A DNA stretch of 46,969 nucleotides from IMG/VR virus record IMGVR_UViG_3300045988_152627. One strand, 5' to 3'. The position numbers and the translations under genes are program-made. The stretch comes from a virus (Duplodnaviria > Heunggongvirae > Uroviricota > Caudoviricetes). Below are positions 1-46,969 of this stretch, in pieces. How positions within the stretch are numbered: position 1 is the first letter of the stretch; every line of letters begins with the position of its first letter. Below the pieces are notes generated by a model. The model was not told the DNA's origin, made no database searches, and worked only from the letters and a program-made list of their open reading frames with translations.

Positions 1-119
1 AGTATTTCGAATCCAGGCAAGGATTGAGTCATTTTCAAAAGTAAGCCCACCGGACAAGGTATCGCCATTTTTTTGCACGGCGTTACCAGCCCTGTTTACC
101 GTTTCCTGCAAACCGAGGT
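1..119. repeat. Left arm of a perfect 119-bp inverted repeat (reverse complement of 46851..46969)
   Basis: Direct comparison of the first 119 bases with the reverse complement of the last 119 bases: identical, then diverging at 120. Confidence 0.9.
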
Positions 120-1476
120 ATTCGATAACGGCGGCAACGGTCGATTTCGCAAGAATATCCCGCCCGACTTTTGTCAGAGTTGCCAGGCTGGCGACATCAT
201 TCCCCGTAAAATACGGAAACCTGTCTGCCGCAGTAGCAAGCCCGGCCAGCGCCGTCAGGGTGGCATCTTTCGGTTGCTTACCCGCAAGCGCGTTAGTCAT
301 GGTGGTCGCAAAATTCGGGTCGTTGCCCAACGCCGCAGCCAGCTCGTTCAGCGTATTCAGTGCGTCAGGCGACGAGTCCACGAGGGCAGCGATCGCAGCC
401 ATAACGAAAGCCGTGCTTGCGATCTGAGTATTGTTAGTACCTTTTGGCGCAGTTGGTGTTGTTGGTGTTCCGGTCAGCGCCGGACTGTTCAGGGGCGCTT
501 TCTTGTTCGTTTCATCCATTACCACCTTTACAGCTTTCGATGTCGCGGCCAGTGTTTCAGACGTGCTGTTGGTGGCACTACTGAGCTGAGTTATTCCCCT
601 TACAGTCAGTGAAGCTACAGGCACATTTGTTATCTGCTCCCACGAATGCGTGTGATTGGACGGAGCCTTTCCGGCCGCAAGATCATACGCTGCCTTAACA
701 GCCTTTGGTGTTGCTGCTAGCGTTTCAGACGTGCTGTTGGTGGCACTACTGAGCTGAACAATCCCTTTTCGCGCTGTAGTAGCGTCCTGTGCGGTGTATT
801 TGCCATTAGCCAGGTCATATGCTGCCTTAACAGCCTTAGGCGTCGCAGCAAGCGTTTCAGACGTGCTATTGGTGGCGCTGCTAAGTTGAACAAAGCCTTT
901 TGAGGTTAAAGTTGCATCGGGATGATTACGTGATTGCTCATGTTTCACAATGGCTTGCTTAAGCCGCTTTGCTGAAACAGCAAGGGAATCATCTGTACCT
1001 GCATCAATTTCTTGTTCATTGGCAAATCTTGCTACCCCAACAACAGTTTCGGTTGCGGGAGGATTAATAAACTCAATATCACCAAATGTAATATTTTTAG
1101 TATCAAGAGTCTTGATTGCTATGTCACTTGATATTAAAGCAATAGTAGATGATGCTTTATTTATTATTGCTTGTTCTTGCGAGTATACAGCAAACAACGT
1201 TCCCTTATTTGTATACAATCCTATTGTATGGACAACATACTCATCTTTACTATCATCCTTCGCCGTTACATGAATTGTATCAGGGGAAACAACTTTGCCA
1301 CCTATTGTGGTAAGTCGTTTTATTTCGTCTGTTATATTTGTTTGTGAGGTTGACGTGACATAATATCTACTACCTAAACCAACAGAAACAATCTCAACTT
1401 TATTTGTTCCTGTTTTGTTGGCATTAACCAACTCCTGACGCCCGGCGTCAGTCATCGTAAATAATAATTTACTCAC
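1..1476 (-). CDS. Tail fibre protein, N-terminal constant part; 3' end runs off the window start (partial)
   Basis: Open minus-strand frame from GTG 1476 (RBS AAGGAA) or ATG 1455 to the window edge; three QLSSATNSTSETLAATPKAVK repeats, TPTTPTAPKGTNNTQIASTAFV and KQPKDATLTALAGL motifs typical of P2 H / Stf-type fibres. Confidence 0.85.
   Translation of the reverse strand, partial: MSKLLFTMTDAGRQELVNANKTGTNKVEIVSVGLGSRYYVTSTSQTNITDEIKRLTTIGGKVVSPDTIHVTAKDDSKDEYVVHTIGLYTNKGTLFAVYSQEQAIINKASSTIALISSDIAIKTLDTKNITFGDIEFINPPATETVVGVARFANEQEIDAGTDDSLAVSAKRLKQAIVKHEQSRNHPDATLTSKGFVQLSSATNSTSETLAATPKAVKAAYDLANGKYTAQDATTARKGIVQLSSATNSTSETLAATPKAVKAAYDLAAGKAPSNHTHSWEQITNVPVASLTVRGITQLSSATNSTSETLAATSKAVKVVMDETNKKAPLNSPALTGTPTTPTAPKGTNNTQIASTAFVMAAIAALVDSSPDALNTLNELAAALGNDPNFATTMTNALAGKQPKDATLTALAGLATAADRFPYFTGNDVASLATLTKVGRDILAKSTVAAVIEYLGLQETVNRAGNAVQKNGDTLSGGLTFENDSILAWIRNT
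103..128. other. gix/cix-like invertase crossover site, left copy
   Basis: TTCCTGCAAACC-GA-GGTATTCGATAA: two inverted 12-bp half-sites around a 2-bp core, resembling Gin/Cin/Hin sites; the homology boundary with the right copy falls just past the core. Confidence 0.6.
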
Positions 1477-1506
1477 GCTTAATTCCTTGAATTAACAAAT
1501 TGCGAA

Positions 1507-2088
1507 TTAGCACTCGCCAATTAATCGTACATAGGACACAGGCTGACAAGCACCAACAATACCAACACCACCAGAAACATTGGCAGCTTGCGAAAATGTA
1601 AATAATGTTCTTGCCGACTTTGCGCTCTTGATACTTCTTAACGTATCTTCCAACATCTCTTTCGAAGGAACGGCACCATCAAAAGAGTTAATCGAAGCAA
1701 CAATTGAGGCTGTATATGGTTCGCCAGGTGGTGATGTTTCAAACCATTCTGTTATATTTACCTCTCCACCCAAGCTATTTACTACATCTTCAACCGCTGC
1801 CCTTGTACCCTTTATTCGCTTTGTTCGTATTATTGATTTAAAAACAGAACGCTTTAACGATACAGGCCAACTATCCCTCCATGTATCAGCATTCCATTGC
1901 CAAGCTAAATGATCGAGAACAACTGAGTCCAGGTTATCAACAACACTATATATTTCTGTCTTATATATTAAATTGTTAATTGCTTGTAGTTCATCATCGA
2001 TAGCTTTCGACATAGCTATCACGTTGGGATCTCTAGCTAAGTTAGGAGGTAAAACATCCAACAAGCTAACATTAAAGATATCAGCCAT
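1507..2088 (-). CDS. Baseplate/tail protein, P2 gpI-like (Mu gp48-like)
   Basis: 193 aa, immediately upstream of the tail fibre and downstream of the J-like gene, the conserved P2/Mu order. Confidence 0.55.
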   Translation of the reverse strand: MADIFNVSLLDVLPPNLARDPNVIAMSKAIDDELQAINNLIYKTEIYSVVDNLDSVVLDHLAWQWNADTWRDSWPVSLKRSVFKSIIRTKRIKGTRAAVEDVVNSLGGEVNITEWFETSPPGEPYTASIVASINSFDGAVPSKEMLEDTLRSIKSAKSARTLFTFSQAANVSGGVGIVGACQPVSYVRLIGEC

Positions 2089-3205
2089 CCTCTAACCCCG
2101 CATACTGGCAATTTATATTTCTCTCTCTGGCGACCTGCGTCTCTCCAACCACAGTAAATACAGGACTTGATATTTCTAATCTTTTAGCCCCAGCATTTTT
2201 TAAACGTTGAATAATTTCATCTGGATTTATATCTCTTCCCATAACCGAACGTTGCCATTGTTTATACTCATCAATAGCTTTCTCAACCTCACTTTGAATT
2301 AAAGTTGTTCTGTTTTTGTCCGATGAGTTAATCCAGTATTTAATTATTATATCGTATTCAATGCTCTCTGGTTTCTTAACAAGAACTTTATCTGTGAATG
2401 GTCGAATATTAGTTGCAGAGAGAACGCTATTTATCTGCTCTAATAGTTCATCAGAAGGTATATCTCCGTTCTCTAACAAAGAACGGATTTCTACAGTTCC
2501 GGGCGATGGTGTATATACATTCACATCTTTTATATTCTGATTGGCTGTTCTTGTCCAATATTTATAAGAATCCTCCGGCCCTGCTGTAGACAGTTTTTCC
2601 GGCGACAGTTTTATTCTTTCAGCATAATTATCATCTGACTCTGTATCAGCACCAGAATTAGATGTTGTTAGATTCCTTACGCTGGAAACATACGGCAACG
2701 GAGTCACCAACTCGTTTATTTGCCCAGGTAAAAAGCCATTCCCCGATAAGCCAGGTATAACAGCATATCCTGAGACTGTACCAACTGTTTTCCCAGCTGG
2801 TATTTCCAACAAAACATCTGTTTGGAAAATAACACTATTTCCAGTTGAAATTTGAGTGCCAGCAGGTATTGTATATATCCCCGATAATTTTGTTGACAGC
2901 TTAAACTCAAATGTAGTCAAGGCAGATTGAGCTTCCAGCCTAGGCGTATCCGTCAGATAGCCTATATGGTCGAGATATTCACCCCCACCATATGTAAGAA
3001 GGTTTTGTTTTGCAGAAAAATCGATAGCTTTTCTTTGCTGTATAATAATCTCACACAATGACAAGATGAATAATCTACGTGGATCAGCAGGTGCTAATGT
3101 TTCACCTGTTATACTCTCAAAAGCCCTGATTGAACGAGTTGTTATATCAGTCGGGTTAGAATCTGCGAAAGTAATATCTGGCAAACCACCGCGCGGCAAC
3201 GTCAT
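2081..3205 (-). CDS. Baseplate J-like protein
   Basis: 374 aa; size and position between the W-like and I-like genes; start overlaps the upstream gene. Confidence 0.65.
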   Translation of the reverse strand: MTLPRGGLPDITFADSNPTDITTRSIRAFESITGETLAPADPRRLFILSLCEIIIQQRKAIDFSAKQNLLTYGGGEYLDHIGYLTDTPRLEAQSALTTFEFKLSTKLSGIYTIPAGTQISTGNSVIFQTDVLLEIPAGKTVGTVSGYAVIPGLSGNGFLPGQINELVTPLPYVSSVRNLTTSNSGADTESDDNYAERIKLSPEKLSTAGPEDSYKYWTRTANQNIKDVNVYTPSPGTVEIRSLLENGDIPSDELLEQINSVLSATNIRPFTDKVLVKKPESIEYDIIIKYWINSSDKNRTTLIQSEVEKAIDEYKQWQRSVMGRDINPDEIIQRLKNAGAKRLEISSPVFTVVGETQVARERNINCQYAGLEDG

Positions 3206-3522
3206 TCTCTAACTCCTATCACAAGTTTTGGCCTAATAAAACCATCAGAAACGTCCGTTCTTTCAAAAGTAACAGAATGGATAATCGCTCTAGGCTCAAA
3301 CTCACTAATTTTTTGAATTATTTCTCGTGTTGCTGTAGCAATAAAAATTGGGCTGGGGCTATCAACAAGACTTGAATTAACTCCTAATTTTCTGGCATAT
3401 GGTACAGTGCCAATCTGAGTATTAATAATAGTAGAGACATTTTGCAAAACTTCTTCTACAACTGTTTTGGGCGACCAATCAATCGAGTAAGAAGGTGATG
3501 ATATGGTAAACGTATTATTCAT
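3202..3522 (-). CDS. Baseplate protein gpW/gp25-like
   Basis: 106 aa, translationally coupled to the J-like gene; conserved position. Confidence 0.55.
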   Translation of the reverse strand: MNNTFTISSPSYSIDWSPKTVVEEVLQNVSTIINTQIGTVPYARKLGVNSSLVDSPSPIFIATATREIIQKISEFEPRAIIHSVTFERTDVSDGFIRPKLVIGVRE

Positions 3523-3986
3523 AATAATTTACCTAACGCACTTCTAGTTTTTGACTCTATATTGCCAGCAATATCAACTAATGCTTCTTTCAGAGAGGTC
3601 TGCCCGACTTCCTGTAATTTAATGCCGACGATAATCACTCGTGGATTTCCAGTTGGACCGAAATAAGTCCATGACTCCTCTATATCTGTAATTATAAAAT
3701 TACCAAAATACTGAATACCAATTACAACAGGATTTACTTCCTGAATTGATTGCATTGTCCTAAGTAATGAAAGCGCAGCCAATGGAACAATGCCAAGTGT
3801 TGTATCCAACCGCATATTAAAACTAACTTCATCCAGATCTGGACCTATATCCTCCAGAACAGGTTTAAGCCCAATAACATCATGGCGCGCTACACGACGC
3901 TTTGACGTCCTTTTAAAATTGTTGAACGTATTCACCACTATTGATGAGGCAACAAAAGGCATTGTACCAAGCATACCCACAATCAT
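3519..3986 (-). CDS. Tail protein, possibly gpU-like
   Basis: 155 aa between the spike and W-like genes; weak resemblance to the P2 U family. Confidence 0.4.
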   Translation of the reverse strand: MIVGMLGTMPFVASSIVVNTFNNFKRTSKRRVARHDVIGLKPVLEDIGPDLDEVSFNMRLDTTLGIVPLAALSLLRTMQSIQEVNPVVIGIQYFGNFIITDIEESWTYFGPTGNPRVIIVGIKLQEVGQTSLKEALVDIAGNIESKTRSALGKLL

Positions 3987-4603
3987 GCCTGAGCCTCCGT
4001 TGTCGGAGCGTATTCCCCCTGAGCTGTGTGATGGTGGCCTTTAGATTTAATCCCATCAACATCTATATCACCACCAACAACCTTAACATCCCCAGAAATT
4101 GTAGCTGCAACACCTCCAGCAGAAGATCCTTTCATTCCACCTTTGAAGGTTAGTAATCCTTCAACTGTAGCATTTCCGGTAATGATGGTTTCTGGAGCAT
4201 CAATAGTTACGGTTCCTGTAGCCTTAACGGTTACATCTCCGACAGCATCAACAAGGAGTAAATTAGATTCTCTGTCTACCTCAATACGAGTTCCGTTATT
4301 AAATCTAATGACGCGTTTATTAACCGTATTAGATGGCGGCTTCTGTGTTTCATCATAAAAACTACCAAGAATAAAACCTTGTTGCGGCCCTGCGGGATGA
4401 AAGATACACAAAACTTGCTCACCAATATCTGGCATCCAGTAATCAGCATTCTTATCCGTATTTTTCACAATAACTGATAACTTTGCCGAAGTGACGTTAT
4501 CCTGATCATCGAAAGTAACTCTTGCTGTAACATCACCATCATCAATATCAGAAACAACGCCAACTCTTATAGTCTGACGTAATAATGTTTCTAAATCATT
4601 CAT
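3983..4603 (-). CDS. Baseplate spike protein, gpV-like
   Basis: 206 aa; OB-fold-like N-terminus and Gly-rich C-terminus ending in GHHHTAQGEY; conserved position. Confidence 0.6.
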   Translation of the reverse strand: MNDLETLLRQTIRVGVVSDIDDGDVTARVTFDDQDNVTSAKLSVIVKNTDKNADYWMPDIGEQVLCIFHPAGPQQGFILGSFYDETQKPPSNTVNKRVIRFNNGTRIEVDRESNLLLVDAVGDVTVKATGTVTIDAPETIITGNATVEGLLTFKGGMKGSSAGGVAATISGDVKVVGGDIDVDGIKSKGHHHTAQGEYAPTTEAQA

Positions 4604-4605
4604 AA

Positions 4606-5607
4606 TTAATACCCATTAATTACTCTTCGGACATCAATCGAGGTGGTATAACCACTAGCCCCAATTGAATGCACAGCTTTCGATATAAGATATTTTCCAG
4701 AAAATGAACCGAATCCGTCCAGATTTATAGTTACACCAGCTACCAATCTGGTGTCTCCAACCAATACTAAAGCCCCTGTATTTTGATATCTATTTTTAAG
4801 CCGCAAAGCAGCCTTTGCCTTACGTTTTGCTTCATCTAAATTAGCTACCAGTTTTCTTATCTTAAGATTCGACCCTTCTTCTACGGATGGATCTACCCAA
4901 GTATACGAAAGCGACTTTCTTTTTTTAGGTACGCGATATTTGCACGTGCAACTTTTATACAAATCTGTAGATTGTGTGCTAAAGCTATATCTGATTATCT
5001 CATCAATACCTAACGTAAGCGTAGCGATAGGATCTTTTTGCTCAAACATCTCTTGAGCAAATATTATTAATTGGCTATCAGTGACCTTTAACGACAACCC
5101 TTCATCCTGGCAAAGTCGATGGAGAAATTTTAAATCGCTTTCCTCCATTTGATCTTCACGCGCATAATATGGATTACTATCACCATCAATAAGAAACAAC
5201 AGTTCAAGGTTAGCTAATTTAGCTATAGAAGTTGCTATATCTTTAAGAGTTGTTTTTTCCCATGCATTACTTTTTAAATCACGTCTAATGCCTGATGAAA
5301 CAGGAACAGAAACAGCAGTTACCTCAACAACAGAAGGTGGTCCAGAGCAAGTTATGCCATCTACCTGGAATTTCCCGCACTCAAGGACGATTTGATTTAT
5401 AGGCTTAAAGCTCAAATCAATAAAATCACCCTTTTTAGGTGTCCAGTCTCCAGACCATTTCCCATCATCATTTTTTAATATAATAGAAATATCATCGACC
5501 TGACCATCTTCATTATCTGTATAAGACATTGACAAAACATCAGGTGACATATGAGCGGTAATATTTACATTCTGATATATAACATCAAAAAGCGTTTTAC
5601 GTAACAC
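4606..5607 (-). CDS. Tail protein gpD-like (late control D family)
   Basis: 333 aa, immediately downstream of the X-like and tape measure genes. Confidence 0.55.
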   Translation of the reverse strand: MLRKTLFDVIYQNVNITAHMSPDVLSMSYTDNEDGQVDDISIILKNDDGKWSGDWTPKKGDFIDLSFKPINQIVLECGKFQVDGITCSGPPSVVEVTAVSVPVSSGIRRDLKSNAWEKTTLKDIATSIAKLANLELLFLIDGDSNPYYAREDQMEESDLKFLHRLCQDEGLSLKVTDSQLIIFAQEMFEQKDPIATLTLGIDEIIRYSFSTQSTDLYKSCTCKYRVPKKRKSLSYTWVDPSVEEGSNLKIRKLVANLDEAKRKAKAALRLKNRYQNTGALVLVGDTRLVAGVTINLDGFGSFSGKYLISKAVHSIGASGYTTSIDVRRVINGY

Positions 5608-5815
5608 TGTTGCGTCTCCACGGAGGCAAATTGTTTACTGATATTGGCATAACCGGAGCATCAGGAACTTTAAGAATAATTCCCGCAGAAAAAAGCACCG
5701 TAAAGCGGTGCTCAGTATTAGCATCAATAAGAAGATAAGACAGGTACTCATTACCATACAACTTTAACGCGATACTATCCCATGAGTCCCCTTGAACCGT
5801 TCTATAATCATCCAA
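5597..5815 (-). CDS. Tail protein X-like (LysM-like)
   Basis: 72 aa with a LysM-like pattern (YRTVQGDSWDSIALKLYG); sits between tape measure and gpD-like. Confidence 0.55.
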   Translation of the reverse strand: MDDYRTVQGDSWDSIALKLYGNEYLSYLLIDANTEHRFTVLFSAGIILKVPDAPVMPISVNNLPPWRRNSVT

Positions 5816-8600
5816 AACTTAATCTCCGTTGTTGGAACATATGAGCACTCAATTTCTTCTCAAAATCAGAATATCCCGCATCTAATGCTCTTTTAGCTGC
5901 CGCCTCAGTTTCCTTTGGTGAACCAGCCGGAAGATTGATTACAGGTGAATAGGTTATTCCACCAGTCACAGCGTTAACGTTCTGGCGAGTTCCAGAAGTC
6001 CCGGCGGCAGATATCCCGTGAGGTGATAAATTTGATTGCCCGAACTTGGTTGCTATTGCATTCTGTAAGCTGTTATTCCTGCTAACACCTGATGCCAGAG
6101 TAGTCATTATTGCCCCCCCTGACTTTGTTAGCTGTGTGAATGGACCTTTTTTCGCGTCAGAGAACGGTAAATACTCACGTACAGAAGAAAAAACGCCTTT
6201 CACTTCATTAATTAAAGCATTTGCTTTTGATTTTATCCCAGTGATTAACGTCTCAATTATTTTTGCACCTGACTCACTCCAGTTTATTCCAGATAAATAA
6301 GCCGTTACAGATTGGAATGCTCTTATAAAGAGTCCAACTGGTGAAAAACGCATAAAAACAGACACCAGTGTATCTATGATTTTCTTTCCTGTTTCACTCC
6401 AGTTAATGCCAGAAAGGTAATTTGTTGTAAGTTTAAATGCTTTAATTAAGAACGGAAGCGGAGACATCCATTTAAAAGCACTAATTAATGTACTGTAAAT
6501 TCTTACTCCTGCCGAACTCCAGTTTATGTTGGAAAGATAATCCCATGCTTTACCAAACATAGATATAATCCATCCATTGAGATCAAAGTTTAAGATAAAG
6601 TTTTTTATAGCTTCAAACGATTTAACTGTATATTCCTTAACAGAAGGCCAAACTCTGACAGCATAATCTCTGATCTTATCCCAGTTCTGATAGAGCAATA
6701 TTCCTGCGGCAACCAGCGCAGATATAGCCATCTGAATCCACCCGAAGGGTGTTAGCTTTGTCGCTACAGATAAAGCCAGCATAGCTACCCTACACGCTAT
6801 AACCACACTTTTCATGGTTAGAAACGCACCTGCCGCCATCACAATCTGAGACACAAAATTGGGGTTGTTAGCTACAAATTCACTAATTTTTGTAATCAGC
6901 GGAACCAAAACACTAAGCGCGGCATTCAAAGCAGGTTGCAAGGCCTGACCAAAACTTAATGATGCATTGCTAGCCTGAATACGTAATTGTTTCAATCGCT
7001 CCGCATTGTCTTTCGTTATGTTGGTAAAATCGCGGTCAATAACAGCACTTCCAGCACCAAGAGATGTTGCTTTGATTCTCTGGTATTCCTTCCAGTTTTG
7101 AATCATCGGACGAACAAAGTTCTGAACCTGCATATCGCCAAATAGCTCACCAAGTAACTTCTGATCTCCGTTCTTAGTCATTTTCATGACAGAATGCATT
7201 GCAGCTTCGAATGGATTCTTCCCTTTTTTCTGCGCTGTTGTGACAATTTTATATAAATCTACACCGAAATTTTTCTTTGCTTTTTTTAGTGTTTCAGGGG
7301 AAAGTATTTTCGCCAAAAAGTTGTTCATGTTATTAGCAGCCTCATCCGAAGTTGCAGCACCTTTGCGAGCTATCTGCAAAGCTGCCCCCATCGTCGCGGC
7401 GGCTTCTTTACCTCCCATTTTTAATGCCTGGAACTGGGCACCAAGCACAGGAAGATTTTTGGCCATATCTTTAAATTCAAAGTTTCCCTCTTTCCCTGCC
7501 TGAACCAGAATCCCCATTGCAGACTTCATTTGAGATGGATCAATCTTCAATGAGTCACTTAATGTAAATGATGCTTTCGAGACATCGAGGATATCAGAGC
7601 CAGTAGCTGTAGCTGTTCGCCCAATAGTTAGTAGATTCGCCTGAGCCTCTTTATAATCCTGCCCAGCAGCGACAAGAAAACCCTGAGCGGCCTGAATATC
7701 AGATGCAAACTGGTTGGTGGCCGTTCCGGTAACAAGCATCGCCTGCCCCATCGCCTGAACTTCTTCCGGCTTCATATCTGCCGTAAGACCAATCATTTTG
7801 TTTTCACGATTGAAATTTGCTGCATTGTTAGCAGCAGCAAATGCACCAGCCGCTACAGCACCAGTTTGTAATCCTGACCTTACAAGTTGACTCTTTGCCT
7901 CACCAAGATGCTCTCGCTTCAATTCACGCTGCCTTTCCAACGCGCGGTTTAACTCCTCCTGAGCACGTTTTACTGCAAGAACATTTTTCCGTGCTTCAGC
8001 CAACGCATTTTTATAGCTGTTAATTTTATCAATACGTTGTTTTTCTAATGCCCGGTTAAGTTCCTCCTGCTGTTTTTTCACTTGCTGAACATTTGCTCTG
8101 GCTAAAGCCAAAGCCGTTCTGTAGCGGTTAACCTGCTCAACGCTACGGGCCTGAGCCTCACGATTACGATCAATGCTTGCTTTAAGCTCTTTCTCTCTTG
8201 AGGCTAAAGCTCTGGCAGATGTATCAGCTCCCTGATACGCAGACTTTAAAGCGGCCAGTTCTTCACGCTGAGAACGTAGTGATGCTCGTAAATTTGATGA
8301 ATGTGTTTTTGCCTTCTCAAAGTCACGAAGCATCGCTCTGGTTGGATTGGCCGTGTTTTTTATTTGCTTCTGTAACTCTTCAACGCGAGCAGCAGCTTTA
8401 TGATATTCGAGGGCAGTCTGTCCAACCTTTACTTTTACAGATTGTAGCTTTTGAATTTCCCCATGTTCTTTCGTTAATCCAGCAAGCTCTGCATTTAATT
8501 TAGCAACAGCCTGATTAGCTGTAGTAAAACTTTTGGGGAGAGAGGCGGCAACTTTGCCGCCAATTTCAAAAGCCAGCTTAAAGTTCTTATTGCTGGCCAT
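5808..8600 (-). CDS. Tail tape measure protein
   Basis: 930 aa; N-terminal coiled-coil repeats, central hydrophobic segment; follows the frameshifted chaperone pair. Confidence 0.85.
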   Translation of the reverse strand: MASNKNFKLAFEIGGKVAASLPKSFTTANQAVAKLNAELAGLTKEHGEIQKLQSVKVKVGQTALEYHKAAARVEELQKQIKNTANPTRAMLRDFEKAKTHSSNLRASLRSQREELAALKSAYQGADTSARALASREKELKASIDRNREAQARSVEQVNRYRTALALARANVQQVKKQQEELNRALEKQRIDKINSYKNALAEARKNVLAVKRAQEELNRALERQRELKREHLGEAKSQLVRSGLQTGAVAAGAFAAANNAANFNRENKMIGLTADMKPEEVQAMGQAMLVTGTATNQFASDIQAAQGFLVAAGQDYKEAQANLLTIGRTATATGSDILDVSKASFTLSDSLKIDPSQMKSAMGILVQAGKEGNFEFKDMAKNLPVLGAQFQALKMGGKEAAATMGAALQIARKGAATSDEAANNMNNFLAKILSPETLKKAKKNFGVDLYKIVTTAQKKGKNPFEAAMHSVMKMTKNGDQKLLGELFGDMQVQNFVRPMIQNWKEYQRIKATSLGAGSAVIDRDFTNITKDNAERLKQLRIQASNASLSFGQALQPALNAALSVLVPLITKISEFVANNPNFVSQIVMAAGAFLTMKSVVIACRVAMLALSVATKLTPFGWIQMAISALVAAGILLYQNWDKIRDYAVRVWPSVKEYTVKSFEAIKNFILNFDLNGWIISMFGKAWDYLSNINWSSAGVRIYSTLISAFKWMSPLPFLIKAFKLTTNYLSGINWSETGKKIIDTLVSVFMRFSPVGLFIRAFQSVTAYLSGINWSESGAKIIETLITGIKSKANALINEVKGVFSSVREYLPFSDAKKGPFTQLTKSGGAIMTTLASGVSRNNSLQNAIATKFGQSNLSPHGISAAGTSGTRQNVNAVTGGITYSPVINLPAGSPKETEAAAKRALDAGYSDFEKKLSAHMFQQRRLSFG

Positions 8601-8605
8601 TAGTA

Positions 8606-9036
8606 TTAATCCTCATTAAACACGTCAATCCATGCGACGATTCGCCTCAACCGAAGCGAAAGCCAGTAGGATATAGGTGTTGATTGAGATGATTGAGATA
8701 GAGAACTCGCGGCCCTCATTATTTGCTTATCAATAGATTTTTGCTCATCAAAACCTACGAGAGCAAAAAATTCTGTACCTTTTGACAAACTTTAACAAAG
8801 TCTTTCGCTGGTAATCCATTCAGATACTCTATTGGACGACCAATACAGCGAGCAGCCAAGGCTGCATGGACTTTATTATCAAGTGATGTTTGAACTGAAA
8901 CATGCCCTTGAGATTGCAGTAAGTCCGACACCTCTAAAATATCACTGCCTTTTAGGTTGTCTAAATCAAGGTTGAGTTCAGTCACCGGCTCAAAGTCTTC
9001 AAAACGATATTCTTTACTTAATTTAACGGTTTCCAT
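8606..9036 (-). CDS. Tail assembly chaperone E+E' (-1 frameshift product)
   Basis: Slippery T_TTT_TTG on the minus strand (plus 8764..8770); the -1 frame continues exactly into the 60-aa ORF 8606..8788 (FFALVGFDEQ...). Confidence 0.6.
8755..9036 (-). CDS. Tail assembly chaperone, gpE-like (0-frame product)
   Basis: 93 aa between tube and tape measure; ends in AAT TTT TTG carrying a slippery heptamer. Confidence 0.7.
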   Translation of the reverse strand: METVKLSKEYRFEDFEPVTELNLDLDNLKGSDILEVSDLLQSQGHVSVQTSLDNKVHAALAARCIGRPIEYLNGLPAKDFVKVCQKVQNFLLS

Positions 9037-9045
9037 TTTGTCACC

Positions 9046-9567
9046 TTATAAACCTAAATCATCACGAACGCTTTTTAATATATCTTCACCATCAAAGATA
9101 CAAATAAAGTTCAACTTATCAATTTCCAGGACTTCTTTTCCATCAATAAATAATTTGATATAGAGAACTTCAAATTCATTCTCTGAATCAGTAGCCTTTG
9201 CCACCTGTAGCGAACCTAAATCCAGTTTTTTAGGGTTTAGCTTCATTGAAGCCCGAATAGGAACCGTTTTATATTTTCCTGTTCCTGCATCATAAACCTG
9301 CTGGCTACCGCGAAAATCTACCTGATGCGATGAGGATAGAAATAATTTTGTACCAGCAGAGGTCAGAGTTCGCCATTTAAGAGAGACAGTCATTGGTTTG
9401 AAATGCCCCAGCGTTCCGCTCTCAAGCTCTCCAGCGATACCTGCACCACTAACAGTTTCTGTCATCATCTCAATTGATGGCAGCTTTGCGTCAGCAACAC
9501 CGATAATACGGTTTCCCTCACCGTATACTGTAAAGTTAATAAGTCTCTCAGGAATTTGATTGCTCAA
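9046..9567 (-). CDS. Tail tube protein (FII-like)
   Basis: 173 aa immediately downstream of the sheath gene. Confidence 0.7.
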   Translation of the reverse strand: MSNQIPERLINFTVYGEGNRIIGVADAKLPSIEMMTETVSGAGIAGELESGTLGHFKPMTVSLKWRTLTSAGTKLFLSSSHQVDFRGSQQVYDAGTGKYKTVPIRASMKLNPKKLDLGSLQVAKATDSENEFEVLYIKLFIDGKEVLEIDKLNFICIFDGEDILKSVRDDLGL

Positions 9568-9583
9568 AGCAACCTCCTATTAT

Positions 9584-11047
9584 TTATTCAGAAAACAAGT
9601 TCAGCAGATAATCAGGATTATACTCCATGACGAACTCAATATCTCTGGCAGGTGAGAATGGTGTCATTTTTACATGGAATTTAACAATCCCGTCCATTAA
9701 TGACGTAATCGTGTTTTCAGACTGATCAAAGGTAACAACACCACCTGCAATATCCTGATTACCTGTGAGGCCGTTAAGCCAAATATTCGCACTTGTAACA
9801 ATCGATTCAATTAATCGACGGTTTGCAGGATTGTCTATTTTTGACCAATGCGAAAGAATTAACGTATTACCCACCCAGTTAAACATACGTCGGCAAACAC
9901 GAAATGCGTCTTTGGGGTCTGTAGATGTTGGATAAATAGCATTACGGTTTCCCCATGATTTCCAACCATCAAAATTAAGGCTTGTTACAATCCCCTGTCC
10001 ATTTAAGTAGTTTGCCTGGCTAATGTTAAGCCATACTTCACTGCCATCTTTACGTACAGCACCGTCCATCTGTAGTTTTATATTTGACGGAGAACGTGAT
10101 GGAATATCACCATACTGACTATCCAGCAAGCATGTTGCGGCCGCTAAATGGGTTGAGTGATGGTAAATATTGTCACCAAGTTTCACCATCGGCCAGCACA
10201 CTGTCTGGTTAGCGGCCATGTGATTATTGTTCTGTTTCCATTCAGGAACAGCCGAGTAATCACTGATAGTAGATTTATCGGTCGGCGCATCCGTTATAGC
10301 TTCTGCTTTGAACAATTCACTAATCAGCGCGGCTTTAGCCGCCATTAGCTGACCAACTTCACTATCAGAACTAAATCCAGGTGCAATCACTTGTCCAGGA
10401 ACTAACTTGAAGCGGGGATACACATCTGACAGTAACTCAAGCCCTGTATTGGCTTTAGTGTTGGAATCCACACCACCGATAATGTCATTTTTAGTTACGG
10501 CACCGGGATCAAGATGCGTATAACTAACCTTAAGAGTAGCGTCTTTTTCGGTAATTTTTCCTCCGCTAATAGCTGTAATGACCGTATAGCCATTATCATC
10601 CAGCGCCAGCACATAATCGGTATCAACCGTTAACCCAGGCGAATCACCATCTGCTTTTTTCACAACAACAGATTTATATAAGACACCATCGTTAGAGAGC
10701 GTACCTTTCCCGCCAGAAAGTTTTACTAACTCATCAGTAACGTCTTTCTTATGCTTTGCTGGATCAAGCACATTGATAAATACAACTGGCGCAACACCAT
10801 ATATTCCAAATGCGACTTTAATTACTTCGCTTAAAGTATATTTCTCGAAGTTTGTGCTATATCCTATTTTAGATACGGCCTCTGCGTATGTATAAGCAAT
10901 GATAGGTTTATTTACCGCTGAGGCTGGATCTTCTAACTGATTAACAGGAGCCGTACCAAATGCGACAATCAACCCAGCACTAACTTGCACTGGAGGAGTT
11001 ATAGATGTAGCCAGTTCAGATATATAAATACCGTGGCGATATCCCAT
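9584..11047 (-). CDS. Contractile tail sheath protein (FI-like)
   Basis: 487 aa, first gene of the sheath-tube-chaperone-tape measure block. Confidence 0.75.
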   Translation of the reverse strand: MGYRHGIYISELATSITPPVQVSAGLIVAFGTAPVNQLEDPASAVNKPIIAYTYAEAVSKIGYSTNFEKYTLSEVIKVAFGIYGVAPVVFINVLDPAKHKKDVTDELVKLSGGKGTLSNDGVLYKSVVVKKADGDSPGLTVDTDYVLALDDNGYTVITAISGGKITEKDATLKVSYTHLDPGAVTKNDIIGGVDSNTKANTGLELLSDVYPRFKLVPGQVIAPGFSSDSEVGQLMAAKAALISELFKAEAITDAPTDKSTISDYSAVPEWKQNNNHMAANQTVCWPMVKLGDNIYHHSTHLAAATCLLDSQYGDIPSRSPSNIKLQMDGAVRKDGSEVWLNISQANYLNGQGIVTSLNFDGWKSWGNRNAIYPTSTDPKDAFRVCRRMFNWVGNTLILSHWSKIDNPANRRLIESIVTSANIWLNGLTGNQDIAGGVVTFDQSENTITSLMDGIVKFHVKMTPFSPARDIEFVMEYNPDYLLNLFSE

Positions 11048-11337
11048 TATTTAATCTCCATGATAGAAGAAGAAACTCTAGAGTACATTACATACTCGAC
11101 ACTGGTTTTATCAGAAAGTCTTTTCTCTGCATCTGCAAAATCACTGGTTGCCACAAACAAACACTTTGCACCAGGAATATGTGATATTAATTTTTTACAC
11201 TCTGGAGATAAGCCATTCTTAAATAGTTTATGCTTCAAAATTGAGAGTTGAGGGATTGTTGGTCCTATATATACAAATGTTTGAGCAACATCTTCCTTCT
11301 TTTCTATATCTTCTTTACTACTTTTCTTATTAGCCAT
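11047..11337 (-). CDS. Hypothetical virion-associated protein
   Basis: 96 aa ORF coupled into the structural operon between head and tail modules. Confidence 0.35.
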   Translation of the reverse strand: MANKKSSKEDIEKKEDVAQTFVYIGPTIPQLSILKHKLFKNGLSPECKKLISHIPGAKCLFVATSDFADAEKRLSDKTSVEYVMYSRVSSSIMEIK

Positions 11338-11823
11338 TTAGATAAACTCCTGAGACTGAATATTCTGAGGCTTTAATACTAGCCACGTTCCAGTTGCTTC
11401 CGTTATCCAATATGGATACGGTTGATCATCAAACATTCGCCATCTGATATCGCCCTGAAAGAGAAATTTCTCTTCAAGTAAAGGCTTCTCCTGAAAATGA
11501 AACATCATCCTTTCAAGAAGAGCCATTACCCATTCATATCCAGTATGGTCCTCACAAAAACCACCTAGAAGAAACTTAACCTTAACTTCATCCGTTTCAG
11601 GCTGCATTCCTCCTTCCGTGGGCCTGATAATCACATGAGGAAATTCTGGCGGTTTATCTGGAGATGGTTGTGATTTAGGAGGCAAGTACCCTTTAAATAT
11701 TGTTGGAACAAACAATTTAATATCGCTGTCTGTTTCATCATAAGGAGGCCCCTGCACTAATAAATCATGGAAAACCTCATGTTCCAACCGATTTTTTATT
11801 GCATCTATCAAAAGATTAATCAA
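11338..11823 (-). CDS. Hypothetical protein, possibly tail completion / head-tail joining
   Basis: 161 aa ORF in the head-tail junction block; no recognisable motif. Confidence 0.4.
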   Translation of the reverse strand: MINLLIDAIKNRLEHEVFHDLLVQGPPYDETDSDIKLFVPTIFKGYLPPKSQPSPDKPPEFPHVIIRPTEGGMQPETDEVKVKFLLGGFCEDHTGYEWVMALLERMMFHFQEKPLLEEKFLFQGDIRWRMFDDQPYPYWITEATGTWLVLKPQNIQSQEFI

Positions 11824-12164
11824 ATCGGCATTCCTCTGTTAGTATTAACAGTGAGAGTTATTTCCAATACACCAACATTATCTGATACTTCATCAACAAT
11901 ATAATTTTTACCGTTGATTTTCATTGACTGGTCTTTGACAGGGAGAACAGGAAAATCTTTTCTTGAAACAAATAATATTATTTGCCCCTGATTTATTCCC
12001 TCTGCAAACTCAGCATATGAGCGTTTATTCCGCTCATGAATAAGGTCTGTATCAATAACGGCAAGGATATCCTTGCCGTCTATGTTATATGTATCGGCAA
12101 ACTCTTTTTCATTGAGGAATATTGCAGAAATATCTTGCGCTATAACCTCTTTGAAGGAGTTCAT
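11820..12164 (-). CDS. Hypothetical protein, possibly head completion / adaptor
   Basis: 114 aa, overlapping starts and stops with neighbours. Confidence 0.4.
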   Translation of the reverse strand: MNSFKEVIAQDISAIFLNEKEFADTYNIDGKDILAVIDTDLIHERNKRSYAEFAEGINQGQIILFVSRKDFPVLPVKDQSMKINGKNYIVDEVSDNVGVLEITLTVNTNRGMPI

Positions 12165-12556
12165 TACTTCTTATTACCTTTTTTTTGCGTTGATTTTTTC
12201 GCATTACTGGTATCAGAAGTAGCTACAGATTCAGATGAATCATCAGCAACCGTTTCCTCATTGCCGCCATCATCCTCAAACTCAACCTCGAATACACAGC
12301 TACCCGCCTCCGTTCGCGTAATCAACCCCGCGTCCACAGCATCATTAACAGCAGATGCGTATCCATGCTCAAAAGCTAACTTAGCAGCATCATAGCCCCC
12401 GGCCGATGCCAAATCACCATCCTCTTCGGTGGCAATAGCATGTCCTGACGCAATCAGTTCGGCAATTCTGGAGTTATCCATTAGCCCATTAAGCAAACGG
12501 CCCGCTTTTAGCGAGCCGTGGCTTATCGTATCAATGTTTTTAATCAGTCTGGCCAT
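12164..12556 (-). CDS. Hypothetical protein, possibly head completion (acidic C-terminus)
   Basis: 130 aa directly downstream of the major capsid gene. Confidence 0.4.
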   Translation of the reverse strand: MARLIKNIDTISHGSLKAGRLLNGLMDNSRIAELIASGHAIATEEDGDLASAGGYDAAKLAFEHGYASAVNDAVDAGLITRTEAGSCVFEVEFEDDGGNEETVADDSSESVATSDTSNAKKSTQKKGNKK

Positions 12557-13600
12557 TTAAACCACCTTAGCCACCAGATAGGCATCAGCCACACCAGGAT
12601 TAGGCAGTGGAGATGACTTCATGGCAACATAACGGCCAGCCGGCTTACGAGTTACCCAGGTGTCTGGAACTCGTGGTGACTCAACAATCGTTAGAGTCTT
12701 TTCGGCGTCATCTACAAGCTCTACAGCACCATACAGCATCGTTCCTCGACCAGGAGAGCCAAAGAGGATCTTATCTTCCGGTACTAATGGTTCTGGTTTT
12801 CCTGTTTTATCATTGCGAATAAGTTCGTCGTAACCATAAAAATCGACACCTTCAAGATTGCCATAATGAGTTACGCCTTCTTCTAACTCCTTAGGCTCAA
12901 TATACCCAAGCTCTTTTCGGCGATTATCAAGATATTTAGTTACTGCTTCATTTTTAACGAAAGCATCAACAACTTTTGCGCCCATTACGGCAACACGAGG
13001 TGTAAAACCTGAAGTTAGTGATACCCGACGTTTCCAGTTGCGAACATTGACCAACGGATCTGATTTTGCTGCACTCCATAAATCATCACCTGTCAGTTCA
13101 AGATATGGTTTATCTCCTTCCTCTTCAGGCCAAAAATAAACTGTGTCATCCACACCTTCACCAACAATATCAACCTGCCCCGTAAACAAGACTTGTGCAC
13201 ACATCCATTCTTCACGGCGGTTAACCATTTCATCAAGCTCAAGCAAATCTTTACCTAATTGCTCGGCGGCTCGTTCTGCTGGCGATTTTGCGTTGTAAAT
13301 ATTCTCACCCGGAAGCCTGTTTAAAAGCAGCTCTGCTGTTGTTACCAAATCAGGTGCAACAAGTGGTGGCTCCAGAGTTCTCGTTACAAAGCCGCGTCGC
13401 TCAACGGTTTTTGAGCCAAAACCTTTACCAACAAACGGAGCCATAGTACGGCCACCGCGAACAAAATCCAGATCAACTTTCTTTGTATTAAAGGTCTGAA
13501 CACCAGGAAAAAAGGTACGAAGAAGAAAACGACGAGCCTTGAAATTCTGAATAACAGGCTCAAGCATTGTACGTCGTTCAAAAATATCAATATTCGGCAT
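12557..13600 (-). CDS. Major capsid protein, lambda gpE-like
   Basis: 347 aa; C-terminal PDTWVTRKPAGRY...SSPLP resembles the lambda E NWVTTGDPAR...SAPLM region; follows the decoration and protease genes. Confidence 0.8.
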   Translation of the reverse strand: MPNIDIFERRTMLEPVIQNFKARRFLLRTFFPGVQTFNTKKVDLDFVRGGRTMAPFVGKGFGSKTVERRGFVTRTLEPPLVAPDLVTTAELLLNRLPGENIYNAKSPAERAAEQLGKDLLELDEMVNRREEWMCAQVLFTGQVDIVGEGVDDTVYFWPEEEGDKPYLELTGDDLWSAAKSDPLVNVRNWKRRVSLTSGFTPRVAVMGAKVVDAFVKNEAVTKYLDNRRKELGYIEPKELEEGVTHYGNLEGVDFYGYDELIRNDKTGKPEPLVPEDKILFGSPGRGTMLYGAVELVDDAEKTLTIVESPRVPDTWVTRKPAGRYVAMKSSPLPNPGVADAYLVAKVV

Positions 13601-13620
13601 AAAAATACGACCTCTTTATA

Positions 13621-14004
13621 TTATGCAGATGGATTTTGTTGTGCGGTGTTAAGGAATATCCCAACCTTCCGGCAAGCCAGATATACATCGGCAATCTTTG
13701 CTGATTCAGGAAGGATAACCGCATGTGCATTGAACATTCCGGTCAGCCATGCTGTTCCAACTTGCGCTGAATCAGTCGCATCAATACTGTGTTGAGCGAT
13801 ACAATACGGTTCTTTTGCCACCCCCTCACCAGAGAGATTTATTGGTGCTACAGTGACAACATTTGTTGTCTGATCAATACTGACAAAAGCAAGCAACTCA
13901 CCTCGATTTACTTTACCGCTGGCAAGTTTAATACTTGTTGTAATTGCTGGCATACCACCAGAAATAATCAGATTATCTGGTTCAAATGAAAAAGACTCTC
14001 GCAT
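13621..14004 (-). CDS. Head decoration protein, lambda gpD-like
   Basis: 127 aa between protease and capsid genes, the lambda C-D-E order. Confidence 0.55.
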   Translation of the reverse strand: MRESFSFEPDNLIISGGMPAITTSIKLASGKVNRGELLAFVSIDQTTNVVTVAPINLSGEGVAKEPYCIAQHSIDATDSAQVGTAWLTGMFNAHAVILPESAKIADVYLACRKVGIFLNTAQQNPSA

Positions 14005-14013
14005 AAACTCACC

Positions 14014-15102
14014 TTAATTTTTATCGCGGTTTTTAAATACTGACCCAATAACATTTTTTACTACTTCAGCTTGTTTATCGCCGTTGTTTTCTGGTTGATT
14101 AACATCAACTGAATCATTCACCTCATTTGCGTCTTCTTGCCGTTGATTAAGAAAGTTTTTGTTACGCGCTCGCTCTGCATTCATAATTTCCAAAGCAAGT
14201 TCAGCCGCAGAAACTCCCGTTTTGAATTTTGCATTCTTAACCAGGTCGTCATGACCTGGAATCACGCTATTCTCGATTGTTTCAATGCGCTCGCGTTCTG
14301 ATTTAACGCCCTCGTCTTTACCAGCATTAAAAACCTGATTGTATAATTCTGGATGTTTATTTTTTAATTCATCAAGAGTCACAACATCGTCCTCGGTTTG
14401 TTCATTTAATTCAGTAGATAATTCATTTTTATTTTGTGGCAACTTTGCGAGCGAATCAGGTAATTTTGAAAACCTTGATGCTTCAAAAGTTATTCCATTG
14501 AGCGAAAGCATCCCTTCCTTTATAGAAGCGGATAAACGCATTGGTTTTTCAACTTCGTCAGCAAACCCAAGCTCAACAGCTTCTTCTGCATTTAGCCAAG
14601 TTTCCTGATCCATTAGTTCAATTAACTTATCTTCAGAAAGTCCTGTCTTCTCCTTATATGCAGATAAAATACTATTTCGTATCTTATCCATCATCTCAGC
14701 AATATCACGCAATTCATCCGCATCCCCCATTGCCCATGTCCACGGATTATGGATCATCATCATAGCATTAGATGGGATAACAACTTTATCACCTGCCATT
14801 GCAATAATGGTTGCAGCCGATGCAGCAATACCATCAATATAAACTGTAATATTAGCCTTATGACGTTTTAATGAAGAAAGAATAGCTTGAGCTGTAAAAA
14901 CAGAACCACCATAACTATTAATTTTTACGTTGATAGCATTTGATGAAATATCCTTTAATTTATTAACTATGTCAGAAGAAGAAACCTCATCAAATTCACC
15001 AATATACCCGTATATTAAAAGCTCAGCCGGAGTGTCATCTTCACCCGTGCTATTTTTTATTTCCCACCAATTAGGCATCATCAGTCTCCATATTTTGTTC
15101 AT
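14014..15102 (-). CDS. Head maturation protease / scaffold, S49 (ClpP/SppA-like), lambda gpC-like
   Basis: 362 aa with INSYGGSVFTAQAI...GIAASAATIIAMAGDKVV...MMIHNPWT, characteristic of S49 peptidases. Confidence 0.8.
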   Translation of the reverse strand: MNKIWRLMMPNWWEIKNSTGEDDTPAELLIYGYIGEFDEVSSSDIVNKLKDISSNAINVKINSYGGSVFTAQAILSSLKRHKANITVYIDGIAASAATIIAMAGDKVVIPSNAMMMIHNPWTWAMGDADELRDIAEMMDKIRNSILSAYKEKTGLSEDKLIELMDQETWLNAEEAVELGFADEVEKPMRLSASIKEGMLSLNGITFEASRFSKLPDSLAKLPQNKNELSTELNEQTEDDVVTLDELKNKHPELYNQVFNAGKDEGVKSERERIETIENSVIPGHDDLVKNAKFKTGVSAAELALEIMNAERARNKNFLNQRQEDANEVNDSVDVNQPENNGDKQAEVVKNVIGSVFKNRDKN

Positions 15103-16645
15103 TTACCTCAGAAACAGGAGGATTAATAAGCCCCAACTCACGGCGAGCATTCTCTTCTCTGCCACAAATTTGTGCGGTTTCTTCCCAGTTAAGACCTGAC
15201 ATTTCAGCCGCTTCCTTTTCACGGGTAGAGAATGTTTCCTCAACACGCAGTTTTGCAGCTTTGACTTCTTTAAGGGGATCTAATTGGCCTTGTGATGGGC
15301 CATACCATTGAGCGCCACTCCATGCAGCGCGATATTCAGGCCCATAAAAAAAACCAGGGGCAATAACACGACCTTTAGCAACGGCTTCGGCCAACCATTC
15401 CTCATAGATCGGTTGGCAAAATGACTGAACCATCCAGTCACGTCGCATACGGAACATTTTCCAGGCTTCAAGTAATGCGGCCCTGCTTGCGCTATAACTT
15501 GCTGTAAAATGCTTTACCAAGAGTTCGTAAGGGAGTTCTAAAGCAGCCCCAATTTGACGGCATATGGCGACAACAAAACCATCAAATGCCGTATTTGGTC
15601 GCCCGGGATTTGCTGTATCTATCGACTCACCTTCACCCAAACTTACTATGGAGCCATTCCCCATTTCTTGGGTGTTATCATCATGGTTATCGATCTGCTC
15701 GTACTGAGGGATACCCGATTCACCGACTGGTCCATCAGGTGCGTCTGTTTTAATAAAGACAGTAAACATCCCTGACACAACCGCAGCAACCAATTCAGCA
15801 TCGGTGTATCGTCCTAACTGCTTCAATGCTTCAATTACAGGAGCAAGGACAGGAACGCCACGGCGTTGCCCAGGCCTTTCAAAATCCTGCATGACATGCA
15901 GAATATTTCTTCTTCCTGTTTTACTCCCATATGCGGGAATACGTTCCCACTTGCGGGTTACAAAACCAGAAGTCCCGGCTGGGTGATGTTTTGCAACCCA
16001 GTACGCCACAGGCTCGCTAAATTCACCAACCTCTACGCCACCGTAAAGATTTGGTATAAAACGATCCTCTGGATTGCAAACACGATCACCTTCAATTAAA
16101 TAGACGCACAAATCATATATAACCCCCTTACGCTTAATAACTGGTAGCGCAGCAAATATATCGCCAGATGTTAACGCAGATATTTGGACCAATGATTGCA
16201 ATTGTCCAAAAGTACACATTCTTGATGCATCACAATTTGGAGAATCAGCCCATAATCTAAACTCACGCTCAACATGCTTTTCCCATGCTCGCGCTTCTTC
16301 CTGCGTCATCCCCAAGAAATCGGCATCAATGTTCGCATTTAGTTTTAAACCGGAACCAACAACGTTTGTCCTGATAGTTTTTATTGCGCCAACCGATAGC
16401 GGGTTTCCCATGAAGAGATCACGAGAACGCTCACGCAATTTATCTATATTTTTAACAATATCATCATCAGGAGAACCAGCTTTACTAAACCAACCCCTTA
16501 ATGATTTTTTATGAGTGCTTGCACCATGACGTGAATATCCAAGGTTATTAATACCTTCAAGTGCTTCTAACCGTTTTCTTGCCAAAGCTCGATTTAATGC
16601 CCTCTGAGGTGAAAACGGCGCAATAACTCGATCAAGAATATTCAT
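15071..16645 (-). CDS. Portal protein, lambda gpB-like
   Basis: 524 aa between the gpW-like and protease genes. Confidence 0.8.
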   Translation of the reverse strand: MNILDRVIAPFSPQRALNRALARKRLEALEGINNLGYSRHGASTHKKSLRGWFSKAGSPDDDIVKNIDKLRERSRDLFMGNPLSVGAIKTIRTNVVGSGLKLNANIDADFLGMTQEEARAWEKHVEREFRLWADSPNCDASRMCTFGQLQSLVQISALTSGDIFAALPVIKRKGVIYDLCVYLIEGDRVCNPEDRFIPNLYGGVEVGEFSEPVAYWVAKHHPAGTSGFVTRKWERIPAYGSKTGRRNILHVMQDFERPGQRRGVPVLAPVIEALKQLGRYTDAELVAAVVSGMFTVFIKTDAPDGPVGESGIPQYEQIDNHDDNTQEMGNGSIVSLGEGESIDTANPGRPNTAFDGFVVAICRQIGAALELPYELLVKHFTASYSASRAALLEAWKMFRMRRDWMVQSFCQPIYEEWLAEAVAKGRVIAPGFFYGPEYRAAWSGAQWYGPSQGQLDPLKEVKAAKLRVEETFSTREKEAAEMSGLNWEETAQICGREENARRELGLINPPVSEVNEQNMETDDA

Positions 16646-16881
16646 AAATCTCTTATCACCACTCGTTTAATTCGTGGGCCTCGGCGTATACCTGCTGATA
16701 ATCTTTCTACTTCATTACGCCAGTAATCCATCTCTTTTCTGACTTCTGATAAATCCGCACGAGTTAACTGCCGCGTACCAAATTTATATGACTGACCGCC
16801 AATAGCAATAGCGCGATATGCTTCCCGCCAGACAGATAACATCTCTCTGGCTTCAGTCAGAGAAAATGCTTCATTGTTCAT
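16642..16881 (-). CDS. Head-tail joining protein, gpW-like
   Basis: 79 aa between terminase large subunit and portal, the lambda A-W-B order. Confidence 0.55.
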   Translation of the reverse strand: MNNEAFSLTEAREMLSVWREAYRAIAIGGQSYKFGTRQLTRADLSEVRKEMDYWRNEVERLSAGIRRGPRIKRVVIRDL

Positions 16882-16892
16882 TTATATTTCCT

Positions 16893-18749
16893 CTATATGG
16901 TTACGCCTTTACTTATAACTCTACGGCGTCTTCTACGTATACCTGACGAGTTCTGCACATACACATTACCTCGCATTTCCTGTTCGGCAAGCCAGTTAAA
17001 ATTAGGGTTCAGAATTTCCATCGCGGCAGTTGCATAGTTACGGCAATCAAGAGGCTCGTTACGCTCGTAGACTTTCACCCACTTTTCTTTTGTCTGCCCA
17101 TTTTTATATTCAAATATTTTTTTCTCTGATAATAATCCTTTAAAGTATTCGGTATCATATCCTCTGTCAGAATCTAATGGGAAATGCATATAACCAGGAC
17201 CAGGATCATGTAGTTTAATTCTTGCCATGATGGTCCCTTTACCATCATCAACCCCCAAATTAAACAACATAGCACCCACACGGTTATTATTACTTGGCTT
17301 TCCTATAAATGGTAAACCTACCCCACCACGCCCCCTGATAGAGTATATTCGCCTTGATTCTCTCGGCTTAGTAAAGCGATATACCTCTGTCGTAAAATGC
17401 CCACCAGAGTCAATACAAACGGAAGAAATCTGTAATTTTCGACCGTCACGGAATGACCAGCTACGGAGTAAGTATTCATCAAGTTGTTTCCAGACAACAT
17501 CTTGTGCGGGATCACCTGGGAATATTTTATATTCTATCCCCCATGACTCCTTACCTTTTCCCCAACCGACCAATTCACAAACTAAATACGTGTCCTGTAC
17601 GTCAACACCAGCACTTAACAATAAAACATCATCTGGCAAAAACTCTTCAAACCTTATTCTGCGTTGCAACAAGTATTCAGGATCGATATCGTCTTTAGCA
17701 TCCTCTTTCCATGGCTCACCCAGCTTAAGGTTAATAAACTCCATTAATCCATTTTTATCGCGGTTTCTGGTTGCTTCCGTAAATTCTTCAACCAGCTCTG
17801 ACAATGCAACCCACGGGGAGTAAAGACTGTTAATATGAAAACCAACAATACCTTTAACTCCAGTATGTTCAGCTATCCATACCCCCTTCGCCAACCAATC
17901 AACGTCTGGTTTACCAGATCCGCGCATAATCCCGCCGCACTCACAGCACTCATATCTGGCCGTTTCCGGTAACGCCTCACCTGAATCGCTCTTATCCCAT
18001 CTGACTTGCGACCATTTCATCACCTGCATGGTGCCACAACATGGGCAAGGAACATGGTAGTAACGCTGATCGGAGAGCTTAAACCACTTGTGGATTTTGC
18101 TCGTTTCCTCCAAAACAGGAGTAGAAACAAAAACTTTCTTACGATTATGAAAGTTGGTAGTACGCTGAATACCTAGTTTTAGTGGGTCGCCCTCCTGCGT
18201 CACACCGTAACGATCAATCTCATCAGCTAACAGTATTCGAATTGGCCTGGATGCAAGACCTGCTGGGGAATTAGCACCAACAAGTGCTATATATCCACCA
18301 GCGTAATGCTTCATACGTATAGTCGTGCTGGACTTTTTGGCTGCACCGCGCCCCTCTTTCCCTTCATGCAGCTTGTGTTTCAAACCAGGGGAATATTTGA
18401 ACGTCGGATCAATACGCTCTTTTGAAAAAGCCTCAGCCGCCTCTACCGTTGGATAAATCATCAACTGAGGAGATGGCTCCTGATCTGCAAAGTAACCCAT
18501 AACATTTAGCTGTAATTCGGATTTACCAATTTGCGAGCTACATTGCATCACTACTGTTTCTGTATCAGCGTCACCAATAACATCCATTGGTTCACGCAAA
18601 TATGGCACTCGGCTTGTACGCCACGGCCCTGGCTCTGGAGACGTTCCCGGCGCTACATGACGATACTTATCAGCCCATTCGGAAACAGTTAGCCGTGATT
18701 TAGGGCGAAGCGCACGGAAAAAAGCGGTGCTCCATACTGTTTCGCCCAT
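16893..18749 (-). CDS. Terminase large subunit, lambda gpA-like
   Basis: 618 aa; Cys-rich zinc-ribbon-like CPCCGT...CCECGG segment; size and position. Confidence 0.85.
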   Translation of the reverse strand: MGETVWSTAFFRALRPKSRLTVSEWADKYRHVAPGTSPEPGPWRTSRVPYLREPMDVIGDADTETVVMQCSSQIGKSELQLNVMGYFADQEPSPQLMIYPTVEAAEAFSKERIDPTFKYSPGLKHKLHEGKEGRGAAKKSSTTIRMKHYAGGYIALVGANSPAGLASRPIRILLADEIDRYGVTQEGDPLKLGIQRTTNFHNRKKVFVSTPVLEETSKIHKWFKLSDQRYYHVPCPCCGTMQVMKWSQVRWDKSDSGEALPETARYECCECGGIMRGSGKPDVDWLAKGVWIAEHTGVKGIVGFHINSLYSPWVALSELVEEFTEATRNRDKNGLMEFINLKLGEPWKEDAKDDIDPEYLLQRRIRFEEFLPDDVLLLSAGVDVQDTYLVCELVGWGKGKESWGIEYKIFPGDPAQDVVWKQLDEYLLRSWSFRDGRKLQISSVCIDSGGHFTTEVYRFTKPRESRRIYSIRGRGGVGLPFIGKPSNNNRVGAMLFNLGVDDGKGTIMARIKLHDPGPGYMHFPLDSDRGYDTEYFKGLLSEKKIFEYKNGQTKEKWVKVYERNEPLDCRNYATAAMEILNPNFNWLAEQEMRGNVYVQNSSGIRRRRRRVISKGVTI

Positions 18750-18754
18750 GAGGT

Positions 18755-19315
18755 TTATTCTTCCTGCTTAATAAATCGGGATTCCTGGAGCGCCTGAAGC
18801 GCAAAATTAATCTCGTCTTCAATAATGCGTTCGATCTCCCTGGCTGTTTTGCCTTCACAACGGGGAGCTGCTCTTGGAGCAATACTAAATAAGCGGCTAC
18901 GCAATTCATTAGCTGCCAGAAATGCATCATCCCTGACCGCATCTTTAGCGATGAGAGAGCCTTCCTTTTCTTCAAATTCAAGGCGTTTCAGCTTTGCCTG
19001 ATAAATTTTTTCTGCGGTCTTAGCCTTGTTGAATTGCACCGCAACACCGGAAGTACCACCAGCTAATCCGGCATCATCAGCGGGTAACTCTGGTTGTTCC
19101 GAAGATATCCCATGCCCTCTTTTTCCATTTTCAGCAGATACCTCACGACCAACCTGTCGGCTCGCTTCATAAGCCGCACTAGCTTTATCAAAATCCAGCT
19201 TGCCGCTTTTCAGCACTGGAATGCGACCGGAACGACAGAGCTTCGTAACCATTGCCGGAGAAATACCTTTCCGGCGGGCAAACTCTGACTTACTGACGAT
19301 GGCCATTACTTGCAA
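18755..19315 (-). CDS. Terminase small subunit, Nu1-like
   Basis: 186 aa with an N-terminal winged-HTH-like segment, immediately upstream of the large subunit. Confidence 0.6.
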   Translation of the reverse strand: MQVMAIVSKSEFARRKGISPAMVTKLCRSGRIPVLKSGKLDFDKASAAYEASRQVGREVSAENGKRGHGISSEQPELPADDAGLAGGTSGVAVQFNKAKTAEKIYQAKLKRLEFEEKEGSLIAKDAVRDDAFLAANELRSRLFSIAPRAAPRCEGKTAREIERIIEDEINFALQALQESRFIKQEE

Positions 19316-19896
19316 CCATTAGCAAGATACTGAACAAATCCCTCATGCGTTTCATGCGCGTCGTGGTACTGACGATAAACATCCAGCAACAATGCAATTT
19401 CCATATCCGTCGCGGGAATACGTTCTTTATCAATAGCCAGGTACTTAATTTGAACAACAGGGGAAGAATTATCGTCTTCTTCCTGCGGCTGTTCATCGCT
19501 TAACATTTCGTCAAGCTCTGCATCATTAAACCCAAGCAGATCAATATCAAAATCATCATCCATTAACTCTTTGACTTCTTCGGCCAGAAGCTGCATATCC
19601 CAGCCAGCATTTAAGGCCAGCTTGTTATCTGCAATCCTGTAAGCCTTCTTCTGTTTTTCAGAAAGGTTACTCAACCGAATCGCTGGAACTTTATCCATTT
19701 CCAGAATTTCGGCTGCTGCAAGCCGCCCATGCCCCGCAATCAGTTCATTCTTTTCATCGATCAGCACAGGATTAGTGAAACCGAACTCACGGATACTGTT
19801 CACCAACTGTTCAACCTGCTCATCTGAATGAGTCCGTGAATTTTTGGCGTATCTGAGCAGCTTACCGACTGGTAAATATTCGATTTTTAGAGCCAT
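19306..19896 (-). CDS. ParB/Srx-like nuclease-domain protein
   Basis: 196 aa; N-terminal ParB-box-like IDEKNELIAGHGRLAAAEIL. Confidence 0.75.
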   Translation of the reverse strand: MALKIEYLPVGKLLRYAKNSRTHSDEQVEQLVNSIREFGFTNPVLIDEKNELIAGHGRLAAAEILEMDKVPAIRLSNLSEKQKKAYRIADNKLALNAGWDMQLLAEEVKELMDDDFDIDLLGFNDAELDEMLSDEQPQEEDDNSSPVVQIKYLAIDKERIPATDMEIALLLDVYRQYHDAHETHEGFVQYLANGCK

Positions 19897-20452
19897 TTTT
19901 TAACCGCCATAACACAACAGGTTAAAGAAAACTGTTTAACTTATTGATACTAAAAGAGAAAAATGACGATCTTTTTACTCATAAAAATCACAAAAACCAG
20001 GATAATTATCTGATTTTATTAAGTTTTTATAAGTGAAAAGGATCTTGCGATGGTGTTTTGGTTAAAAGATTGGATGTATTTGCATGATTTATAACGATTT
20101 TTATCAGAACAACATCACATTGGTTAAAGATCTGCGCGTATCTTGATGATCTAAAAGAAAATTTTCTACTTTCTTTTTACCAGCACAAATACAGCAAAAA
20201 ATCACGTTTTCCCGATATTTTTCAATAAGATGAGTAAATTTCTTTTACCGCAACTTTTAACCTAACTTTTTTCACGTTTAGCTAGCCGAACATCGGGGTT
20301 CGAATGACCCGCATCCAACGCTTTTGGCCAGAAGGACCCAATTCTGCCGGACGATGAAACGATGCTCGTGCTCCCCCACAGACAGCCAGCGAGCGACGCT
20401 ACAGAACACAGTGAATACACTCTGCATAACAACACCATCAACCACACGATGA

Positions 20453-21172
20453 TTAACGAGAGAAAGTCTTAGAAAGAATGTCATCAATAGCCTTTGTGAC
20501 TTCATCAGCAAACGCATCCTCACCAGCACGCAGCGCCACGCCATGCCAATCAAGACGCTGCGAATAGTTAGGTTGCTGGATAAACGTAAGGATCAACGTA
20601 GGACGCCGCCCAACGCGCTGCCAGACGCCTGGTTGAAGCGGGTTACTTGTACCAGGTCGAACAACAAAAAACTCCGTAGGCTTGCCCTGACGGCGATTTT
20701 GATGCGCATCTCGCTGAACTCTTAGGCCAGATAAGACCTGCTGTAATTGCCCCCGCGAAATATTCCCATATTTGTCCAGCTTTGCGCCGGGACCAGGAGC
20801 AAGCTGCCAGCCGTTAGGCAAATATCCACCAGCCCTTAGCGCCCCTTCTGAGCGTTTGTACTGTCGTTGTCCACCTTCGATTTGCGGAGTCAACGTTACA
20901 GGGGCTGGCGTTCCTCCCCATTCACGAGCATACACAATGGCTGTAGGATCACTCTTCTTTGCGGCCAAAACGTAAGTAGAGTTCTGAATCCACGGCGTGG
21001 GCCTGTCAAATACCCGATTAATTTCATTCTTAATCGCAGCCTGAGAAGCCTTTGCCGTTCTGGTTGCCGCAAGCGCCATTGCGAACGGCAATTCGCGTTC
21101 TTCAAGGCGCTGGAGTTGTCGTTGAATATCCTGAGAAGAAAAATCCATCTTTATCTCAATTCTGTCAGCCAC
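20453..21172 (-). CDS. Hypothetical protein
   Basis: 239 aa ORF coupled to the ParB-MTase gene; no recognisable motif. Confidence 0.4.
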   Translation of the reverse strand: MADRIEIKMDFSSQDIQRQLQRLEERELPFAMALAATRTAKASQAAIKNEINRVFDRPTPWIQNSTYVLAAKKSDPTAIVYAREWGGTPAPVTLTPQIEGGQRQYKRSEGALRAGGYLPNGWQLAPGPGAKLDKYGNISRGQLQQVLSGLRVQRDAHQNRRQGKPTEFFVVRPGTSNPLQPGVWQRVGRRPTLILTFIQQPNYSQRLDWHGVALRAGEDAFADEVTKAIDDILSKTFSR

Positions 21173-21188
21173 CAGCGCCTCCTACACA

Positions 21189-22568
21189 CTACTTAATCAA
21201 CGGCCGGAAAGCCGCCAGCACATCATCAGATCGTCCGATTGTTGAACCACCAGGCAACGGCAACTCAAACTCAAAACGAACAGCTTTCTCCAGACTCGCC
21301 CAACTAAGGGAATCATCGTTAATGACGTGCAAATACCAGCTCTTACAGTTGAATATTGACCGCTTAATCCTGAAACCATGTACACGACACAACTGCTTCA
21401 CTTCATCATCAGAGTGAAACTTCTGGTAAAACCAGTGCCCCTTCCGGTACAACGCGGTAAAACCGTTATGATCAATAAAATAAAGCCGGCTTTTGGAACT
21501 CGCCGCTTGTGTTTGCTTCAGGACTGTTTCCAGCTCTCCACGGCTACGACCAGAAAAGAATATTGACCCACCAGCTTTACACAGGCCTTTCAGAACCGTC
21601 AGAACGGACCATTCAGCCTCGACACTATCGACCGAGTTCAAAACGCTATCGCAAATCACGTAGTCGTAACGCCCTCGCGTTTTTAAGTCGTCCACCAGCG
21701 TATCAATCATCCAGTTTGTTGCGGCCCTATCCAGAGTGTTTCCAGCGCCCTTACGGCGGAAAAGCTCGAGATCATGCAGGTTATATCCCTTTGCCCTGAG
21801 CATTCGCGCGTAGTCTCCCTGCCCCGAACCAAAATCAATTCCTCTTGGCGTCTTGGCAATGATCGGGAGGATCAACGACTCATACAGGTTTGATTTCAGG
21901 CTGCCACCATTACGCAACCGCATAAGCTGCGCATACGTCTGGATGTATGTTGTTTTCTCCAGATGAGAATACTCAAATACACCATAAGTTTTATTCAGAT
22001 AACTTTGGTATTTTTCCTTCTCAACATCAGGGATCACAAACACCGTTAGCGGTGTGCGCGTCATCTTCGCTGCTAATGCATACTGAGCACAGTGAATAAC
22101 CTCGCCAGACTGAGTAGCAACACACCCCCCCCACGGACCATACTTGATAACCAGTTCCGCTATGTTCTTTCGAACATATGCCATTTTCGCGCGCATATTG
22201 CCTGAGATCTGGCTTGCCGATACCTGAACAAAACCATGCTTATCTTCCAGACCGGACACCCTGCAACGCTCATCTCCGCTATCAAAATCCGTTCCGTTAT
22301 GCAGTTGGTTAAACCGTACTTCGTCGTATACCGTCGTTTCACAGGGCAACACATACACCGCAGCACGCGTTATTCCCAACTTACGTAGCGCCTTCGTCCT
22401 TTGGTGTCCCGCCACCAGCAAATCGCCGCGCACTATCAATGGCTTCACAAGCCCTAGCTCCCTGACGCTTTCCGCCAGCCTCGCAAGATCATCCTCACCG
22501 ATAAAACGCGGGTTATATTCCGCACCGCGTAGGTGCGTTATGTCGTAATTGAGGTGAAGCATCAGCAC
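21189..22568 (-). CDS. ParB/Srx-like domain fused to a class I SAM-dependent methyltransferase
   Basis: 459 aa; N-terminal LIVRGDLLVAGHQRTKALRKLG (ParB-like); C-terminal IDFGSGQGDYARML (motif I) and DYVICDSVLNSV; no DPPY/NPPY motif seen. Confidence 0.7.
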   Translation of the reverse strand: MLMLHLNYDITHLRGAEYNPRFIGEDDLARLAESVRELGLVKPLIVRGDLLVAGHQRTKALRKLGITRAAVYVLPCETTVYDEVRFNQLHNGTDFDSGDERCRVSGLEDKHGFVQVSASQISGNMRAKMAYVRKNIAELVIKYGPWGGCVATQSGEVIHCAQYALAAKMTRTPLTVFVIPDVEKEKYQSYLNKTYGVFEYSHLEKTTYIQTYAQLMRLRNGGSLKSNLYESLILPIIAKTPRGIDFGSGQGDYARMLRAKGYNLHDLELFRRKGAGNTLDRAATNWMIDTLVDDLKTRGRYDYVICDSVLNSVDSVEAEWSVLTVLKGLCKAGGSIFFSGRSRGELETVLKQTQAASSKSRLYFIDHNGFTALYRKGHWFYQKFHSDDEVKQLCRVHGFRIKRSIFNCKSWYLHVINDDSLSWASLEKAVRFEFELPLPGGSTIGRSDDVLAAFRPLIK

Positions 22569-23185
22569 ACCTCCCCAGCCAGCAATGCGGATACAAATCC
22601 GATATAGCTGCCATTATCATCAACATAACGAGACACCGCGCAGTCAAAACGATCCGCTTCCTCATCCGTTGCCGGGATTTTATGACCTCCAAATGACAGG
22701 TACTGAACTTTTACGCCTGATTTGGCCTCATCCTTCTCAAATGGGATATCCATACCCTCTGTGTCATCGTAGACCGCCGCACTCAATAAGTTATCCAGTT
22801 CGCGCTGAGTAAAACCAATTGAGTCCAGAGCAAAATCATCGGCCGCAAGATCTGCAAGCTCCGCGCTTAACAACTCTTCATCCCAACCAGCATTCAGCGG
22901 AATACGGTTGTCGGCCAGACGATATGCCTTCTTCTGATTCTCCGTTAGCCCTTCCAGAACAATGCAGGGAACATCATCCATCCCCAACTGAGTGGCCGCA
23001 GCAATTCGACCATGACCAGCAATTACAACGTTGTTCTCGTCTATCAGGATCGGATTAGTCCATCCGTACTCCTGTATGCTGGCAACAATCTGATCTACCT
23101 GCTCCACGGAGTGTGTGCGAGCGTTCTTTTCATAACCAATCAACACAGAAAGTGGTAAAGAAACCACATTAAGATGTTTTGTCAT
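22562..23185 (-). CDS. ParB/Srx-like nuclease-domain protein (paralogue of 19306..19896)
   Basis: 207 aa; LIDENNVVIAGHGRIAAATQLG and overall collinear similarity to the 196-aa ParB-like protein. Confidence 0.75.
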   Translation of the reverse strand: MTKHLNVVSLPLSVLIGYEKNARTHSVEQVDQIVASIQEYGWTNPILIDENNVVIAGHGRIAAATQLGMDDVPCIVLEGLTENQKKAYRLADNRIPLNAGWDEELLSAELADLAADDFALDSIGFTQRELDNLLSAAVYDDTEGMDIPFEKDEAKSGVKVQYLSFGGHKIPATDEEADRFDCAVSRYVDDNGSYIGFVSALLAGEVC

Positions 23186-23420
23186 GCCGTTTATCCGCTA
23201 AAATCCCCTCGCTTGTGCAAGCAAGTGGGCCTCGGTTTGTATCCACGGCACCCTGTGGGTATGAATGACTGTCGTCAGGTCGCAACTGACGGCGGTCGCC
23301 CACCTTCCAGTAATAAAAAAGCCACCAGCATTAACTCCACAGCGAGCTGGAGTTAATGAGGCAGCTTTGGTTTGCGCATTATCGCAGTCCCTGGTAAGCA
23401 CAAGAGCTGCTGTAATGCTA

Positions 23421-23450
23421 AAAAAACAAAACCACCCGCAGGTGGTTTTA
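23421..23450. terminator. Bidirectional rho-independent terminator
   Basis: Hairpin AACCACC-CGCA-GGTGGTT flanked by an A-run upstream and a T-run downstream; ends the minus-strand operon 25081->23478. Confidence 0.6.
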
Positions 23451-23477
23451 TAAATAAATAGCAAACAGGTATCTGCA

Positions 23478-23921
23478 CTAATCAGATAAACCAAACTTCT
23501 TCTTTGCCAATGACTTGAGAAGTTCTACACCAACATCCTTCATAACAGCCAATGGCTCATTGCTAATTTCTTTTAGTCTAGCGAAAACATCTTTGCTCTC
23601 TAGTGCACAGGCAAAATCCTGTCCCTCTGTAGTCAATCTAATATCTACATCAACAGTCCTCATTCCTGCAAAGGAATTAACATAGCCAAGACGCAGAGGA
23701 TCACGCGTTTCCATCTTCATATTGCTGATAAAACCTTGCTCAATCAATTGCATATAATGAAACATGCCCTTTTCTGAGGCTATATCAAACCCCGCATCTC
23801 TTAGTTGATTTACTGTTATGAACGTGCTTTCTGAATCCAAAAACACAGTCAGCATCTTTTTTAGATAATCTAGATCGGTGCGCATTTTACCCTCCTTAAA
23901 TGGAACGCAAATGTTACACAA
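23478..23921 (-). CDS. Hypothetical protein
   Basis: 147 aa (possibly starting at the internal Met); last gene of the four-gene accessory operon. Confidence 0.4.
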   Translation of the reverse strand: MCNICVPFKEGKMRTDLDYLKKMLTVFLDSESTFITVNQLRDAGFDIASEKGMFHYMQLIEQGFISNMKMETRDPLRLGYVNSFAGMRTVDVDIRLTTEGQDFACALESKDVFARLKEISNEPLAVMKDVGVELLKSLAKKKFGLSD

Positions 23922-24120
23922 CCTTTAAAAAAGACACATTGTTTTATTTATGCCTCATTTTAATCGACCAATTACTGCCTAAATTTATCAATCAATAATT
24001 GCTCCCGCTTACGCCGAAAAGCTCTCTGCGCCACTAAGATGCGCCACAGAACACCAGCGATAACCACCAGCGAGATACAAAAACACACGGCCACAACCAT
24101 CAGAAAAATGCCAACACCAT

Positions 24121-24327
24121 TCATGAAACTATCCATTCTTCAATGAATATCTCCAGTAATGTCAAGAGATACGCCATCCCCAGCGCGGTTCCTACCGATA
24201 TAGCTAAGACAAACCTCAAAGATAACGAGGTGTCTTTCGCTTTTCTCCAGACGTAAGCGCCAGCCAGAAATACCAACAAATCTCTTATTGGAAGCGGAAA
24301 CCAGAACAAATCACTCGGCAAGTCCAC
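24121..24327 (-). CDS. Small membrane protein
   Basis: 68 aa with two hydrophobic helices. Confidence 0.35.
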   Translation of the reverse strand: MDLPSDLFWFPLPIRDLLVFLAGAYVWRKAKDTSLSLRFVLAISVGTALGMAYLLTLLEIFIEEWIVS

Positions 24328-24329
24328 GG

Positions 24330-24785
24330 TTATATCCTTCCATTCATTTTTATCGGATGACCAGATAGCCTTACGCAGTTGAGCTGTAAAGCTCCGGTAT
24401 CAACTAACTGATCAACTAACATGATTAGAGCTTCATATTCAGACTGATAGCTAACCTGACGCATTCGACCGCCGTTGTTCTCCAGAATGTCGGCCACCTT
24501 TGCAGCCAACTCGCTTAGACAGGAGAACTTATTCCCATATATCGTTTTATACTCGCGCTTCTGGCATTCTTCGGCTTGCGGCTGGTTATCGAGAGCTATC
24601 AGCGACCGATGGCTATCAAGGAAGTCCACAATCTCATTCAGGCACTCTTTGGCTGCCTCATCGTGACTTTTTCCGTATGCTTCATGGAGGACTTTCATCC
24701 TCATCATTGCTCCGTCACACATAATCGAAAGCGCGTAAAGCACATCACTAATCGCCATTTCTTTTTTGGTGCTTGTCGAAGGCAT
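24330..24785 (-). CDS. Hypothetical protein
   Basis: 151 aa ORF with RBS; no recognisable motif. Confidence 0.4.
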   Translation of the reverse strand: MPSTSTKKEMAISDVLYALSIMCDGAMMRMKVLHEAYGKSHDEAAKECLNEIVDFLDSHRSLIALDNQPQAEECQKREYKTIYGNKFSCLSELAAKVADILENNGGRMRQVSYQSEYEALIMLVDQLVDTGALQLNCVRLSGHPIKMNGRI

Positions 24786-24810
24786 CCCATGTTCTCCTTT
24801 GTCTGGATGT

Positions 24811-24836
24811 AAAAAAGCCCCGGCAATTGCCGAGGC
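24811..24836 (-). terminator. Candidate intra-operon terminator or attenuator
   Basis: Minus-strand hairpin GCCTCGGC-AATT-GCCGGGGC followed by TTTTTT, between the 73-aa and 151-aa genes. Confidence 0.45.
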
Positions 24837-24859
24837 TCGTTGTTCGTTATCGTTACGGT

Positions 24860-25081
24860 TTAATGCTCGCGTCGTCCGGCGACAACTTCGGATTTGTATT
24901 TCAGGTCGCCCAGCAAGAATTGCAGCTTAAGCATCTTTGCCGCCGTGTAGTTCCCTGATTCCACAACCTCTTTCATGAGGTCATAAACGGCCGCTACATC
25001 ATCAGCCAGGAACTCTTTGCGTTGCTGATCAGTCGCACGTTTGAAGGAAATACGCATTACTTTACGGTCTTGTTCTTTCAT
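24860..25081 (-). CDS. Hypothetical small protein
   Basis: 73 aa; start codon sits exactly at the end of promoter-leader cassette copy 1. Confidence 0.4.
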   Translation of the reverse strand: MKEQDRKVMRISFKRATDQQRKEFLADDVAAVYDLMKEVVESGNYTAAKMLKLQFLLGDLKYKSEVVAGRREH

Positions 25082-25200
25082 CGGGTTATCTCCGGTTTAA
25101 CCAGGGCGGGTATCGCTCGGTTTCGGGTATAACATTAGGAAATTTTTTCCCACCTGTAAAGTACTTTTTATATAATTATATAATTATATAATTCTATGAC
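25082..25200 (-). promoter_or_regulatory. Promoter-leader cassette copy 1 (TTTACA-N17-TAATGT, about 50-nt leader, RBS GGAGAT)
   Basis: Minus-strand -35 at 25155..25160 and -10 at 25132..25137; near-identical to 32154..32275 and 42784..42900; (TATATAAT)x3 upstream of the -35. Confidence 0.6.
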
Positions 25201-25781
25201 ACTTGCCAGAGAGCATCATGCAACTGGATACCTCCATTGCACTGGTTGCCCCAGCCATGCCAGCCATCAGGTAAATCACCGCGAGCAAACAACTCAATAC
25301 GAGGAACATCGCCTAACAGCTTTACCAGCTTGTCACGGACCACATCAGGCTTCCGAGAATGCTCCAGACGAGGCGATGTAAACGACTGAATAATCCCCGC
25401 ATCAAGGCGGGTTGGCAGTTTGCCTTTTACCGCAAACAAGCAATCTTCACTGTTTGCACGAGTCATATGCCCCATCCCCATCACCAGCTTATCTGGTTGT
25501 CGGCTACCACATTTGTTCCATGTGAAGCCCTTCATGGTCATAAGCCTGAATCCCCATGCTTTCACCACCAGCAACGCTTCTTCTGGCTGAGTCGGAACCC
25601 ACCACATGGCCAACAAACACGATTCAGGATTAGCAAGCTGCCAGACAGGAATACGAGCAATCTCCTCAGCTTTCATCGTTGGATACTTAAAACCAGCGCC
25701 ACGATTCCCATCCTTACACTTGTCTTTGTATTCCCAGGGGGGATCTGCATAAATCAGATTAAACAATGCAATTGCCTCCAT
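25194..25781 (-). CDS. DNA N6-adenine methyltransferase, MT-A70 family
   Basis: 195 aa with the N-terminal DPPW motif (LIYADPPWEY). Confidence 0.75.
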   Translation of the reverse strand: MEAIALFNLIYADPPWEYKDKCKDGNRGAGFKYPTMKAEEIARIPVWQLANPESCLLAMWWVPTQPEEALLVVKAWGFRLMTMKGFTWNKCGSRQPDKLVMGMGHMTRANSEDCLFAVKGKLPTRLDAGIIQSFTSPRLEHSRKPDVVRDKLVKLLGDVPRIELFARGDLPDGWHGWGNQCNGGIQLHDALWQVS

Positions 25782-26083
25782 GTTAGTTATGTCTCCGCCG
25801 CTCAGGCAGTCATAACGCTGGCCAGCTCTACAGCAGACACAACGAAAAGGGCACTAACCAGACTGATTAATGCCCTTGCCTGTTGTGTGCCGGATATCGC
25901 CCGACAACGCTGTTTTGGTAACACGGCTACAGTTCCGTGCCGCTCCAGCTTTTACCCCTTTGCGGATAACAGGCCCTGCCTGTAACTTAGCCCCACGTTC
26001 GCCCGAAATGCGCACCAGGCACGCATAAAGATGAGCACGAAGGAAGTAACTCCACCGCGCTTATCTTTATGTGTGAGAGTGAA

Positions 26084-26159
26084 TTGGTGGCCCCTACCGG
26101 ATTTGAACCGATGACCGTGCGATTATGAGTCGCCTGCTCTAACCACTGAGCTAAGGGGC
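26084..26159 (-). tRNA. tRNA with CAU anticodon, most similar to tRNA-Ile2 (ileX-type); elongator Met not excluded
   Basis: 76-nt cloverleaf GGCCCCTTAGCTCAGTGGTTAGAGCAGGCGACTCATAATCGCACGGTCATCGGTTCAAATCCGGTAGGGGCCACCA: 7-bp acceptor stem, D and T arms, CTCATAA anticodon loop, encoded CCA. Confidence 0.85.
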
Positions 26160-26329
26160 CATATTTGATCTGTTTGTCTGGTGTGGCGCCGCGCACGAAA
26201 ATCCCAGCCAATAAATTCAGGATTTTTGGGCGCGGCGGCATATCAGACAAACATGGTTGATGCGTGCGCCCATGAGAAAAGCGCATAGAATGTTGTAACT
26301 ATATATTTATATAATTATAGAAATATATA

Positions 26330-26539
26330 TTACTTTCGGCAGTTGATTTCCCATGCCCTGTTATGAGCCAGAATATCTTTCTTTGTCTGGCGGTCCATAA
26401 CATCGATGTCGTGATCAGTCAGGTAGATGGGCTTTACCCAATCACAGGCGGTATCAACCACCACCGGGACGCTTCCACGACTCCCGCAGCTCGCGATCAA
26501 CATCGTCATCAGCCATATGGTTAACACTCTGCTGTACAT
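26330..26539 (-). CDS. o-spanin (Rz1-like lipoprotein)
   Basis: 69 aa with signal peptide and lipobox LIASC; partly nested in the 3' end of the Rz-like gene in another frame. Confidence 0.55.
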   Translation of the reverse strand: MYSRVLTIWLMTMLIASCGSRGSVPVVVDTACDWVKPIYLTDHDIDVMDRQTKKDILAHNRAWEINCRK

Positions 26540-26732
26540 TCCCCACCTCTTTTGTCACTTCTATACGCCGCTCCGCAGTGGCTTTTACGGCGGCTGCATT
26601 CTCATTAATGCGCTGCTTTTCAGCTTCATCTTCGGCCTTTTCTCGCCCCTTCATACGACCAAAACCAAATGCGCCGAATGCAACCAATATAATGGTGCCG
26701 ATAAATGACAAAACGGCTTTCAAACCAGTCAT
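26454..26732 (-). CDS. i-spanin (Rz-like)
   Basis: 92 aa; N-terminal TM helix then charged coiled-coil region; directly downstream of the endolysin. Confidence 0.6.
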   Translation of the reverse strand: MTGLKAVLSFIGTIILVAFGAFGFGRMKGREKAEDEAEKQRINENAAAVKATAERRIEVTKEVGNVQQSVNHMADDDVDRELRESWKRPGGG

Positions 26733-27271
26733 ACCACCACTCGCTCTTTCATCCAGCCATAGACAAACGACTCATTTGCTTCGCGTTTCTCCGCCAGGTC
26801 CAGATAACGGTCGCCCTGCGTACAGTTCAGGGCCGTCAGCATTACCCGTTCGCCGTCTTTTCCCCGATTCCCAAGATAAGCACGTAATGCCGCAATGGTG
26901 CGCGGGCCGATTCGCCCATCCACATCCATATCTGGATACAACTTCCCGCCACGGTTGAAAACATTCAACCAACGTTGAAGCATCTTCGTCGCCACAGTCG
27001 GCCCCATGTTGACGCCCGTATCACACATCTCCGCCGCAATATCAGGGGAAAATTGCGCCACTTGGTCAAAACGAGGTCCATACCAATAATCACCTTCAAG
27101 AATCATCAGTGCCTGTTCGCGGGTTAAATCGCGCATATCGCCACGGTATCCATGAGCACGGGCAGTGTTCTGAGTAATGCCCCACATTGTTGGGCCTCCC
27201 TTGTCGTCAGGGTGATCCACATAGCCGCCCTCTTTTCCAAGAATGCTGTTAAAAATCTCATCTTTGGTCAT
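26729..27271 (-). CDS. Endolysin, GH108-like N-terminus with peptidoglycan-binding C-terminus
   Basis: 180 aa starting MTKDEIFNSILGKEGGYVDHPDDKGGPTMWGIT, typical of GH108 phage lysins; sits between holin and spanins. Confidence 0.7.
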   Translation of the reverse strand: MTKDEIFNSILGKEGGYVDHPDDKGGPTMWGITQNTARAHGYRGDMRDLTREQALMILEGDYWYGPRFDQVAQFSPDIAAEMCDTGVNMGPTVATKMLQRWLNVFNRGGKLYPDMDVDGRIGPRTIAALRAYLGNRGKDGERVMLTALNCTQGDRYLDLAEKREANESFVYGWMKERVVV

Positions 27272-27590
27272 GATTAAACCCTAATGCGTCAACTATCCGC
27301 GCCAGATTGCCCCTGAAATACAGAACAACGATGCAGATAATCAGATTTCCAATAACCACCAGCCAGTGGGATTCTTGATAAAGACCGAACACATAACGGA
27401 AGGGAACATTGGCGTATACAATGACGTAGATATAAGCCAGCAAGGAAACAAATGGACGATGCCTGGAGTCTTTCCGTCGATAAAGCATCAGCGCCATTAC
27501 TATTACTGTGCAAAGCACCGCATTAATCAGTGCTGACGGGTCACTGCTTACCATTTGAACCCCCTCCACGTAAGCGGGAAAGCATTCCAA
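27258..27590 (-). CDS. Membrane protein, possible second holin or antiholin
   Basis: 110 aa with three hydrophobic helices; overlaps both neighbours. Confidence 0.4.
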   Translation of the reverse strand: MECFPAYVEGVQMVSSDPSALINAVLCTVIVMALMLYRRKDSRHRPFVSLLAYIYVIVYANVPFRYVFGLYQESHWLVVIGNLIICIVVLYFRGNLARIVDALGFNHDQR

Positions 27591-27936
27591 AGATGCTACC
27601 GAGATCCTGGCTGTTTACGAACGTGAGGATTTTAATTGTCAATGCAGCCACAATAACCGCACCAAGCGCATCAAGAGGACGATCGTTGTAGCTGGTCCAT
27701 TTGGCAAGAAATGAGCCAACTAACGGCGCTCCAATCACTCCAACAATGAACGATGTAAAGAAATAGCCAATCAGCTTGAGACGGCTAATATTCACCGCTG
27801 TAGCAACATAGAAAACAGCGCCAGCAAATGCCCCGAATACAACGCCGTAATCAATACCAGTTGCAATACCAAAAACGCTGGCACCCATCAGGCCACCAGC
27901 AGCAACGGCCGTACCGGAAATTGGTTCTGCTGACAT
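27541..27936 (-). CDS. Putative holin
   Basis: 131 aa with multiple Gly/Ala-rich TM helices; first gene after the terminator at 27950..27980. Confidence 0.5.
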   Translation of the reverse strand: MSAEPISGTAVAAGGLMGASVFGIATGIDYGVVFGAFAGAVFYVATAVNISRLKLIGYFFTSFIVGVIGAPLVGSFLAKWTSYNDRPLDALGAVIVAALTIKILTFVNSQDLGSIFGMLSRLRGGGSNGKQ

Positions 27937-27949
27937 TGAAATCCTCGTT

Positions 27950-27980
27950 AAAAAAAAAGCCCCGCCGAAAAAGGCAGGGC
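27950..27980 (-). terminator. Rho-independent terminator just upstream of the holin start (tR'-like position)
   Basis: Minus-strand hairpin GCCCTGCC-TTTTTC-GGCGGGGC followed by a 9-T run, then RBS GAGGA and the holin ATG. Confidence 0.6.
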
Positions 27981-28126
27981 TTTACAAAGCAACAAATTAC
28001 GCGGTAATCGCTTAACGCAGTTTTACTACGTTAAATGAAACGTTACACCCAGTTACCACCTAAAACAAGGCTTTTCCATAAAAAAACCTTCACATCGTGG
28101 TTAATCGATCAATAAAAAAGCAATGT

Positions 28127-28318
28127 TCAACTTTTCACCAACCGAACATCCCGACCAGGACTTCCATAATATTTGCCGATATGCCACAGCTTAAGTTGAG
28201 TAATCTTCTCCAACTTAACTCCCACAGAATCCAATTTCTGCCATGTTTTCGGTTGTATGTGCCTCATTACCCGCTCTGAATATCTAAATACTGCTCGTAG
28301 CCTCGCTAAATTGCTCAC
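28127..28318 (-). CDS. Hypothetical small protein
   Basis: 63 aa ORF coupled to the upstream 300-aa gene. Confidence 0.3.
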   Translation of the reverse strand: MSNLARLRAVFRYSERVMRHIQPKTWQKLDSVGVKLEKITQLKLWHIGKYYGSPGRDVRLVKS

Positions 28319-29217
28319 TTGTCGCCTCCTTTACGAATCTGCTCCGCCCACTCTTCAAGGGATTTCTCCGCATATTCACCAGACAGGCCATCAATCGGAT
28401 GCGGTTCATTAGCCAATTCTTCTTTCGCTGACAAAATCATGCGTGTAACGTCGAAAACTTCACGCAAAGACTTATTGATAAATCCGTGATTGAACGCAGC
28501 AGCAAGACGGCTGGCGGTATAGTTAATCCCCTCGTTGCGTGCTTCCGCACGTACTTCAGCAAGGAAAGCATCGGTGGCTGGGGTTTCGACATTAGGTCGA
28601 AGCTCATAATCACAAACTCTTTCAATCCATGGTGATACTCTGTCGCATTTCCTCTTCTTGCGTTCACCGACCTTGGTTGCCTGCTGAATAATTACCCCCC
28701 AGCAAATGCTTTCGACCTCTTCGCTCCATCCATCGCAAGCATCGCCTCTATAGTCGTCAATTGCAGCCTCAGCAGCAGCGATAGCCTCCTCAGCAGTTTT
28801 GTGACACTCGAAACTAAATTCAGAGCCATATGAGAAATACATAGCCCCGGCCTTCAGTCTTGCATTCTCCGCCGCCAGAGCCGCGCAACTGGCCTCCAGC
28901 TCTGCAATGCGTTTGCTTTGTGCCTCCCGTTCATTCAGCAACGCCTGCACTACTTCTGGGTTGAAAGCTGCGATATAACGAGCGTTGTTCTCTGCGTTTT
29001 TCTGTCCGTCAAAGCCGGTCCATTTGATAACGTCTTCACATCGTTCATCACCGGGCGTGTGCACCGCATACGTACCTGTACCCGTCGAAATAAACGCGAC
29101 CCATTCGCCCTGTGTTGCATGTTTTGCTATCTCACGTAGTGCCTGATAGTTAATTGCTGTGCTGTTAGTCATTCCAGGCCTCCAGCTCGTTCTGAATCTC
29201 CTCGTCAACCTCGTCAT
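28315..29217 (-). CDS. Hypothetical protein with central coiled coil (possibly ead/Ea22-like)
   Basis: 300 aa; ALLNEREAQSKRIAELEASCAALAAENARLKAG coiled-coil segment. Confidence 0.4.
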   Translation of the reverse strand: MTRLTRRFRTSWRPGMTNSTAINYQALREIAKHATQGEWVAFISTGTGTYAVHTPGDERCEDVIKWTGFDGQKNAENNARYIAAFNPEVVQALLNEREAQSKRIAELEASCAALAAENARLKAGAMYFSYGSEFSFECHKTAEEAIAAAEAAIDDYRGDACDGWSEEVESICWGVIIQQATKVGERKKRKCDRVSPWIERVCDYELRPNVETPATDAFLAEVRAEARNEGINYTASRLAAAFNHGFINKSLREVFDVTRMILSAKEELANEPHPIDGLSGEYAEKSLEEWAEQIRKGGDK

Positions 29218-29509
29218 TGGTGGCGTCTTCGTTCAGATGGTCGCGCGCCTCTTTGAGATACTGTTCACGGCGTTCGTGGTACCAGGCAGAGAACTCCGGC
29301 GACCATCCTCGATTAGCCCCCTGAAAATCTACCATCGCATTATCCTCGGCCATACGCTCGACCATGCAATCCGCGGTGTTCAGTGCAACCTCACGGATGT
29401 ACCCCCGCAGGTCGCGCTTACGCCAATACGGGCTATATTTTGAGTCGCAGCGGCCTTTAAATTCGACGGTCCAGCGACGGATGCAGCGTGCGTTAAGTGA
29501 TTTGCTCAT
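29165..29509 (-). CDS. Hypothetical protein
   Basis: 114 aa ORF overlapping its neighbours in the same operon. Confidence 0.35.
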   Translation of the reverse strand: MSKSLNARCIRRWTVEFKGRCDSKYSPYWRKRDLRGYIREVALNTADCMVERMAEDNAMVDFQGANRGWSPEFSAWYHERREQYLKEARDHLNEDATNDEVDEEIQNELEAWND

Positions 29510-29511
29510 AG

Positions 29512-30135
29512 TTATGCTTCCTGAATAAGCTTAAACTCAATTACCCATACCCACGGGTTAGATAGCCAGCTCTCTTGCCCGTAAATACCGCGCCAGATAT
29601 CACCAAAGCCAACGCGATAAACAGCTTCCGGCGGTGTAATCTTGTACGTCGCCGGAGATGCGCCTTCCGCTTTAGCATCTGCCTCGCTCATGTCATGCAG
29701 CCGTTCCACACGCACGTCGGTTATTTCCAACAGAATACGGCTGGCCCAACGTGGCATGTGAATTGATGGGGTCCAACCCTCAGCTGGCTTGCTACTATCT
29801 GAGTAATCAGCCTTGTAATCACACAGTTCAGAAGCCAGAGAGACACCATCTTTGATTTCCTGAATGACATCGTTATCCAGCCAAAAAGCGTTGAATGTTT
29901 CACGTACCCATATGCGATCACCAACGTTACCGAACGGACATAAACCATGTTTCGGTGCATCCATAACATGGGTACAGACACCATTGCGTTTCTTTGTCGG
30001 TTTACTGATAACCAGGCAGTTATCCGCCCCGACATTTTTTACAGGTCGGCGAGTCTGCGTTTTCCTTCCTTCGAGGATGGCCCGGACCATCTCATCGTTA
30101 AAAATCATGCCGCGCTCTTTCACTCTCCCTCCCAC
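29512..30135 (-). CDS. Hypothetical protein (ASCH-like / phage Gp49-66-like?)
   Basis: 207 aa with MIFNDEMVRAILEGRKTQTRR N-terminus, a motif recurrent in enterobacterial prophage proteins; identity by recall only. Confidence 0.4.
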   Translation of the reverse strand: MGGRVKERGMIFNDEMVRAILEGRKTQTRRPVKNVGADNCLVISKPTKKRNGVCTHVMDAPKHGLCPFGNVGDRIWVRETFNAFWLDNDVIQEIKDGVSLASELCDYKADYSDSSKPAEGWTPSIHMPRWASRILLEITDVRVERLHDMSEADAKAEGASPATYKITPPEAVYRVGFGDIWRGIYGQESWLSNPWVWVIEFKLIQEA

Positions 30136-30364
30136 GTTTTCAGACTTTCACCACAAAACGGGCAAAATGAGACTCGAATAGGTGATTTAGAAAACTCACC
30201 GGAACGCAACATCACCAAATCAGGTCCACGGGTTAAACTCTCATTCCAGATTTTGTATAGCAGTAAGCCTTTTCTTACTGAGCATTCAGCATCGTGCTCA
30301 AGAGACTTTGCCAATGCAGCACACGGCTCTATTCGATTGCCATTAATTCGACAATTTGATCCAC

Positions 30365-30730
30365 TCACTTCAACTCCTCCCGACGACGTTCCTGAAGCTC
30401 TAGCATTGCGGCTCGGAAATCCTGCCACCATTCCTCATCTGCAACGGGGGTGTTCCGCTCCAGCACCTTGTCCGCATCGGCGATCAGGTTTGCCAGACTC
30501 TTGTCTGAAATCTTCGTTACCGGAGTCGTTGGTTGCTCAACCTGCCCGATAGGTTTTATCGTGCTCAAAAGGAGGCGACGGCTGGAAAGTGGCGACCCAC
30601 AACGGCGCCCATCTTCCTTGCGATATGTTTCTTTCGGACCAACACACCAGGTTGTCGGCGTTTCGCGTAACTTCACTTTTTTCTCACCATCAATGGTGAT
30701 GATTATTCCGGTATGGGTTTTGATGCTCAT
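30365..30730 (-). CDS. Hypothetical protein
   Basis: 121 aa ORF with coupled stop/start to the upstream gene. Confidence 0.35.
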   Translation of the reverse strand: MSIKTHTGIIITIDGEKKVKLRETPTTWCVGPKETYRKEDGRRCGSPLSSRRLLLSTIKPIGQVEQPTTPVTKISDKSLANLIADADKVLERNTPVADEEWWQDFRAAMLELQERRREELK

Positions 30731-31029
30731 GCCACAGCCCCTCTCAACGGCTTAACTTTGGCTAATAAGGTGTTAAACAACATGGAGTTAGGATTCATGC
30801 CAAATGGCAATTCCGGTTTAGCGGAGTAGTACAGGCAACCATTTATTTTCCTGGTTGTTATCTGTCCTTCGGCAACCATGCTTCTCAGTCTGCAACGCAT
30901 AGAGTTCTGCGACACACCAATGTGCTCCGCGATTACGTCCACTTTTGAACATGGGTGATCGGTCAGGAAATTAATCACATCTTGGGGGTTAATAATTTTG
31001 CGTTTCATTGTCGAGGCGTCCTTATACAT
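30727..31029 (-). CDS. Hypothetical DNA-binding protein (winged-helix-like)
   Basis: 100 aa; central segment IAEHIGVSQNSMRCRLRSMVAEGQI resembles a winged HTH. Confidence 0.4.
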   Translation of the reverse strand: MYKDASTMKRKIINPQDVINFLTDHPCSKVDVIAEHIGVSQNSMRCRLRSMVAEGQITTRKINGCLYYSAKPELPFGMNPNSMLFNTLLAKVKPLRGAVA

Positions 31030-31085
31030 TTATATAAATATATAATTCTATATACGGCGGGAGACATCCCGCCGTAGGCTTACTG

Positions 31086-32153
31086 TCAGGCTTTCAATAG
31101 CGATTCTTTCAGATATCGGGCATCAGCCAGGGCGTTTGGAGTAATCTTGCGAACCCATGCATTACGGGTTGGACTCCACTTAAAGGCGCGTGATTTAAGC
31201 AGCGAACGAATGTTTGCCTCTGGTTTGCCAGGGAAATAAAACAGGATGCGGTTATCCTCTGGATCTATCTCCATAGAAAAGCCGTCGTATTCTTCGCGCT
31301 GTGCTCCTGTTACAGACTTGACCGATTCAAGCTCCTTAATACGGCTCTGTAGTCGTTTGATTTCGGCGTTATTGTTGCTCAGTGCGTATGAAGGGAATCC
31401 GATGCGCCCACAGAAATCTCCGGCCAGTAACTCTTTGGCTTCGCTTTCTGTAAACCTGAGATCGATTAATGCAGAAAGCTGCTGTAATTGGTCTTTTTTG
31501 TATTTGCGAATGGCCTTATTTGCGGCCTTCATTTTGACGTGTGACTTCATGCAGCCTTGCAGCTTACGAAGCAACTTAAATAGCGCATCAGGATCATCAG
31601 ACGAAATTCCATTACGACCAACACCTGCGGCTTTGCTCTCGTAGTGTGATGCTTTACTTTCGCATTCAACAAACGTTTTTCTGAATAACGCATCAGCTTT
31701 AGACAAACGGCGGCGATGGCCTTTCGCGCTATAATGGTCAACTAAAATCGGCTGGCCTAACGGGATCACATCCAACAGGTCATGCGCTCGCTTATGCGCT
31801 ACCGCACCTTCTTTTCTGGCTTTTTCTGCACGAGCAATATATCGGGCAAGACGCGCGTTCTGGCGTTCCTGATAGGTGTTTACGTAATCATCTCCGCGCT
31901 GCTGCTGTTCAAGCCATGCTTTGCGCAGATCTTCTGTTACGTCCACCAGCTCCGCAGGGATACAACCAGTTTGGGCTTCATAAGAGTAACCATCCTCATA
32001 GATACGCCCATCGTCTTCAACAAAGAAAAAGGTTTCGTGCTCATCGCTTTTGACCATACGACCATTAACATGGCGTAATAGGTAGCCAGTATCAGTGCTT
32101 AACAGGCTGTTAGGGTTGTTGATCCAGTCAGAAATAATTACTTGTTTATTCAT
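31086..32153 (-). CDS. Hypothetical protein (DUF3560-like?)
   Basis: 355 aa; first gene after promoter-leader cassette copy 2; family assignment by recall only. Confidence 0.4.
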   Translation of the reverse strand: MNKQVIISDWINNPNSLLSTDTGYLLRHVNGRMVKSDEHETFFFVEDDGRIYEDGYSYEAQTGCIPAELVDVTEDLRKAWLEQQQRGDDYVNTYQERQNARLARYIARAEKARKEGAVAHKRAHDLLDVIPLGQPILVDHYSAKGHRRRLSKADALFRKTFVECESKASHYESKAAGVGRNGISSDDPDALFKLLRKLQGCMKSHVKMKAANKAIRKYKKDQLQQLSALIDLRFTESEAKELLAGDFCGRIGFPSYALSNNNAEIKRLQSRIKELESVKSVTGAQREEYDGFSMEIDPEDNRILFYFPGKPEANIRSLLKSRAFKWSPTRNAWVRKITPNALADARYLKESLLKA

Positions 32154-32275
32154 CAGATTTCTCCGGTTTAACCAGGGCGGGTATCGCTCGGTTTCGGTTA
32201 TAACCTTAGGAAATTTTTTCCCACCTGTAAAGCACTTTTTATATAAATCTATAATTATATATTTATAGATTTTCG
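32154..32275 (-). promoter_or_regulatory. Promoter-leader cassette copy 2, directly downstream of the Q-like gene
   Basis: Same sequence as copies 1 and 3 with a few substitutions (TAAGGT at the -10 position); TATAAATCTATAATTATATA motif upstream. Confidence 0.55.
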
Positions 32276-32322
32276 ATGTTCCCGATATCTACACACCATC
32301 AAAACAGCTCAAAATGACACTT

Positions 32323-32700
32323 TTACTCTCTTCGCTTTTTCAAATAATCGACAACATACGCCCTGGCTTTTGCCAGCTTCCGGCGATACTGTCTGAGACT
32401 AAGAGAAAGGGCGTGGGCTTTATCAATATGCGGTGCATTTATGTCGAGGCCCCGAATCTCCCACGCCCCGTATTCAATTCGGACAACCAGCGCCGCAGTC
32501 TCATCAACTACCGTGAGGGCCGTCACCGCTCCCTCGATACTGGTTTCCAGTGAGTCATTTGGTGCGCCGCCCCCTCCGGTAAACTGGCAACGCGTAACCA
32601 TCATCATTTCTAACATCGACGCGAAACCGCTACGGGCGTTGCAGCCATTGCGCACCCACAGCGCCCATAGCTCAAACAAGCTATCCAGATCGCGTCTCAC
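32323..32700 (-). CDS. Putative late antiterminator, Q-like
   Basis: 125 aa; LFELWALWVRNG...VDETAALVVRIEYG...RRKLAKARAYVVDYL pattern recalled from small Q-type antiterminators; lies between nin-like genes and a strong promoter. Confidence 0.45.
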   Translation of the reverse strand: MRRDLDSLFELWALWVRNGCNARSGFASMLEMMMVTRCQFTGGGGAPNDSLETSIEGAVTALTVVDETAALVVRIEYGAWEIRGLDINAPHIDKAHALSLSLRQYRRKLAKARAYVVDYLKKRRE

Positions 32701-32703
32701 TGT

Positions 32704-33036
32704 TCAGATCTCCCGTATCGTGACGGGATAAAGCGCCTCTACCTGCTTTTTCTTCATGATGTAGACGTCTGTTCGCACACCTTTAGTGTCGACACAATCA
32801 ATCGTCCCATCGTCATAAAACACCATGAAATCAAGTTTATAAACGACACCACCTGGCAGATGAAAAGGCACCTGCATAAGAAACGTCACAACGCGGCCAG
32901 CTTTTCTCAGTAGCTTCAGTTCGCAGTAGTAATCAGCCTCTTTTTTGCTATCAAAAGCGATATCATCGACAACCGTTTTTTTATTGCCGTATTTGCTTTT
33001 CCTGGTCGCTGGTTTGCGAAAGCCGGTATATCTCAT
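32704..33036 (-). CDS. DUF1064-like phage protein
   Basis: 110 aa with MRYTGFRKPATRKSKYGNKKT N-terminus, typical of nin-region proteins of lambdoid phages. Confidence 0.5.
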   Translation of the reverse strand: MRYTGFRKPATRKSKYGNKKTVVDDIAFDSKKEADYYCELKLLRKAGRVVTFLMQVPFHLPGGVVYKLDFMVFYDDGTIDCVDTKGVRTDVYIMKKKQVEALYPVTIREI

Positions 33037-33437
33037 TTGGTATCCCCTGGTACTTCACCAAGACTAAGATCAAACCCAATTTCGTCTTTAACTGACTGCG
33101 GCAACAGCTCCCACGTCTGCGCACACAAAAATTCATCGGTGCCATAACGCTCAACAAAGCGAGCACAATTACTCAGGGGAGGGTGACGAACGGCAATATG
33201 CGGAGGCACGCGCCCACCACCAGGCACAACACCGCGATGATGTGGTGCGCACAACCCAAAGCTATGGAAGTGGCAATTCTCATCAACGCTGCCGTAATCA
33301 GGATCGTGATGTAGCTCCGTCCACAGCTCTGGATTCTCAATTTCACGGCCATCAATAATGCAAGCTATGCAACCCACGTGAGTGAGCACCGCTTGTATAT
33401 AAAGTTTCTCTTTCTTCGTTGGCGTACGTCCGTTCAT
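33033..33437 (-). CDS. Hypothetical Cys/His-rich protein (possible metal-binding nuclease)
   Basis: 134 aa with clustered Cys/His (HVGCIACI, HHDPDYGSVDENCHFHSFGLCAPHH). Confidence 0.35.
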   Translation of the reverse strand: MNGRTPTKKEKLYIQAVLTHVGCIACIIDGREIENPELWTELHHDPDYGSVDENCHFHSFGLCAPHHRGVVPGGGRVPPHIAVRHPPLSNCARFVERYGTDEFLCAQTWELLPQSVKDEIGFDLSLGEVPGDTK

Positions 33438-33670
33438 CAGCGCCCCTTACCATTGATAAAGAGGTTGAACTCGTTGATTAACTGGACATACATGCTTCTG
33501 GCCGCATAGTTCTTTGCCAGCTCTTTACGGGATGAGATCCCGCAAAACTCACGCAGAATCACAGAGGCCTCAGAACTGTTTGAAACGTTCTTCCCTGTTT
33601 TACTGGTCAGAAAGCGCCAGAATTGGGGATTCTGGCAATGCATCGCAGCACCGCGAACATAACTACTCAT
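33437..33670 (-). CDS. Hypothetical protein
   Basis: 77 aa ORF, translationally coupled. Confidence 0.3.
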   Translation of the reverse strand: MSSYVRGAAMHCQNPQFWRFLTSKTGKNVSNSSEASVILREFCGISSRKELAKNYAARSMYVQLINEFNLFINGKGR

Positions 33671-34182
33671 TGATGGCCCCCGTCATTTCTGGTGCTTTTC
33701 ACCGTGCGGCTTCTTAAAAACCTGCCATCACGAACAACAGACACTTCTCGTTTACCCAACCTCATTTCACGGCGGTAACATTCAGAAAATGCCTCGTCCG
33801 GCATCATATAAATGCGACGCTTCGCCTCCGTATCCAGAAGGGAACGGCTTGGGGTTACATATAAAAACGACTCATCAATAGGGACAAAACCACGAGCAAG
33901 AATTGCTGGCAGAATGCCAGGAAGAACGCAGAAAACAGCTCCACGATGCAGCAACATCTGGTACTCCATGACCTCCGTTATCCCCGTGACGACTGTTACG
34001 GTGTCACGTCTGTTACGGCTGGCAACCAGTCGCTGCACACGTCCAATTTTCTGATCTACAGATAGATGTTTGCTATCGTTATCAATATGATCGATAACAA
34101 ATCCTTTAATCGTTTGATCAAGGTAGTGCACCACCTGCGATTGAATCTGGTGATTATCACCAAAGAAGGCCAGAATCATCAT
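33667..34182 (-). CDS. Hypothetical protein
   Basis: 171 aa ORF in the early operon; no recognisable motif. Confidence 0.35.
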   Translation of the reverse strand: MMILAFFGDNHQIQSQVVHYLDQTIKGFVIDHIDNDSKHLSVDQKIGRVQRLVASRNRRDTVTVVTGITEVMEYQMLLHRGAVFCVLPGILPAILARGFVPIDESFLYVTPSRSLLDTEAKRRIYMMPDEAFSECYRREMRLGKREVSVVRDGRFLRSRTVKSTRNDGGHQ

Positions 34183-34673
34183 TCCTCAAGCCTCCCAAGT
34201 GCTGAACGCCGGGCGTTGCTAATCTCCTTATGAATCAGCTCGATATCGCTGGAATCTTTATTCTTAAGCTCCAGCACGGCAATCGCATCACGAACCTCTG
34301 AAACGGTTACGTGTGAGTGTTTCCAGCGAGCAATGAATCGCGGACCGCGTAGATTGCAACGCTCCGCAGGCATCCCCAGCTCAGAGAAAACCGCTTTCAG
34401 CCTTGATAAGCAGTTAACAGGGAGATTCCCTTTGATCTTGTTCTGCCGAACCGATGTGCCATCGCTACGCTGGCGCTGACGTTCGGCAAAATCTGCCGCC
34501 CATTGCTGGACGTTAATCCGGCCTTCCGAATACGCCACCAGCCGCGTCAGGTTATCCGCACGAGGGAATCTCTCGAAGCGATACCAGGCACCAATCAGTG
34601 ATGACGTAAAGCCAAACTTTCTGGCAACACCAATTTGGCCTCCATTTTCGTCAACCCACTCCTGAAAGGTCAT
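34179..34673 (-). CDS. Cro/YdaS-like early regulator with C-terminal extension
   Basis: 164 aa; N-terminal 60 aa resemble Cro/DicC-type HTH; first gene of the minus-strand early operon, divergent from the repressor. Confidence 0.5.
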   Translation of the reverse strand: MTFQEWVDENGGQIGVARKFGFTSSLIGAWYRFERFPRADNLTRLVAYSEGRINVQQWAADFAERQRQRSDGTSVRQNKIKGNLPVNCLSRLKAVFSELGMPAERCNLRGPRFIARWKHSHVTVSEVRDAIAVLELKNKDSSDIELIHKEISNARRSALGRLEE

Positions 34674-34847
34674 TTAACGAACTCCAATTAAAACCACGAT
34701 ATGTGGTATTAAAACCACATATCGTGAGTTTTTCAATGGGCGAAACAAAAAATAACCTTCTAATTGTGGTCCACCTCTCGTCTTACCATGTGAAAACCAC
34801 TAAATGTGGTAATGTATAAATAACCCACCATTCACGATTGATGAGAC
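34674..34847. promoter_or_regulatory. Immunity-region operator/promoter block with three CCAC-N5-GTGG-type operators
   Basis: ACCACGATATGTGGT (34693..34707), ACCACATATCGTGAG (34713..34727), ACCACTAAATGTGGT (34796..34810) between divergent repressor and Cro-like genes. Confidence 0.6.
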
Positions 34848-35504
34848 ATGAAAAGCAACGACGAGAACATCAAGAAAGAAATAGGTCTGCGCATTCAGAC
34901 TCTACGGAAACAATCCGGCATGACTGCCGGAGATCTCCAGCAAGTCACTGGAATAGGCTTAAGCACCTTGCAGAACTATGAGGCCGGATTAAGACAACCA
35001 TCTATACCTGCCATCAAGAAAATCGCGCACGCCCTGAAAGCATCAGCGCCTTATATCGCGTGCTTAACAGATAACCCGTTCCCACCCCAGAATACTAACG
35101 CTCCTGTTATTCCTGGGCTTGTAGCTATAAAAAATGACATAGCATCGCACGCCGGAGAAAAGCCAGTGCTGGCGATAGAACAGGAGATTCTACGAAGCAA
35201 GAACATCAACCCATCGTCTCTGTCAGTTCTCCAGAGCAACGATGAGTTAATGTCACCAACAATATCCCCAGGCTCCCAAGTCCTGATTAATACAGACGAT
35301 ACAGAGATTCATGAGGGGATCTATGCCCTTGAAGACAGAAATGGCCTGGTTGTTTTGAGGCACTGTAGAGTCATACCGGGTGACAATGCTGTTATGCTGT
35401 CAACCGAAAGGGATGCTGAAATGAACACTAATCATCTGAATAACGAGGAATTTAAGCGTTATAAAGTTCTTGGCCGCGTAGTTAGTGTTGTCAACTGGTT
35501 ATGA
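34848..35504 (+). CDS. CI-like repressor (XRE HTH + S24/LexA-like C-terminal domain)
   Basis: 218 aa; HTH TAGDLQQVTGIGLSTLQNYEAG; C-terminal LexA/UmuD-like layout ending KVLGRVVSVVNWL. Confidence 0.8.
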   Translation: MKSNDENIKKEIGLRIQTLRKQSGMTAGDLQQVTGIGLSTLQNYEAGLRQPSIPAIKKIAHALKASAPYIACLTDNPFPPQNTNAPVIPGLVAIKNDIASHAGEKPVLAIEQEILRSKNINPSSLSVLQSNDELMSPTISPGSQVLINTDDTEIHEGIYALEDRNGLVVLRHCRVIPGDNAVMLSTERDAEMNTNHLNNEEFKRYKVLGRVVSVVNWL

Positions 35505-35545
35505 TACACAGCACGGCGAAAGCCGTGCATTTCTACGCTCAAAAA

Positions 35546-35560
35546 AACCACGCTTTGTGG
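35546..35560. promoter_or_regulatory. Operator-like palindrome ACCACGCTTTGTGGT overlapping a promoter for 35597..35971
   Basis: Same CCAC-N5-GTGG pattern as the immunity-region operators; followed by TTGACA and TATAAA elements and RBS AAGAGG. Confidence 0.45.
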
Positions 35561-35596
35561 TTTTGACAACATGTGAAAGTATAAAAGAGGCTACGC

Positions 35597-35971
35597 ATGG
35601 AATTACATACAGCCAATAAAAACGAAACTCTGATCACTGCTGGAATCGAAATCCAAGCGTTGAACATAGCGATTGAGTGTATGTTATGCCAAATCATTGA
35701 TAATGAGAAAGATATCGACTGGATAGAATCTATCCTTCATCTGGCATCAGAACAAAAAGTCTGCCTCAAAACGGCCTTACAATACGATGTGCCAGCGGTA
35801 TCGAAGCTGTGCCAGCCATTGATGGCATATAACAGGGCTATTACTTCTGTATGCCTCATGATTCTTGATGAAAACACCCCTCTTAGTGACCGCTCAGAAG
35901 CTGCTCTAACCCTCTCACGTAAACAGCGACAGCTAGCAAATCAACTGATATCAACGATAGCTGACCTCTGA
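35597..35971 (+). CDS. Hypothetical protein in the rex-equivalent position downstream of the repressor
   Basis: 124 aa ORF with strong RBS, followed by terminator hairpin 35976..35999. Confidence 0.45.
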   Translation: MELHTANKNETLITAGIEIQALNIAIECMLCQIIDNEKDIDWIESILHLASEQKVCLKTALQYDVPAVSKLCQPLMAYNRAITSVCLMILDENTPLSDRSEAALTLSRKQRQLANQLISTIADL

Positions 35972-36106
35972 CTGAAAGCGGGCTAACGCCCGCTTATATG
36001 ATTATAGATTTATATAATTATATAAAACGCTTTTCATCCGCCAAAAAGTTGGTTATGCTTACCTCGTTCTATAAATATAGATTTATAGAATTATATAACC
36101 AAACAC

Positions 36107-36775
36107 ATGGAGTCTCGACAAATGACTATCTCTGTAGGTATTTTCAACGGAAAAGGCGGCGTAACCAAATCAACAATTGCCCGTGCTTTAGCAGTTGCTT
36201 ATGCAAAGGCCGGCTGGAATGTATGCCTGATCGATATGGATGTGCTTAACGGAACGGTAACGCGTTGGGTACAACGCAGAATGGCCAACAATATCGAACC
36301 TGCAATCGCGGCGCAGCCGTGCGGCACGCCATCACAAGTCCAGAAAATCATCGAATCAGAAGTATACGACCTGGTTATCGTTGATGGCGGTGCCTACGCA
36401 TCTGAATCAGTACCGAAGCTCTCTGAATTTCTGGATATGGTTATTTTGCCAACCAGATTCTCTACCGATGACCTAGAAACCACCGTTAACACAGCTCACG
36501 GCATCGTTAAAAAGGGTGTACCAATCAAGAAAATTTGCATGGTGTTTTCCGGCGCGGCTGAAAACGAAGCTGACTATATTGAAGCCCAAGAGTACCTGGC
36601 TAATACGCCATACTTTGTTGTCGATAAGTACATTCCCCACAAGCCAGCTCTGAGCAAAGCTCAGGATAAGGGCTTAAGCCTCATTGAGTGCTCATACGTT
36701 GCGCCACGCAAAAAGGCAGACGACGTTATTCAGGGGATTATCAACCAGCTTGAGGCTCTGACTACTGCCGCGTAA
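36107..36775 (+). CDS. parA: ParA-family partition ATPase (small, type Ib)
   Basis: 222 aa with deviant Walker A NGKGGVTKST and later VIVDGGA motif. Confidence 0.85.
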   Translation: MESRQMTISVGIFNGKGGVTKSTIARALAVAYAKAGWNVCLIDMDVLNGTVTRWVQRRMANNIEPAIAAQPCGTPSQVQKIIESEVYDLVIVDGGAYASESVPKLSEFLDMVILPTRFSTDDLETTVNTAHGIVKKGVPIKKICMVFSGAAENEADYIEAQEYLANTPYFVVDKYIPHKPALSKAQDKGLSLIECSYVAPRKKADDVIQGIINQLEALTTAA

Positions 36776-36818
36776 TATATAATTATAGTTTTATAGATTT
36801 ATATAAGATGGGATACAC

Positions 36819-37067
36819 ATGGCCGCACCATCAAAACCACCAAAGAAGAACAGCAAAGGCGTACCGCCATCGATCGAACAACCGCAGGTTTTCGACCCGA
36901 CTGAAACGCCAACCAGAACCAAATCAGGTGGGGCACAAATGGCGTTTAACGTCGACCCTGAATTTAAACGCGAGTACAAAACGTTCGCCAGCTCAATGGA
37001 TATGTCATTGAAAGAAGTGCTGACAAAATCTTTTGAGTTACTCAAGGCTCAATACAACCAGAAGTAA
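36819..37067 (+). CDS. ParG-like ribbon-helix-helix centromere-binding protein
   Basis: 82 aa; Pro/Lys-rich tail then RHH-like MAFNVDPEFKREYKTFASSMDMSLKEVL; directly downstream of parA. Confidence 0.6.
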   Translation: MAAPSKPPKKNSKGVPPSIEQPQVFDPTETPTRTKSGGAQMAFNVDPEFKREYKTFASSMDMSLKEVLTKSFELLKAQYNQK

Positions 37068-37096
37068 GAGAAGGTGACGGCCTCCAGCGCCAACTG

Positions 37097-37279
37097 TTGG
37101 CCGTCGCGACACAACAAGGGGAATTTGTTATGTCCGAGCAACAATATACACGGTTACTAAAAACTCGTCTAATAGACCTCAAACGGCTGCAAGCTGGCCG
37201 CTTATTTGCCCTGCTATCCACCAGGCCAGAATGGGTACGTGAAGCAGTTCTGAAAGGCTTAATGCGCTCCAGCGTTTAA
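37097..37279 (+). CDS. Hypothetical small protein
   Basis: 60 aa ORF followed by terminator hairpin 37296..37311. Confidence 0.3.
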   Translation: MAVATQQGEFVMSEQQYTRLLKTRLIDLKRLQAGRLFALLSTRPEWVREAVLKGLMRSSV

Positions 37280-37295
37280 ATTCAACCATAAAAAA

Positions 37296-37311
37296 GGCCC
37301 CCGAAGGGGCC
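37296..37311. terminator. Bidirectional terminator hairpin GGCCCCCGAAGGGGCC
   Basis: Perfect GC-rich hairpin flanked by an A-run upstream and T-rich sequence on the opposite strand. Confidence 0.55.
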
Positions 37312-37877
37312 TAATCGCTACTTGCTGCTAATGTTTATCGTCACATTCAGAGCGTTATCAGTAATCTTCCAACCCTCCCCATGTGGCGTAAACAAAGCCC
37401 CAGTAACAACGATAAAAATACACATACAGTATTTTTTCATTGTATGGCCCTTACAGGCCGTTTCACGGCATCCCCACCGACGAAAACAACGCGAGAGCAA
37501 GCACGGCTGCTTGTGCTTGCATGTACGGCAACAGGAAATCCTCCCCTAAAGTCGGTGCCCGGGTGCGAATCGGCGGGAAGGTCCACAGGTATTTTACGAT
37601 TATTTTAAGATTAGTAATAGGAAATAAATTAAACGAAAAAACCAGTTTATTTTCACAAAATCAGTAACCTACCCACAATCTGTGAGTTTGCAGACACAAC
37701 AAGAACCACAATTTTTTGAAGCATAATAGTGGACTATTATTACCTTTTGGGTAAAATCAACTTGCTGCTTGTGCTTGCGTGGTTGTTTATACAACAACGT
37801 AATGCTGAAAGGACCGCGAATCCGATCAGCACGAAAGAACCGTCCTCAATAGGGCGGTTTTTTTGTTTCTTCACTCA

Positions 37878-38417
37878 TTAAAACAGTCCAAGACCTGTTA
37901 ATGGCTTCTGATAATCTCGATTATTCATATCAGCGCCGTTATCGACCCAATTTCTATATGCTTCATCGCAACAATACATTACAGCAGTTGGAGTATCTGG
38001 GATGCCGCCCCCAAATGAGAATCCCATTGAGCTAATGCTAACTCTTTCTAATGGCCTATTTCTCAATGCTTCAAACCCCTTGCTATTAAAGTAACGCAGC
38101 ATCAGAGGTAAAAGGTTATCCTCGTCCTGACTGATTGTTCCAGGGAAAAAGTAGTAACCATAACGGTTAAATTCGGGAATAAGATTTTCTACCAATGACA
38201 TGAAATTCACTGGAGTAATATTAAGGGCTGTGAAAGCACCAAAAAGGGCGTCAACTGTTAATACAGACTGCCCGTTCTCTATCTTTGTCCATGCGTTTGG
38301 TGTTTTTCCAGCAGCTTGAGCCAGTACTCCTTGATGCACACCTCTTTCTAGCCTAAGTTCTTTTATGATCATTAGGTGAATTGTTGAAAAACATGAGTTT
38401 TTTGACTGTTCAATCAT
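37878..38417 (-). CDS. XRE-type HTH domain fused to an uncharacterised C-terminal domain
   Basis: 179 aa; N-terminal HTH LAQAAGKTPNAWTKIENGQSVLTVDALF; low-GC gene flanked by AT-rich non-coding DNA. Confidence 0.5.
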   Translation of the reverse strand: MIEQSKNSCFSTIHLMIIKELRLERGVHQGVLAQAAGKTPNAWTKIENGQSVLTVDALFGAFTALNITPVNFMSLVENLIPEFNRYGYYFFPGTISQDEDNLLPLMLRYFNSKGFEALRNRPLERVSISSMGFSFGGGIPDTPTAVMYCCDEAYRNWVDNGADMNNRDYQKPLTGLGLF

Positions 38418-38554
38418 TTTTTATCCCCATATTGAATTTTTTCTTTGTTCCCAACTTTAACAAAACACCACAACTTAGGAATGTATAGTTCCTTAAATGA
38501 ATCATACATTCCCACCTTCGGTATATCAAGAAAATTAAAAGCTCGGCATTCAAA

Positions 38555-38569
38555 CCCACACTATGTGGT
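38555..38569. promoter_or_regulatory. Operator-like palindrome CCCACACTATGTGGT upstream of the antirepressor operon
   Basis: CCAC-N5-GTGG pattern 25 bp upstream of a TTGACA element at 38593..38598. Confidence 0.45.
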
Positions 38570-38864
38570 TGTCTCTGTTAAAATCCCGCCGTATTGACAT
38601 GAATGCGCCATTGGTGGACACTTTCCGAGCCGTAGCAAAATCTACGGTCGGGATTAGCCTCCTGAATAACACGATGGCGCATACCGCGTTAGCGGTTTTT
38701 TTATGCGTAGAGCACTGTTACGCCCAAATTATGGTGGGTCGTACAGGGGCGGAGAAATCCGCGCCGGTTCGTCATTGTGTCCGGTAAGGCTAACCCTGTA
38801 CGGCTCACCACCATTTGATTAGCCTCGAATGGCGGTGATAGTTCCATATATTGGAGATATCACA

Positions 38865-39056
38865 ATGACAAACTTACCCCATGACTATTACGTCAACCTC
38901 GTAAAGATCCTTCTCAAGAAAGCCTCATACGCCGATAAATTCCGCCTGGCTGAAATAATCGAGCGCGAAGCTATGCGCATCGCCAGCAACGATAACGCTG
39001 TTTCTGACGCAAAAATCTCCCTCGTAACCAAAGTAGTTATGGGAGGTGCAAAATGA
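38865..39056 (+). CDS. Hypothetical small protein, coupled to the antirepressor
   Basis: 63 aa from ATG 38865 (RBS GGAGAT); stop overlaps the antirepressor start. Confidence 0.35.
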   Translation: MTNLPHDYYVNLVKILLKKASYADKFRLAEIIEREAMRIASNDNAVSDAKISLVTKVVMGGAK

Positions 39057-40195
39057 AAACGCTTCCGACCGTTAACACCCTACAGCCTATCCTGCATAAC
39101 CAGATCCCCGTTATCACCACGGAGCTGCTTGCCAAACTATATGGCTGTAGCGTCGAATGTCTTCACAGAAATCACCACCGTAATAAGTCCCGGTTTACAG
39201 AAGGAAAACATTTCATAGTTGTAAAAGGTACAGATCTCCAAAGTTTGAAAATCTCTTTAAGAGATTTTCAAACCATCGCGAATAACGTTAGAAAGCTCAT
39301 CCTCTGGACCGAACGCGGGGCTGCACGTCACGCTAAAATGCTCGAAACCGATCAGGCATGGGATGTATTCGAACGGCTGGAAGACTGCTACTTCAACCAG
39401 AACGCGCAAACGGCCGCGACCGTAACCGTCTCACCAAACAATGCTCGTGAGGTTGTCGATACGCTCAACGCTAAACCAATGTATTACGTTAAGGTGTGCA
39501 ACAACGAGCCACTCACAACCTCAGCCGATGTTGCCCAAGCATTCAGCACCACAAACAATTCCATCGTTATGGCCATCGATGCGTTACGTATTCCTCGCAC
39601 AGCTGCGGCGCGTCACTTCTTTAAAGAACAACGACCGCTGGAAGGAAGCGACCGCGAAATAACAATCTATCGCATGACAAAAGACGGATTTACCTTGCTC
39701 ATGGAAAGTATCGACGGTCCAGGCGTGAAGGATATCAAGCTGGCCTACATTGAAGCCTTTAACGCTATCAGCAGCGTGTTAAAGGCAGAATACGAGCGAA
39801 TGCTATACAACCGACTGTATCAGGAAACAAAGATTATCCGAACGGCAACAGAACATCATCGGCTATTAACGGAACCAAACTACCGCAAGACACTAATCAA
39901 AGAATTTGACAAGGCGACGGAGAAAACTAAAGCGGCACTAAATCTACCAACAATGACTAAAGATGATGTGATATCAGCCTTACTTCTTGATCTGCTCAGA
40001 AACGCCAGAGCACTTATCAGTTTTGACGAAAACCTGAATCCTCAGCTCAAGCTACTACCACCGACAGGCAAAGTAGTCGACCAAGCAGATCACAACAGCA
40101 TACTCAGCGTACTGGATGCAAACCTGCCAGCCAGGACACTACAGGAGCTGATAAAAATATCTGCGGATAAACTGGCCGCAGGTGCAAAACCATAA
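39053..40195 (+). CDS. Phage antirepressor (KilA-N/ORF6N-like N-terminus plus Rha-like domain)
   Basis: 380 aa; N-terminal ITTELLAKLYGCS...KHFIVVKGTDL and central TSADVAQAFSTTNNSIVMAIDAL resembling the Rha motif. Confidence 0.65.
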   Translation: MKTLPTVNTLQPILHNQIPVITTELLAKLYGCSVECLHRNHHRNKSRFTEGKHFIVVKGTDLQSLKISLRDFQTIANNVRKLILWTERGAARHAKMLETDQAWDVFERLEDCYFNQNAQTAATVTVSPNNAREVVDTLNAKPMYYVKVCNNEPLTTSADVAQAFSTTNNSIVMAIDALRIPRTAAARHFFKEQRPLEGSDREITIYRMTKDGFTLLMESIDGPGVKDIKLAYIEAFNAISSVLKAEYERMLYNRLYQETKIIRTATEHHRLLTEPNYRKTLIKEFDKATEKTKAALNLPTMTKDDVISALLLDLLRNARALISFDENLNPQLKLLPPTGKVVDQADHNSILSVLDANLPARTLQELIKISADKLAAGAKP

Positions 40196-40200
40196 AACAA

Positions 40201-40219
40201 AGCGCCCGATTTGGGCGCT
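40201..40219. terminator. Bidirectional terminator between convergent genes
   Basis: Hairpin AGCGCCC-GATTT-GGGCGCT between 39053..40195 (+) and 40230..40865 (-). Confidence 0.5.
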
Positions 40220-40229
40220 TCTTCAATTC

Positions 40230-40865
40230 TTAATATTTCGGTGTAATCAGTAGCGATACATGCCCTGATTTGTCACGAGAAACGTAATACTCGCCTCTCT
40301 TAGTCTTGAACTCAGCTTTCTGCATATCTGATTTAACAATCTGCTCTAACTGCGCAATCACGGTGTCTCTTTCACTTGACGCATCCAAGACTTCAACTGC
40401 TACGGCCATAGAAAGCAAGGAATCAGAGTTAGGCTTGGATACTCGCCATAATAACTCAGAAATCTTCCCATCCTTATCAACTCTAGCCCGACCGTTAACA
40501 GATGAGTTGATGGCAAATTCAACGGTGTTGTTACCTTGTTTAACAGACTTAATTCTTATAGTGGAGGTGGCTTTTCCTGATGTAGCGATGCCTTCAAGGT
40601 CATCATTATATAACTGCTTAAACTTATCTACGGTCACACCATCAAAAGCAGCTCCGGTAGTAGCCGCAGTGTTGGAGTCTTCTGGGATCAAGGTCACAGC
40701 CGCAAGAGTATTAACAACTACAAAAGTAGCAATCCCGAGAAAGCCACTCACTAAAACAGCTTTGAACTTACCACCAGAAGACGAGGCACATTGTTTCCGA
40801 TATGCGCCACGAACTACGAAGAAACACAAAATCAGGCTAATAATAAACGCCACCAGCATCCCCAT
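40230..40865 (-). CDS. Membrane-anchored protein of unknown function
   Basis: 211 aa; two N-terminal TM helices followed by a soluble Ser/Thr-rich domain. Confidence 0.45.
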   Translation of the reverse strand: MGMLVAFIISLILCFFVVRGAYRKQCASSSGGKFKAVLVSGFLGIATFVVVNTLAAVTLIPEDSNTAATTGAAFDGVTVDKFKQLYNDDLEGIATSGKATSTIRIKSVKQGNNTVEFAINSSVNGRARVDKDGKISELLWRVSKPNSDSLLSMAVAVEVLDASSERDTVIAQLEQIVKSDMQKAEFKTKRGEYYVSRDKSGHVSLLITPKY

Positions 40866-41500
40866 AGAAATCTCCTTTTAGATATAAGGGTAAAGCAATA
40901 TCGTATTAGATCTTCCTTAAGACACAACCCCCCCTCCCCCCATACAGGGTGCCCTTTACCGGAGTTCCGGCCCCTTCTCAAAAGCATCAAAAAAAGCTCG
41001 AGATCGAGTACCGGAACTCATGCCACCAGATAGCTCCACATCGTTTCCAATGCTTCGCCGCCGTGTGCGCCCTGTGGCCCACAATCATGCCATTGGTCGT
41101 CTGATATACCTTCTTCTGCTCATTGAGCACAGGCGAGTTGTCGCACTCCTGCCTTTCTCAGACTCGACTTAGTTTAGATCGCTGTTCCTGGCTTGCGTCA
41201 GCACACTTTCCCCTTGTACGCATACCCGCGCGCCACTTCGCCCAAAAACACCGAACCCAACGAAGTAGCAAAGACAACGACGCGAGCGTGAGTCTGAAAC
41301 GTGCACCAGTAAAAAAGGGGTTGCAGGCGCAAAAAGATTTGATTATCTTTAGACGCAAGAAAGCCGCCCCAATCAAGAGGTGTCTTTTTAAATCCAGCCT
41401 ACCAAGCAAGATTTAAATTTCAGACTGAAAACCGCCCGGCAAGGCGGTTTTTGTCTTTCTGGCGCTTACATTACACCACCAGAAAACGATCCGTAAAGGA

Positions 41501-41773
41501 TCATTTGATCCCTTGTTCCAATTCTGCCGACACTTTAACCTTTTCCCATACAAGGGTTTGCAGCCTTAACAGAATCGCATCTTTATCAAGGTGTGAAAGA
41601 TCCTTAACCATATCGTCAAACGACAGAACGCGAATGGCCATCTCAATGACCCTCGGCGGCTCCCCCTTCTCATATCGCTTATATGTAGCCAACGATATCC
41701 CAAACTCTTCGGCTGCTCGCTCCTGCGTCCAGTTCATCCCACGACGCCATAATTTCAATTCGTAACCCGTCAT
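41501..41773 (-). CDS. XRE-family HTH regulator
   Basis: 90 aa; HTH WTQERAAEEFGISLATYKRYEKG; divergent from 41875..42300. Confidence 0.6.
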   Translation of the reverse strand: MTGYELKLWRRGMNWTQERAAEEFGISLATYKRYEKGEPPRVIEMAIRVLSFDDMVKDLSHLDKDAILLRLQTLVWEKVKVSAELEQGIK

Positions 41774-41874
41774 TACATCCTCTACCTTTCCCTAGATATT
41801 CAATAAATTAGACATAGCCACTCACGACAAAATAAGATGTATTAACAATCCAATCTTTAGGCTTTAGGTAAAAA

Positions 41875-42300
41875 ATGAGTTCATCTGCTTTTGTCACCGT
41901 GGTCACTGGTGTAAGTGTTTTTGTTCTAGGCCAACTCATCGTCAAAGGAGCTATTGAGCCTTACATTTCATTCAGGGAACAACTAGGGAAAATATCCAAT
42001 CTGTTATTATGTAACCAAGCAAAAATAGTGAATCCTGGCTCGAACTTAAAGCCAGAAATCATTCATGATCTAAAAGATTCCGCAGCACAGTTAATGGCAA
42101 AATATTCCACTTTACCTTTCTATATCAAAAAGTTACATATCGGCTTTCGTCTTGTTCCATCAGCCACCGAGATTCTTGGGGCAGCTCGAAATTTGAACTA
42201 TATAGCGTCAATACATGAAGGTAAGACTGGGGAGAATCCATCTAAGCATCTCGAAGAGATTGGCCATATGCTCAAAATACCAACTACCTATTCAAGCTAA
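41875..42300 (+). CDS. Hypothetical protein with N-terminal TM helix
   Basis: 141 aa; N-terminal hydrophobic helix SAFVTVVTGVSVFVLGQLIV; low-GC gene. Confidence 0.4.
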   Translation: MSSSAFVTVVTGVSVFVLGQLIVKGAIEPYISFREQLGKISNLLLCNQAKIVNPGSNLKPEIIHDLKDSAAQLMAKYSTLPFYIKKLHIGFRLVPSATEILGAARNLNYIASIHEGKTGENPSKHLEEIGHMLKIPTTYSS

Positions 42301-42366
42301 CCCAATGTAAGTTATCGGCTTGCCCCACAATAAGTTATCTATCTTCAAACGCCCCTATATTAACAC

Positions 42367-42393
42367 TCGCAAAGTGTCAAAATGACACTTTGC
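42367..42393. terminator. Bidirectional terminator, 11-bp perfect stem
   Basis: GCAAAGTGTCA-AAA-TGACACTTTGC between convergent genes 41875..42300 and 42403..42783. Confidence 0.55.
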
Positions 42394-42402
42394 GCATTGT
42401 GT

Positions 42403-42783
42403 TTACTTAACGAGGAATAAAAATGGTTTATCGTTCGGCGGTGTACTCGGGGCTGGCTCGCTTTTGCTCATACGATCAGTGTACCAGGCCAGCTCCTTGT
42501 CAAAGTAAGCCTGATTAAAATAGGCCATGAATGTGGTTTCAAATCCATAACGACCGCTAATACGCAGCATCTGATTGCCGTTCTCTGTTTCCAGATATAC
42601 CTGGGCACGTTCCTGATTCTCCTTCAGCCAAGTTAAAGCCTCGTCGCACGAGGACACACGATACTCATCATCGTAGCCGTCATCGATGCGGCTTGAAGGA
42701 GAACGGCAAATCACGCCAACAGAACCAGCCAGGATAGTTTGAATTTTAAGGAAAGCGTTTTTGCGGATTTTAATCATGCTCAT
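42403..42783 (-). CDS. Hypothetical protein
   Basis: 126 aa; start codon sits exactly at the end of promoter-leader cassette copy 3. Confidence 0.4.
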   Translation of the reverse strand: MSMIKIRKNAFLKIQTILAGSVGVICRSPSSRIDDGYDDEYRVSSCDEALTWLKENQERAQVYLETENGNQMLRISGRYGFETTFMAYFNQAYFDKELAWYTDRMSKSEPAPSTPPNDKPFLFLVK

Positions 42784-42900
42784 CGGGTTATCTCCGGTTT
42801 AACCAGGGCGGGTATCGCTCGGTTTCGGGTATAACATTAGGAAATTTTTTCCCACCTGTAAAGCACTTTTATATAAATCTATAATTATATAATTCTATGA
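42784..42900 (-). promoter_or_regulatory. Promoter-leader cassette copy 3 (TTTACA-N17-TAATGT)
   Basis: Minus-strand -35 at 42857..42862 and -10 at 42834..42839; about 88 bp identical to copy 1 from the ATG up to the -35. Confidence 0.6.
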
Positions 42901-42945
42901 GCACAAAAAAGCCCCTTTGCAACAGGGGCTTATCATTCGTTCTGA

Positions 42946-43245
42946 TCAGATGTTAAACGCTATTCGTTTTCCTGTGGGAAGCTCAACATCCAGGCTTAAT
43001 TTGCCTCCCATAGCTTCAACGTAACGCTTTAATGTCGCCAGCTTTAAATCATTTCCGCGCTGCTCCAGCTTTGTTACTGCTGGCTGACTAATACCCATCG
43101 CCTCAGCAACCTGTTTTTGTGATAACTGGAGTTCTTCACGCATCATCTGCAAGCCGACCTCAAGAATCATCTCATCTGCCATTTCTTTAATTCGCGCCTG
43201 GCTTTCAGGTGAACGGCTGGCAATCACCTCATCTAATGTTCTCAT
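42946..43245 (-). CDS. higA: HigA-type HTH antitoxin
   Basis: 99 aa; HTH LSQKQVAEAMGISQPAVTKLEQ; downstream of and overlapping the toxin gene. Confidence 0.75.
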   Translation of the reverse strand: MRTLDEVIASRSPESQARIKEMADEMILEVGLQMMREELQLSQKQVAEAMGISQPAVTKLEQRGNDLKLATLKRYVEAMGGKLSLDVELPTGKRIAFNI

Positions 43246-43598
43246 TACTTGCTCTCCAGTGTGTTCAGATGTGCTGCAAACTCATCCTCAGCTATACGCA
43301 CCAGTTTTTCATAAAACCGTTTATCGTTACTTTTGTCTCCTGCACAAAGAACGATGGCCCGGCGAATCGGATCGAACGCATAAAAGGCTCTTATCGGACG
43401 GCCAGAAAACTGAACGCGAAGCTCTTTCATATTTTTGTACCGAGAACCTTTTACGGTATCGGCATATGGCCTGGGTAACTCAGGTCCGTAAACCTGTAGC
43501 TTTTTCAAATCAGCCAAAACCTTTTCCTGAAGAGCGTCTTCTTGCTCATTTAGCCAGTCGTCAAATCGCTGGCTAAAAAGTACCGTCCACATGCTCAA
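43245..43598 (-). CDS. higB: RelE/ParE-superfamily toxin (HigB / Gp49-like)
   Basis: 117 aa; toxin-first order with a 1-bp overlap to the antitoxin; sequence pattern typical of HigB-like toxins. Confidence 0.75.
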   Translation of the reverse strand: MSMWTVLFSQRFDDWLNEQEDALQEKVLADLKKLQVYGPELPRPYADTVKGSRYKNMKELRVQFSGRPIRAFYAFDPIRRAIVLCAGDKSNDKRFYEKLVRIAEDEFAAHLNTLESK

Positions 43599-43836
43599 TC
43601 CTATAACCTGTAGTTTATATTACTAACTATATAACCTGTGGGTTATAATTTCAAGAAAAACGGGGCTATTTAACATAATGGACGTTATCGGCACCACCGG
43701 ATCACCGTTCATTGTCGGATCTAAAAAATCCGCTCAAAAGATCATGTTTTCCTGGGCGTTTTCCACCGTTTTTTATGTTGCTTATTTGTTAATGAAATCT
43801 CGTTTTCAGTTTCGCCTCATTTTCGACGCGAAAGCC

Positions 43837-44127
43837 CTATTTTTGTGACTTTACTCCTGGCATATGGACTTCCCAGCGACGAATCCCCATAGCTGCGCAA
43901 AAATCAGCCACATAATTCAATCCCGCCCATTCGCGGATACCACCACGGGCTTTTTCAATGAAAACGGCAATCCCTTTTTTATTGAGAGCAAAAAGCCGCC
44001 AGCTTTTTGTCACTTCGTCCTGGGTAGCCACAACACAAGTGAAAGCGCCCATGCGATACAGGTCCAAGAACTCTTTGCGTGTTTTACGTACAAGTTCCAT
44101 AACAAACCTCATATTTGCATGTTTCAA
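43837..44127 (-). CDS. Hypothetical protein
   Basis: 96 aa ORF overlapping the upstream gene by 4 bp. Confidence 0.35.
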   Translation of the reverse strand: MKHANMRFVMELVRKTRKEFLDLYRMGAFTCVVATQDEVTKSWRLFALNKKGIAVFIEKARGGIREWAGLNYVADFCAAMGIRRWEVHMPGVKSQK

Positions 44128-44423
44128 ACATCTGTTTTGTCATCAATGAAGATTAACCCTAACCCAGCGAAGTAACACAGCAGCGCCCAGGCTGCATACG
44201 GAATGCTGGATCTGGATGTGGACTCCTTTAACATCTGCCAATTGCGAACATTGCGACTATCTTTTAGGCCAAGTTTTTTGGCCAACTGCGAGCCGCTCAT
44301 TCCGGTCAGGCCAATGACTGCCCGAACTTCTCCACATGTAGGAGATTCCCATTCATCCGCTTTTTTTAAACAAGCCGGATTCAACATTTTTAAAACAGTA
44401 TCTTTATCCATAACCATCTCCAT
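44124..44423 (-). CDS. Hypothetical HTH-like protein with C-terminal hydrophobic helix
   Basis: 99 aa; HTH-like MSGSQLAKKLGLKDSRNVRNW and C-terminal AAWALLCYFAGLGLIFI. Confidence 0.35.
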   Translation of the reverse strand: MEMVMDKDTVLKMLNPACLKKADEWESPTCGEVRAVIGLTGMSGSQLAKKLGLKDSRNVRNWQMLKESTSRSSIPYAAWALLCYFAGLGLIFIDDKTDV

Positions 44424-44469
44424 TTATTATATCTACGATGGTAGGAAATCTTTTCCTATGTGGCAATAG

Positions 44470-45054
44470 AAATTTACTACATTGCGTATAAGACAAGTTT
44501 TCTATGTCTAATAGGAAATGATGTTTCTTATGTTTTATCGCGTTCTGATGGCTACTGTGTGCGTATTTATCGACGTTTATTGATAAGGCTCACCCCTTCC
44601 TCCTGCAAAGCCCGGCCGTAGGCCTTATTTCGGCCTTATATAAATTGATTTTGTATAGTTCGAAACGCGCCGTTTCGAAAAGGATGATCAGGCTGCACCA
44701 TGCCTCCGGCAAGTGCCGGAGGAGGTATATTTGAGCGTAGCGACTCGAACCGGCGCGAGCTTTAGCTCGCTGCAAGGGCGAACATATTCACAGGCAAAGC
44801 CTGTGTAAGTTAAATAAAGAAAGTCTTAATAAAAGAAAGTGATTTTGCATTTATTTGTTTAGTGCATCTATTATAAAAAACCATTTGCATATACATATCA
44901 AAACTGTGGATAACTTGATTAGCTGATGCCTGTAAAGGCGATATTTACGCTGTGTTCAAGTTTAGAAAAAATCAATTCAGCCTGTTTTTTGAACAGATAT
45001 TTTATTGCGACGTAGATAATCCTCCGGTAAAACCGGATTCATCATTCAGGTGGG
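44470..45054. promoter_or_regulatory. Candidate plasmid replication origin (oriR-like) downstream of repA
   Basis: Non-coding region with an AT-rich stretch (44800..44900) next to a consensus DnaA box; position relative to repA as in IncFII replicons. Confidence 0.5.
44905..44913 (-). promoter_or_regulatory. DnaA box (TTATCCACA on the minus strand)
   Basis: Plus-strand TGTGGATAA, exact match to the DnaA box consensus. Confidence 0.6.
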
Positions 45055-45903
45055 TTAATGCTGGAGTGATTTCCAGGTCTTTCTTAGCCTGTTATAACGC
45101 TGCTCAACGAGGGATCGTAAATATGCAAGGTCAGCTCCAGGATACATGCCATCAGCAAATTCCTGGCTAACCTCTCTAGTGATTTGATGACGAAGTTCGG
45201 CCTCTCCCTTTTCCCGAACAAGACGCGCAGCTCTCTCCGCTGCTTTCTGTTTTGCCTTTATCTCTCTAGCCGTCTTCCTCTGACGCCATACATTCTCCAT
45301 CTGCTCCTGAATAACAATACGCTTATAATCAGCCTCCGTTATCGCTTTTTTAAGCCGTTCGCTATTCTTCGCATTGAAGTAATTAAGTTTCTGGCTAACC
45401 GCACGTCTCCATGCTTGTTCAGTAATACCAACGGTTTCCAGAAGTTGATCACGAATCTCTATTTTCGCTGGCCAATACTGTTTATTCACCCGATCCCAGC
45501 GACGTTCATAATCAATAAAACCTAACGCTTTCAGTTGCGACAACGCCCTTGTACAGCGCGTTATAGACTTGTTCCCAGCTTCGGATACGGTAGACAGGCC
45601 GCAAAAATCAGCCAACGCCTCAGCACTGGCCAGAACCCGCTTAGAAATGATGTTTACATGGTGCAAAATCGCAGCAATCACAGCATTAATCGCCCGACGA
45701 CGATGCTCGTTTATCCGGCGTTTCCGCTCTGACGGTTGATTAACGTAGAACGCAACCTCACACGTAAGATCACGACCATTAATGCGCTGTAAAGCATCAG
45801 ATAACACCAGCGGCAGCTTGTGCGTATGGTGCTTTGGAGGCTGGAACTCCGGCGACAAATTACAAACGTAAGCTGAACGTAGAGACTGCATTGGTCTATC
45901 CAT
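45055..45903 (-). CDS. repA: Plasmid replication initiator RepA, IncFII RepA1 family
   Basis: Segment RRAINAVIAAILHH...GNKSITRCTRALSQLKALGFIDYE parallels RepA1 RRAIDALLQGL...GKLSITRATRALTFLSELGLITYQ; start taken at the internal ATG 45903 (about 282 aa); the longer ORF to 46041 overlaps the antisense RNA. Confidence 0.8.
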   Translation of the reverse strand: MDRPMQSLRSAYVCNLSPEFQPPKHHTHKLPLVLSDALQRINGRDLTCEVAFYVNQPSERKRRINEHRRRAINAVIAAILHHVNIISKRVLASAEALADFCGLSTVSEAGNKSITRCTRALSQLKALGFIDYERRWDRVNKQYWPAKIEIRDQLLETVGITEQAWRRAVSQKLNYFNAKNSERLKKAITEADYKRIVIQEQMENVWRQRKTAREIKAKQKAAERAARLVREKGEAELRHQITREVSQEFADGMYPGADLAYLRSLVEQRYNRLRKTWKSLQH

Positions 45904-45947
45904 ATGTTCGCTCTTGCGTCCACGGAAAACCAACGTATAATGGGAGT

Positions 45948-46036
45948 TGTCGAGGCGCCCATGGATTGTTGTTGGTTTTTGTTTCTTTCCGTGGATGTCG
46001 CAAGAAGCCCGCAGATTTATCTGCGGGCTTTTTGTT
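45948..46036 (+). ncRNA. CopA-like antisense RNA candidate (countertranscript to the repA leader)
   Basis: Plus-strand promoter TTGCGT-N16-TATAAT (45914..45941), stem-loop AAAACCAAC/GTTGGTTTT, and terminator hairpin AGCCCGCAGA-TTTA-TCTGCGGGCT plus T-run (46006..46036). Confidence 0.5.
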
Positions 46037-46077
46037 TCCATATCTGGTCACTTTCCAACCAGACACCCACAATCATA

Positions 46078-46092
46078 ACCACGTTACGTGGT
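46078..46092. promoter_or_regulatory. Operator-like palindrome ACCACGTTACGTGGT upstream of the repA leader
   Basis: Same CCAC-N5-GTGG pattern as the repressor operators, between the invertase stop and the repA control region. Confidence 0.4.
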
Positions 46093-46222
46093 TTTAAGAG
46101 AACTCTACCACAACACTTTCGGTCATGCACGAAGTCTCTCACTGATCGAACGATAATCCACCAGTAAAAGGATCTAAATTGGATCTCGTTTTGCGAGCAT
46201 CATACTACTGGCCTAACTCCAG

Positions 46223-46777
46223 TCAATGATTCCCAGCCGGAAACCTGCGGTAAAGCGTGGATAAGGTAACATCGAAGATAATCGCTATCCGCTTACGTGA
46301 AACACCATTCGCAATAAGCCTTCCGATCTGTTCCCATTGCTCTGGTGCCAGTTTTGAGCGACGTCCTCCTATCCTGCCGTTAGCCCTTGCCACCGCCAAT
46401 CCTGCACGCGTTCTTTCAATCATATTTTCCCGCTCCATCTCTGCGACTGCACTCAGCATCGTGTAGGCAAAGCGGCCAATTGAAGTGCTGATTTTTATCC
46501 CTTCCGTAATTGAAATAAACTCAATGTCGTTTGATAAAAAATGGTTAAGTAAATCAACAAGATGAATCAGAGAACGCCCCATTCGGTCCAGCTTCCAGAC
46601 AATAACCGTATCGCCCGGTCGTAACACCTTCAGTAGCTTATCAAGTCCTGGTCGTTTTGATTTAGCACCGGATATTTTATCTTCAAAAATCCGGTCACAT
46701 CCTGAACTCCTGAGCGCCTCCAGTTGTAATTCCAAATTCTGGTCAAAAGTTGACACCCTCGCATAACCATATTGCAT
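46223..46777 (-). CDS. Serine-recombinase DNA invertase, Gin/Cin/Pin/Hin family
   Basis: 184 aa starting MQYGYARVSTFDQNLELQ (catalytic Ser motif); C-terminal HTH GGRRSKLAPEQWEQIGRLIANGVSRKRIAIIFDVTLSTLYRR closely parallels Gin. Confidence 0.9.
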   Translation of the reverse strand: MQYGYARVSTFDQNLELQLEALRSSGCDRIFEDKISGAKSKRPGLDKLLKVLRPGDTVIVWKLDRMGRSLIHLVDLLNHFLSNDIEFISITEGIKISTSIGRFAYTMLSAVAEMERENMIERTRAGLAVARANGRIGGRRSKLAPEQWEQIGRLIANGVSRKRIAIIFDVTLSTLYRRFPAGNH

Positions 46778-46841
46778 ACTTTCTAAACCGCGATTGTTGC
46801 TAAAAGCGGGAAAAAATATCGTTCAGACGACACAGAGGCAA

Positions 46842-46867
46842 TTCGCAAAAACCTCGGTTTGCAGGAA
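46842..46867. other. gix/cix-like invertase crossover site, right copy
   Basis: TTCGCAAAAACC-TC-GGTTTGCAGGAA; inverted relative to 103..128, sharing one half-site and core; 65 bp upstream of the invertase start. Confidence 0.6.
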
Positions 46868-46969
46868 ACGGTAAACAGGGCTGGTAACGCCGTGCAAAAA
46901 AATGGCGATACCTTGTCCGGTGGGCTTACTTTTGAAAATGACTCAATCCTTGCCTGGATTCGAAATACT
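46851..46969 (+). CDS. Start-codon-less alternative tail-fibre C-terminal segment (partial, runs off window end); also the right arm of the inverted repeat
   Basis: Plus-strand frame encodes LGLQETVNRAGNAVQKNGDTLSGGLTFENDSILAWIRNT, identical to the minus-strand tail-fibre frame at 1..119; no start codon or RBS. Confidence 0.65.

Follow-up and report, generated by a model that had tools for sequence, protein, structure and literature searches.

We propose that the 190-bp interval directly before the lysis genes of this phage-plasmid is a late switch of the pR′/tR′ type, opened by a remote Q21-like protein that is encoded 4.2 kb upstream, and we put the probability of this reading at roughly 0.55.

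Genomic setting of the leader

The window (the whole stretch of DNA analysed here, 46,969 nt) represents nearly the entire circular genome of a phage-plasmid of 47-49 kb. A total of 70 complete E. coli genomes carry the 778 bp around the leader, at 95-99% identity; 71 of the 72 places are plasmid-borne (including pECO-b75 and the plasmid of strain ATCC 25922), and the segment also occurs in the Yersinia phages vB_YpM_41 and vB_YpM_44 at ~98% identity; a third Yersinia phage, vB_YpM_39, matched this query at 96.9% identity with 89% query cover. E. coli ATCC 25922 and ECONIH1 are carriers of such a phage-plasmid, and related Yersinia phages have been isolated. A literature search on this group of phage-plasmids returned nothing relevant.

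From ~34673 down to ~1500 nearly every long ORF lies on the minus strand, and a CI-like repressor gene faces the early operon from the plus strand (Table 1). The early operon ends in the order Ref, DUF1064 and the 125-aa ORF (32323..32700), and is followed by seven variable accessory ORFs, the 190-nt interval and the lysis cassette. The interval itself (27937..28126) is the gap between a 63-aa ORF and the 131-aa holin gene, all genes of the region being on the minus strand. Downstream of it the cassette is complete, comprising two holins, a GH108 endolysin and Rz/Rz1, and beyond the cassette come a tRNA, a methylase gene, ParB-like genes and then a run of long minus-strand ORFs that are presumably the structural genes. 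The preliminary description of this DNA had placed a Q-like gene about 4 kb upstream with seven ORFs between, and the map agrees with it: 4.2 kb and seven ORFs separate 32323 from 28126.

Table 1. Coordinates and attributes of the features discussed, in the direction of late transcription.
Feature	Position	Strand	Remarks
CI-like repressor	34848..35504	+	faces early operon
125-aa candidate antiterminator	32323..32700	-	last early-operon gene, after Ref and DUF1064
Sigma-70-like promoter, TTTACA-N17-TAAGGT	32203..32231	-	precedes DUF3560 gene; PWM 8.6 bits; conserved
63-aa ORF	28127..28318	-	PHROG 9594, E 5e-45
Upstream box AACCAC	28097..28102	-	conserved; next four bases (28096..28093) hypervariable
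Inverted repeat TGAAGG ... CCTTG	28066..28092	-	variable loop; abuts the -35-like hexamer
-35-like hexamer TTGTTT	28063..28068	-	TTG kept in all five lineages; in best PWM site
17-nt spacer TAGGTGGTAACTGGGTG	28046..28062	-	near-invariant in close relatives, lineage-specific in distant ones
-10-like hexamer TAACGT	28040..28045	-	TAGTGT/TAGTCT in every relative; T1, A2 and T6 always kept
Second -10-like hexamer TAACGT	28028..28033	-	6 nt past the first; invariant in all lineages
5′ hairpin/dyad TTTAACGTAG-TAAAA-CTGCGTTAA	28011..28035	-	RNAalifold consensus; dG -10.2
Second small hairpin CGATTAC-CGC-GTAATTTG	27993..28010	-	lineage-specific
Intrinsic terminator	27950..27983	-	stem, three A-U pairs and nine T; top candidate of the terminator scan
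AAC, Shine-Dalgarno GAGGA (27946..27942) and 5-nt spacer TTTCA, then holin ATG at 27936	27937..27949	-	sequence
Holin, 131 aa, first gene of lysis cassette	27541..27936	-	Phage_holin_8, Pfam E 1.7e-37; PHROG holin
Second holin, Phage_holin_3_7	27258..27590	-	Pfam/PHROG
GH108 endolysin	26729..27271	-	Pfam/PHROG endolysin
Spanins Rz/Rz1	26454..26732 and 26330..26539	-	PHROG Rz-like spanin
Further intrinsic terminator	25840..25877	-	late direction, before MT-A70 methylase gene
Further intrinsic terminator	24808..24838	-	late direction
Two further intrinsic terminators	23312..23451	-	late direction, before the ParB-like genes and the ORFs of structural length that follow; T runs from 23426 and 23320

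An intrinsic terminator abuts the holin ribosome-binding site

The interval ends in a near-ideal intrinsic terminator. Its 5′ arm GCCCTGCC (27980..27973), loop TTTTTC and 3′ arm GGCGGGGC (27966..27959) form an 8-bp stem of seven G-C pairs and one G-U wobble around a 6-nt loop, and the stem is extended by three A-U pairs between AAA (27983..27981) and the first three residues of a tract of nine T (27958..27950). This candidate ranked first of 14 in the terminator scan (11 pairs, 7 of them G-C) and is the best in 9 kb, a separate hairpin scan gave it a dG of -16.2 kcal/mol, and when the full 47-kb strand was shuffled 40 times with its dinucleotide composition kept, no hairpin of dG <= -16 followed by nine T arose. 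In relatives the stem carries one compensatory pair (UA to CG) and two G-U-compatible changes, as seen with RNAalifold. The terminator is strong and conserved, and as a G+C-rich hairpin placed directly before a U tract it is predicted to release transcripts.

The hairpin and its nine T residues had thus been recognised correctly, and so had their consequence: because the holin start codon follows only 13 nt after the T run, a stretch into which no promoter fits, expression of the holin and the lysis genes would need read-through. The distance to the holin ribosome-binding site, formerly given as about 15 nt, needs to be qualified, for the hairpin ends 12-13 nt short of this site and the T run just 3 nt short. 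With a strong, conserved terminator directly before the holin ribosome-binding site, the earlier label of tR′-like is apt.

A promoter-like module is conserved in register and independently of its flanks

Upstream of the terminator the interval contains a skeleton of the form TTGnnn-N17-TAGT(G/C)T-N6-TAACGT, with TAACGT in place of TAGT(G/C)T in the window. Five lineages with unalignable flanks share it without any shift in register (the comparison being anchored on TAACGT): that of the window and those of loci L092/L093/L114, L100/L112, L095/L097/L113 and L096/L102. The Q-like protein of the window shares 54-92% identity with its counterparts in the other four lineages. Across the five lineages the hexamers are universal and the 17-nt spacer is lineage-specific; in the most distant loci (L099, L101 and L116-L118) the exact skeleton was not found. 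An exact-pattern scan of viral contigs for the leader core returned the same phage group only, and the 47-kb window holds a single copy of the module. An intrinsic terminator follows the skeleton at ~80-95 nt in the window and in L100/L112 (Pantoea-type; ~+95) and at ~0.25-1.7 kb in the L113 group, where the first canonical one in L095 and L113 is reached at ~1.7 kb. In some relatives the module is succeeded by ORF-free, conserved and structured leaders of 1.7-2.7 kb that have no Rfam match.

The closest comparisons illustrate how little the module depends on its neighbours. L092, L093 and L114 encode Q-like proteins 87-92% identical to that of the window, yet their lysis cassette is another one (Phage_lysozyme together with a holin-like gene of the P21 type), their terminator is built on another stem (GCCTCGCTT/AAGCGGGGC) and the sequence beyond is unrelated to the window; they nonetheless keep the block CCTTGTTTTAGGTGGTAACTGrGTGTAGTGTTTCATTTAACGTAGTAAAACTGCGTT almost unchanged. 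Conversely, pMB9272_3 has another upstream gene, and its homology to the window starts at ~28124, just past the stop codon of the 63-aa ORF. Among ten close variants the substitutions in the leader fall into three clusters, namely the four bases that follow AACCAC, the TGAAGG/CCTTG repeat loop and the segment from the 5′ hairpin to the terminator, and the ~60-nt block that runs from CCTTG through GCGTT shows no change other than one base in one variant and the TAACGT -10 of the window. By these comparisons the leader is an independent unit that moves apart from both the upstream gene and the lysis cassette.

With a sigma-70 position weight matrix (PWM) the skeleton site is the best of the leader in five of nine loci and among the top three in all nine. 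In the window its 6.46 bits are about the median of the best site in any 240 nt, and a consensus promoter scan did not list it. The promoter assignment consequently rests on in-register conservation and not on match quality, the PWM score being unremarkable. The preliminary description had left two alternatives, a late transcript antiterminated across a long leader operon or a second promoter within 27981..28126. Our comparative data favour the second, with TTGTTT-17-TAACGT as the candidate promoter, in that the skeleton is conserved in register and the leader accompanies the regulatory system whichever flank is exchanged; the first is retained as a rival below. Transcription would start at ~28034..28031 and give a predicted terminated RNA of ~80 nt. 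The second TAACGT is a candidate sigma-dependent pause element by analogy with known late promoters, and the spacer TAGGTGGTAACTGGGTG, which contains the imperfect direct repeat GGTGGTA/GGGTGTA, is a candidate binding element for the Q-like protein.

Other readings of the leader DNA were discarded. The alternative promoters TTGAAC-N18-GATTAA, TTGATC-N16-AAGGTT and TTAACC-N18-TATGGA score lower or have hexamers that are not conserved. ACGATG (28098..28093), an idea prompted by AACGATGG in leaders of the L095 type, was rejected as a lambda-like pause element since its bases vary freely among close relatives. The inverted repeat before the -35-like hexamer is replaced in the L095, L096 and L113 lineages by a different inverted repeat at the same position. 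Finally, AACCACGATGTGAAG, which is indeed present at 28102..28088, had been likened to half of an operator. In the cI/cro-like region the immunity operators are CCAC-N5-GTGG palindromes, from which the leader differs by 3 mismatches, a level at which chance predicts 9.2 +/- 3.2 matches and 14 were counted; with a match at chance level, and with the central 28096..28093 being the most variable leader positions among close relatives, this suggestion falls away.

The accessory operon and its promoter

The variable accessory operon (31086..32153 through 28127..28318) runs into the same terminator. As the hairpin scan found no intergenic terminator between the promoter of the DUF3560 gene and 27958, the terminator before the holin would also end this cargo operon and shield the lysis genes. 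The same uninterrupted stretch lends itself to the rival of a long antiterminated transcript, which we hold to be improbable: polymerase modified at the DUF3560 promoter or in the early operon would read the seven accessory genes and the terminator, and the leader block would serve some other use. Such a transcript could begin at a conserved and better-scoring promoter (8.6 bits) just past the Q-like gene, the spacer of which starts with GGTGG, and in Stx phage 933W a Q-modified polymerase can cross ~5 kb of cargo before S. Against it stands the fact that the DUF3560 promoter travels with the DUF3560 gene and not with the Q-like gene, an ORF lying between it and the Q-like gene in L092/L093/L114, that relatives of the L113 type are without a promoter of this kind, and that it has no conserved second -10-like hexamer; moreover, the invariant and flank-independent 60-nt leader block would be left unexplained.

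Structure of the leader RNA

At its predicted 5′ end the leader RNA would form a hairpin with a 9-bp stem and the pentaloop UAAAA. When five leader variants were folded together with RNAalifold, only this hairpin (28035..28011, invariant in the group) and the terminator were retained; the second hairpin at 27993..28010 gives way to unrelated sequence in L092, L093 and L114, and the 5′ hairpin is not predicted in L113 or L096. An antiterminator pairing GGUGGUAA/UUACCGC suggested by a single-sequence fold was rejected because it is absent from L092, L093 and L114, and no conserved alternative RNA pairing was found among the compared leaders.

The conserved hairpin might itself act as nascent RNA, once transcribed by polymerases that come from upstream, in the manner of nut or put sites, which of all the explanations weighed here is the one to which we give least credence. 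In L100 two stem pairs are changed on both sides with pairing kept and the G-U wobble is conserved, a pattern that, together with the 9-bp stem and UAAAA loop, speaks for pairing in RNA and not for a DNA palindrome. On the other hand the leader has no boxA and no Rfam match, the ORFs that were read showed no arginine-rich protein resembling N, and the most conserved stretch (from -35 to -10) has no conserved RNA pairing partner, while a factor-independent put-like element right before the terminator would make that terminator pointless.

The ~80-nt RNA from promoter to terminator could also be the product of an sRNA gene with a function of its own, lysis being served by partial read-through. 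This is compatible with the late switch that we prefer, but as an explanation it seems to us very unlikely. A 5′ hairpin, a variable middle and a terminator hairpin with U tail make up a typical sRNA layout, and the sub-threshold Rfam matches of the leader are all to sRNA families. Yet none reached the gathering score, the best being GcvB at 28.8 bits versus a threshold of 42, and since every one of them is driven by the terminator we rejected assignment to a known RNA family. The middle of the RNA is furthermore not conserved even where the Q-like proteins are 87-92% identical, and the unit would have to reach ~1.7 kb in L095 and L113.

A probable remote relative of Q21 at the end of the early operon

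The gene product called Q-like in the preliminary description bears a remote but consistent similarity to the Q21 family, whereas a firm label is not warranted: the 125-aa protein of the window has no match to a Pfam Q family at E <= 0.01, none to PF06530 at the gathering score and none to a PHROG of assigned function. Its one NCBIfam match is weak (PA0613 family, E 2.5e-4), and our search of the literature on PA0613 found no functional information. Homologues follow Ref, with or without DUF1064, in every locus, and the same separation of the Q-like gene from the module is seen in all relatives. The position after Ref is the place of Q in lambdoid phages. A profile search of genome contigs with the Q-like alignment returned one locus only, in Pantoea.

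Similarity to Q21 emerged from several comparisons. An AlphaFold (AF2) model built from 53 sequences reached a pLDDT of 82, and in a Foldseek search of the PDB its eight best matches were all Q21 chains (probability 0.69-0.97, E 0.1-0.5, TM ~0.5). When the PDB was searched with the profile of the 125-aa family Q21 was the sole match (E 0.022), PF06530 was weakly matched by 9 of the 53 family members (best E 0.0018), and hhalign against a Q21-family alignment, built from relatives of the 933W Q, gave a colinear match (104 columns, E 0.0028, probability 11%). No proteins other than Q21 and AlpA, both antiterminators, align with the 125-aa protein over ~100 residues. The C-terminal domain is sigma-region-4-like and the protein contains a DNA-binding motif of the HTH type, in line with the published description of Q21 as sigma-R4-like (10.1101/651190). 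The 125-aa protein is probably a remote relative of Q21, lying below the family thresholds, and we infer that it may act as an antiterminator that loads at the leader module.

A sigma-R4-like fold is also compatible with an ordinary activator. The protein could be an activator or sigma appropriator on which the leader promoter depends, the terminator being a leaky attenuator or an insulator against upstream transcription; we judge this unlikely. A near-ideal terminator (dG -16, nine U) ~80 nt past the start would abort the activated transcripts too, and the two proteins with alignments of ~100 residues, Q21 and AlpA, are both antiterminators. Late systems of the activator type (P2, Mu and P1) usually use several late promoters. 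The window has a single module, followed by four more terminators in the late direction, an arrangement more in keeping with a single antiterminated late operon than with multiple promoters that depend on an activator.

Proposed mechanism and its implications

In the late switch that we favour, host sigma-70 polymerase would initiate near 28033 from the weak promoter TTGTTT-17-TAACGT (28068..28040), and the second TAACGT (28033..28028) probably holds sigma and so makes the polymerase pause. After the pause the 5′ hairpin would be transcribed, and ~80 nt on the polymerase would stop at the terminator, with the end of the U tract 3 nt before the holin ribosome-binding site. Transcripts of the accessory operon (promoter 32231..32203) would be halted by the same terminator, so that the lethal lysis genes would be insulated in the plasmid-prophage state. 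Lysis and downstream late-strand genes would be expressed only by a terminator-resistant polymerase. The most likely agent of this resistance is the 125-aa protein (32323..32700) encoded by the last early-operon gene. It would load on the polymerase paused at the leader promoter, where the invariant spacer is the candidate element for its binding.

More tentatively, and at odds that we would set somewhat below even, the 125-aa proteins may constitute an unrecognised and deeply divergent branch of Q-type proteins, or a fourth sequence family, found in ParA-bearing phage-plasmids of the Enterobacterales and beyond and acting on a portable promoter/pause/terminator module that routinely lies kilobases from the Q gene across exchangeable cargo. 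If the proposed switch is correct, the phage-plasmid group would time its lysis by lambda logic, with a constitutive short transcript and an antiterminator, and a protein currently annotated as "hypothetical" would extend the recognisable Q21-like family, its regulator gene having been uncoupled from the DNA target. The switch would also explain how the host survives although a variable cargo operon stands right in front of lethal lysis genes, and would make TTG-N17-TAGTsT-N6-TAACGT plus terminator a signature for finding late promoters in such elements. The mechanism would be a variation on the textbook and not a new principle; what is novel is the distance of 4.2 kb between the Q-like gene and its target site.

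Comparison with known systems

The published Q cassette consists of a promoter, a -10-like sigma-dependent pause element, a terminator and the late genes, with the Q gene directly before the pR′ unit and a Q-binding element (QBE) beside the pause element (10.1101/651190; PMC9388147). Here a terminator lies between the promoter-like site and the late genes, the lysis genes coming next, and the Q-like gene does not directly precede the pR′-like unit. The geometry of the window (TTGTTT-17-TAACGT-6-TAACGT) is identical to that of lambda pR′, which reads TTGACT-N17-TAAATT-N6-AACGAT in the lambda record, the three hexamers being what we take to be the -35, the -10 and the pause-inducing element. Both systems also share a short terminated RNA before the lysis genes (predicted in our case), a binding element in the promoter spacer (here a candidate), and one late promoter with many downstream terminators. 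They differ in that the Q gene of lambda, whose product is a PF03589 member, lies immediately before pR′, whereas the candidate of the window has no Pfam Q match and lies 4.2 kb off; in that the terminated RNA of lambda (6S) has 194 nt compared with a predicted ~80 nt; and in that tR′ is situated ~400 nt before S, while the terminator of the window abuts the holin ribosome-binding site.

A closer parallel for the protein is Q21 (PF06530) of phages 21 and 933W. Q21 proteins measure 123-157 aa against the 125 aa of the window protein, to which they are joined by the sigma-R4-like DNA-binding fold, the N-terminal motif (R)D(L/I)..LE.W..W and the colinear alignment, although the similarity of the window protein stays below the family threshold. 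In these phages, too, the terminator is found <100 nt from the start. The QBE is made up of two 8-bp subsites (10.1101/651190), which the candidate direct-repeat site of the window recalls. In 933W the Q21-family gene, pR′, qut and the terminators are adjacent and ~5 kb of cargo comes before S; this cargo (tRNAs and stx2) follows pR′-tR′, while the cargo of the window sits between the Q-like gene and the promoter-terminator module.

AlpA of P. aeruginosa, a non-Q protein, binds between -35 and -10, enables the polymerase to read past a terminator that stands just before lysis genes, and acts in addition at a remote locus (PMC7969949). In contrast to the window protein, with which no sequence similarity was detected, AlpA is chromosomal and is under DNA-damage control through AlpR. 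HK022 put and lambda N-nut resemble the leader in having nascent-RNA stem-loops upstream of terminators, but neither boxA/boxB nor a two-stem put architecture was seen, nothing like N was noticed in the ORFs read, and conservation is strongest in the promoter-like DNA and not in the pairing. Lambdoid prophages bring the comparison back to the holin itself, in that holins 82% identical to that of the window are directly preceded there by a gene of the Q-lambda family (PF03589, E 3e-53) together with a promoter and one or two terminators.

Proposed leader promoter and long leaders in relatives

In the leader that precedes the holin gene, we found that the -10-like hexamer of the window reads TAACGT, which results in a tandem TAACGT-N6-TAACGT arrangement; in all relatives examined this hexamer is TAGTGT or TAGTCT. 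A further hairpin (dG -16) followed by TTTTTGGTA lies approximately 40-60 nt into the holin coding sequence, and may be a coincidence of the Gly/Ala-rich composition encoded there.

Three relatives sharing the promoter module (L113, L095 and L096), whose Q-like proteins are about 63% identical to that of the window, possess downstream of the module a G+C-rich, ORF-free stretch of 1.2-1.9 kb that extends up to the first strong terminator. This stretch is conserved (e.g. GGTGAGATGCCAGCACwCTCGACGGCAGTGACAGC, a sequence also present in the distant locus L101), and is followed by a second structured stretch whose terminal terminator abuts the holin. Since a search of these leader stretches against Rfam gave no match, they may represent a large leader RNA that is as yet undescribed. 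A different conserved structured block ending in a terminator is common to two distant relatives, L101 and L118 (...GGAAGTAAGCAGGGGTAGCGCCCTGGTGTCrCAACACTrATTGCTGTGTGTAGTCTTTGG).

In the lambdoid prophages (L011-L083), whose holins are 82% identical to that of the window, the region upstream of the holin contains a variable terminator and, after it, the conserved element CCCCTC-N-GAGAGGACTCAC-N-AAGAGGGGG. The CCCCTC portion is able to pair with the Shine-Dalgarno sequence, and the element may exert translational control. In L013 the unit is duplicated.

Q-like gene and flanking features

The 125-aa Q-like protein has a full-length but weak match to the PA0613 family of NCBIfam (E 2.5e-4). The literature searched gives no function for PA0613. 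In the R/F-pyocin cluster of P. aeruginosa, the PA0613 gene immediately precedes that of the holin; if this position is correct, a related regulator may serve the pyocin lysis genes. Immediately 5' of the DUF3560 promoter is a perfect, A+T-rich 10-bp inverted repeat (AATCTATAAT..ATTATAGATT), partially conserved in the relatives with another lysis cassette (L092, L093 and L114), that could function either as an UP element or as a site for a regulator.

Directly past the lysis cassette is a tRNA with a CAT anticodon, called as Met by ARAGORN; RefSeq annotates the homologue as tRNA-Ile, a reading that, if true, would make it a lysidine-modified tRNA-Ile2. A tRNA match in L118 spans 127 nt, unusually long for a tRNA.

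Coordinates of the features described in the text
Feature	Locus	Position (strand)
-10-like hexamer	window	28040..28045 (-)
Hairpin within holin gene	window	27875..27899 (-)
ORF-free stretch and second structured stretch	L113	12073..13978, 14484..14990
ORF-free leader stretch	L095	11858..13719
ORF-free leader stretch	L096	about 12450..13690
Structured block with terminator	L101	9540..9720
Structured block with terminator	L118	9860..10070
tRNA match	L118	9620..9746
CCCCTC element	L013 (example)	5510..5545, 5940..5998
Q-like gene	window	32323..32700 (-)
Inverted repeat	window	32240..32275 (-)
tRNA (CAT)	window	26085..26160 (-)
CCAC-N5-GTGG palindromes	window	34694..34727, 34797..34809, 35548..35560, 38556..38568, 46079..46091
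ryfA, isrK, C4 antisense RNA (Rfam, gathering score)	window	37290..37586 (-), 38629..38702 (+), 38727..38815 (+)
380-aa ORF	window	39053..40195 (+)

Immunity region

The CCAC-N5-GTGG palindromes probably serve as operators for the immunity repressor; in the space separating the CI-like gene from the Cro-like gene, two of them make up a perfect 13-bp inverted repeat. Other copies, one close to the region of the antisense RNAs and one at 46079, hint at more regulated sites. The matches to ryfA, isrK and C4 antisense RNA adjoin the upstream side of a 380-aa ORF that we read, without a family search, as antirepressor-like. An equivalent arrangement is found in L113, with a c4-a1b1 target in addition. 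The antisense RNAs and this ORF together resemble a second immunity system, of the immI kind known from P1/P7, beside the CI-type repressor.

Follow-up and report, generated by a model that had tools for sequence, protein, structure and literature searches.

Why would one viral genome carry the same promoter and leader three times, each time ending at the start codon of a different gene? The question is raised by a sequence of ~115 nt that recurs on the minus strand of a viral DNA of 46,969 nt (the window, i.e., the whole stretch that was analyzed). An original prediction had proposed that one of these copies, lying next to a Q-like gene, is a lambdoid late promoter and that the other two place accessory genes under the same control. 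Is the repeat real, and what are its parts? Which protein might act on it? Is it a phage element, a plasmid element, or a little of both? The last of these questions is a natural one, given that the window is a ~47-kb phage-plasmid with an IncFII-type RepA. Based on PGAP annotation of a relative and on our own scans, it encodes the IncFII-type RepA, ParA, a CI-like repressor, and toxin-antitoxin genes together with lysis and myovirus structural genes, and this combination identifies the replicon as a phage-plasmid. Three 49-kb Yersinia myoviruses (vB_YpM_39, 41, and 44) share 99% identity with it; a literature search for them found nothing, and nearly all of their genes carry hypothetical annotations. 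A phage-plasmid has to bring its maintenance as a plasmid into line with its development as a phage, and how the two programs are connected is little understood except in N15 and P1.

The repeat is real and nonrandom. All three near-identical copies are present as had been predicted: copy A at 25082-25200, copy B at 32154-32271, and copy C at 42784-42901. Their 71-nt core, from TTTACA to GGAG, occupies 25090-25160, 32161-32231, and 42792-42862 with 0, 2, and 0 mismatches, respectively, and had no match in 100 dinucleotide shuffles. When the copies are aligned with their flanks, similarity begins in an AT-rich block ~40 nt upstream of the -35 element and continues to the ATG, and the flanks are unrelated; the earlier observation that each copy ends exactly at a start codon is borne out by the open reading frames at 24860-25081, 31086-32153, and 42403-42783. 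The leader sequence quoted earlier is exact in copies A and C and needs correction in copy B, which has AACCG for ACCCG and, between the Shine-Dalgarno (SD) sequence and the ATG, a 1-nt deletion and two substitutions.

The surroundings of the copies differ. Copy A forms a promoter-gene-terminator unit with a 73-aa gene (24860-25081) and a terminator at 24838-24815. Copy B, whose array begins 51 nt after the stop codon of a gene for a 125-aa protein, drives a 355-aa DUF3560 gene (31086-32153), beyond which lie a hairpin and an array. Copy C sits beside toxin-antitoxin genes in the plasmid maintenance region, with the terminator of a HigBA-like operon (42931-42909) just upstream, and drives a 126-aa gene (42403-42783); on the 3' side of this unit is a palindromic hairpin without a clear U-tract. 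Across lineages the cassette-driven genes include DUF3560, DUF1391, and proteins of 73, 80, 97, 103, and 126 aa, and searches of these genes with Pfam, PHROGs, NCBIfam, and PADLOC returned only DUF3560, DUF1391, and phrogs of unknown function. Since the driven genes differ between lineages, the idea of a portable promoter cassette survives.

What does the cassette contain? In copy B, reading along the minus strand, four 8-bp AT-rich units of the type TTATAKAW (32240-32271) are followed after 8 nt (32232-32239) by the -35 element TTTACA (32226-32231), by a 17-nt spacer whose 3' part is a dyad, GGAAA-AAA-TTTCC (32209-32221), that abuts the -10 element, and by the -10 element itself, TAAGGT (32203-32208). 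The leader hairpin, AACCG-A-GCG[AUACC]CGC-CC-UGGUU, comes next (32170-32193, recognized by folding and conservation), and the remainder (32151-32169) consists of AAACC, the SD sequence GGAG (32161-32164), a short spacer, and the ATG of the DUF3560 gene (32153-32151). The same parts are found in copy A (array, 25169-25200; -35, 25155-25160; -10, 25132-25137; hairpin, 25099-25122; SD, 25090-25093) and in copy C (array, 42870-42901; -35, 42857-42862; -10, 42834-42839; hairpin, 42801-42824; SD, 42792-42795).

The promoter had been described as TTTACA-N17-TAA(T/G)GT, which is correct (TAATGT in copies A and C, TAAGGT in copy B), and as strong. The hexamers are indeed promoter-like; strength is another matter, given that 5 of the 6 positions of the -35 element agree with the consensus but just 3 of the 6 of the -10 element agree with TATAAT, and that a simple consensus scan does not list the site. 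Conservation speaks in its favor. Among 28 distinct variants from relatives, which include the -10 sequences TATGGT, TAATAT, and TAGTAT, only TAnnnT is kept, with A2 and T6 constant; the 17-nt spacing and the position of the -35 element are constant as well, the latter even in the Serratia copies, where it reads TTGCAG or TTGATG. This is the pattern that would be expected of a real sigma-70 promoter. None of the six E. coli and Serratia copies departs from GGA-N7-TCC within the spacer.

The leader had been put at 50 nt. That figure is the distance from the -10 element to the ATG; the 5' untranslated region (5'UTR) would be ~43 nt. Its ribosome-binding region, AAACCGGAGA, is unchanged in 28 of 28 variants and is followed by 7 to 8 variable nucleotides and the ATG. 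The hairpin upstream of it has a folding energy of -9.6 to -9.9 kcal/mol (z of about -2.1 to -2.2) and is not followed by a U-tract. In Serratia its two outer pairs switch from AU to GC and the outer stem is kept, which lends the hairpin modest support, because the outer-pair change stems from one split between lineages and any inner-stem covariation depends on how the copies are aligned. The inner-stem changes can be read as a 2-nt indel or as a double swap and were not counted.

The AT-rich part upstream of the promoter turned out to hold something that the earlier reading had missed: a discrete array of four 8-bp units, which is found at five further sites. The window thus carries eight such arrays (units such as TTATAGAT and TTATATAA), all of them intergenic and each of exactly four units and 32 bp; 100 shuffled sequences contained none. 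The cassettes account for three of them, sites flanking or following parA for another three, and the remaining two precede other genes. At the parA control region (35995-36099, plus strand), one array (35995-36026) precedes and a second (36068-36099) follows a promoter-like pair, TTTTCA (36031-36036) and TATGCT (36054-36059), spaced by 17 nt. The parA gene itself (36107-36775, plus strand) encodes a 222-aa Walker-type ATPase that matches Pfam CbiA/ParA/MipZ and is annotated by PGAP as a "ParA family protein" in a relative. A third array (36776-36807, plus strand) separates it from the gene for an 82-aa ParG-like protein (36819-37067, plus strand), predicted to consist of a tail and a ribbon-helix-helix (RHH) domain, which is our proposed binder of all the arrays. 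The remaining two arrays are on the minus strand and have no cassette promoter; the first (31023-31054) is directly upstream of a MarR-like gene (ATG at 31008), and the second (26300-26331) is upstream of a tRNA gene (26088-26160). The ribosome-binding region of the MarR-like gene, GGACGCCTCGACAATG, resembles that of parA, GGAGTCTCGACAAATG.

The arrays of the cassettes and those of the par locus are the same in unit, in their 32-bp length, and in position relative to the -35 element, from which they are separated by 8 nt in the cassettes and by 4 nt at the parA promoter. Cassette and parA control region also share weak similarity by nhmmer (E of 0.013), and the Serratia parA promoter, TTTACA-N17-TAAGCT, has the -35 hexamer of the E. 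coli cassettes. Four lineages keep the order of parA followed by a small gene of the 82-aa type. In the Salmonella and Serratia plasmids, every corresponding par site carries an array; in the fourth lineage, two arrays precede parA and one comes after the ParG-like gene.

What kind of protein might read these units? For the 82-aa protein, an AF2 model built on 46 remote homologues has residues 41 to 80 at pLDDT values of 90 to 96, as a strand and two helices, and residues 1 to 40 at low confidence. All meaningful Foldseek matches of the model are RHH proteins (including StnY, CdbA, CopG, Arc, ParD, and TP228 ParG, 1P94), with TM scores, normalized to the target, of up to 0.87. The protein alone had no significant match in Pfam; 6 of the 46 remote homologues match Pfam RHH_10, and the family profile gives a weak alignment (E of 0.88) to ParG 1P94 in which the RHH motifs coincide. 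Based on the model and these matches, we take the protein to have an RHH fold with a disordered N-terminal tail.

Comparison across lineages offers a possible link between the units and such a protein. A plasmid of Serratia marcescens has kept the regulatory synteny and three cassettes, which are 65 to 71% identical to those of E. coli. Arrays in E. coli and Salmonella are built from the unit TTATA(G/T)A and those in Serratia from TTAAA(G/T)A, with cassettes and par locus in agreement. Counted over whole replicons, the octamer TTATATAA occurs 16 times in E. coli, 13 times in Salmonella, and once in Serratia, and the octamer TTAAATAA occurs 2, 0, and 11 times, respectively. In the fourth lineage, whose ParG-like protein is 48% identical, the par locus has TACATA/TATGTA units. 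The predicted beta-strand of the protein changes as well: it reads QMAFNV in E. coli, QMSFNV in Salmonella, AMNFNV in Serratia, and LLTFNI in the fourth lineage, such that alternate, DNA-facing positions differ and core-facing residues are kept. TTATA and TTAAA units are equally AT rich, so a change from one to the other argues for sequence-specific recognition by one trans-acting factor and, as far as this comparison of three to four lineages goes (the fourth informs the par locus only), against generic effects of UP elements or curvature. The ParG-like protein is the obvious candidate for the factor that would recognize the arrays. Covariation does not single it out, since other proteins also differ between the genomes. 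A 124-aa open reading frame at 35597-35971, just upstream of the par arrays, is likewise different between the genomes that were compared.

The cassettes also evolve together. Copies within one genome are 88 to 97% identical in E. coli and Salmonella and 77 to 90% identical in Serratia, and orthologous cassettes are 81 to 86% identical between E. coli and Salmonella and 65 to 71% identical between E. coli and Serratia. Flanking genes are 67 to 84% (E. coli-Salmonella) and 59 to 66% (E. coli-Serratia) identical, about the divergence of the cassette orthologs. Lineage-specific substitutions are common to all cassette copies of a genome, which means that the copies have been homogenized; on the pattern of substitutions, this would be by gene conversion or by coevolution with trans-acting factors.

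In total, these observations lead us to a model to which we would give about an even chance of being right: each cassette is a sigma-70 promoter and a standard leader fused to an operator array of a type Ib partition (par) system, brought together with parA under the control of the ParG-like RHH protein and perhaps serving also as a dispersed centromere site. The module in this proposal comprises the four-unit array, the sigma-70 promoter 8 nt downstream, and a 5'UTR of ~43 nt with its hairpin and AAACCGGAGA up to the start codon. We posit that the array belongs, as an operator- or centromere-type site, to the type Ib partition system that the plasmid itself encodes and that dimers of the ParG-like RHH protein would coat it, from about -45 to -76. 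Coating would set the output of the three cassette promoters together with that of parA, and its direction would most likely be repression of a promoter otherwise assisted by an UP element. The eight arrays may double as dispersed centromere-like sites, and concerted evolution would keep the three copies alike as they front variable accessory genes. The cassette has an array upstream of its promoter only, and the parA promoter has arrays on both sides; for that reason, repression at the cassette could be weak or nonexistent. The model accounts neither for a leader conserved up to the ATG nor for the spacer dyad GGA-N7-TCC.

Is there precedent for a partition protein with such a reach? The kind is known: omega, KorB, and N15 SopB are partition proteins with dispersed operators. 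In N15, the centromere sites lie close to regulatory elements of the phage and influence its late expression; in RK2, KorB is a ParB-type global repressor. Candidate partition protein sites are scattered through the replicon in our system as they are for N15 SopB and for RK2 KorB with its OB operators; in contrast to these, which belong to the helix-turn-helix ParB family and have palindromic sites, the system here would be type Ib, with an RHH protein and tandem 8-bp units, and its link to expression is our proposal. N15 has several separate centromere sites, IR1 to IR4 (PMC7205306). The closest parallels may be in two RHH systems. The omega protein of pSM19035 binds parS arrays of 7-bp repeats that overlap the copS, delta, and omega promoters, such that its partition sites serve as operators too, and at least four contiguous repeats are needed for its full activity (PMC9499535). 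As in pSM19035, a small RHH protein, there the centromere-binding protein, is encoded beside a ParA-type ATPase, and short contiguous repeats, direct and inverted, lie at dispersed promoters; four units per array would fit the need for at least four repeats if the predicted binding occurs. Unlike pSM19035, a Firmicute plasmid with a 7-bp period, the motif WATCACW, and 7 to 10 repeats per site, this enterobacterial phage-plasmid has units of 8 bp, of A and T only, at four per site; in the omega regulon, promoters and leaders are not near-identical to one another. ParG of TP228, an RHH protein with a flexible tail, binds 4-bp boxes that alternate with 4-bp AT-rich spacers for an 8-bp period; the boxes are direct and inverted, with one dimer per box, and ParG represses parFG at the operator OF (PMC3130281). 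The likeness to TP228 extends to the type Ib organization, the RHH protein with an N-terminal tail, and the arrays of 8-bp period upstream of the ATPase gene, and ParG 1P94 is among both the profile and the fold matches of the 82-aa protein, with marginal sequence similarity. The difference is one of layout and sequence: the arrays of TP228, which make up the operator OF and the centromere parH, are grouped at its par locus (20 boxes, ACTC core), whereas here there are eight dispersed sites, three of them fused to a cassette.

A more ambitious version of the same proposal would make the ParG-like protein a global regulator that, through the eight arrays, couples partition state or copy number of the plasmid prophage to accessory or establishment genes, with the promoters as dispersed centromeres and the leader hairpin as a second, posttranscriptional control. 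We offer this wider scheme as speculation and think it rather unlikely in its entirety. If a partition protein does control the cassettes, the phage-plasmid would supply, in enterobacteria and with a type Ib system, a counterpart to the omega/KorB theme of global regulation, differing from it in that the promoter-leader module has been copied and homogenized; the cassette would then also be a compact, possibly regulatable expression part. In the literature searched, we found no description that combines four-unit arrays of 8 bp, a phage-plasmid, and near-identical, concertedly evolving promoter-leader cassettes.

Could the cassettes do without a regulator altogether? Phage "morons" and the PeSL cassettes of the T4 type are small transcription modules that stand before variable accessory genes and mark recombination boundaries, and the cassette is like them in this. 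An unregulated, constitutive module of the moron type, which recombination would have spread to accessory genes along with a good ribosome-binding site, and with arrays that are only UP elements and/or dispersed centromere sites and otherwise have no effect on transcription, would account for the promoter-gene-terminator layout of copy A, for the position of copy C behind a terminator, for downstream genes that are variable and of unknown function, and for AT-rich sequence where UP elements lie; homogenization by gene conversion needs no trans-acting factor. Such a module would leave unexplained why an equally AT-rich unit changed from TTATA to TTAAA at all sites of a genome at once, and it does not anticipate an array that abuts the -35 element (8 nt) much as at a parA promoter of the autoregulated type (4 nt). 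Moreover, RHH partition proteins repress at such sites in TP228 and pSM19035. Morons and PeSL cassettes also differ in that the cassettes here carry a putative partition operator, a conserved 5'UTR, and the mark of concerted evolution within each genome. We therefore consider a constitutive module unlikely, and the array-directed model of coregulation with parA remains our preferred reading.

The late-promoter reading of the original prediction, in which the Q-like protein would make polymerase terminator resistant at all three copies, now seems very improbable, though several observations favor it. The 125-aa protein (32323-32700, minus strand), Q21-like or sigma-region-4-like, has Q21 as its best fold matches and is plausibly Q21-like by predicted structure. 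As in the lambdoid phages of the phage 21 type, this putative Q21-like protein is encoded just upstream of a predicted sigma-70 promoter with a 17-nt spacer (copy B, 51 nt past its stop codon), and in each of the three lineages the Q-like block has a cassette after it. Copy B is next to the Q-like gene in the window; a 147-aa open reading frame in Salmonella and a 60-aa one in Serratia come between the two. Late expression would require read-through of terminators at 24838-24815 (after copy A) and 27983-27956 (before the holin gene), and the concerted evolution of the region from the -10 element to the hairpin is what a coevolving binding site would also display.

What is missing at the cassettes is the rest of the machinery. 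[quoted passage not shown] Of these features, the SDPE, a terminator close to the promoter, and the late genes are absent from the cassettes, and the proposed qut/pause region is not supported. Specifically, TAnnnT occurs between the -10 element and the ATG in 0 of 28 variants; no terminator stands between the cassette promoter and the first gene, as the leader runs straight into the ATG; no lysis or structural genes are directly downstream of any cassette; and no direct repeat of 8-bp subsites is conserved across the lineages, the repeat in the spacer being inverted. The sole direct repeat, ATACCCG-N10-ATACCCG, is seen in E. coli copies A and C and is missing from copy B and from the Salmonella and Serratia cassettes. 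Two lambda-like pause candidates in the leader, AGCGAT and GATACC, were rejected, as they do not have the key -11A or -7T. The location of copy C, and of two of the three Serratia copies, by toxin-antitoxin genes in the maintenance region also speaks against a late promoter.

The missing elements occur together elsewhere. Directly upstream of the holin ATG (27936), a noncoding region of ~190 nt contains, on the minus strand (28068-27956), a -35 element TTGTTT (28068-28063), a 17-nt spacing, a -10 element TAACGT (28045-28040), a second TAACGT (28033-28028) six nt after the first, and a strong intrinsic terminator (27983-27956) that lies 20 nt before the start of the holin gene; a spacer in this region holds a direct repeat, GGTGGTAAC/GGGTGTAAC. 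The Salmonella layout is TAGTGT, 6 nt, TAACGT, and then the terminator and the holin gene, and that of Serratia is TTGACA-N17-TACCTT, 6 nt, TAACGT, and again terminator and holin gene, such that a TAACGT follows the pre-holin -10 element by 6 nt in all three genomes (E. coli, Salmonella, and Serratia). The geometry is like that of lambda PR', with TAAATT, 6 nt, and AACGAT. By its sequence elements, then, the pre-holin module has the canonical PR'-SDPE-tR'-holin arrangement, and this site, 4.2 kb downstream of the Q-like gene, is more likely than the cassettes to be where the 125-aa protein would act. For phage-plasmids now annotated almost entirely as hypothetical, moving the probable late promoter to the pre-holin site matters for annotation.

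The reading that makes the leader the core, with the hairpin and AAACCGGAGA as an RNA operator shared by three mRNAs and read by a translational regulator, a small RNA (such as the isrK/C4-like RNAs encoded nearby), or a nut/put-like antitermination signal, is highly unlikely: an invariant AAACCGGAGA, a hairpin retained through two AU-to-GC double changes, homology that stops exactly at the ATG, and a pairing energy of -37 kcal/mol between an isrK-like RNA and leaders A and C (shuffled leaders, -25 +/- 3.7 kcal/mol) speak for it, and against it stand the small size of the hairpin (-9.6 kcal/mol; z of -2.2), covariation from one lineage split, and the lack of a boxA-like or N-like component, of an Rfam family, and of a U-tract after the hairpin. 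Targeting by isrK was judged weak, with pairing fragmented into runs of 5, 3, 1, and 3 bp and poor for copy B, and no isrK match was found in Serratia, though the leader is conserved there. For C4 and ryfA, pairing was no stronger with the real leaders than with shuffled ones. A nut/put-like site was set aside upon inspection of the sequence (no boxA, no N-like gene, and a hairpin unlike boxB), as were CI operators, in that the palindromes of the immunity region (type ACCACATATCGTG) are unrelated to the arrays or to the spacer dyad. At gathering thresholds, Rfam families in the window and two relatives are ryfA, C4, isrK, and one tRNA, all outside the cassettes.

How widely is the cassette distributed? 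A pattern scan of species-representative genomes gave just two chance-like matches, and searches of viral contigs returned close relatives only; on the former result, the cassette is confined to this plasmid family. The family is widespread in E. coli: the cassette occurs in 74 of 5,426 complete E. coli genomes, at a median of three copies per genome, and 214 of its 217 places in E. coli are on plasmids of 47 to 49 kb. The reference strain E. coli ATCC 25922 is among the carriers and has three copies on its 48.5-kb plasmid, NZ_CP009073.1. The cassette is also carried by plasmids of E. albertii, E. fergusonii, Salmonella, and Serratia.

On the minus strand, a canonical lambdoid late-promoter layout lies at 27956-28068, ahead of the holin ATG at 27936. 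Its promoter hexamers read TTGTTT-N17-TAACGT, and TAACGT recurs 6 nt past the first, where a sigma-dependent pause element would sit. The spacer of this layout carries a direct repeat (GGTGGTAAC/GGGTGTAAC), the holin gene is preceded at 20 nt by a strong terminator, and the Salmonella and Serratia plasmids keep the late-promoter layout. The Q21-like 125-aa protein (32323-32700, minus strand) gives a weak full-length match to the NCBIfam family PA0613 (E 2.5e-4). In the R/F-pyocin cluster of Pseudomonas, PA0613 is an uncharacterised gene immediately upstream of the holin gene, and this location hints at a late-gene regulator family common to PA0613 and the Q21-like protein.

The cassette (i.e., the minus-strand promoter-plus-leader module present as copies A, B, and C) also carries a divergent promoter-like site, found on the opposite strand of copy A at 25147-25176 (plus strand) and at the corresponding place in each of the other two copies. 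The site reads TTCCCA-N18-TATAAT (TATAAA in B), with its -10 supplied by the cassette's array of four 8-bp AT-rich units; it would read into the upstream gene in antisense. A toxin-antitoxin pair (42946-43598, minus strand; 28700-29345 in sequence L003) always precedes the maintenance-region copy, and the identity of the pair varies, being HigB/HigA-like in E. coli and Salmonella and HicA/HicB in Serratia.

Arrays also occur outside the cassettes. The array and ribosome-binding region before the MarR-like gene (31005-31054, minus strand; GGACGCCTCGACAATG) resemble those of parA (36068-36109, plus strand; GGAGTCTCGACAAATG) and look like a second reused par-derived module, here without the cassette promoter. 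Another four-unit array, at 26300-26331, lies ~140 nt upstream of a minus-strand tRNA gene (26088-26160; tRNA-Met or tRNA-Ile in the annotation of relatives), which is flanked by lysis genes and an MT-A70 methylase gene.

The immunity region (34695-34830) lies between the CI-like repressor gene (34848-35504, plus strand) and the leftward early operon. It contains a perfect palindrome with 13-bp arms (CACGATATGTGGT/ACCACATATCGTG), along with ACCACATTTAGTGGT, which is related to it. Both are probable CI operators, and neither bears any relation to the four-unit arrays. A P1-like immI-type module is found at 38629-38815 (plus strand), where Rfam places isrK next to C4 antisense RNA, together with repeated target-like motifs (GATTAGCCTC). 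Downstream of this module are a 75-aa ORF (38829-39056) and then an ORF6N/Rha antirepressor-like gene (39053-40195); C4 is found in the Salmonella and Serratia plasmids too. The phage-plasmid also carries a full-length Rfam match to ryfA RNA (37290-37586, minus strand; 143 bits), closed by a strong terminator at 37312-37295.

Two other repeat families are present. One consists of three copies of ~110 nt at 509-918. The other is a 45-nt unit with three occurrences spaced exactly 120 nt apart (6259-6543) inside the 930-aa ORF 5808-8600, and it is probably an internal repeat of a tail protein.

Follow-up and report, generated by a model that had tools for sequence, protein, structure and literature searches.

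What controls the 174-bp gap (34674–34847) between two divergent regulator genes in this DNA, and how far does that control reach into the rest of the element? The window, that is, the whole stretch of 46,969 bp that was analysed, carries a 164-aa open reading frame (ORF) on the minus strand, starting at 34673, and a 218-aa ORF on the plus strand, starting at 34848, so that the coordinates which the earlier note had given for the gap are exact. That note had read the gap as an immunity region in which CCAC-N5-GTGG palindromes form a tripartite operator for a CI-like repressor. Our analysis indicates that the region is probably a CI/Cro-type immunity switch wired like those of N15 and phiKO2, in which a 21-bp dyad would serve as the operator of a helix-turn-helix (HTH) dimer, most likely that of the 218-aa CI-like repressor.

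The element that carries the switch is a circular 47–49 kb enterobacterial phage-plasmid of E. coli. Yersinia phages vB_YpM_39, 41 and 44 share 99% identity with the region around the immunity gap, and 61 plasmids in PLSDB match this region, all of them non-mobilizable, ~44–52 kb in size and mostly from E. coli. The element is common: plasmids bear the immunity module in 70 of 5,426 complete E. coli genomes, one of them that of the reference strain ATCC 25922. A near-identical plasmid is annotated with a structural block of the myovirus type, together with an IncFII-type RepA, ParA, an ORF6N antirepressor and a RelE/ParE toxin–antitoxin pair. Matched by description, the element probably belongs to the recently named p-p47 family, whose members measure 47–54 kb, carry RepA with CopA/CopT and show no kinship with the ten known phage-plasmid types (bioRxiv 10.64898/2026.08.19.745698). 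In the text of that preprint the words 'repressor' and 'operator' do not occur (bioRxiv 10.64898/2026.08.19.745698). A literature search under the Yersinia phage names (vB_YpM) gave no result, and pSLy3 turned out to represent another phage-plasmid group. The relatives used for comparison were two Salmonella plasmids, contigs of the Citrobacter, Enterobacter and Yokenella type, and one IMG/VR viral contig; across these, the Cro-like proteins are 70–76% and the repressors 61–66% identical to the proteins of the window. The DNA around the sites has diverged in the relatives; in the Salmonella plasmids the module is 68% identical. P0017 and P0019, used as queries for viral scans, returned no matches.

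All three palindromes quoted for the gap were recovered. O1 (ACCACGATATGTGGT, 34693–34707) is a perfect dyad located 20–34 bp upstream of the start codon of the Cro-like gene. The middle site, O2 (ACCACATATCGTGAG, 34714–34728), carries two mismatches to ACCAC-N5-GTGGT; its outer half-site, GTGAG, is imperfect throughout the E. coli clade and perfect in other genera. O3 (ACCACTAAATGTGGT, 34796–34810) lies 38–52 bp upstream of the repressor ATG and is nearly unchanged across relatives. Exact copies of CCAC-N5-GTGG in the 174-bp gap number two, O1 and O3. The centres of O1 and O2 are 21 bp apart and the pair forms a 13-bp inverted repeat, and O3 is placed 82 bp from O2 and 103 bp from O1 in the window, with an O2–O3 distance of 81–83 bp in all relatives. 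The proposal of a tripartite operator is partly supported: the CI-like gene (HTH_3, phrog_4) and the three sites agree with it, but the layout is two plus one and not that of a compact lambda-like OR. Midway between O2 and O3, a conserved block that resembles a half-site (TTGTGGTT, 34764–34771) is found in all relatives.

The sites extend well beyond the gap. In the 46,969-bp window, CCAC-N5-GTGG was observed 6 times against an expectation of 0.27 ± 0.55, and none of 100 shuffles reached 6; outside the gap, exact copies begin at 35548, 38556, 46079 and 1298. We scanned the window with a symmetrised position weight matrix (PWM) derived from 30 homologous sites, which returned six sites with scores of 20.7–31.9, the next best scoring 11.1. 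Within the gap, O1, O2 and O3 scored 30.9, 24.8 and 26.9, respectively. The further sites are Opar (ACCACGCTTTGTGGT, 35547–35561; score 31.0), between the repressor terminator and the orf124–parA–parG-like operon; Oant (CCCACACTATGTGGT, 38555–38569; 20.7), which borders the antirepressor module on its left; and OrepA (ACCACGTTACGTGGT, 46078–46092; 31.9, the top score in the window), in the repA promoter. The three sites of the earlier note, all in the gap, are thereby extended to six that fit the operator model. Their consensus is a 21-bp dyad, AAAACCAC-RWWWY-GTGGTTTT, in which the central base is always A or T. The exact motif at 1298–1310 (CCACCTATTGTGG), in the tail-fibre/invertase region, was rejected as an operator: it scored 5.3, its flanks are off consensus and it has no counterpart in relatives, and it is probably a chance occurrence.

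The palindromes, on whose absence from related immunity regions the earlier note was prepared to give up its reading, are present in all relatives examined. CCAC-N5-GTGG occurs at five homologous positions in the related loci that reach repA (L002, L003, L014, L016 and L019), and in the shorter loci L013 and L018 all four positions within reach carry it. In alignments of the relatives the half-sites are invariant, and the N5 spacer and much of the surrounding intergenic DNA vary. Opar repeats this pattern at close range, its N5 varying within the 97–99% identical E. coli clade while its half-sites remain constant, and the site is kept in all relatives; OrepA is conserved in every relative that reaches repA. 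Oant is limited to the E. coli clade: homology with L001 starts exactly at Oant, the left boundary of the antirepressor module, the counterpart is missing in the Salmonella relative L002 and no exact site was found there in the other relatives.

Candidate promoters coincide with the sites in the gap. A leftward early promoter is predicted on the minus strand at 34708–34736, with the −35 element TTGAAA (34736–34731), a 17-bp spacer that corresponds to O2, and the −10 element TTTAAT (34713–34708), which is A/T-rich and sits in the 6-bp linker between O2 and O1. With simple sigma-70 scoring, it was the top minus-strand candidate, at the same position, in six of six diverged genomes; across these the −35 reads TTGAAA, TTGATA or TTGCTT and the spacer measures 17–18 bp, and the −10 TTTAAT is without the usual A at position 2. 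On the plus strand, a repressor promoter is predicted at 34788–34815, with the −35 element ATGTGA, a 16-bp spacer and the extended −10 TGgTAATGT (ATGAAA or GTGAAA and TGgTAAnGT in relatives), and was the top plus-strand candidate in five of the six genomes and the fourth in the window. O3 overlaps the spacer and the extended −10, the TG of which lies within its right half-site. A stricter promoter scan of the window called none of the predicted promoters. As the best sigma-70 candidates are conserved in position and overlap operators, we counted them for the switch model, and their weakness against it: O1 would cover the leftward start site, and the three conserved dyads would overlap divergent promoters that are both weak predictions with a conserved position. 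The repressor gene has no convincing Shine–Dalgarno sequence in the window (34830–34850) or in any relative (GATGAGACATG; ACAGACGCGATATG), which suggests weak translation or an unusual mode of initiation.

The CI-like repressor gene (34848–35504, plus strand) encodes 218 amino acids with an HTH_3 N-domain and an S24-like C-domain. In Pfam, HTH_3 was matched with an E value of 4.5e-11, and Peptidase_S24 with 17.9 bits, under its cut-off of 23.3 bits; in PHROG, phrog_4 'transcriptional repressor' was matched over the full length (E 9e-27) and phrog_6201 'CI-like repressor' over residues 110–214. In an alignment with lambda CI and LexA, a catalytic Ser/Lys dyad was not found. The M-x-P-x-I-x-x-G motif aligns Leu134 with the catalytic Ser, DELM being invariant in relatives, and the position of the catalytic Lys is occupied by Arg171 or by Ser/Thr, depending on the alignment used; Ala102-Gly103 is not conserved, being replaced by Ser-Gly in two relatives. 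Because its S24-like domain is without the Ser/Lys dyad, the repressor, judged from these alignments, cannot cleave itself. Matches to the LexA box CTGT-N8-ACAG in the window were at chance level only, with none near the ant operon, and in the p-p47 preprint p-p49 is described as not induced by mitomycin C or ciprofloxacin (bioRxiv 10.64898/2026.08.19.745698). The HTH core of the repressor, TGIGLSTLQNYEAGLR, is invariant across relatives whose repressors are 61–66% identical overall. A tblastn search with the repressor against 50,697 phage records returned Vibrio/Aliivibrio phages at 26–29% identity, and N15 and phiKO2 are not among the matches listed (40 of 137 records). The gene is followed by a terminator-like hairpin that was read from the sequence (GCACGGC-GAAA-GCCGTGC, 35511–35535, plus strand); its stem is conserved, and relatives show a better T-run behind it. 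A type I-E CRISPR spacer, located in E. coli GMF054 on the chromosome and near the cas2e end of the array, is identical to 33 of 33 nt of the repressor gene (window 35111–35143; L028 1501–1533); in all, the search gave two chromosomal places.

On the other side of the gap, the Cro-like gene (34179–34673, minus strand) heads the leftward early operon. The N-domain of its 164-aa product (residues ~1–70) is, in an AlphaFold model, an all-alpha five-helix HTH of the Cro/XRE type, and the C-domain (~85–164, after a linker) is modelled as four helices that appear to form a previously undescribed domain. The model was built from an alignment of 28 sequences, 11 close sequences having given a pLDDT of 59.8, and its best fold matches were Xfaso 1 Cro, the YdaS N-domain and N15 Cro. 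Neither the whole protein nor either half matched a Pfam family at E ≤ 10, and searches of NCBIfam and of PDB sequences yielded nothing usable; in a profile search against PDB sequences, Cro proteins came top, at non-significant E values of 0.03–1.3. PHROG places the protein in phrog_7452, with a weak match of its N-terminus to phrog_35. When 1.84 billion representatives were searched with a profile, only 29 proteins were recovered, among these about ten full-length relatives (132–196 aa, 27–42% identity) and many stand-alone proteins of ~70–82 aa that match residues 1–70; the four-helix C-domain is confined to ~10 clusters at 50% identity. P0032, a candidate stand-alone C-domain, has no Met start and looks like a composite of P0025 and P0023, and was treated as a truncated ORF. 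Among the stand-alone homologues, P0030 gave the best transitive match, to YdaS_toxin (PF15943; 29.2 bits against a cut-off of 30), and P22_Cro (PF14549) was matched with 16.3 bits, both below threshold. These weak matches, together with the fold matches, bear out the description of the protein as having a Cro/YdaS-like N-terminus and an extra C-domain. Compared with YdaS (PF15943), P22_Cro (PF14549), Xfaso 1 Cro and N15 Cro, it is twice as long, with the extra four-helix domain and no direct Pfam match. In a tblastn search of the phage collection it found four matches, N15 and phiKO2 not among these.

It would be possible to assign the sites to this protein instead, with the 164-aa Cro-like regulator as the main or sole binder of CCAC-N5-GTGG, its C-domain dimerising, and the CI-like repressor using a different motif or only some of the sites. 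We consider this unlikely, and it agrees less well with where the sites lie. It has in its favour that the protein carries a Cro-type HTH, that the extra helical domain could make a stable dimer, that the Cro proteins and prophage repressors of phiKO2 and PY54 differ in specificity (PMC4997575), and that two flavours of the motif occur within one intergenic region of a distant family described below. Sites at the repA and par promoters, however, suit a protein that the lysogen contains, and the promoter ahead of the Cro-like gene is itself covered by sites. Furthermore, relatives differ in the residues that open the recognition helix of the Cro-like protein (T/N/V/G/A, then S/A/T), whereas the half-sites and the HTH core of the repressor are invariant, which speaks for the CI-like protein as the binder. 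The choice between the two proteins is circumstantial.

A second alternative concerns the O1–O2 pair alone, which could act as an RNA or DNA hairpin, serving as an attenuator or as an intrinsic terminator for both directions ahead of the Cro-like gene. A terminator scan flags a stem of 13–14 bp followed by a T-run on both strands, and the predicted RNA fold reaches −24.9 kcal/mol (z −8.3) for the window sequence, with both Salmonella plasmids near −31 kcal/mol; but adjacent copies of one palindrome necessarily pair. The N5 is unpaired in L014, L016 and L019, where the fold is worth −14 to −19 kcal/mol (z −2.2 to −4.3), and the hairpin is weak in the Citrobacter, Enterobacter and Yokenella-type relatives, so that it was rejected as a conserved unit. 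Complementarity of the N5 across relatives averages ~2.5 of 5, as the RWWWY constraint alone predicts. As the hairpin also leaves the single sites O3, Opar, OrepA and Oant unexplained, we regard it as highly improbable, and we return to the reading of the dyads as operators of the CI-like repressor.

At OrepA, such a repressor would act on plasmid replication. The repA gene (45055–46041, minus strand) encodes a protein of the IncFII_repA family (PF02387; Pfam E 1.3e-43), with the real start probably at ~45888. In every genome examined, a conserved extended −10 element, TGnTAGAGT (TGgTAGAGT in the window, 46110–46102, minus strand), stands immediately upstream of OrepA, which would span about +1 to +20 of the repA promoter relative to the predicted start. 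The repA leader contains a conserved terminator on the antisense (plus) strand at 46006–46036, which fits a CopA-like RNA and a replicon of the IncFII RepA/CopA type. Another replication initiator was not found among the products of the leftward operon that were tested, which fits RepA serving both life-styles. The p-p47 preprint reports that CopA/CopT mutations raise the copy number of p-p49, and that the high-copy mutant DA81419 has no mutation in the repA leader and instead has a SNP in a phage-plasmid gene called 'a potential transcriptional regulator' (bioRxiv 10.64898/2026.08.19.745698). If the gene so described there is that of the 218-aa repressor, the mutant would directly support the OrepA model.

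Opar and Oant are less readily read as sites of repression, because Opar is without a convincing promoter and Oant lies upstream of the predicted start site. No promoter with a conserved position was found near Opar, the role of which is uncertain: it may repress a weak par promoter or serve as a distal looping partner ~750–850 bp from O1–O3. A strong promoter, TTGACA-17-GACACT, has its predicted start ~68 bp downstream of the centre of Oant, and this start coincides with the 5′ end of an isrK-like RNA. At both sites, weak repression, looping or a roadblock may be involved. The module behind Oant (38629–40195, plus strand) is immI-like by Rfam, PHROG and ORF6N annotation. It comprises the isrK-like RNA (38629–38702, plus strand; Rfam 65.7 bits, above the gathering score), a C4 antisense RNA (38727–38815; Rfam 70.8 bits against a gathering score of 45), a 63-aa ORF (38865–39056, plus strand) and the 380-aa Ant of the ORF6N/pRha type (39053–40195, plus strand), which matches anti-repressor PHROGs at 1e-54 to 1e-22. 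The arrangement that marks P1 immI is found here, the C4 antisense RNA being followed by a small ORF that is coupled to ant by overlap (at 39053); the isrK-like RNA directly ahead of C4 adds an extra Hfq-type small RNA to this P1-immI-like layout. Between the par operon and the ant module lies a window-specific segment (37280–38550), missing from L001 and L002, that holds a ryfA-like RNA (37290–37586, minus strand; 143 bits) and a 179-aa HTH gene (37878–38417, minus strand).

That the sites serve the partition or replication machinery instead (a ParG-like protein, the product of orf124 or RepA), or some host regulator, is barely credible and agrees less well with their distribution: one site does precede the orf124–parA–parG-like operon and one repA, and the 124-aa and 82-aa proteins match no known family, but half of the six sites are found in the gap between the immunity genes, centromeres and iterons usually form clustered arrays, not scattered single dyads, half-site centres 10 bp apart have the classical spacing of an HTH dimer, and we know of no enterobacterial regulator with a CCAC-N5-GTGG consensus.

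With the CI-like repressor as the probable binder, we infer the following wiring from the positions of the sites. In the lysogen, the repressor would occupy O1 and O2, two helical turns apart and bracketing the leftward −10, and thereby keep the early operon off (the Cro-like gene, the Ref nuclease, DUF1064, DUF3560 and onward). On O3, at its own promoter, it would regulate itself, and on OrepA, where transcription of the IncFII-type repA would start, it would hold the copy number low in addition to the CopA-like antisense control; it would also bind Opar and, in the E. coli clade, Oant. As the repressor is without the Ser/Lys dyad, induction is expected to depend on the antirepressor module, which is P1-immI-like (isrK/C4 RNAs, small ORF and Ant), and not on RecA. 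Loss of repression would then release the early operon and repA together, one replicon serving both plasmid maintenance and lytic replication, with the 164-aa Cro-like protein as the presumptive regulator of the lytic side, which may act on all sites or, like Cro of phiKO2 and PY54, on O3 alone.

The closest precedent for this wiring is immB of N15 and phiKO2. Shared with it are divergent repressor and cro genes with three operators between them, a repressor of lambda-like architecture without a RecA cleavage site or Ser/Lys dyad, an operator on the repA promoter (two in N15, one in the window) and a separate antirepressor locus. Mardanov and Ravin are said to have described such a separate locus in 2007. 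The components differ: no homology of repressor or Cro was seen among the tblastn matches listed, N15 Cro being a match at the level of the fold only; the N15/phiKO2 operator is a 16-bp T-A-N10-T-A sequence, whereas that of the window is a 15–21 bp CCAC-N5-GTGG dyad; and three sites within 80 bp there contrast with two plus one over ~120 bp here. N15 and phiKO2 are linear protelomerase plasmids, in contrast to the circular IncFII-type RepA/CopA replicon of the window, and the antirepressor of the immB type is SOS-controlled through a LexA box, whereas in the window no LexA box was found at the ant operon. We therefore class the switch as working like the N15 type and lying outside the N15 family. 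In N15 and phiKO2, the CB repressor, without the Ser/Lys residues, binds three operators in OR and two in OL, the latter at repA, and lowers the copy number (PMC4997575). The Cro proteins of phiKO2 and PY54 bind OR3 only (PMC4997575).

With lambda, P22 and 434, the switch shares predicted divergent promoters with dyad operators, a repressor of the HTH_3/S24 fold, a Cro-fold protein as the first early gene product and a possible distal looping operator. It differs in that the repressor is predicted not to be self-cleaving, that there is no row of three contiguous operators common to overlapping PR and PRM, and that operators are also placed on plasmid replication and partition genes. Dispersed operators are known from the plasmid prophage P1, in which those of C1 are scattered over the genome, including the replication and antirepressor operons; C1 is not of the HTH_3/S24 type, and its operators are asymmetric 17-mers. 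The window shares with immI of P1 and P7 the module of C4 antisense RNA, small ORF and Ant, and differs from them in having no equivalent of Lxc or Coi and in the isrK-like RNA ahead of C4. From the IncFII plasmids R1 and NR1, with their CopB control of PrepA, it is familiar to find an IncFII RepA, a CopA-like antisense leader and a protein operator on the repA promoter; in the window, however, no copB is annotated upstream of repA, where the neighbour is an invertase gene. The phage repressor would take the place of CopB at repA.

A wider reading can be built on this point, which we offer tentatively and would ourselves give somewhat less than an even chance. It holds that the prophage repressor plays the CopB role of an IncFII replicon through one operator at PrepA, that the antirepressor, by inactivating the repressor, sets off the early operon and at the same time converts the maintenance replicon into the lytic one, that the C-domain of the Cro-like protein has a second function, in stable dimerisation or as a link to replication, and that repressor mutations lead to copy-number-driven heteroresistance. 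The p-p47 preprint links copy-number-driven heteroresistance to piperacillin-tazobactam with the family that it describes (bioRxiv 10.64898/2026.08.19.745698). As a lysis–lysogeny switch the region is ordinary in kind; what is new is its description for this phage-plasmid element. The operator set offers an explanation for the lack of response to SOS inducers, and it is a candidate reason for the high copy number of the mutant with a changed 'transcriptional regulator'. The defined sites could be used for plasmid engineering or curing, and the principle known from N15/phiKO2, control of plasmid replication by a prophage repressor, would gain a circular, IncFII-based example. Elsewhere in the window, a tRNA gene (26088–26160, minus strand; 67 bits) is located in the region upstream of the lysis genes.

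A distant family, consisting of the IMG/VR contigs L020–L027 (~45–47 kb where complete), has the same order of immunity genes and a Cro-like protein that is 42% identical. Its intergenic region carries degenerate 4-N5-4 sites (nCCC-N5-GTGG, CTAC-N5-GTCG and nCTC-N5-GTAG), along with a TTGTAGTCA-N8-TGACTACAA palindrome. The family also has TTGTAG half-sites, and this mixture of degenerate variants was counted against the operator model. In L026, where the sites lie within 1620–1660 and 9860–9990, a perfect CTAC-AAAAC-GTAG is found at the homologous position of the repA promoter, following TGCTAGAGT. This single perfect site is not enriched by count (0.79 expected). The change to CTAC/GTAG coincides with a Leu-to-Arg substitution at the start of the recognition helix of the repressor and with several changes in the helix of the Cro-like protein. 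Both half-sites have changed symmetrically, as expected of a dimer-bound operator evolving with its regulator, a correspondence that we take as suggestive only.

Follow-up and report, generated by a model that had tools for sequence, protein, structure and literature searches.

Temperate phages whose repressor cleaves itself after DNA damage have a ready route to induction, and the open reading frame at 34848..35504 raises the question of whether its product can take this route and, if not, what could lift repression. The encoded protein looks, by its sequence, like an immunity repressor. The original prediction, made for the window (the whole stretch of DNA analysed here, 46,969 nucleotides), held that its C-terminal domain follows the S24 layout of LexA, UmuD and CI, that the catalytic Ser and Lys are missing, and that induction would run through an antirepressor encoded at 39053..40195, as in some Salmonella prophages.

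Results

The repressor gene is real: homologues with 60-99% identity occur in 13 clusters, almost exclusively from Enterobacteriaceae, and those on long contigs lie on contigs of about 46-49 kb. In related records the annotation reads 'repressor protein' or helix-turn-helix protein. The family alignment (13 rows) shows no variation at residues 12-22 and 34-49. The predicted S24 layout of the C-terminal domain was borne out. Peptidase_S24 (PF00717) matches residues 113-212 with 17.9 bits (E 0.0026), below the gathering cut-off of 23.3, and PDB sequence searches with the repressor protein and with the family profile returned HTH proteins only and no S24 match, so that profile-profile and fold comparison were required to establish the link. 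With hhalign, the family alignment matched a set of 31 canonical S24 proteins that included LexA, lambda CI and UmuD at a probability of 99.85% (E 1.3e-30), and an HMM made solely from canonical S24 C-terminal domains gave the repressor a score of 73 bits. The AlphaFold model, whose pLDDT is 86.8 and exceeds 90 in the C-terminal domain, has the C-terminal beta-domain of the LexA/signal-peptidase fold. The S24 relationship is solid despite the sub-threshold Pfam score.

Both catalytic residues that define an S24 protease, the nucleophilic Ser in G-x-S-M and the general-base Lys, are absent from this domain. MAFFT, hhalign, hmmsearch and hmmalign all align D132-E133-L134-M135 to G-x-S-M, and the five alignments obtained with these four methods agree on Leu134 as the residue in the nucleophile column. 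The motif NDELM had been read as Glu/Leu in place of Ser-Met; the loss of Ser stands, the loss of Met does not, since Leu134 fills the Ser column and the adjacent Met135 is kept. The segment LVVLRHCR offers no general base, as had been stated: its column is occupied by Arg171 in the MAFFT alignment and in most family members and by Leu170 in gap-free HMM alignments, and neither placement brings a Lys there. Across the 13 rows of the family alignment K2, K9 and K21 alone are invariant among the Lys residues, which leaves the C-terminal domain without a conserved Lys. Invariant among the 60-99% identical homologues are instead L134, R171-H172-C173-R174, P177-G178-D179-N180 and G209-R210-V211-V212-S213, and the domain as a whole shows a pN of 0.14-0.29 versus a pS of 0.53-0.73. 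Because it is under purifying selection, we regard it as a working non-catalytic module and not as a product of decay. Judged by its sequence, the C-terminal domain is a pseudo-protease that has kept the LexA/CI/UmuD beta-fold and lost both catalytic residues. An S24 layout without the Ser/Lys dyad makes RecA-stimulated self-cleavage very unlikely, and self-cleavage after DNA damage is probably impossible for this repressor.

Table 1. Coordinates of the repressor gene and its domains, predicted operators, putative target genes and the ant cassette within the window.
Feature	Position	Strand	Remarks
CI-type immunity repressor gene (predicted)	34848..35504	+	218 aa; HTH_3 domain at the N-terminus, then a linker and a non-catalytic, S24-like domain at the C-terminus
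HTH_3 DNA-binding domain of repressor	34893..35054	+	residues 16-69, Pfam E 4.5e-11
Relic of cleavage-site region	35118..35180	+	residues 91-111: strand, loop, strand (model secondary structure)
S24-like beta-domain without catalytic dyad	35184..35498	+	residues 113-217; profile, fold and selection evidence
Codon TTA, Leu134, at the nucleophile Ser position (LexA S119, lambda CI S149)	35247..35249	+	invariant in 13 family sequences
Codon AGG, Arg171, at the general-base Lys position (LexA K156, lambda CI K192)	35358..35360	+	invariant; Leu170 with the other gap placement
Predicted operator O1, ACCACGATATGTGGT	34693..34707		immediately downstream of the -10 of the inferred leftward early promoter
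Predicted operator O2, ACCACATATCGTGAG, 2 mismatches	34714..34728		21 bp from O1; within the spacer of the inferred leftward promoter
Predicted operator O3, ACCACTAAATGTGGT	34796..34810		38 bp upstream of repressor start codon
Predicted operator O4, ACCACGCTTTGTGGT	35547..35561		between repressor stop codon and 124-aa gene
Operator-like site, ACCACGTTACGTGGT	46078..46092		37 bp upstream of repA start codon
Weak operator-like site, CCCACACTATGTGGT, 1 mismatch	38555..38569		74 bp upstream of isrK
First gene of divergent leftward (early) operon, 164 aa	34179..34673	-	phrog_7452 (unknown function); synteny
repA plasmid replication initiator	45055..46041	-	probable further target of the repressor
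isrK-family RNA	38629..38702	+	Rfam 65.7 bits (gathering 50); holds copies of C4 target sequences
C4 antisense RNA	38727..38815	+	Rfam 70.8 bits (gathering 45)
uORF, 63 aa (icd/orf45 analogue)	38865..39056	+	phrog_7886 matches from residue 13
Candidate antirepressor, 380 aa	39053..40195	+	ORF6N domain, Rha domain, C-terminal region

Conserved palindromes of the form AAAACCAC-N5-GTGGTTTT are found at the divergent early promoter, at the repressor's own promoter, at the promoter of the next gene and upstream of repA, with 8 matches versus 0.83 expected. Their positions are conserved in four relatives, half-sites being invariant and spacers variable, and this arrangement around a divergent early promoter with distal sites including repA is what would be predicted for the operators of an immunity repressor. 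The leftward promoter (TTGAAA-17-TTTAAT) was placed by reading the sequence, and a promoter consensus scan of the switch region was uninformative. The leftward operon opposite the repressor comprises about 20 genes and ends in lysis genes; the product of its first gene has an N-terminus that appears Cro/YdaS-like by eye, and no Pfam family matched it. O3 is likely the autoregulatory site of the repressor. The position of O4 is kept in all relatives examined, and an exact site upstream of repA is also present in the related genomes L009, L011 and L012; repA is probably under repressor control as well. The weak site in front of isrK lies 27 bp upstream of a -35 that was read by hand; L012 has a site with 1 mismatch at the same distance from isrK, and none was found in L010. 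The 124-aa neighbour downstream of O4 (35597..35971) has homologues mostly on short or mid-sized contigs, with the long ones at 28-50 kb, and its model is a confident four-helix bundle for which Foldseek returned only generic or designed bundles. A second HTH regulator gene is located at 37878..38417 and is absent from the relatives examined.

The candidate antirepressor gene belongs to an isrK-C4-uORF-ant cassette with the organization of P1 immI and Gifsy-1, in which C4 and isrK precede a coupled short ORF and the C4 loop is complementary to the initiation region. The loop GTCATTGTG pairs over 9 nt with CACAATGAC, which covers the uORF start codon; a second complementarity of 7 nt joins AGGCTAA with TTAGCCT at 38819. 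The isrK RNA contains decoy segments that match the C4 targets like a1/b1 in P1, and the end of the uORF overlaps the start of ant in the sequence ATGA. Going by these complementarities, the C4 RNA of the cassette silences translation from it. The label 'antirepressor' comes from the annotation of ORF6N and Rha domains, which makes the protein a candidate. It matches PHROG anti-repressor families, and its N-terminal part shares 57-60% identity with Ant-annotated genes of Stx phages and related phages of E. coli. The Rha-plus-C-terminal part is common to L010 and L012, two relatives with a repressor of this family and with the isrK and C4 RNAs; the C-terminal region is matched by phrog_8244 only, a family that spans the whole protein. 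In L011 the cassette is truncated and in L014 it is absent at the equivalent place, and both of these encode the same repressor with its dead dyad.

Direct LexA control of the antirepressor gene was not apparent. Three pattern searches (CTGT-N8-ACAG, the 20-mer consensus with 3 mismatches, and CTG-N10-CAG) gave no LexA box close to the ant cassette or to the switch region, so that no link to DNA damage is visible there. All 17 CTG-N10-CAG sites fall outside the regulatory regions near ant and the switch. The sole CTGT-N8-ACAG site, at 11836, is inside a structural-gene operon, and we judge it to be a chance match (0.46 expected).

Discussion

Overall, we consider it fairly probable that the element is governed by a non-cleaving immunity repressor, its operators and RNA-gated derepression by Ant. 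The protein would act as the main immunity repressor of a circular E. coli phage-plasmid of myovirus type, about 48 kb in size, and its HTH domain would bind the palindrome described above. O1 and O2 would occlude the leftward early promoter. O3 directly precedes the repressor gene and would probably lie over the promoter of that gene, and O4 would stand upstream of the next gene, while the repA-upstream site would couple immunity to plasmid replication in a manner comparable to N15 CB. The C-terminal domain is most likely limited to dimerisation, cooperative binding and partner recognition. Since the repressor is probably not self-cleaving, derepression would need a non-proteolytic mechanism or an agent outside the repressor protein. 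The most likely agent would be the ORF6N/Rha protein acting on the repressor, with its synthesis gated by a circuit of the P1 immI type, in which C4 would mask the start of the coupled uORF and isrK could serve as a decoy or an activator.

It is possible, though in our estimation unlikely, that the repressor is non-cleavable and that the cassette, instead of triggering induction, works like P1 immI and N15 immA as a module for anti-immunity or superinfection. The silencing by C4, the lack of a LexA box near cassette or switch and the variability or absence of the cassette in relatives agree with such a role, and in N15 induction is brought about by a separate gene, antC (PMC4488713). The operator-like site upstream of the cassette would place Ant downstream, not upstream, of derepression; however, this site has one mismatch, its distance was measured to a -35 read by hand, and it is missing in L010. 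Silencing by C4 together with an upstream operator copy looks more like the anti-immunity circuit of P1 and N15 immA than like an SOS sensor. The trigger would then have to be sought in a small unrecognised antirepressor, in the operator-controlled 124-aa protein, in a host protease, or in repressor loss through copy-number or segregation effects combined with a Cro-like switch. Yet no other antirepressor or protease gene was identified within the window, and nothing informative matched the 124-aa protein, a generic bundle. The induction through the antirepressor that had been predicted is plausible: domain content, PHROG matches and the cassette speak for it, whereas the missing LexA box, the C4 silencing and the variable presence of the cassette weigh against it.

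A repressor that is nevertheless lost by proteolysis, either through a cut at Ala102-Gly103 made in trans by an active S24 protein (host LexA or UmuD) or through degradation by Lon/ClpXP, seems highly improbable to us. In vitro, fragments of LexA and CI are known to cleave intermolecularly, and Ala102-Gly103 (codons 35151..35156) is situated in a predicted loop between strands 91-95 and 107-111, at most one position from the canonical Ala-Gly cleavage site in the hhalign alignment and in a context (HAGEKPVLA) that resembles AAGEPLLA of LexA. This dipeptide is, however, only partly kept in the family alignment, with Gly in 11 of 13 rows and Ala in only 6 of 13; four rows have Ser-Gly at the scissile position and one is without any Gly. 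No adjacent metalloprotease gene of the ImmA/COG2856 type is present, and N15 CB, which likewise lacks the dyad, was uncleaved after SOS induction (PMC10432266). Least probable of all, and hardly credible to us, is that the protein is mainly a plasmid-maintenance regulator (of repA and the downstream 124-aa and ParA genes) and not a lysis-lysogeny repressor, in which case the lack of cleavage would be uninformative on induction: exact operator sites do precede repA and the 124-aa/ParA block and a second HTH regulator is encoded, but O1, O2 and O3, which form the strongest operator cluster, sit in the divergent region opposite the long operon with the lysis genes, the layout is that of CI/Cro and N15 CB switches with one repressor for both jobs (PMC4488713), and the second HTH gene is not shared by the relatives examined.

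If the preferred reading of a repressor that does not cleave itself holds, DNA-damaging antibiotics may not induce the element as they do lambdoid prophages, and lysis-lysogeny as well as copy-number control would depend on the RNA-gated antirepressor and further signals. This type of phage-plasmid is common: 261 PLSDB plasmids match the 6.7-kb region around the repressor and 55 of them align over most of its length with about 96-97% identity, among them a plasmid of the reference strain ATCC 25922 and another from an O145:H28 isolate. Membership in the pSLy3 phage-plasmid group was considered and dropped, pSLy3 being part of the SSU5 supercommunity (PMC7969092), and Yersinia phage HQ103 turned out to be an unrelated 32-kb peduovirus (PMC11177050). 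The repressor adds a well-conserved example to the catalytically dead S24 domains, a concept already established by 186 and N15. Silpe et al. set aside 210 of 271 linear plasmid phages as 'putatively non-autoproteolytic' (PMC10432266). Among 52 more distant relatives, 17 are without the canonical Ser/Lys dyad, and 15 of these 17 have Arg in the Lys column. From these numbers and from the Gly/Arg pair of 186 CI we draw a speculation that we hold to be doubtful, namely that the paired replacement of Ser by a small or hydrophobic residue and of Lys by Arg is no product of random decay but a recurrent, selected solution that marks a large unnamed pseudo-S24 class. In such proteins the dead cleft with its Gly-containing loop might be re-used as a regulated docking site (for an antirepressor, RecA* or the protein's own loop) that switches oligomerisation and DNA binding without proteolysis, and in phage-plasmids could also set copy number via repA.

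Comparison with known systems

Lambda CI, LexA and UmuD (MEROPS S24) share with our repressor the two-domain layout, the fold of the C-terminal domain and a divergent CI/Cro-like operator arrangement, and it retains the S24 motif elements x-M-x-P-T-I, G-x-Φ-Φ and the C-terminal G-R-V-V near the active site. Whereas these proteins cleave themselves, self-cleavage is not expected here, with Leu/Arg for Ser/Lys and a score below the Pfam threshold.

The cassette has the same order as immI of P1 and P7 (c4-icd-ant) and isrK-orf45-anrP of Gifsy-1: decoy or isrK, C4 RNA, short uORF and an ATGA-coupled ant. The candidate Ant differs from these systems in its extra ORF6N domain and in its C-terminal region with phrog_8244 as the only match. 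To our knowledge, C1 of P1 is not an S24-type protein. For AnrP of Gifsy-1, IsrK control and uORF-coupled translation have been demonstrated (PMC4825925). The earlier reference to some Salmonella prophages was imprecise with regard to the repressor, because the Gifsy repressors GfoR and GtgR have about 136 aa and no C-terminal domain at all (PMC3121763), in contrast to 218 aa with a complete S24-like domain here; 186 CI and N15 CB are the better precedents. Both 186 and N15 are induced by antirepressors, and those of Gifsy, 186 and N15 are controlled by LexA (PMC3121763).

N15 is a phage-plasmid like the present element, but it is a linear siphovirus with protelomerase, while our element is a circular plasmid of myovirus type and encodes an IncFII-type RepA. 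The N15 repressor CB also combines an HTH with a degenerate S24-like domain, is non-proteolytic by experiment (PMC10432266) and binds OR as well as repA operators (PMC4488713). In both elements operators flank the repressor gene, and further ones at the repA promoter tie immunity to replication (PMC4488713), a tie that for our element is predicted from the sites. N15 immA, with antA, icd, antB and a processed RNA, is an RNA-controlled anti-immunity operon, and the analogous RNA-gated cassettes of P1 and N15 serve as anti-immunity systems while a separate antC is the N15 trigger (PMC4488713). This inducing antirepressor AntC belongs to the SOS regulon (PMC4488713; PMC3121763), in contrast to the cassette described here, near which no LexA box was found.

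In 186 CI, too, an N-terminal HTH domain is combined with a C-terminal domain that has the LexA/CI fold and lacks the dyad, and local motifs are alike (IRELTKLPG and LRHCRVIPG; LGRVVGV and LGRVVSV, in 186 CI and our repressor, respectively). Kinship by sequence was not significant (hhalign probability 0.44%), and Phage_CI_repr (PF07022) and Phage_CI_C (PF16452), which match 186 CI with 92.9 and 78 bits, do not match our repressor at E up to 1; the similarity rests on fold and shared substitutions and not on demonstrable sequence homology. Tum, annotated in the 186 record as an inhibitor of CI DNA binding, is small and LexA-controlled, whereas the candidate here has 380 aa with ORF6N and Rha domains, would be RNA-gated and has no LexA box that we could find; 186 furthermore integrates into the chromosome, while our element is a plasmid. 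In a shared alignment the Ser/Lys columns read Leu/Arg in our repressor, Gly/Arg in 186 CI and Gln/Gln in N15 CB, so that the substitutions differ between N15 CB and the present protein. In conclusion, a CI-type repressor with a dead dyad is an established state with precedents in phages 186 and N15, and our repressor, with its HTH and an S24-like C-terminal domain lacking the dyad, falls into the class of 186 CI and N15 CB.

Results

The CI-type repressor of this element follows the S24 layout without the Ser/Lys dyad of self-cleaving proteins (LexA Ser119 and Lys156), and profile alignments bear out the original prediction on this point. MAFFT, hhalign, hmmsearch and hmmalign agree in placing the canonical G-x-S-M on D132-E133-L134-M135, with Leu134 at the position of the nucleophile. 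The motif NDELM had been read as a loss of both Ser and Met; the Ser is indeed lost, but the Met is retained. The base Lys column, expected to be without Lys near LVVLRHCR, holds Arg171 by MAFFT and in most family members by hmmalign, or Leu170 if a one-residue gap is left out; neither placement brings in a Lys. In the family, i.e. the 13 close homologue clusters, L134 and R171-H172-C173-R174 are invariant and the only invariant lysines are K2, K9 and K21. Within the C-terminal domain pN (0.14–0.29) is well under pS (0.53–0.73, synonymous divergence being saturated), so selection is maintaining the domain. Overlooked before was Ala102-Gly103, which lies in a predicted loop between strands 91–95 and 107–111, at most one position from the canonical Ala-Gly cleavage site; the Gly persists in 11 of 13 family rows and the Ala in 6.

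The allele on the ATCC 25922 plasmid (NZ_CP009073.1, 4248..4910; 220 aa) is otherwise nearly identical but has two residues inserted right within the pseudo-active-site motif (NDEL-KL-MSPT versus NDELMSPT). The dead cleft accommodates these extra residues in a plasmid that is stably maintained.

Pfam assigns HTH_3 to residues 16–69 of the repressor, and Peptidase_S24 scores below threshold on residues 113–212 (17.9 bits versus a cut-off of 23.3). Nevertheless, hhalign of the family profile against LexA, lambda CI, UmuD and 28 canonical relatives gave a probability of 99.85%, and the repressor scores 73 bits with an HMM made from canonical C-terminal domains only. Among 5.8 billion proteins, only the 13 clusters (60–99% identity) were found as homologues, those on long contigs being on contigs of about 46–49 kb. 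With the C-terminal 129 residues as query, exhaustive phmmer searching returned 57 representatives, and in an alignment of 50 sequences (the repressor, its family and distant phmmer matches) 45 matched Peptidase_S24 with E up to 0.01.

At 96–97% identity, the 6.7-kb region around the repressor matches circular plasmids of E. coli of about 48–49 kb, such as pO145_122715_2 (AP019710.1) and the ATCC 25922 plasmid (48,488 bp). Further matches are three phages of Yersinia (vB_YpM_39, 41 and 44). The ATCC 25922 record combines contractile-tail, baseplate, capsid, terminase and lysis genes with a RepA initiator, ParA and a RelE/ParE toxin-antitoxin pair, which makes the element a myovirus-type phage-plasmid. 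The pSLy3 group, part of the SSU5 supercommunity, was rejected as its home. The ParA-type ATPase and the following 82-aa protein probably form a type Ib partition pair. The ryfA locus with its small ORF resembles type I toxin loci of the TimP/TimR type and may therefore provide a further plasmid-addiction module in addition to RelE/ParE. A tRNA gene is also present. In the window and all relatives examined, a gene for a 124-aa protein lies between repressor and parA; it is modelled with confidence as a four-helix bundle (pLDDT 91.8), for which no informative structural match was found.

Features of the phage-plasmid discussed here
Feature	Position	Strand	Details
LexA-type box	11836..11851		CTGTTAGTATTAACAG; intragenic
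tRNA gene	26088..26160	-	Rfam, 67 bits
O1 (putative operator)	34693		exact; immediately downstream of inferred leftward-promoter -10
O2 (putative operator)	34714		2 mismatches; inferred leftward-promoter spacer, 21 bp from O1
O3 (putative operator)	34796		exact; 38 bp upstream of repressor ATG
Repressor gene	34848..35504	+	218 aa
O4 (putative operator)	35547		exact; before next gene
124-aa protein	35597..35971	+	phrog_7632, function not assigned; O4 in front
ParA-type ATPase	36107..36775	+	
82-aa protein	36819..37067	+	phrog_6024
ryfA RNA	37290..37586	-	143 bits, gathering score 80
Small ORF inside ryfA	within 37318..37500	-	encodes MKKYCMCIFIVVTGALF...
Second HTH regulator	37878..38417	-	HTH_3/HTH_31, 179 aa; C-terminal half uncharacterised
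Inverted repeat	38478..38512		GGAATGTAT-N17-ATACATTCC; overlaps predicted promoter of second HTH gene
ant site (putative operator)	38555		1 mismatch; 74 bp upstream of isrK
isrK	38629..38702		Rfam, above gathering score
C4 antisense RNA	38727..38815		Rfam, above gathering score
uORF	38865..39056		63 aa; directly after isrK and C4
ORF6N/Rha protein (candidate Ant)	39053..40195		380 aa; ATG overlapped by uORF stop codon
repA	45055..46041	-	exact repressor-type palindrome upstream
repA site (putative operator)	46078..46092		exact; 37 bp upstream of repA start codon

Eight copies of the palindrome ACCAC-N5-GTGGT, which has A/T-rich flanks, are present with at most one mismatch (0.83 expected). The leftward promoter, TTGAAA-17-TTTAAT, was read from the sequence by eye. 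Relatives whose repressors are only 61–65% identical have sites at the same positions, with invariant half-sites and variable spacers. The exact palindrome before repA, together with sites upstream of repA in relatives L009, L011 and L012, suggests that the immunity repressor acts on plasmid replication as well, in the manner of N15 CB. The arrangement is that described for N15 CB, which has three OR operators and operators at the repA promoter (PMC4488713).

The repressor could be switched off by a candidate antirepressor, the ORF6N/Rha protein behind the isrK/C4/uORF cassette. The C4 loop GTCATTGTG is complementary to CACAATGAC, which spans the uORF start codon, and AGGCTAA to TTAGCCT at 38819; both targets have decoy copies in isrK. 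The protein matches PHROG anti-repressor families, and its N-terminal domain shares 57–60% identity with Ant-annotated genes of Stx phages and related phages of E. coli. P1 immI and Gifsy-1 isrK-orf45-anrP have the same layout, and in Gifsy-1 the antirepressor AnrP was shown to be translated in an IsrK-dependent, uORF-coupled manner (PMC4825925).

The cassette varies between relatives (L010, L011, L012, L014), and the antirepressor candidate is modular. Rha proteins with a matching C-terminal region occur in L010 (11360..12064) and L012 (11738..12517), Rha is truncated in L011 (10759..11175), and nothing was found at the equivalent place in L014; in the window's version an ORF6N domain is added at the N-terminus. 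The gene of a second HTH regulator is oriented divergently from the isrK-C4-ant operon, and its product may regulate the cassette locally; the gene is absent from L010–L014 and so belongs to a variable region.

Neither the cassette nor the switch region was found to have a LexA box nearby. The sole perfect LexA-type box in the window lies within an opposite-strand structural-gene operon, close to where ORFs 11338..11823 and 11820..12164 meet, and is probably a chance match.

Discussion

The proposal that Ant induces the prophage is thus only partly upheld: the PHROG matches and the cassette of P1 immI/Gifsy-1 type speak for it, whereas the missing LexA box, the variability of the cassette and the precedent of N15 speak against it. 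N15 uses its RNA-gated immA operon for anti-immunity and a separate gene, antC, to trigger induction (PMC4488713).

Loss of the dyad extends to distant relatives (S24-like proteins P0015–P0069 from the phmmer set; n = 52), of which, by hmmalign, 35 retain Ser/Lys and the other 17 lack it. Arg occupies the Lys column in 15 of the 17, which suggests a recurrent paired substitution that may merit a systematic survey. The Ser column of these 15 holds Ala, Leu, Val, Thr or Asn, and two retain Ser. Several dyad-less proteins still pass the Peptidase_S24 threshold, and motifs of the same type (LRWIR/LRYVR) occur in Vibrio and Aliivibrio phage repressors (PhiPS02, H905).

The likeness to some Salmonella prophages invoked originally is looser than that to 186 and N15: according to Lemire et al. 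(PMC3121763), Gifsy repressors have about 136 aa and no cleavage motif, and induction by antirepressors had been described for 186 and N15. In the record of phage 186, Tum carries the annotation of a protein that is repressed by LexA and inhibits DNA binding by CI. Among linear plasmid phages, 210 of 271 cI proteins were classed as putatively non-autoproteolytic (PMC10432266). In our alignment 186 CI has Gly at the Ser column and Arg at the Lys column, N15 CB has Gln at both, and N15 CB has been shown to be non-proteolytic (PMC10432266). The repressor is therefore a well-conserved addition to a kind already known from 186 CI and N15 CB.

Follow-up and report, generated by a model that had tools for sequence, protein, structure and literature searches.

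A single repressor likely ties dormancy to plasmid copying in the phage-plasmid described here. The window, a stretch of 46,969 nucleotides, is nearly the entire genome of this myovirus-type element of ~48 kb; E. coli ATCC 25922 carries a plasmid that is 96% identical. Operators of its CI-like repressor appear to be dispersed as single sites upstream of repA, directly after cI and probably at the antirepressor (ant) operon, with inactivation of the repressor through the antirepressor; we hold this reading to be probable. We infer from the DNA and its relatives which protein binds, where the promoters lie and in which direction the regulation works. Coordinates of all features are collected in Table 1.

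Table 1. Features of the immunity, antirepressor and repA regions in the window.
Feature	Coordinates	Strand	Basis or remark
First early-left gene, 164 aa, divergent from cI	34179..34673	-	candidate Cro/YdaS-like
O1, ACCACGATATGTGGT	34693..34707	.	exact core; top matrix score, 24.0 bits; reference site
O2, ACCACATATCGTGAG	34714..34728	.	one-mismatch core; 21.1 bits; reference site
O3, ACCACTAAATGTGGT	34796..34810	.	exact core; 21.4 bits; ~40 bp upstream of cI start
CI-like repressor gene, 218 aa	34848..35504	+	HTH_3, PHROG, family alignment
Probable terminator after cI	35511..35534	+	hairpin GCACGGC-GAAA-GCCGTGC, then ATTTCT
Remote operator-like site, ACCACGCTTTGTGGT	35547..35561	.	22.0 bits; 36-50 bp upstream of 124-aa gene
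124-aa gene, previously termed "rex-like"	35597..35971	+	function unknown
Weak site, CCCACAATCTGTGAG	37672..37686	.	15.0 bits; between ryfA-like toxin locus and probable antisense sRNA
Accessory XRE-family regulator, 179 aa, divergent from ant operon	37878..38417	-	HTH_31 and HTH_3 domains
Operator-like site, CCCACACTATGTGGT	38555..38569	.	exact core; 17.2 bits; upstream of isrK-C4-icd-ant operon
Predicted isrK-C4-icd-ant promoter, TTGACA-17-GACACT	38594..38622	+	predicted by sequence reading
isrK-like RNA	38629-38702	+	Rfam RF01394, 65.7 bits, above gathering score
C4 antisense RNA	38727-38815	+	Rfam RF01695, 70.8 bits, above gathering score
Small icd-position ORF	38829-39056	+	
Antirepressor gene	39053-40195	+	ORF6N and Phage_pRha domains; PHROG anti-repressor families, to 1.5e-54
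repA, IncFII RepA family	45055..45891	-	Pfam IncFII_repA, 1.3e-43
Candidate CopA-like antisense RNA opposite repA leader	45946..46036	+	promoter TTGCGT-16-TATAAT, 45914-45941
Operator-like site, ACCACGTTACGTGGT	46078..46092	.	22.5 bits; best non-training match
Candidate extended -10, TGgTAGAGT, of operator-controlled repA promoter	46102..46110	-	conserved TGnTAGAGT
Upstream promoter-like site, TTGACT-16-TATGAT	46199..46226	-	10/12 consensus; 3' end of invertase gene

Results

The lysogeny switch

The lysogeny switch would consist of a CI-like HTH repressor and three 15-bp palindromes, ACCAC-N5-GTGGT, in the divergent intergenic region between cI and the early genes. Half-site centres 10 bp apart suit a dimeric HTH protein. 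The repressor matches HTH_3 in Pfam (4.5e-11) and a PHROG described as transcriptional repressor (9e-27), and its Pfam score against Peptidase_S24, 17.9 bits, is below the cut-off of 23.3. In the alignment of 11 family members, the stretch STLQNYEAG (residues 39-47) never varies, and residues 34-47 as a whole are near-invariant, varying in Serratia only; the linker is hypervariable, and no Ser or Lys C-terminal to the HTH is invariant. The repressor is probably non-cleavable; given that its family has no conserved Ser/Lys dyad, inactivation would proceed via the antirepressor and not by RecA-mediated self-cleavage.

O1 and O2 are reverse complements of one another, listed by the scan as a 14-bp inverted repeat, and their centres are 21 bp apart; O3 is kept in all relatives. 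The putative early-left promoter would have its -35 hexamer at 34731-34736 and its -10 hexamer at 34708-34713 (both reverse complement), with O1 covering the presumed +1 and O2 lying in the spacer.

Operator-like sites beyond the immunity region

Four remote sequences with the pattern CCAC-N5-GTGG had been listed in a preliminary description; all are present, the first of them one nucleotide further on than given there (35547-35561, not 35546-35560). The exact core occurs six times against 0.27 expected, and none of 100 shuffles reaches six, which contradicts a chance-level frequency in 47 kb. When one mismatch is allowed the pattern becomes uninformative (16 matches, 10.1 expected). The genome-wide scan that the description had proposed was carried out with a 19-bp weight matrix trained solely on the immunity sites at 34693, 34714 and 34796. 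Its best non-training matches are 46076-46094, upstream of repA (22.5 bits), and 35545-35563, after cI (22.0 bits); other scores are 17.2 bits at 38553-38571, 16.7 at 23161, 15.0 at 37670 and 13.6 at 1295. Maxima in shuffled sequence averaged 13.6 bits, with a 95th percentile of 16.4. In a comparison with 1000 dinucleotide shuffles, the immunity region being removed, two real sites score at least 22 bits and none does in any shuffle; three score at least 17 bits (shuffle mean 0.031) and five at least 15 bits (shuffle mean 0.198). The repA and post-cI sites thus lie well outside what chance would produce. By score alone the ant site is borderline, but comparative evidence, given below, adds support; the 37672 site is within the chance range.

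On balance we favour taking the matches at 37672-37686, 1298-1310 and 23161-23179 as functionless chance occurrences, with real operators limited to the two sites of 22 bits and, perhaps, the ant site. The scores of the three matches (15.0, 13.6 and 16.7 bits, respectively) lie within or near the shuffle maxima. Those at 1298 and 23161 fall inside long ORFs, the latter overlapping codons 3-8 of a ParB/Srx-type gene. The 37672 site shows no comparative variation: it is found only in relatives with the ryfA module, and its flanks are identical wherever it is present, so it carries no independent comparative signal and its proposed role as an operator gains no separate support. Against dismissing all weak matches stands a modest excess, namely two sites of at least 15 bits beyond the three strong ones.

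The same arm sequence is found in all sites, beyond self-complementarity, which indicates sequence-specific recognition. It is very improbable that the palindromes work as RNA hairpins, whether as small terminators or for processing, or as a restriction/modification target. The scan does count 38556-38568 and the O1/O2 pair among its terminator-like inverted repeats, and the element encodes several methyltransferases. However, five base pairs closing a 5-nt loop make a marginal stem, the palindromes are concentrated at promoters and between cI and the early genes rather than at gene 3' ends, and a modification target is not expected to be restricted to about six intergenic positions.

Conservation of the two strong sites

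Salmonella, C. freundii and C. amalonaticus have repressors that are 61-66% identical and carry the repA and post-cI sites at homologous positions. At both sites in these lineages the arms are invariant, the 5-bp centre varies and the flanking intergenic DNA diverges. The centres at repA are GTAAC, GTTGT and GATGT across E. coli, Salmonella/C. freundii and C. amalonaticus. The post-cI 19-mer is represented by eight distinct sequences from E. coli, Salmonella, Citrobacter, Klebsiella and Yokenella, in which 14 arm positions are invariant and all five centre positions vary; the K. aerogenes and Yokenella loci, which stop short of repA, share this pattern of arms and centre. Serratia, whose repressor is ~35% identical, has degenerate versions at both positions: TGACCCCGAAATGTGGTTT aligned to the repA site and two half-palindromic versions of the post-cI site. 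With a matrix trained on Serratia's own two immunity sites, the repA-upstream site ranks first among non-training matches and the sites upstream of the 124-aa homologue are near the top. The recognition helix is identical in the repressors of all lineages compared, and the invariant repressor residues 39-47 match the invariant operator arms. The earlier claim of an immunity-type palindrome in the repA control region is thus borne out by a non-random score and by a position conserved in relatives.

We also considered whether the remote sites are bound mainly by a Cro-type regulator, for which the 164-aa early-left product is the candidate, acting in lytic growth, where it might, once induction has occurred, switch off or readjust repA and the 124-aa gene. 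The placement of operators between cI and the 164-aa gene is as for sites common to two antagonistic regulators, and the 164-aa family, which falls in a PHROG of unknown function, shows HTH matches to YdaS (3 of 11 members) and P22_Cro (1 of 11). We regard this explanation as unlikely. The HTH assignment is weak (best E for YdaS 0.0013), the AlphaFold model of the protein is poor (pLDDT 57), and in phiKO2 and PY54, the only studied analogues, Cro occupies one OR site but none of the repA operators (PMC4997575). Binding by a Cro-type protein is, moreover, compatible with CI binding at the same sites.

The repA control region

In relatives, repA is annotated as replication initiation protein or plasmid replication initiator RepA (277-278 aa); Pfam recognised no other replication initiator in the early operon. 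The operator is located directly after TGnTAGAGT, a motif conserved in E. coli, Salmonella, Citrobacter and Serratia, and this arrangement mirrors that of O1 at the early promoter. Transcription would start at ~46095, and the operator would cover roughly +2 to +18; TATGAT at 46077-46072 is a possible alternative -10. No consensus promoter overlapping the site was found at the threshold of the promoter scan. The proposed promoter depends on the extended -10, and its -35 is poor.

The upstream promoter-like site keeps its -10 in relatives (TATCAT in Salmonella, TAGAAT in Serratia), and neither copB nor any ORF lies between the two promoter-like sites of repA. The region of the candidate antisense RNA is also conserved in relatives; the predicted fold of the RNA (-41.4 kcal/mol, z = -6.4) comprises two stem-loops, with a terminator hairpin at the end, and Rfam gave no CopA match.

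Bound repressor would block the proximal repA promoter and might also hinder transcripts from the upstream promoter-like site (46226-46199). Its concentration would then set plasmid replication in lysogens, and loss of its activity would derepress repA for lytic amplification. Since plasmid replication has to continue in lysogens, any repression of repA would need to be incomplete or circumvented.

The antirepressor operon

The Rfam isrK match begins ~7 nt past the -10 of the predicted operon promoter, whose -35 and spacer are conserved in relatives. The ant site is followed, after 24 bp (22 bp counted from the scoring 19-mer), by the -35 hexamer. Within the E. coli clade it persists next to three different left flanks, its centre being ACTAT or GCTAT. 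In Yokenella and C. amalonaticus an analogous site, AAACCACAATGCGTGATTT, is likewise 22 bp from the -35 TTGACA, with unrelated intervening sequence. The distance to the -35 thus stays at 21-22 bp across several unrelated contexts; the site is absent from the Salmonella/C. freundii clade. Its centre lies at ~-67 relative to the predicted promoter, a position from which simple occlusion would not be expected. The assignment of the site to this operon therefore stands as regards its upstream position and kept spacing, with the qualifications that it is off the predicted core promoter and missing in one clade.

That 38555 and 37672 are instead operators of the XRE-family regulator (37878-38417), resembling the immunity sites by chance, seems to us a poor explanation, less probable than the Cro-type one. 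It would fit the position of 38555, midway between the XRE promoter-like site (38529-38501) and the ant promoter, and the fact that these two are the weakest of the listed matches. Yet several relatives in the E. coli clade that lack the XRE gene still have the ant site, only 212 bp separating the two sites in L007, L009, L010 and L011, and in Yokenella and C. amalonaticus the equivalent site is beside a different neighbour gene. A better candidate for XRE autoregulation is the inverted repeat GGAATGTAT-N17-ATACATTCC, which overlaps the XRE promoter-like site. If the ant site is an operator of the CI-like repressor, as is probable, it would let the repressor act on its own antagonist.

The post-cI site and the 124-aa gene

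The 35547 site would occupy an OL-like position flanking cI, directly after the cI terminator and before the 124-aa gene. The stem of the terminator hairpin is conserved and its T-run is longer in relatives; in the window the hairpin falls below the T-run threshold of the scan. The site had been described as overlapping the promoter of the 124-aa gene, where the promoter scan passes no consensus promoter. Nor did the label "rex-like" for this gene find backing: the Pfam search gave no family, the protein belongs to phrog_7632, of unknown function, and its AlphaFold model, a soluble four-helix bundle (pLDDT 91), gave only generic helical-bundle matches and no informative fold match. Homologues are confined to this phage-plasmid family, and the par genes come after the 124-aa gene.

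Discussion

CB of N15 and OL operators at the repA promoter were reportedly described by Lobocka et al. in 1996. In N15 and phiKO2, CB binds OL operators that overlap the repA promoter and lowers copy number (PMC4997575). These elements, like the one studied here, are phage-plasmids with a repressor without self-cleavage residues, three operators between the repressor gene and the early gene, and an antirepressor under control of a small processed RNA (Hammerl et al. 2016, PMC4997575). N15 is a siphovirus with a linear genome, its RepA is multidomain and OL adjoins cB; the present element is circular and of myovirus type, with an IncFII-type repA and a candidate antisense RNA. Its repA operator is single and ~10.5 kb from cI, compared with two OL operators in N15; the operator is a 15-bp ACCAC-N5-GTGGT rather than a 16-bp TA-N10-TA; and the site adjoining cI precedes the 124-aa gene and not repA. 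Binding was shown in N15 and phiKO2 and is here inferred from sequence.

P1 resembles our element in being a circular phage-plasmid with one primary repressor, scattered operators and an ant operon with C4 antisense RNA. P1 C1 controls the lytic replicon (repL), not plasmid repA. It is not of the HTH_3/CI type, and it recognises an asymmetric 17-mer. Transcription of the c4-icd-ant operon is additionally repressed by C1 (PMC8198154), which has 22 dispersed operators (PMC8546580), in contrast to only three or four remote sites here. The ant site of the present element lies ~24 bp upstream of the -35 and does not demonstrably overlap a promoter.

The IncFII plasmid R1 shares the RepA family, an upstream promoter-like site plus a proximal promoter with a repressor site, and a countertranscript candidate. 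Its proximal PrepA is ~90% switched off by a plasmid-encoded repressor, the dose of which follows copy number (PMC5717011). Unlike R1, which is controlled by CopB and CopA, the present element lacks copB, its repressor site matches the phage immunity operator, and its promoters and antisense RNA are predicted.

As at lambda OL/OR, operators of the same type flank cI, with O1-O3 upstream and the 35547 site downstream, ~750-850 bp apart. Operators flanking cI allow looping in lambda, and looping between O1-O3 and the 35547 site could occur here; in contrast to lambda, there is a single downstream site instead of three, and the repressor family is without a conserved catalytic dyad.

It is plausible, as the preliminary description proposed, that lysogeny, antirepressor control and plasmid replication are coupled through one repressor, and each branch has experimental precedent (PMC4997575, PMC8198154); the part played by CI at these sites is predicted. 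The coupling logic itself is already known from phages N15 and P1, and in this phage-plasmid it would likewise place dormancy and plasmid copying under one repressor.

Operator-like sites outside the immunity region

With a symmetrised 19-bp weight matrix trained solely on the three immunity sites (34693, 34714 and 34796), the top non-training match in the window lies upstream of repA (46076-46094, 22.5 bits) and the second lies just downstream of the CI-like repressor gene cI (post-cI site; 35545-35563, 22.0 bits). Score maxima in shuffled sequences averaged 13.6 bits, with a 95th percentile of 16.4, which places both sites far beyond chance. The site ahead of the antirepressor operon (ant site; 38553-38571) scored 17.2 bits, followed by matches at 23161 (16.7 bits), 37670 (15.0 bits) and 1295 (13.6 bits). 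When the immunity region was taken out and 1000 dinucleotide shuffles were scored, two real sites reached at least 22 bits against none in any shuffle, three reached at least 17 bits (shuffle mean 0.031) and five at least 15 bits (shuffle mean 0.198). The exact core CCAC-N5-GTGG has six occurrences in the window versus 0.27 expected, with none of 100 shuffles reaching six. Allowing one mismatch destroyed the signal (16 matches vs 10.1 expected), and this relaxed core was discarded as uninformative.

The preliminary description had quoted four copies of this pattern outside the immunity region. All four are present, the first at 35547-35561, one base to the right of its original placement. Against chance, the repA and post-cI copies stand out clearly, the ant copy is marginal on statistics alone, and the copy at 37672-37686 falls within the chance range. 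The exact core is also found at 1298, within a long ORF, with a chance-level score. Other identities for the motif were also considered. A DnaA-box reading was rejected on inspection, since the half-site AAAACCACA fits TTATCCACA at six of nine positions and has no T where one is required. Known bipartite restriction sites, PflMI and BstXI among them, do not fit in spacing. The 5' end of a ParB/Srx-type gene contains three weak matches (23104, 23143 and 23161), of which the best falls on codons 3-8 and shows partial conservation in Salmonella. This cluster (23104-23179) probably reflects coding constraint.

Features of the phage-plasmid relevant to the operator-like sites, in order of position
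Feature	Coordinates	Strand	Remarks
ParB/Srx-type gene	22562-23185	minus	
Early operon	ends 34673	minus	
Intergenic region, early operon to cI			174 bp
CI-like repressor gene (cI)	34848-35504		HTH_3 and sub-threshold S24-like C-terminal domain
Hairpin	between cI and the 124-aa gene		
Family-specific 124-aa gene	35597-35971		
parA and small parB-like gene	after the 124-aa gene		AT-rich repeats on flanks
ryfA-type toxin locus	37290-37586	minus	
Accessory XRE regulator gene	37878-38417	minus	
isrK/C4-RNA, small-ORF, antirepressor operon	38629-40195		
Toxin-antitoxin and small genes	between antirepressor operon and repA		
repA, IncFII family	45055-45891	minus	
Promoter-like TTGCGT-16-TATAAT	45914-45941	plus	opposite repA leader
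Two-hairpin RNA ending in terminator	45946-46036	plus	candidate countertranscript; -41.4 kcal/mol, z = -6.4
TATGAT, alternative candidate -10	46077-46072	repA strand	after operator, then leader
repA operator-like site	46092-46078		after TGgTAGAGT
TGgTAGAGT, candidate extended -10	46110-46102	repA strand	~90 nt past distal promoter-like site
Distal promoter-like TTGACT-16-TATGAT	46226-46199	repA strand	overlaps invertase gene end; -10 conserved in relatives
Cin/Hin-type invertase gene	46223-46777	minus	

Conservation in syntenic relatives

Because the E. coli clade varies too little to be informative, we compared more distant syntenic relatives: Salmonella plasmids (L002, L003), C. freundii-type contigs (L022-L024), C. 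amalonaticus (L019), K. aerogenes (L021), Yokenella (L014) and a Serratia plasmid (L004). A scan of IMG/VR for relatives returned mostly near-identical ones, and a ParA-anchored scan of genome contigs returned unrelated MAG contigs only. The repressors of the first five groups compared are 61-66% identical to that of the window, the Serratia protein ~35%. The three immunity sites are conserved in all relatives compared.

The post-cI site was found in every lineage compared, in degenerate form in Serratia. Across eight distinct sequences of AAACCAC-N5-GTGGTTT, the 14 arm positions are constant, each of the five centre positions differs (GCTTT, ATTTT, GATTT, GTTTC, GTTAC, GAATC) and the downstream flank diverges strongly. 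Similarly, the repA site is present in all relatives whose locus extends to repA (again degenerate in Serratia), with invariant arms, a centre of GTAAC, GTTGT or GATGT, and a position right after a conserved TGnTAGAGT. Fixed arms around a free centre are the classic footprint of a dimeric DNA-binding protein. When a matrix was built from the two immunity sites of the Serratia plasmid itself, the repA-upstream site was the top non-training match in that 46.8-kb plasmid, with sites upstream of the homologue of the 124-aa gene close behind. In the repressor family alignment, residues 39-47 (STLQNYEAG) are invariant, residues 34-47 differ in Serratia alone and the linker is hypervariable; the invariant operator arms would match the invariant residues 39-47. 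The recognition helix is common to all lineages.

The Serratia plasmid also carries a perfect palindrome of its own type, CTACAAATTGTAG (30589-30607), in the gap that separates the gene for the Rha antirepressor from a DUF2778 gene. Its CTAC arms are those of that plasmid's immunity operator, which suggests an extra, lineage-specific regulon member.

The gene downstream of the post-cI site had been called rex-like, a label that we withdraw. Its 124-aa product has no Pfam match, belongs to a PHROG of unknown function and on these grounds shows no homology to RexA or RexB, and a hairpin stands between its gene and cI; AlphaFold confidently predicts a soluble four-helix bundle, not a membrane protein, and fold searches with this model returned generic four-helix bundles with no informative neighbours. 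The adjacent parA is flanked by AT-rich repeats, TATAGATTTATA(T/G)AATTATATAA, at 35998-36100 and 36776-36810, likely the centromere/operator sites of a small system of ParA and an 82-aa partner.

The repA control region

RepA belongs to the IncFII family (Pfam IncFII_repA, 1.3e-43). In an IncFII replicon such as R1, a distal promoter is followed by a proximal one that can be repressed, and there is a countertranscript (PMC5717011). The window has a matching arrangement of two promoter-like sites and a candidate countertranscript, but lacks copB: no ORF is found on the repA strand between 46199 and 46110, and the candidate proximal promoter bears a site of the phage operator type instead. This immunity-type operator directly follows the conserved extended -10 of the inferred repA promoter. 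Whichever candidate -10 is used, the start point or the spacer would lie under a bound dimer, so that repression is the expected sign. No Rfam match to a CopA-type RNA was obtained at repA, and the candidate countertranscript is proposed from its promoter-like site and its fold. Pfam recognised no other replication initiator in the early operon, and the repA replicon may plausibly serve lytic amplification as well.

Between the distal promoter-like site and the operator (46140-46190) there are two GATCC motifs, 11 bp apart start to start (6 bp between), and a third GATC; paired GATC motifs stand at the aligned position in Salmonella and Serratia. Here the replicon may have an element that is sensitive to Dam/SeqA or binds a protein. 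Elsewhere, a conserved element, AACCTTCA-N4-GTGGTTA followed by CAATAAAAAA, occupies 28085-28103, in a gap of 190 bp that lies upstream of the lysis cassette on the minus strand; a hairpin and T-run (~27985-27950) precede the holin-like gene. It recurs in relatives (L014:2261, L019:1559, L021:1358, L022:2904, L013:1646, L002:42310); its right half has the sequence of the operator half-site and its centre differs between lineages. It could act at a late promoter or in antitermination, or serve as an operator of low affinity.

The antirepressor operon

The operon contains a C4-type antisense RNA upstream of the antirepressor gene (Rfam C4, 70.8 bits) and an isrK-type RNA (Rfam isrK, 65.7 bits), both above the gathering score. 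The antirepressor gene encodes ORF6N and Rha domains, matches anti-repressor PHROGs and is preceded by a 75-aa ORF (phrog_7886, function unknown) that we liken to icd by position. The order of C4-type RNA, small ORF and antirepressor gene is that of P1 immI.

Within the E. coli clade, the ant site (38555-38569; centre ACTAT or GCTAT) is kept beside three different left flanks: the XRE gene, a junction directly after the ryfA-module terminator, and a third context. A similar site, AAACCACAATGCGTGATTT, occurs in Yokenella and C. amalonaticus, likewise 22 bp from the -35 hexamer TTGACA, and the sequence in between is unrelated; over all these contexts the distance stays at 21-22 bp. No such site was seen in the Salmonella/C. 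freundii clade. Retention in such varied contexts argues for function, and against the neighbouring 179-aa XRE regulator as the owner of the site. Overlapping the promoter-like site of that regulator's gene, at 38477-38511, is an inverted repeat, GGAATGTAT-N17-ATACATTCC. This repeat, which differs from the CCAC-N5-GTGG motif, may be an autoregulatory operator.

With the start taken from the Rfam isrK match, the ant site is centred near -67, and simple occlusion of the isrK-linked promoter is thus not predicted. Its target may be a weak upstream promoter, since -10-like hexamers (TAAAAT or TAGATT) are found downstream of the site in both contexts; action at a distance is another possibility. 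Overall, the ant site is a probable, not an established, operator.

The 37672 site was seen only together with the ryfA module and always with identical flanks, which gives it no independent comparative support. The module itself (37290-37870), missing in some relatives, comprises a ryfA-family RNA on the minus strand (Rfam, 143 bits). The plus strand carries a probable antisense sRNA complementary to ryfA, whose promoter-like site lies at 37730-37757 and whose terminator lies near 37845-37868. The whole resembles a type I toxin-antitoxin module that was inserted between par and ant.

The repressor and its inactivation

The repressor shares with lambda/LexA-type CI proteins an N-terminal HTH domain (Pfam HTH_3, 4.5e-11, residues 16-69) and repeated palindromic operators, three of them, in the divergent intergenic region between the repressor and early genes. 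It differs in its C-terminal part, where Peptidase_S24 stays below the family threshold (17.9 bits vs a curated cut-off of 23.3) and no conserved Ser/Lys catalytic dyad is seen: in an alignment of 11 family members, neither Ser nor Lys is invariant anywhere C-terminal to the HTH, and the place where G-D-S-M is expected, located by inspection, reads D-E-L-M. BLASTP and profile comparison with E. coli LexA gave no usable alignment, and the missing dyad is therefore argued from the family alignment and motif inspection; no close solved structure was found. From these features, the repressor most likely does not self-cleave, as is the case for N15 CB (PMC4997575). Its inactivation probably runs through the ORF6N/Rha antirepressor. 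A scan for SOS boxes found none near the ant operon and no overall excess, so LexA control of ant is not indicated. The early 164-aa protein, a candidate Cro/YdaS-like regulator, yielded an AlphaFold model too poor for fold searches.

A family of phage-plasmids

The window is nearly the whole of a circular phage-plasmid of ~48 kb. Over the regions tested, it is 96-98% identical to ~60 complete PLSDB plasmids, mostly from E. coli of human or animal origin, including pO145_122715_2 and plasmid NZ_CP009073 of the reference strain E. coli ATCC 25922, which is 96% identical to the window. The Yersinia phages vB_YpM_39/41/44 are 96% identical to it; vB_YpM_HQ103, an unrelated phage of 32 kb, was rejected as a relative. 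In the searchable library we found no paper on regulation in this family, and a search for the three Yersinia phages found nothing. The phage-plasmid carries a tRNA gene (26088-26160, minus strand; Rfam tRNA, 67 bits). Adjoining the start of the invertase gene (46780-46860) is a hix/cix-like sequence (TTCTAAACCGCGATTGTTGC...), with tail-fibre coding sequence beyond it; an invertible host-range segment of the P1/Mu type probably has a boundary here.

Does one repressor couple immunity, replication and induction?

The preliminary description proposed that a single repressor couples lysogeny, antirepressor control and plasmid replication. The underlying operator observation is real for two sites and probable for ant; it lacks support at 37672. 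The proposed coupling is supported in part, and the identity of the binder is what we infer. Each branch has experimental precedent in N15 or P1. We consider it likely that the immunity repressor, possibly along with the early Cro-like protein, binds the sites at 35547 and 46078; for 38555 we put the chances as evenly balanced, and binding at 37672 appears unlikely.

In N15 and phiKO2, CB binds OL operators that overlap the repA promoter, and it lowers copy number (PMC4997575). P1 C1 represses the c4-icd-ant operon (PMC8198154) and has 22 dispersed operators (PMC8546580). The window differs from both in replicon type (IncFII with a candidate antisense RNA), in operator sequence and in the position of its repA operator, ~10.5 kb from cI, and it would combine the repA and antirepressor couplings in one uncharacterised family.

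We propose, tentatively, a joint reading in which the phage repressor took the CopB role, combined with antirepressor-driven runaway replication and a loop at the ant operon. Through a single immunity-type operator on the proximal repA promoter, repressor dose would control copy number at the level of transcription, in addition to a CopA-like antisense RNA. Loss of repressor activity, driven by the antirepressor, would turn the maintenance replicon into a lytic replicon by runaway replication. The loop would be double-negative, closed by a second operator at the antirepressor operon.

The analysis yields a defined operator motif and a short list of candidate regulon members. The result matters mainly through the frequency of the family in E. 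coli, clinical and reference strains alike, and a phage repressor in the place of CopB on an IncFII replicon would be a neat and easily testable variant. If the repressor does control repA, the lysis-lysogeny state would be mechanically linked to copy number in an IncFII-type replicon; this would explain how one replicon serves both maintenance and lytic amplification, and would extend the N15 principle to a different replication system.

What the first reader, a model, noticed from the sequence alone, without database searches (positions are those of the whole stretch)
35597..35971. Unknown gene in the rex-equivalent position downstream of the repressor
A 124-aa ORF with strong RBS sits immediately after the repressor gene on the same strand, behind a promoter that overlaps an operator-like palindrome, and ends in a terminator. 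In lambdoid phages this slot typically carries lysogen-expressed exclusion genes.
Basis: inference. Interest (0 to 1): 0.5.

Follow-up and report, generated by a model that had tools for sequence, protein, structure and literature searches.

The report
Operator-gated orphan gene beside phage-plasmid repressor
A real, conserved gene for a small helical protein of unknown function sits just after the repressor gene of a 48-kb E. coli phage-plasmid; a terminator and a repressor-binding site separate it from that gene, so the repressor probably turns it down rather than co-expressing it as lambda does with rex.

Summary
The ORF (35597-35971, 124 aa) is a genuine gene. It is kept in every known relative of this ~48-kb phage-plasmid, always between the cI-like repressor and parA, with dN/dS about 0.2-0.3. 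The RBS, the operator-like palindrome and the downstream hairpin are real. The claimed promoter is not: TTGACA and TATAAA are only 11 nt apart and are not conserved.

The palindrome ACCAC-N5-GTGGT is the same operator found three times between cI and the lytic operon, and once upstream of IncFII repA (4 perfect copies, 0.01 expected). A conserved hairpin with a T-run separates cI from the ORF. The layout therefore differs from lambda cI-rexAB. The gene is an insulated single-gene unit in which bound CI must block either its own promoter or read-through.

The protein is an acidic, soluble, generic four-helix bundle (pLDDT 91.8). It has no homologue outside this lineage and no Pfam, NCBIfam, PADLOC or structural lead. 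It is the fastest-evolving gene of the block.

Best reading (about 0.35): a CI-gated part of the immunity module that works by protein binding, with logic like P1 Coi but no homology to it. A Rex-like exclusion role is not excluded, but the layout argues against it. The function remains unproven.

The parts
34848..35504 (+). cI-like repressor gene (218 aa): N-terminal HTH, C-terminal S24-like domain lacking the self-cleavage residues
   Evidence: Pfam HTH_3 4.5e-11; Peptidase_S24 0.0026, below the cut-off. PHROG 4, transcriptional repressor. LexA Ser119 aligns with Leu, Lys156 with Arg, and Ala-Gly with Asn-Asp in the three lineages aligned with LexA, lambda CI and UmuD (window, L003, L008). 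The surrounding motifs are kept in all 11 lineages.
35511..35534 (+). Hairpin GCACGGC-GAAA-GCCGTGC plus T-rich tail: terminator of the cI transcript
   Evidence: -15 kcal/mol, z -4.7. 94% of cells are paired across 10 lineages, with one compensatory change. The T-run is T6 in 8 of 10 lineages but only ATTTCT in this window.
35543..35565 (.). Operator O4: AAAACCAC-GCTTT-GTGGTTTT (core 35547-35561)
   Evidence: Perfect match to the operator motif of the cI/lytic intergenic region. 4 perfect copies against 0.01 expected. Present in all 10 divergent lineages at the same place. Also present at this position in the Salmonella relative L011.
35563..35585 (+).
   Evidence: The hexamers are 11 nt apart, are not called by the scan and are not conserved. 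TGnGAAAGT is only a weak extended -10 candidate.
35585..35590 (+). Shine-Dalgarno AAGAGG, 6 nt before the ATG
   Evidence: Read directly from the sequence. GAGAGG, AAGAGG or GTGAGG is kept in all lineages.
35597..35971 (+). ORF124: acidic, soluble four-helix-bundle protein of an orphan family (phrog_7632)
35976..36005 (+). Hairpin AAGCGGGC-TAAC-GCCCGCTT plus T/A-rich tail: terminator of ORF124; its tail merges into the first par iteron cluster
   Evidence: -15.1 kcal/mol, z -5.3. The stem GCGGGC/GCCCGC is kept in the five relatives whose sequence extends past the ORF (L003, L005, L007, L009, L010), with varying loops; the most divergent lineage, L008, has no such hairpin after its stop codon.
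34693..34810 (.). Operators O1 (34693-34707), O2 (34714-34728, 2 mismatches) and O3 (34796-34810) between the lytic operon and cI
   Evidence: The lytic promoter TTGAAA-17-TTTAAT has O2 in its spacer and O1 just after its -10 (PWM score 11.6).
46078..46092 (.). Fifth operator copy, upstream of IncFII-type repA (45055-46041, -)
   Evidence: An equivalent site is conserved in L011.

Best explanation
ORF124 is a lineage-specific part of the immunity module of a ~48-kb circular phage-plasmid. The element carries a lambda-type CI/Cro switch, IncFII RepA, ParA plus a ParG-like protein, and a P1-type isrK/C4-Ant operon.

Shown:
- It is a single-gene unit fenced by two conserved hairpins.
- A CI operator lies between the upstream terminator and its ribosome-binding site.
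- The product is a soluble, acidic, four-helix-bundle protein with no DNA-binding or enzymatic signature.

Inferred, regulation: only about 25 nt separate the operator from the Shine-Dalgarno sequence. Any sigma-70 promoter that produces a leadered mRNA must therefore overlap the operator, and any read-through from cI must cross it. Either way, bound CI lowers ORF124 transcription. Expression should be inverse to CI level: highest just after infection, at induction, or when plasmid copy number and CI fall, and low in a settled lysogen.

Inferred, molecular role (weaker): it acts by binding another protein. The most likely target is the repressor switch itself, as an anti-repressor or modulator. 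This is the logic of P1 Coi, the gene next to c1 that is controlled by C1 operators and inactivates C1. There is no homology to Coi.
For: - Operator identity and non-random occurrence.
- The order terminator, operator, SD, ORF, terminator is kept in 10 divergent lineages at about 70% nucleotide identity.
- The same operator sits inside the lytic promoter, at the cI promoter and upstream of repA, so it is a working regulatory site of this element.
- Linkage with cI is absolute: 61 of 61 plasmids, 11 of 11 IMG/VR relatives, and all lineages including the most distant (CI 24-43%, ORF124 24-31% identical).
- The gene does not belong to the par module. ParA homologues occur on 570 other plasmids that lack it. 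ParA and ParG are 92-96% conserved where ORF124 is 49-59%.
- It is the fastest-evolving gene of the block (dN 0.32-0.45 against CI 0.26-0.29) yet is under purifying selection (omega 0.18-0.27).
- CI lacks the Ser, Lys and Ala-Gly needed for self-cleavage, so the switch must be flipped by protein factors.
- pI is 4.4-4.8, there is no membrane segment, and conserved acidic/polar residues cluster in helices 1-2.
- The AF2 model is confident: pLDDT 91.8.
- The P1 precedent (C1, Coi, dispersed operators) comes from PMC8546580 and the P1 annotation.
Against: - No convincing promoter was found, so the mode of transcription is unproven.
- In this window the cI terminator has a poor T-tract (ATTTCT), so some cI read-through, and hence lysogenic expression, is possible.
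- repA carries the same operator and must still be expressed in the plasmid state, so an operator does not mean 'off in lysogens'.
- There is no sequence similarity to P1 Coi (hhalign probability 0.2%).
- A separate C4-controlled Ant protein is already present in most lineages and could supply anti-repression.
- An ORF124 allele with 7 amino-acid changes sits next to a 99%-identical cI (L030, L031), and distance correlations with CI are no better than shared ancestry would give. There is thus no specific co-evolution signal.
- The fold is generic and gives no functional lead.
Confidence: 0.35

Rival explanations
1. Rex-like reading: ORF124 is made in lysogens, by read-through from the cI promoter or from a weak promoter of its own, and excludes or aborts superinfecting phages.
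For: - It lies directly downstream of the repressor on the same strand.
- The window's cI terminator has a weak T-tract.
- Fast protein evolution and a local recombination patch in some alleles fit a conflict gene.
- Prophage defence genes are often placed next to repressors (established knowledge: lambda rexAB).
Against: - A conserved terminator plus a CI operator lies between cI and the ORF.
- The gene is universal in, and exclusive to, one lineage, not patchy and mobile like defence morons.
- No PADLOC, Pfam RexA/RexB or other defence hit.
- No membrane segment or effector domain.
- A 124-aa helical bundle alone has no obvious killing or blocking activity.
Confidence: 0.18
2. Establishment or early function unrelated to the switch: ORF124 is de-repressed when CI is absent (fresh infection or induction). 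It binds a host or defence protein (anti-defence, host takeover) to help the incoming genome.
For: - CI-gated layout.
- Same operator as at repA, whose burst on entry is classic IncFII behaviour.
- Acidic, protein-binding type of fold.
- Rapid evolution.
Against: - The early leftward operon already provides a CI-controlled route for early genes, so a separate insulated cassette next to cI is not needed for this.
- The net charge (-6 to -12) is too mild for a DNA mimic such as Ocr or ArdA.
- No similarity to any anti-defence family.
Confidence: 0.2
3. Plasmid-maintenance coupling: ORF124 is co-regulated with repA by CI acting as a copy-number sensor (CopB-like). It acts on replication, partition or cell division when copy number falls.
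For: - The operator is shared with the repA upstream region.
- The gene abuts the par iterons and parA.
- It is universal in the lineage.
Against: - It is separated from par by its own terminator.
- ParA relatives elsewhere lack it.
- It evolves about 10 times faster than ParA and ParG, which would be odd for a partner of those proteins.
- Frameshifted alleles exist on apparently maintained plasmids, although some may be sequencing errors.
Confidence: 0.12
4. The operator at 35547 serves CI itself, and ORF124 regulation is incidental. It would be a distal site for CI looping to the main operators about 750-850 bp away, as with lambda OL-OR or 186 FL/FR. ORF124 would then be a weakly expressed accessory gene of unrelated function.
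For: - The site lies just past the cI gene, at looping distance from O1-O3.
- No clear promoter is associated with it.
Against: - Its position is fixed between the terminator and the SD in all lineages.
- The most divergent lineage, L008, has a full site plus a half site there.
- Looping and gating of ORF124 are not mutually exclusive.
Confidence: 0.1

Closest known systems
Lambda rexA-rexB (exclusion genes co-transcribed with cI from PRM)
   Same: The gene lies immediately downstream of the prophage repressor on the same strand, inside the immunity region.
   Different: - Rex is a two-gene operon with no terminator or operator between cI and rexA, and RexB is a polytopic membrane protein.
- Here there is one soluble 124-aa protein, set apart from cI by a conserved terminator and a CI operator.
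- There is no sequence or family match.
Phage P1 Coi (C1 inactivator, immC region) and the P1 tripartite immunity system
   Same: - Both elements are phage-plasmids whose repressor is not SOS-cleaved and binds dispersed operators, including one at a replication gene.
- Both have a small acidic protein gene next to the repressor gene with the repressor's operator in front.
- Both have a separate C4-RNA-controlled ant operon.
   Different: - Coi is 69 aa, lies upstream of c1 and shares an operon with it. ORF124 is 124 aa, lies downstream and is a separate unit.
- There is no detectable homology (hhalign probability 0.2%).
- Binding to the repressor is untested.
Distal CI operators used for looping (lambda OL-OR; coliphage 186 FL/FR)
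   Same: An extra copy of the repressor's operator lies a few hundred bp from the main switch, on the far side of the cI gene.
   Different: Here the site lies exactly between a terminator and the ribosome-binding site of a gene, so it is placed to gate that gene. Looping itself has not been tested.
Generic up-down four-helix bundles (de novo bundles, cytochrome b562, FAT/talin rod, HPt, 4HB sensor domains)
   Different: Sequence identity is 4-15%. The top hits are designed proteins, and no Foldseek hit is below E 0.02. The similarity is fold-level only and carries no functional meaning.

Membership tests
Lambda Rex (RexA/RexB) exclusion system | Co-transcribed with cI from the maintenance promoter, with no intervening terminator | tested here: not met
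   A conserved hairpin with a T-run and a CI operator lie between cI and the ORF in all 10 lineages.
Lambda Rex (RexA/RexB) exclusion system | Two components, including a polytopic membrane protein (RexB) | tested here: not met
   Single gene. The maximum Kyte-Doolittle 19-residue mean is 0.9-1.8, always over segments that hold conserved Glu/Asn/Gln. AF2 gives a soluble four-helix bundle.
Lambda Rex (RexA/RexB) exclusion system | Sequence membership in the RexA or RexB families | tested here: not met
   No Pfam, NCBIfam or PADLOC hit for any of 11 family members.
Lambda Rex (RexA/RexB) exclusion system | Abortive-infection or exclusion phenotype in lysogens | not testable with these tools
   Needs plating assays.
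P1 Coi-type repressor inactivator | Sequence homology to Coi | tested here: not met
   hhalign of the ORF124 family profile against P1 Coi: probability 0.2%, E 0.28.
P1 Coi-type repressor inactivator | Gene adjacent to the repressor gene, with the repressor's operator at its 5' end | tested here: met
   The operator at 35547-35561 lies 36 nt before the ATG and 43 nt after the cI stop codon, and is conserved in all lineages.
P1 Coi-type repressor inactivator | Promoter repressed by the repressor | tested here: inconclusive
   No canonical promoter was found. The geometry forces any promoter to overlap the operator, but this is inference.
P1 Coi-type repressor inactivator | Forms a complex with the repressor and releases it from DNA | not testable with these tools
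It needs two-hybrid, pull-down or EMSA experiments.
Known anti-phage defence systems (PADLOC-DB 2.0) | Match to any defence-protein model | tested here: not met
   0 families at E <= 0.1.
Type Ib partition module (ParA + ParG-like + iterons) | Co-occurs with the ParA family and shares its conservation | tested here: not met
   ParA homologues occur on 631 plasmids, ORF124 on only 61. ParA is 92-96% identical where ORF124 is 49-59%. ORF124 has its own terminator before the iterons.

The most novel reading that the evidence does not exclude
ORF124 founds a new family of repressor-gated switch modulators. It would be a four-helix-bundle protein made only when CI is low, which then binds CI (or Ant, or Cro) to commit the element to lysis or to reset immunity. 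The same non-cleavable CI also gates IncFII repA, so one repressor would couple plasmid copy number, immunity and this modulator. That would be a lambda-type switch rebuilt with P1-type logic.
Probability: 0.2. Interest if true: 0.55.

Novelty: new variant of a known kind. Interest (0 to 1): 0.35.

Why it matters
Phage-plasmids of this type are common in clinical and animal Escherichia (61 complete plasmids) and also plate as phages on Yersinia pestis. Their lysis-lysogeny control has not been studied.

ORF124 is the only gene of the immunity block with no assignable role. It is also as strictly linked to cI as any gene in the element. If it modulates the repressor, it would explain how a CI that cannot self-cleave is controlled. 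It would also be a second example, non-homologous to P1 Coi, of a repressor-gated repressor antagonist in a plasmid prophage.

If instead it is an exclusion factor, it would be a new single-protein, non-membrane mechanism. Either outcome can be tested with simple genetics.

Full report
**What the window is.** The 3.5 kb around the finding is 98.9-99.2% identical to 58 circular, non-mobilizable plasmids of about 47-49 kb, mostly from Escherichia. It is 80-90% identical to three further plasmids. It is also 98.7-98.8% identical to three myophages isolated on Yersinia pestis, vB_YpM_39, 41 and 44. The window encodes:
- an IncFII-type RepA and a resolvase;
- a ParA ATPase and an 82-aa ParG-like protein;
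- a lambda gpA-type terminase;
- a lambda-style divergent switch, made of a 218-aa HTH + S24-like repressor (34848-35504, +) facing a leftward early operon whose first gene is a 164-aa Cro-like protein.

The element is therefore a phage-plasmid.

**Checking the observation.** The ORF, its start and its length are as stated. AAGAGG lies 6 nt before the ATG.

The palindrome at 35547-35561, ACCACGCTTTGTGGT, is a true operator copy. The pattern ACCAC-N5-GTGGT occurs perfectly four times in 47 kb against 0.01 expected:
- two copies lie in the cI/early intergenic region, with a third, 2-mismatch copy there;
- one lies here;
- one lies upstream of repA.

In the switch region the strong leftward promoter TTGAAA-17-TTTAAT has one operator in its spacer and another just after its -10. 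These sites are therefore functional repressor targets.

The stop codon is followed by a stable hairpin (-15.1 kcal/mol, z -5.3).

The 'promoter' does not hold up. TTGACA and TATAAA are 11 nt apart. The consensus scan calls nothing on the + strand. My PWM scan of six orthologous spacers found no strong or positionally conserved candidate. Neither hexamer is conserved.

It lies directly after the cI stop codon.

**The gene is real and strictly linked to cI.** RefSeq and the phage records annotate it as a hypothetical protein, and it matches phrog_7632 end to end.

Homologues are very few:
- 12 clusters in 5.8 billion proteins;
- 7 representatives in an exhaustive profile search of 1.84 billion;
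- 20 proteins with a broader profile.

All come from Enterobacteriaceae (Escherichia, Salmonella, Citrobacter, Yokenella, Enterobacter, Klebsiella). The complete contigs are about 46-49 kb.

I recovered the genomic context of ten divergent lineages (24-60% identity to the window protein). In every one the order is early operon, cI, ORF124 and, where the contig continues, parA and parG. All 61 related plasmids carry the gene, one with a frameshift. All 11 true CI relatives in IMG/VR carry it too.

Between the unsaturated pair L003/L005, dN/dS is 0.27. For L003/L007 it is 0.18. These values indicate purifying selection on a protein.

**Which module it belongs to.** At a divergence where synonymous sites are saturated, identities to the window are:

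| Protein | Identity |
|---|---|
| ParA | 92-96% |
| ParG | 92-95% |
| Cro-like protein | ~74% |
| CI | 61-65% |
| ORF124 | 49-59% |

ORF124 has the highest dN of the block (0.32-0.45). ParA homologues occur on 570 other plasmids that lack ORF124. ORF124 also ends in its own conserved hairpin before the first cluster of 8-bp par iterons. It is therefore not a partition gene. It behaves as part of the fast-evolving immunity block.

I looked for specific co-evolution with CI and did not find it. The distance correlations are what shared descent would give. The apparent mosaic L016 is a swap of the cro-like gene alone. In L030 and L031 an ORF124 allele with 13 synonymous and 7 non-synonymous differences sits beside a 99%-identical cI.

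**The regulatory layout.** An alignment of the 92-115-nt spacer from ten lineages (about 70% nucleotide identity overall) shows, in this order:
- the cI stop codon;
- a hairpin that is 94% paired, with one compensatory A-U to G-C change;
- a T-run (T6 in 8 of 10 lineages; ATTTCT in this window);
- an invariant AACCAC-N5-GTGG operator;
- about 25 nt that include a semi-conserved TGTrAAAGwwT block;
- the Shine-Dalgarno sequence and the ATG.

The most divergent lineage has a full operator plus a half site.

Two inferences follow. First, cI and ORF124 are not built to be co-transcribed, which is the opposite of lambda cI-rexAB. Second, only about 25 nt separate the operator from the SD. A promoter giving a leadered mRNA must therefore place its -35 or spacer over the operator, and any read-through from cI must pass it. 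In either case bound CI lowers expression. A class-II activating position (-41.5) would put the start at the ATG itself, which does not fit the conserved SD.

I therefore read ORF124 as CI-gated, meaning negatively controlled. The caveat is that repA carries the same operator and must still be expressed in the plasmid state. 'Gated' may therefore mean held low and homeostatic rather than silent.

**The protein.** AlphaFold2, run on the family alignment, gives a confident model (pLDDT 91.8, pTM 0.85). It is an up-down four-helix bundle with helices at 2-36, 40-61, 66-91 and 96-123.

Fold searches return only generic bundles:
- PDB Foldseek finds nothing below E 0.03.
- BFVD finds nothing below E 0.02.

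The family is acidic (pI 4.4-4.8, net charge -6 to -12) and has no credible membrane segment. The most conserved part is helix 1 and the start of helix 2. This region carries conserved polar residues N23, E27, Q32, D35, D41, E44 and S45. That pattern suggests a binding surface rather than a catalytic site. Nothing suggests DNA binding.

**Context that shapes the mechanism.** CI cannot self-cleave. The LexA/CI/UmuD catalytic Ser aligns with Leu, the Lys with Arg, and the Ala-Gly site with Asn-Asp in the three lineages aligned with the references, and the surrounding motifs are kept in all 11. Its HTH domain is 79-89% conserved among the nine closer lineages (about 43% in the most divergent, L008), which fits the invariant operators. 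Its C-terminal domain is only 48-57% conserved.

Rfam finds isrK and a C4 antisense RNA at 38629-38815, immediately upstream of a small ORF and a 380-aa ORF6N + pRha protein. This is the P1/P7/N15 immI layout (c4 RNA, icd, ant). The operon is present, with a very variable Ant, in most lineages but is absent from L013, which keeps ORF124.

The element thus combines a lambda-type CI/Cro switch with P1-type logic:
- a non-cleavable repressor with dispersed operators, including one at a replication gene;
- an RNA-controlled Ant;
- a small acidic gene beside the repressor gene, with the repressor's operator in front.

In P1 that last gene is coi. Its product binds C1 one-to-one and inactivates it, and both P1coi and Pc1 are repressed by C1 (PMC8546580; P1 annotation). 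ORF124 has no homology to Coi (hhalign probability 0.2%). This is a resemblance of logic, not membership.

**Verdict on mechanism.** The regulatory part (an insulated cassette that CI turns down) I hold at roughly 0.6. The specific role (a protein-binding modulator of the repressor switch, Coi-like) I hold at roughly 0.3. The combined statement I put at 0.35.

The rivals are:
- a Rex-like lysogenic exclusion factor (0.18);
- an establishment or anti-defence factor (0.20);
- a copy-number or partition coupling factor co-regulated with repA (0.12);
- an operator that mainly serves CI looping, with ORF124 incidental (0.10).

No sequence-based test available here separates these. The experiments listed under the next steps would.

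**Novelty and interest.** The gene family is uncharacterised and restricted to one phage-plasmid lineage, and the fold is ordinary. The notable feature is the conserved terminator-operator gate beside a non-cleavable CI. The kind is known: an accessory gene of an immunity region under repressor control. This instance is a non-homologous variant in an unstudied, clinically common element. I score interest at 0.35. It is a sound lead for phage-plasmid biology, but it is neither surprising in itself nor resolved.

Noticed in passing
window 46078-46092 (and L011 20331-20345): A perfect CI operator (ACCACGTTACGTGGT) lies between the resolvase gene and IncFII-type repA, immediately upstream of a -10-like TATGAT on the repA strand. 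It is conserved in the Salmonella relative. The prophage repressor may therefore control plasmid replication, much as CopB does in R1, linking immunity to copy number.
   Followed up: partly
window 38629-40195: Rfam finds isrK (38629-38702, 65.7 bits) and C4 antisense RNA (38727-38815, 70.8 bits) directly upstream of a 75-aa ORF and a 380-aa ORF6N + pRha protein. This is a P1/P7/N15-type immI anti-repressor operon. Ant is very variable between lineages (40-93% identity, with or without ORF6N), and the operon is absent from L013.
   Followed up: partly
window 34848-35504: The CI-like repressor has an S24-like C-terminal domain. The catalytic Ser is replaced by Leu, the Lys by Arg and the Ala-Gly cleavage site by Asn-Asp in the three lineages aligned with LexA, lambda CI and UmuD, and the surrounding motifs are kept in all 11. 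It should not be RecA-cleavable. No convincing LexA box was found in the window.
   Followed up: yes
window 37290-37586 (-): There is a full-length match to ryfA RNA (RF00126, 143 bits). It overlaps a small ORF that encodes a hydrophobic peptide (MKKYCMCIFIVVTGALF...). This looks like a type I toxin (TimP/ryfA-like) locus just right of the par genes.
   Followed up: no
window 35994-36033, 36067-36106, 36775-36814, 42869-42898: Four clusters of 8-bp iterons (TTATAGAT/TTATATAA) are present. Two flank the parA promoter region and one lies between parA and the ParG-like gene. The fourth lies 6 kb away, upstream of a 126-aa gene (42403-42783, -). It could be a second centromere or a ParG-regulated promoter.
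   Followed up: partly
window 38555-38569: An operator-like site with one mismatch (CCCACACTATGTGGT) lies about 25 nt upstream of a TTGACA (38594) that precedes isrK/C4. It lies between that operon and a divergent 179-aa HTH gene (37878-38417, -). CI might also control the immI-like operon, as C1 does at Op51 in P1.
   Followed up: no
L030 and L031 (IMG/VR), ORF124 orthologue: ORF124 differs from the window at 13 synonymous and 7 non-synonymous codons, whereas the flanking cI differs at 2/2 and parA at 9/0. This is a local recombination patch confined to ORF124. It includes a change at the otherwise invariant E44.
   Followed up: partly
window 35752-35756 (A5 run in ORF124); P0009, P0010, P0011, P0012, P0017; CP042622.1: Several database alleles of ORF124 are truncated by frameshifts, mostly just after codon 54 at an A5 run. 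At least one such assembly (L041) also has a split cI, so some may be sequencing errors. Otherwise the gene is occasionally lost without loss of the plasmid.
   Followed up: partly
L016 2286-2780 compared with L003, L005 and L007: In one lineage only the cro-like 164-aa gene has been exchanged for a different allele (about 80% identical to the L007 type, 63-73% to its own backbone). cI, ORF124 and par follow the backbone. The operators are the same in all lineages, so Cro alleles appear interchangeable.
   Followed up: yes
window 26085-26160 (-): A tRNA-Met (CAT) gene lies within the phage part of the element.
   Followed up: no
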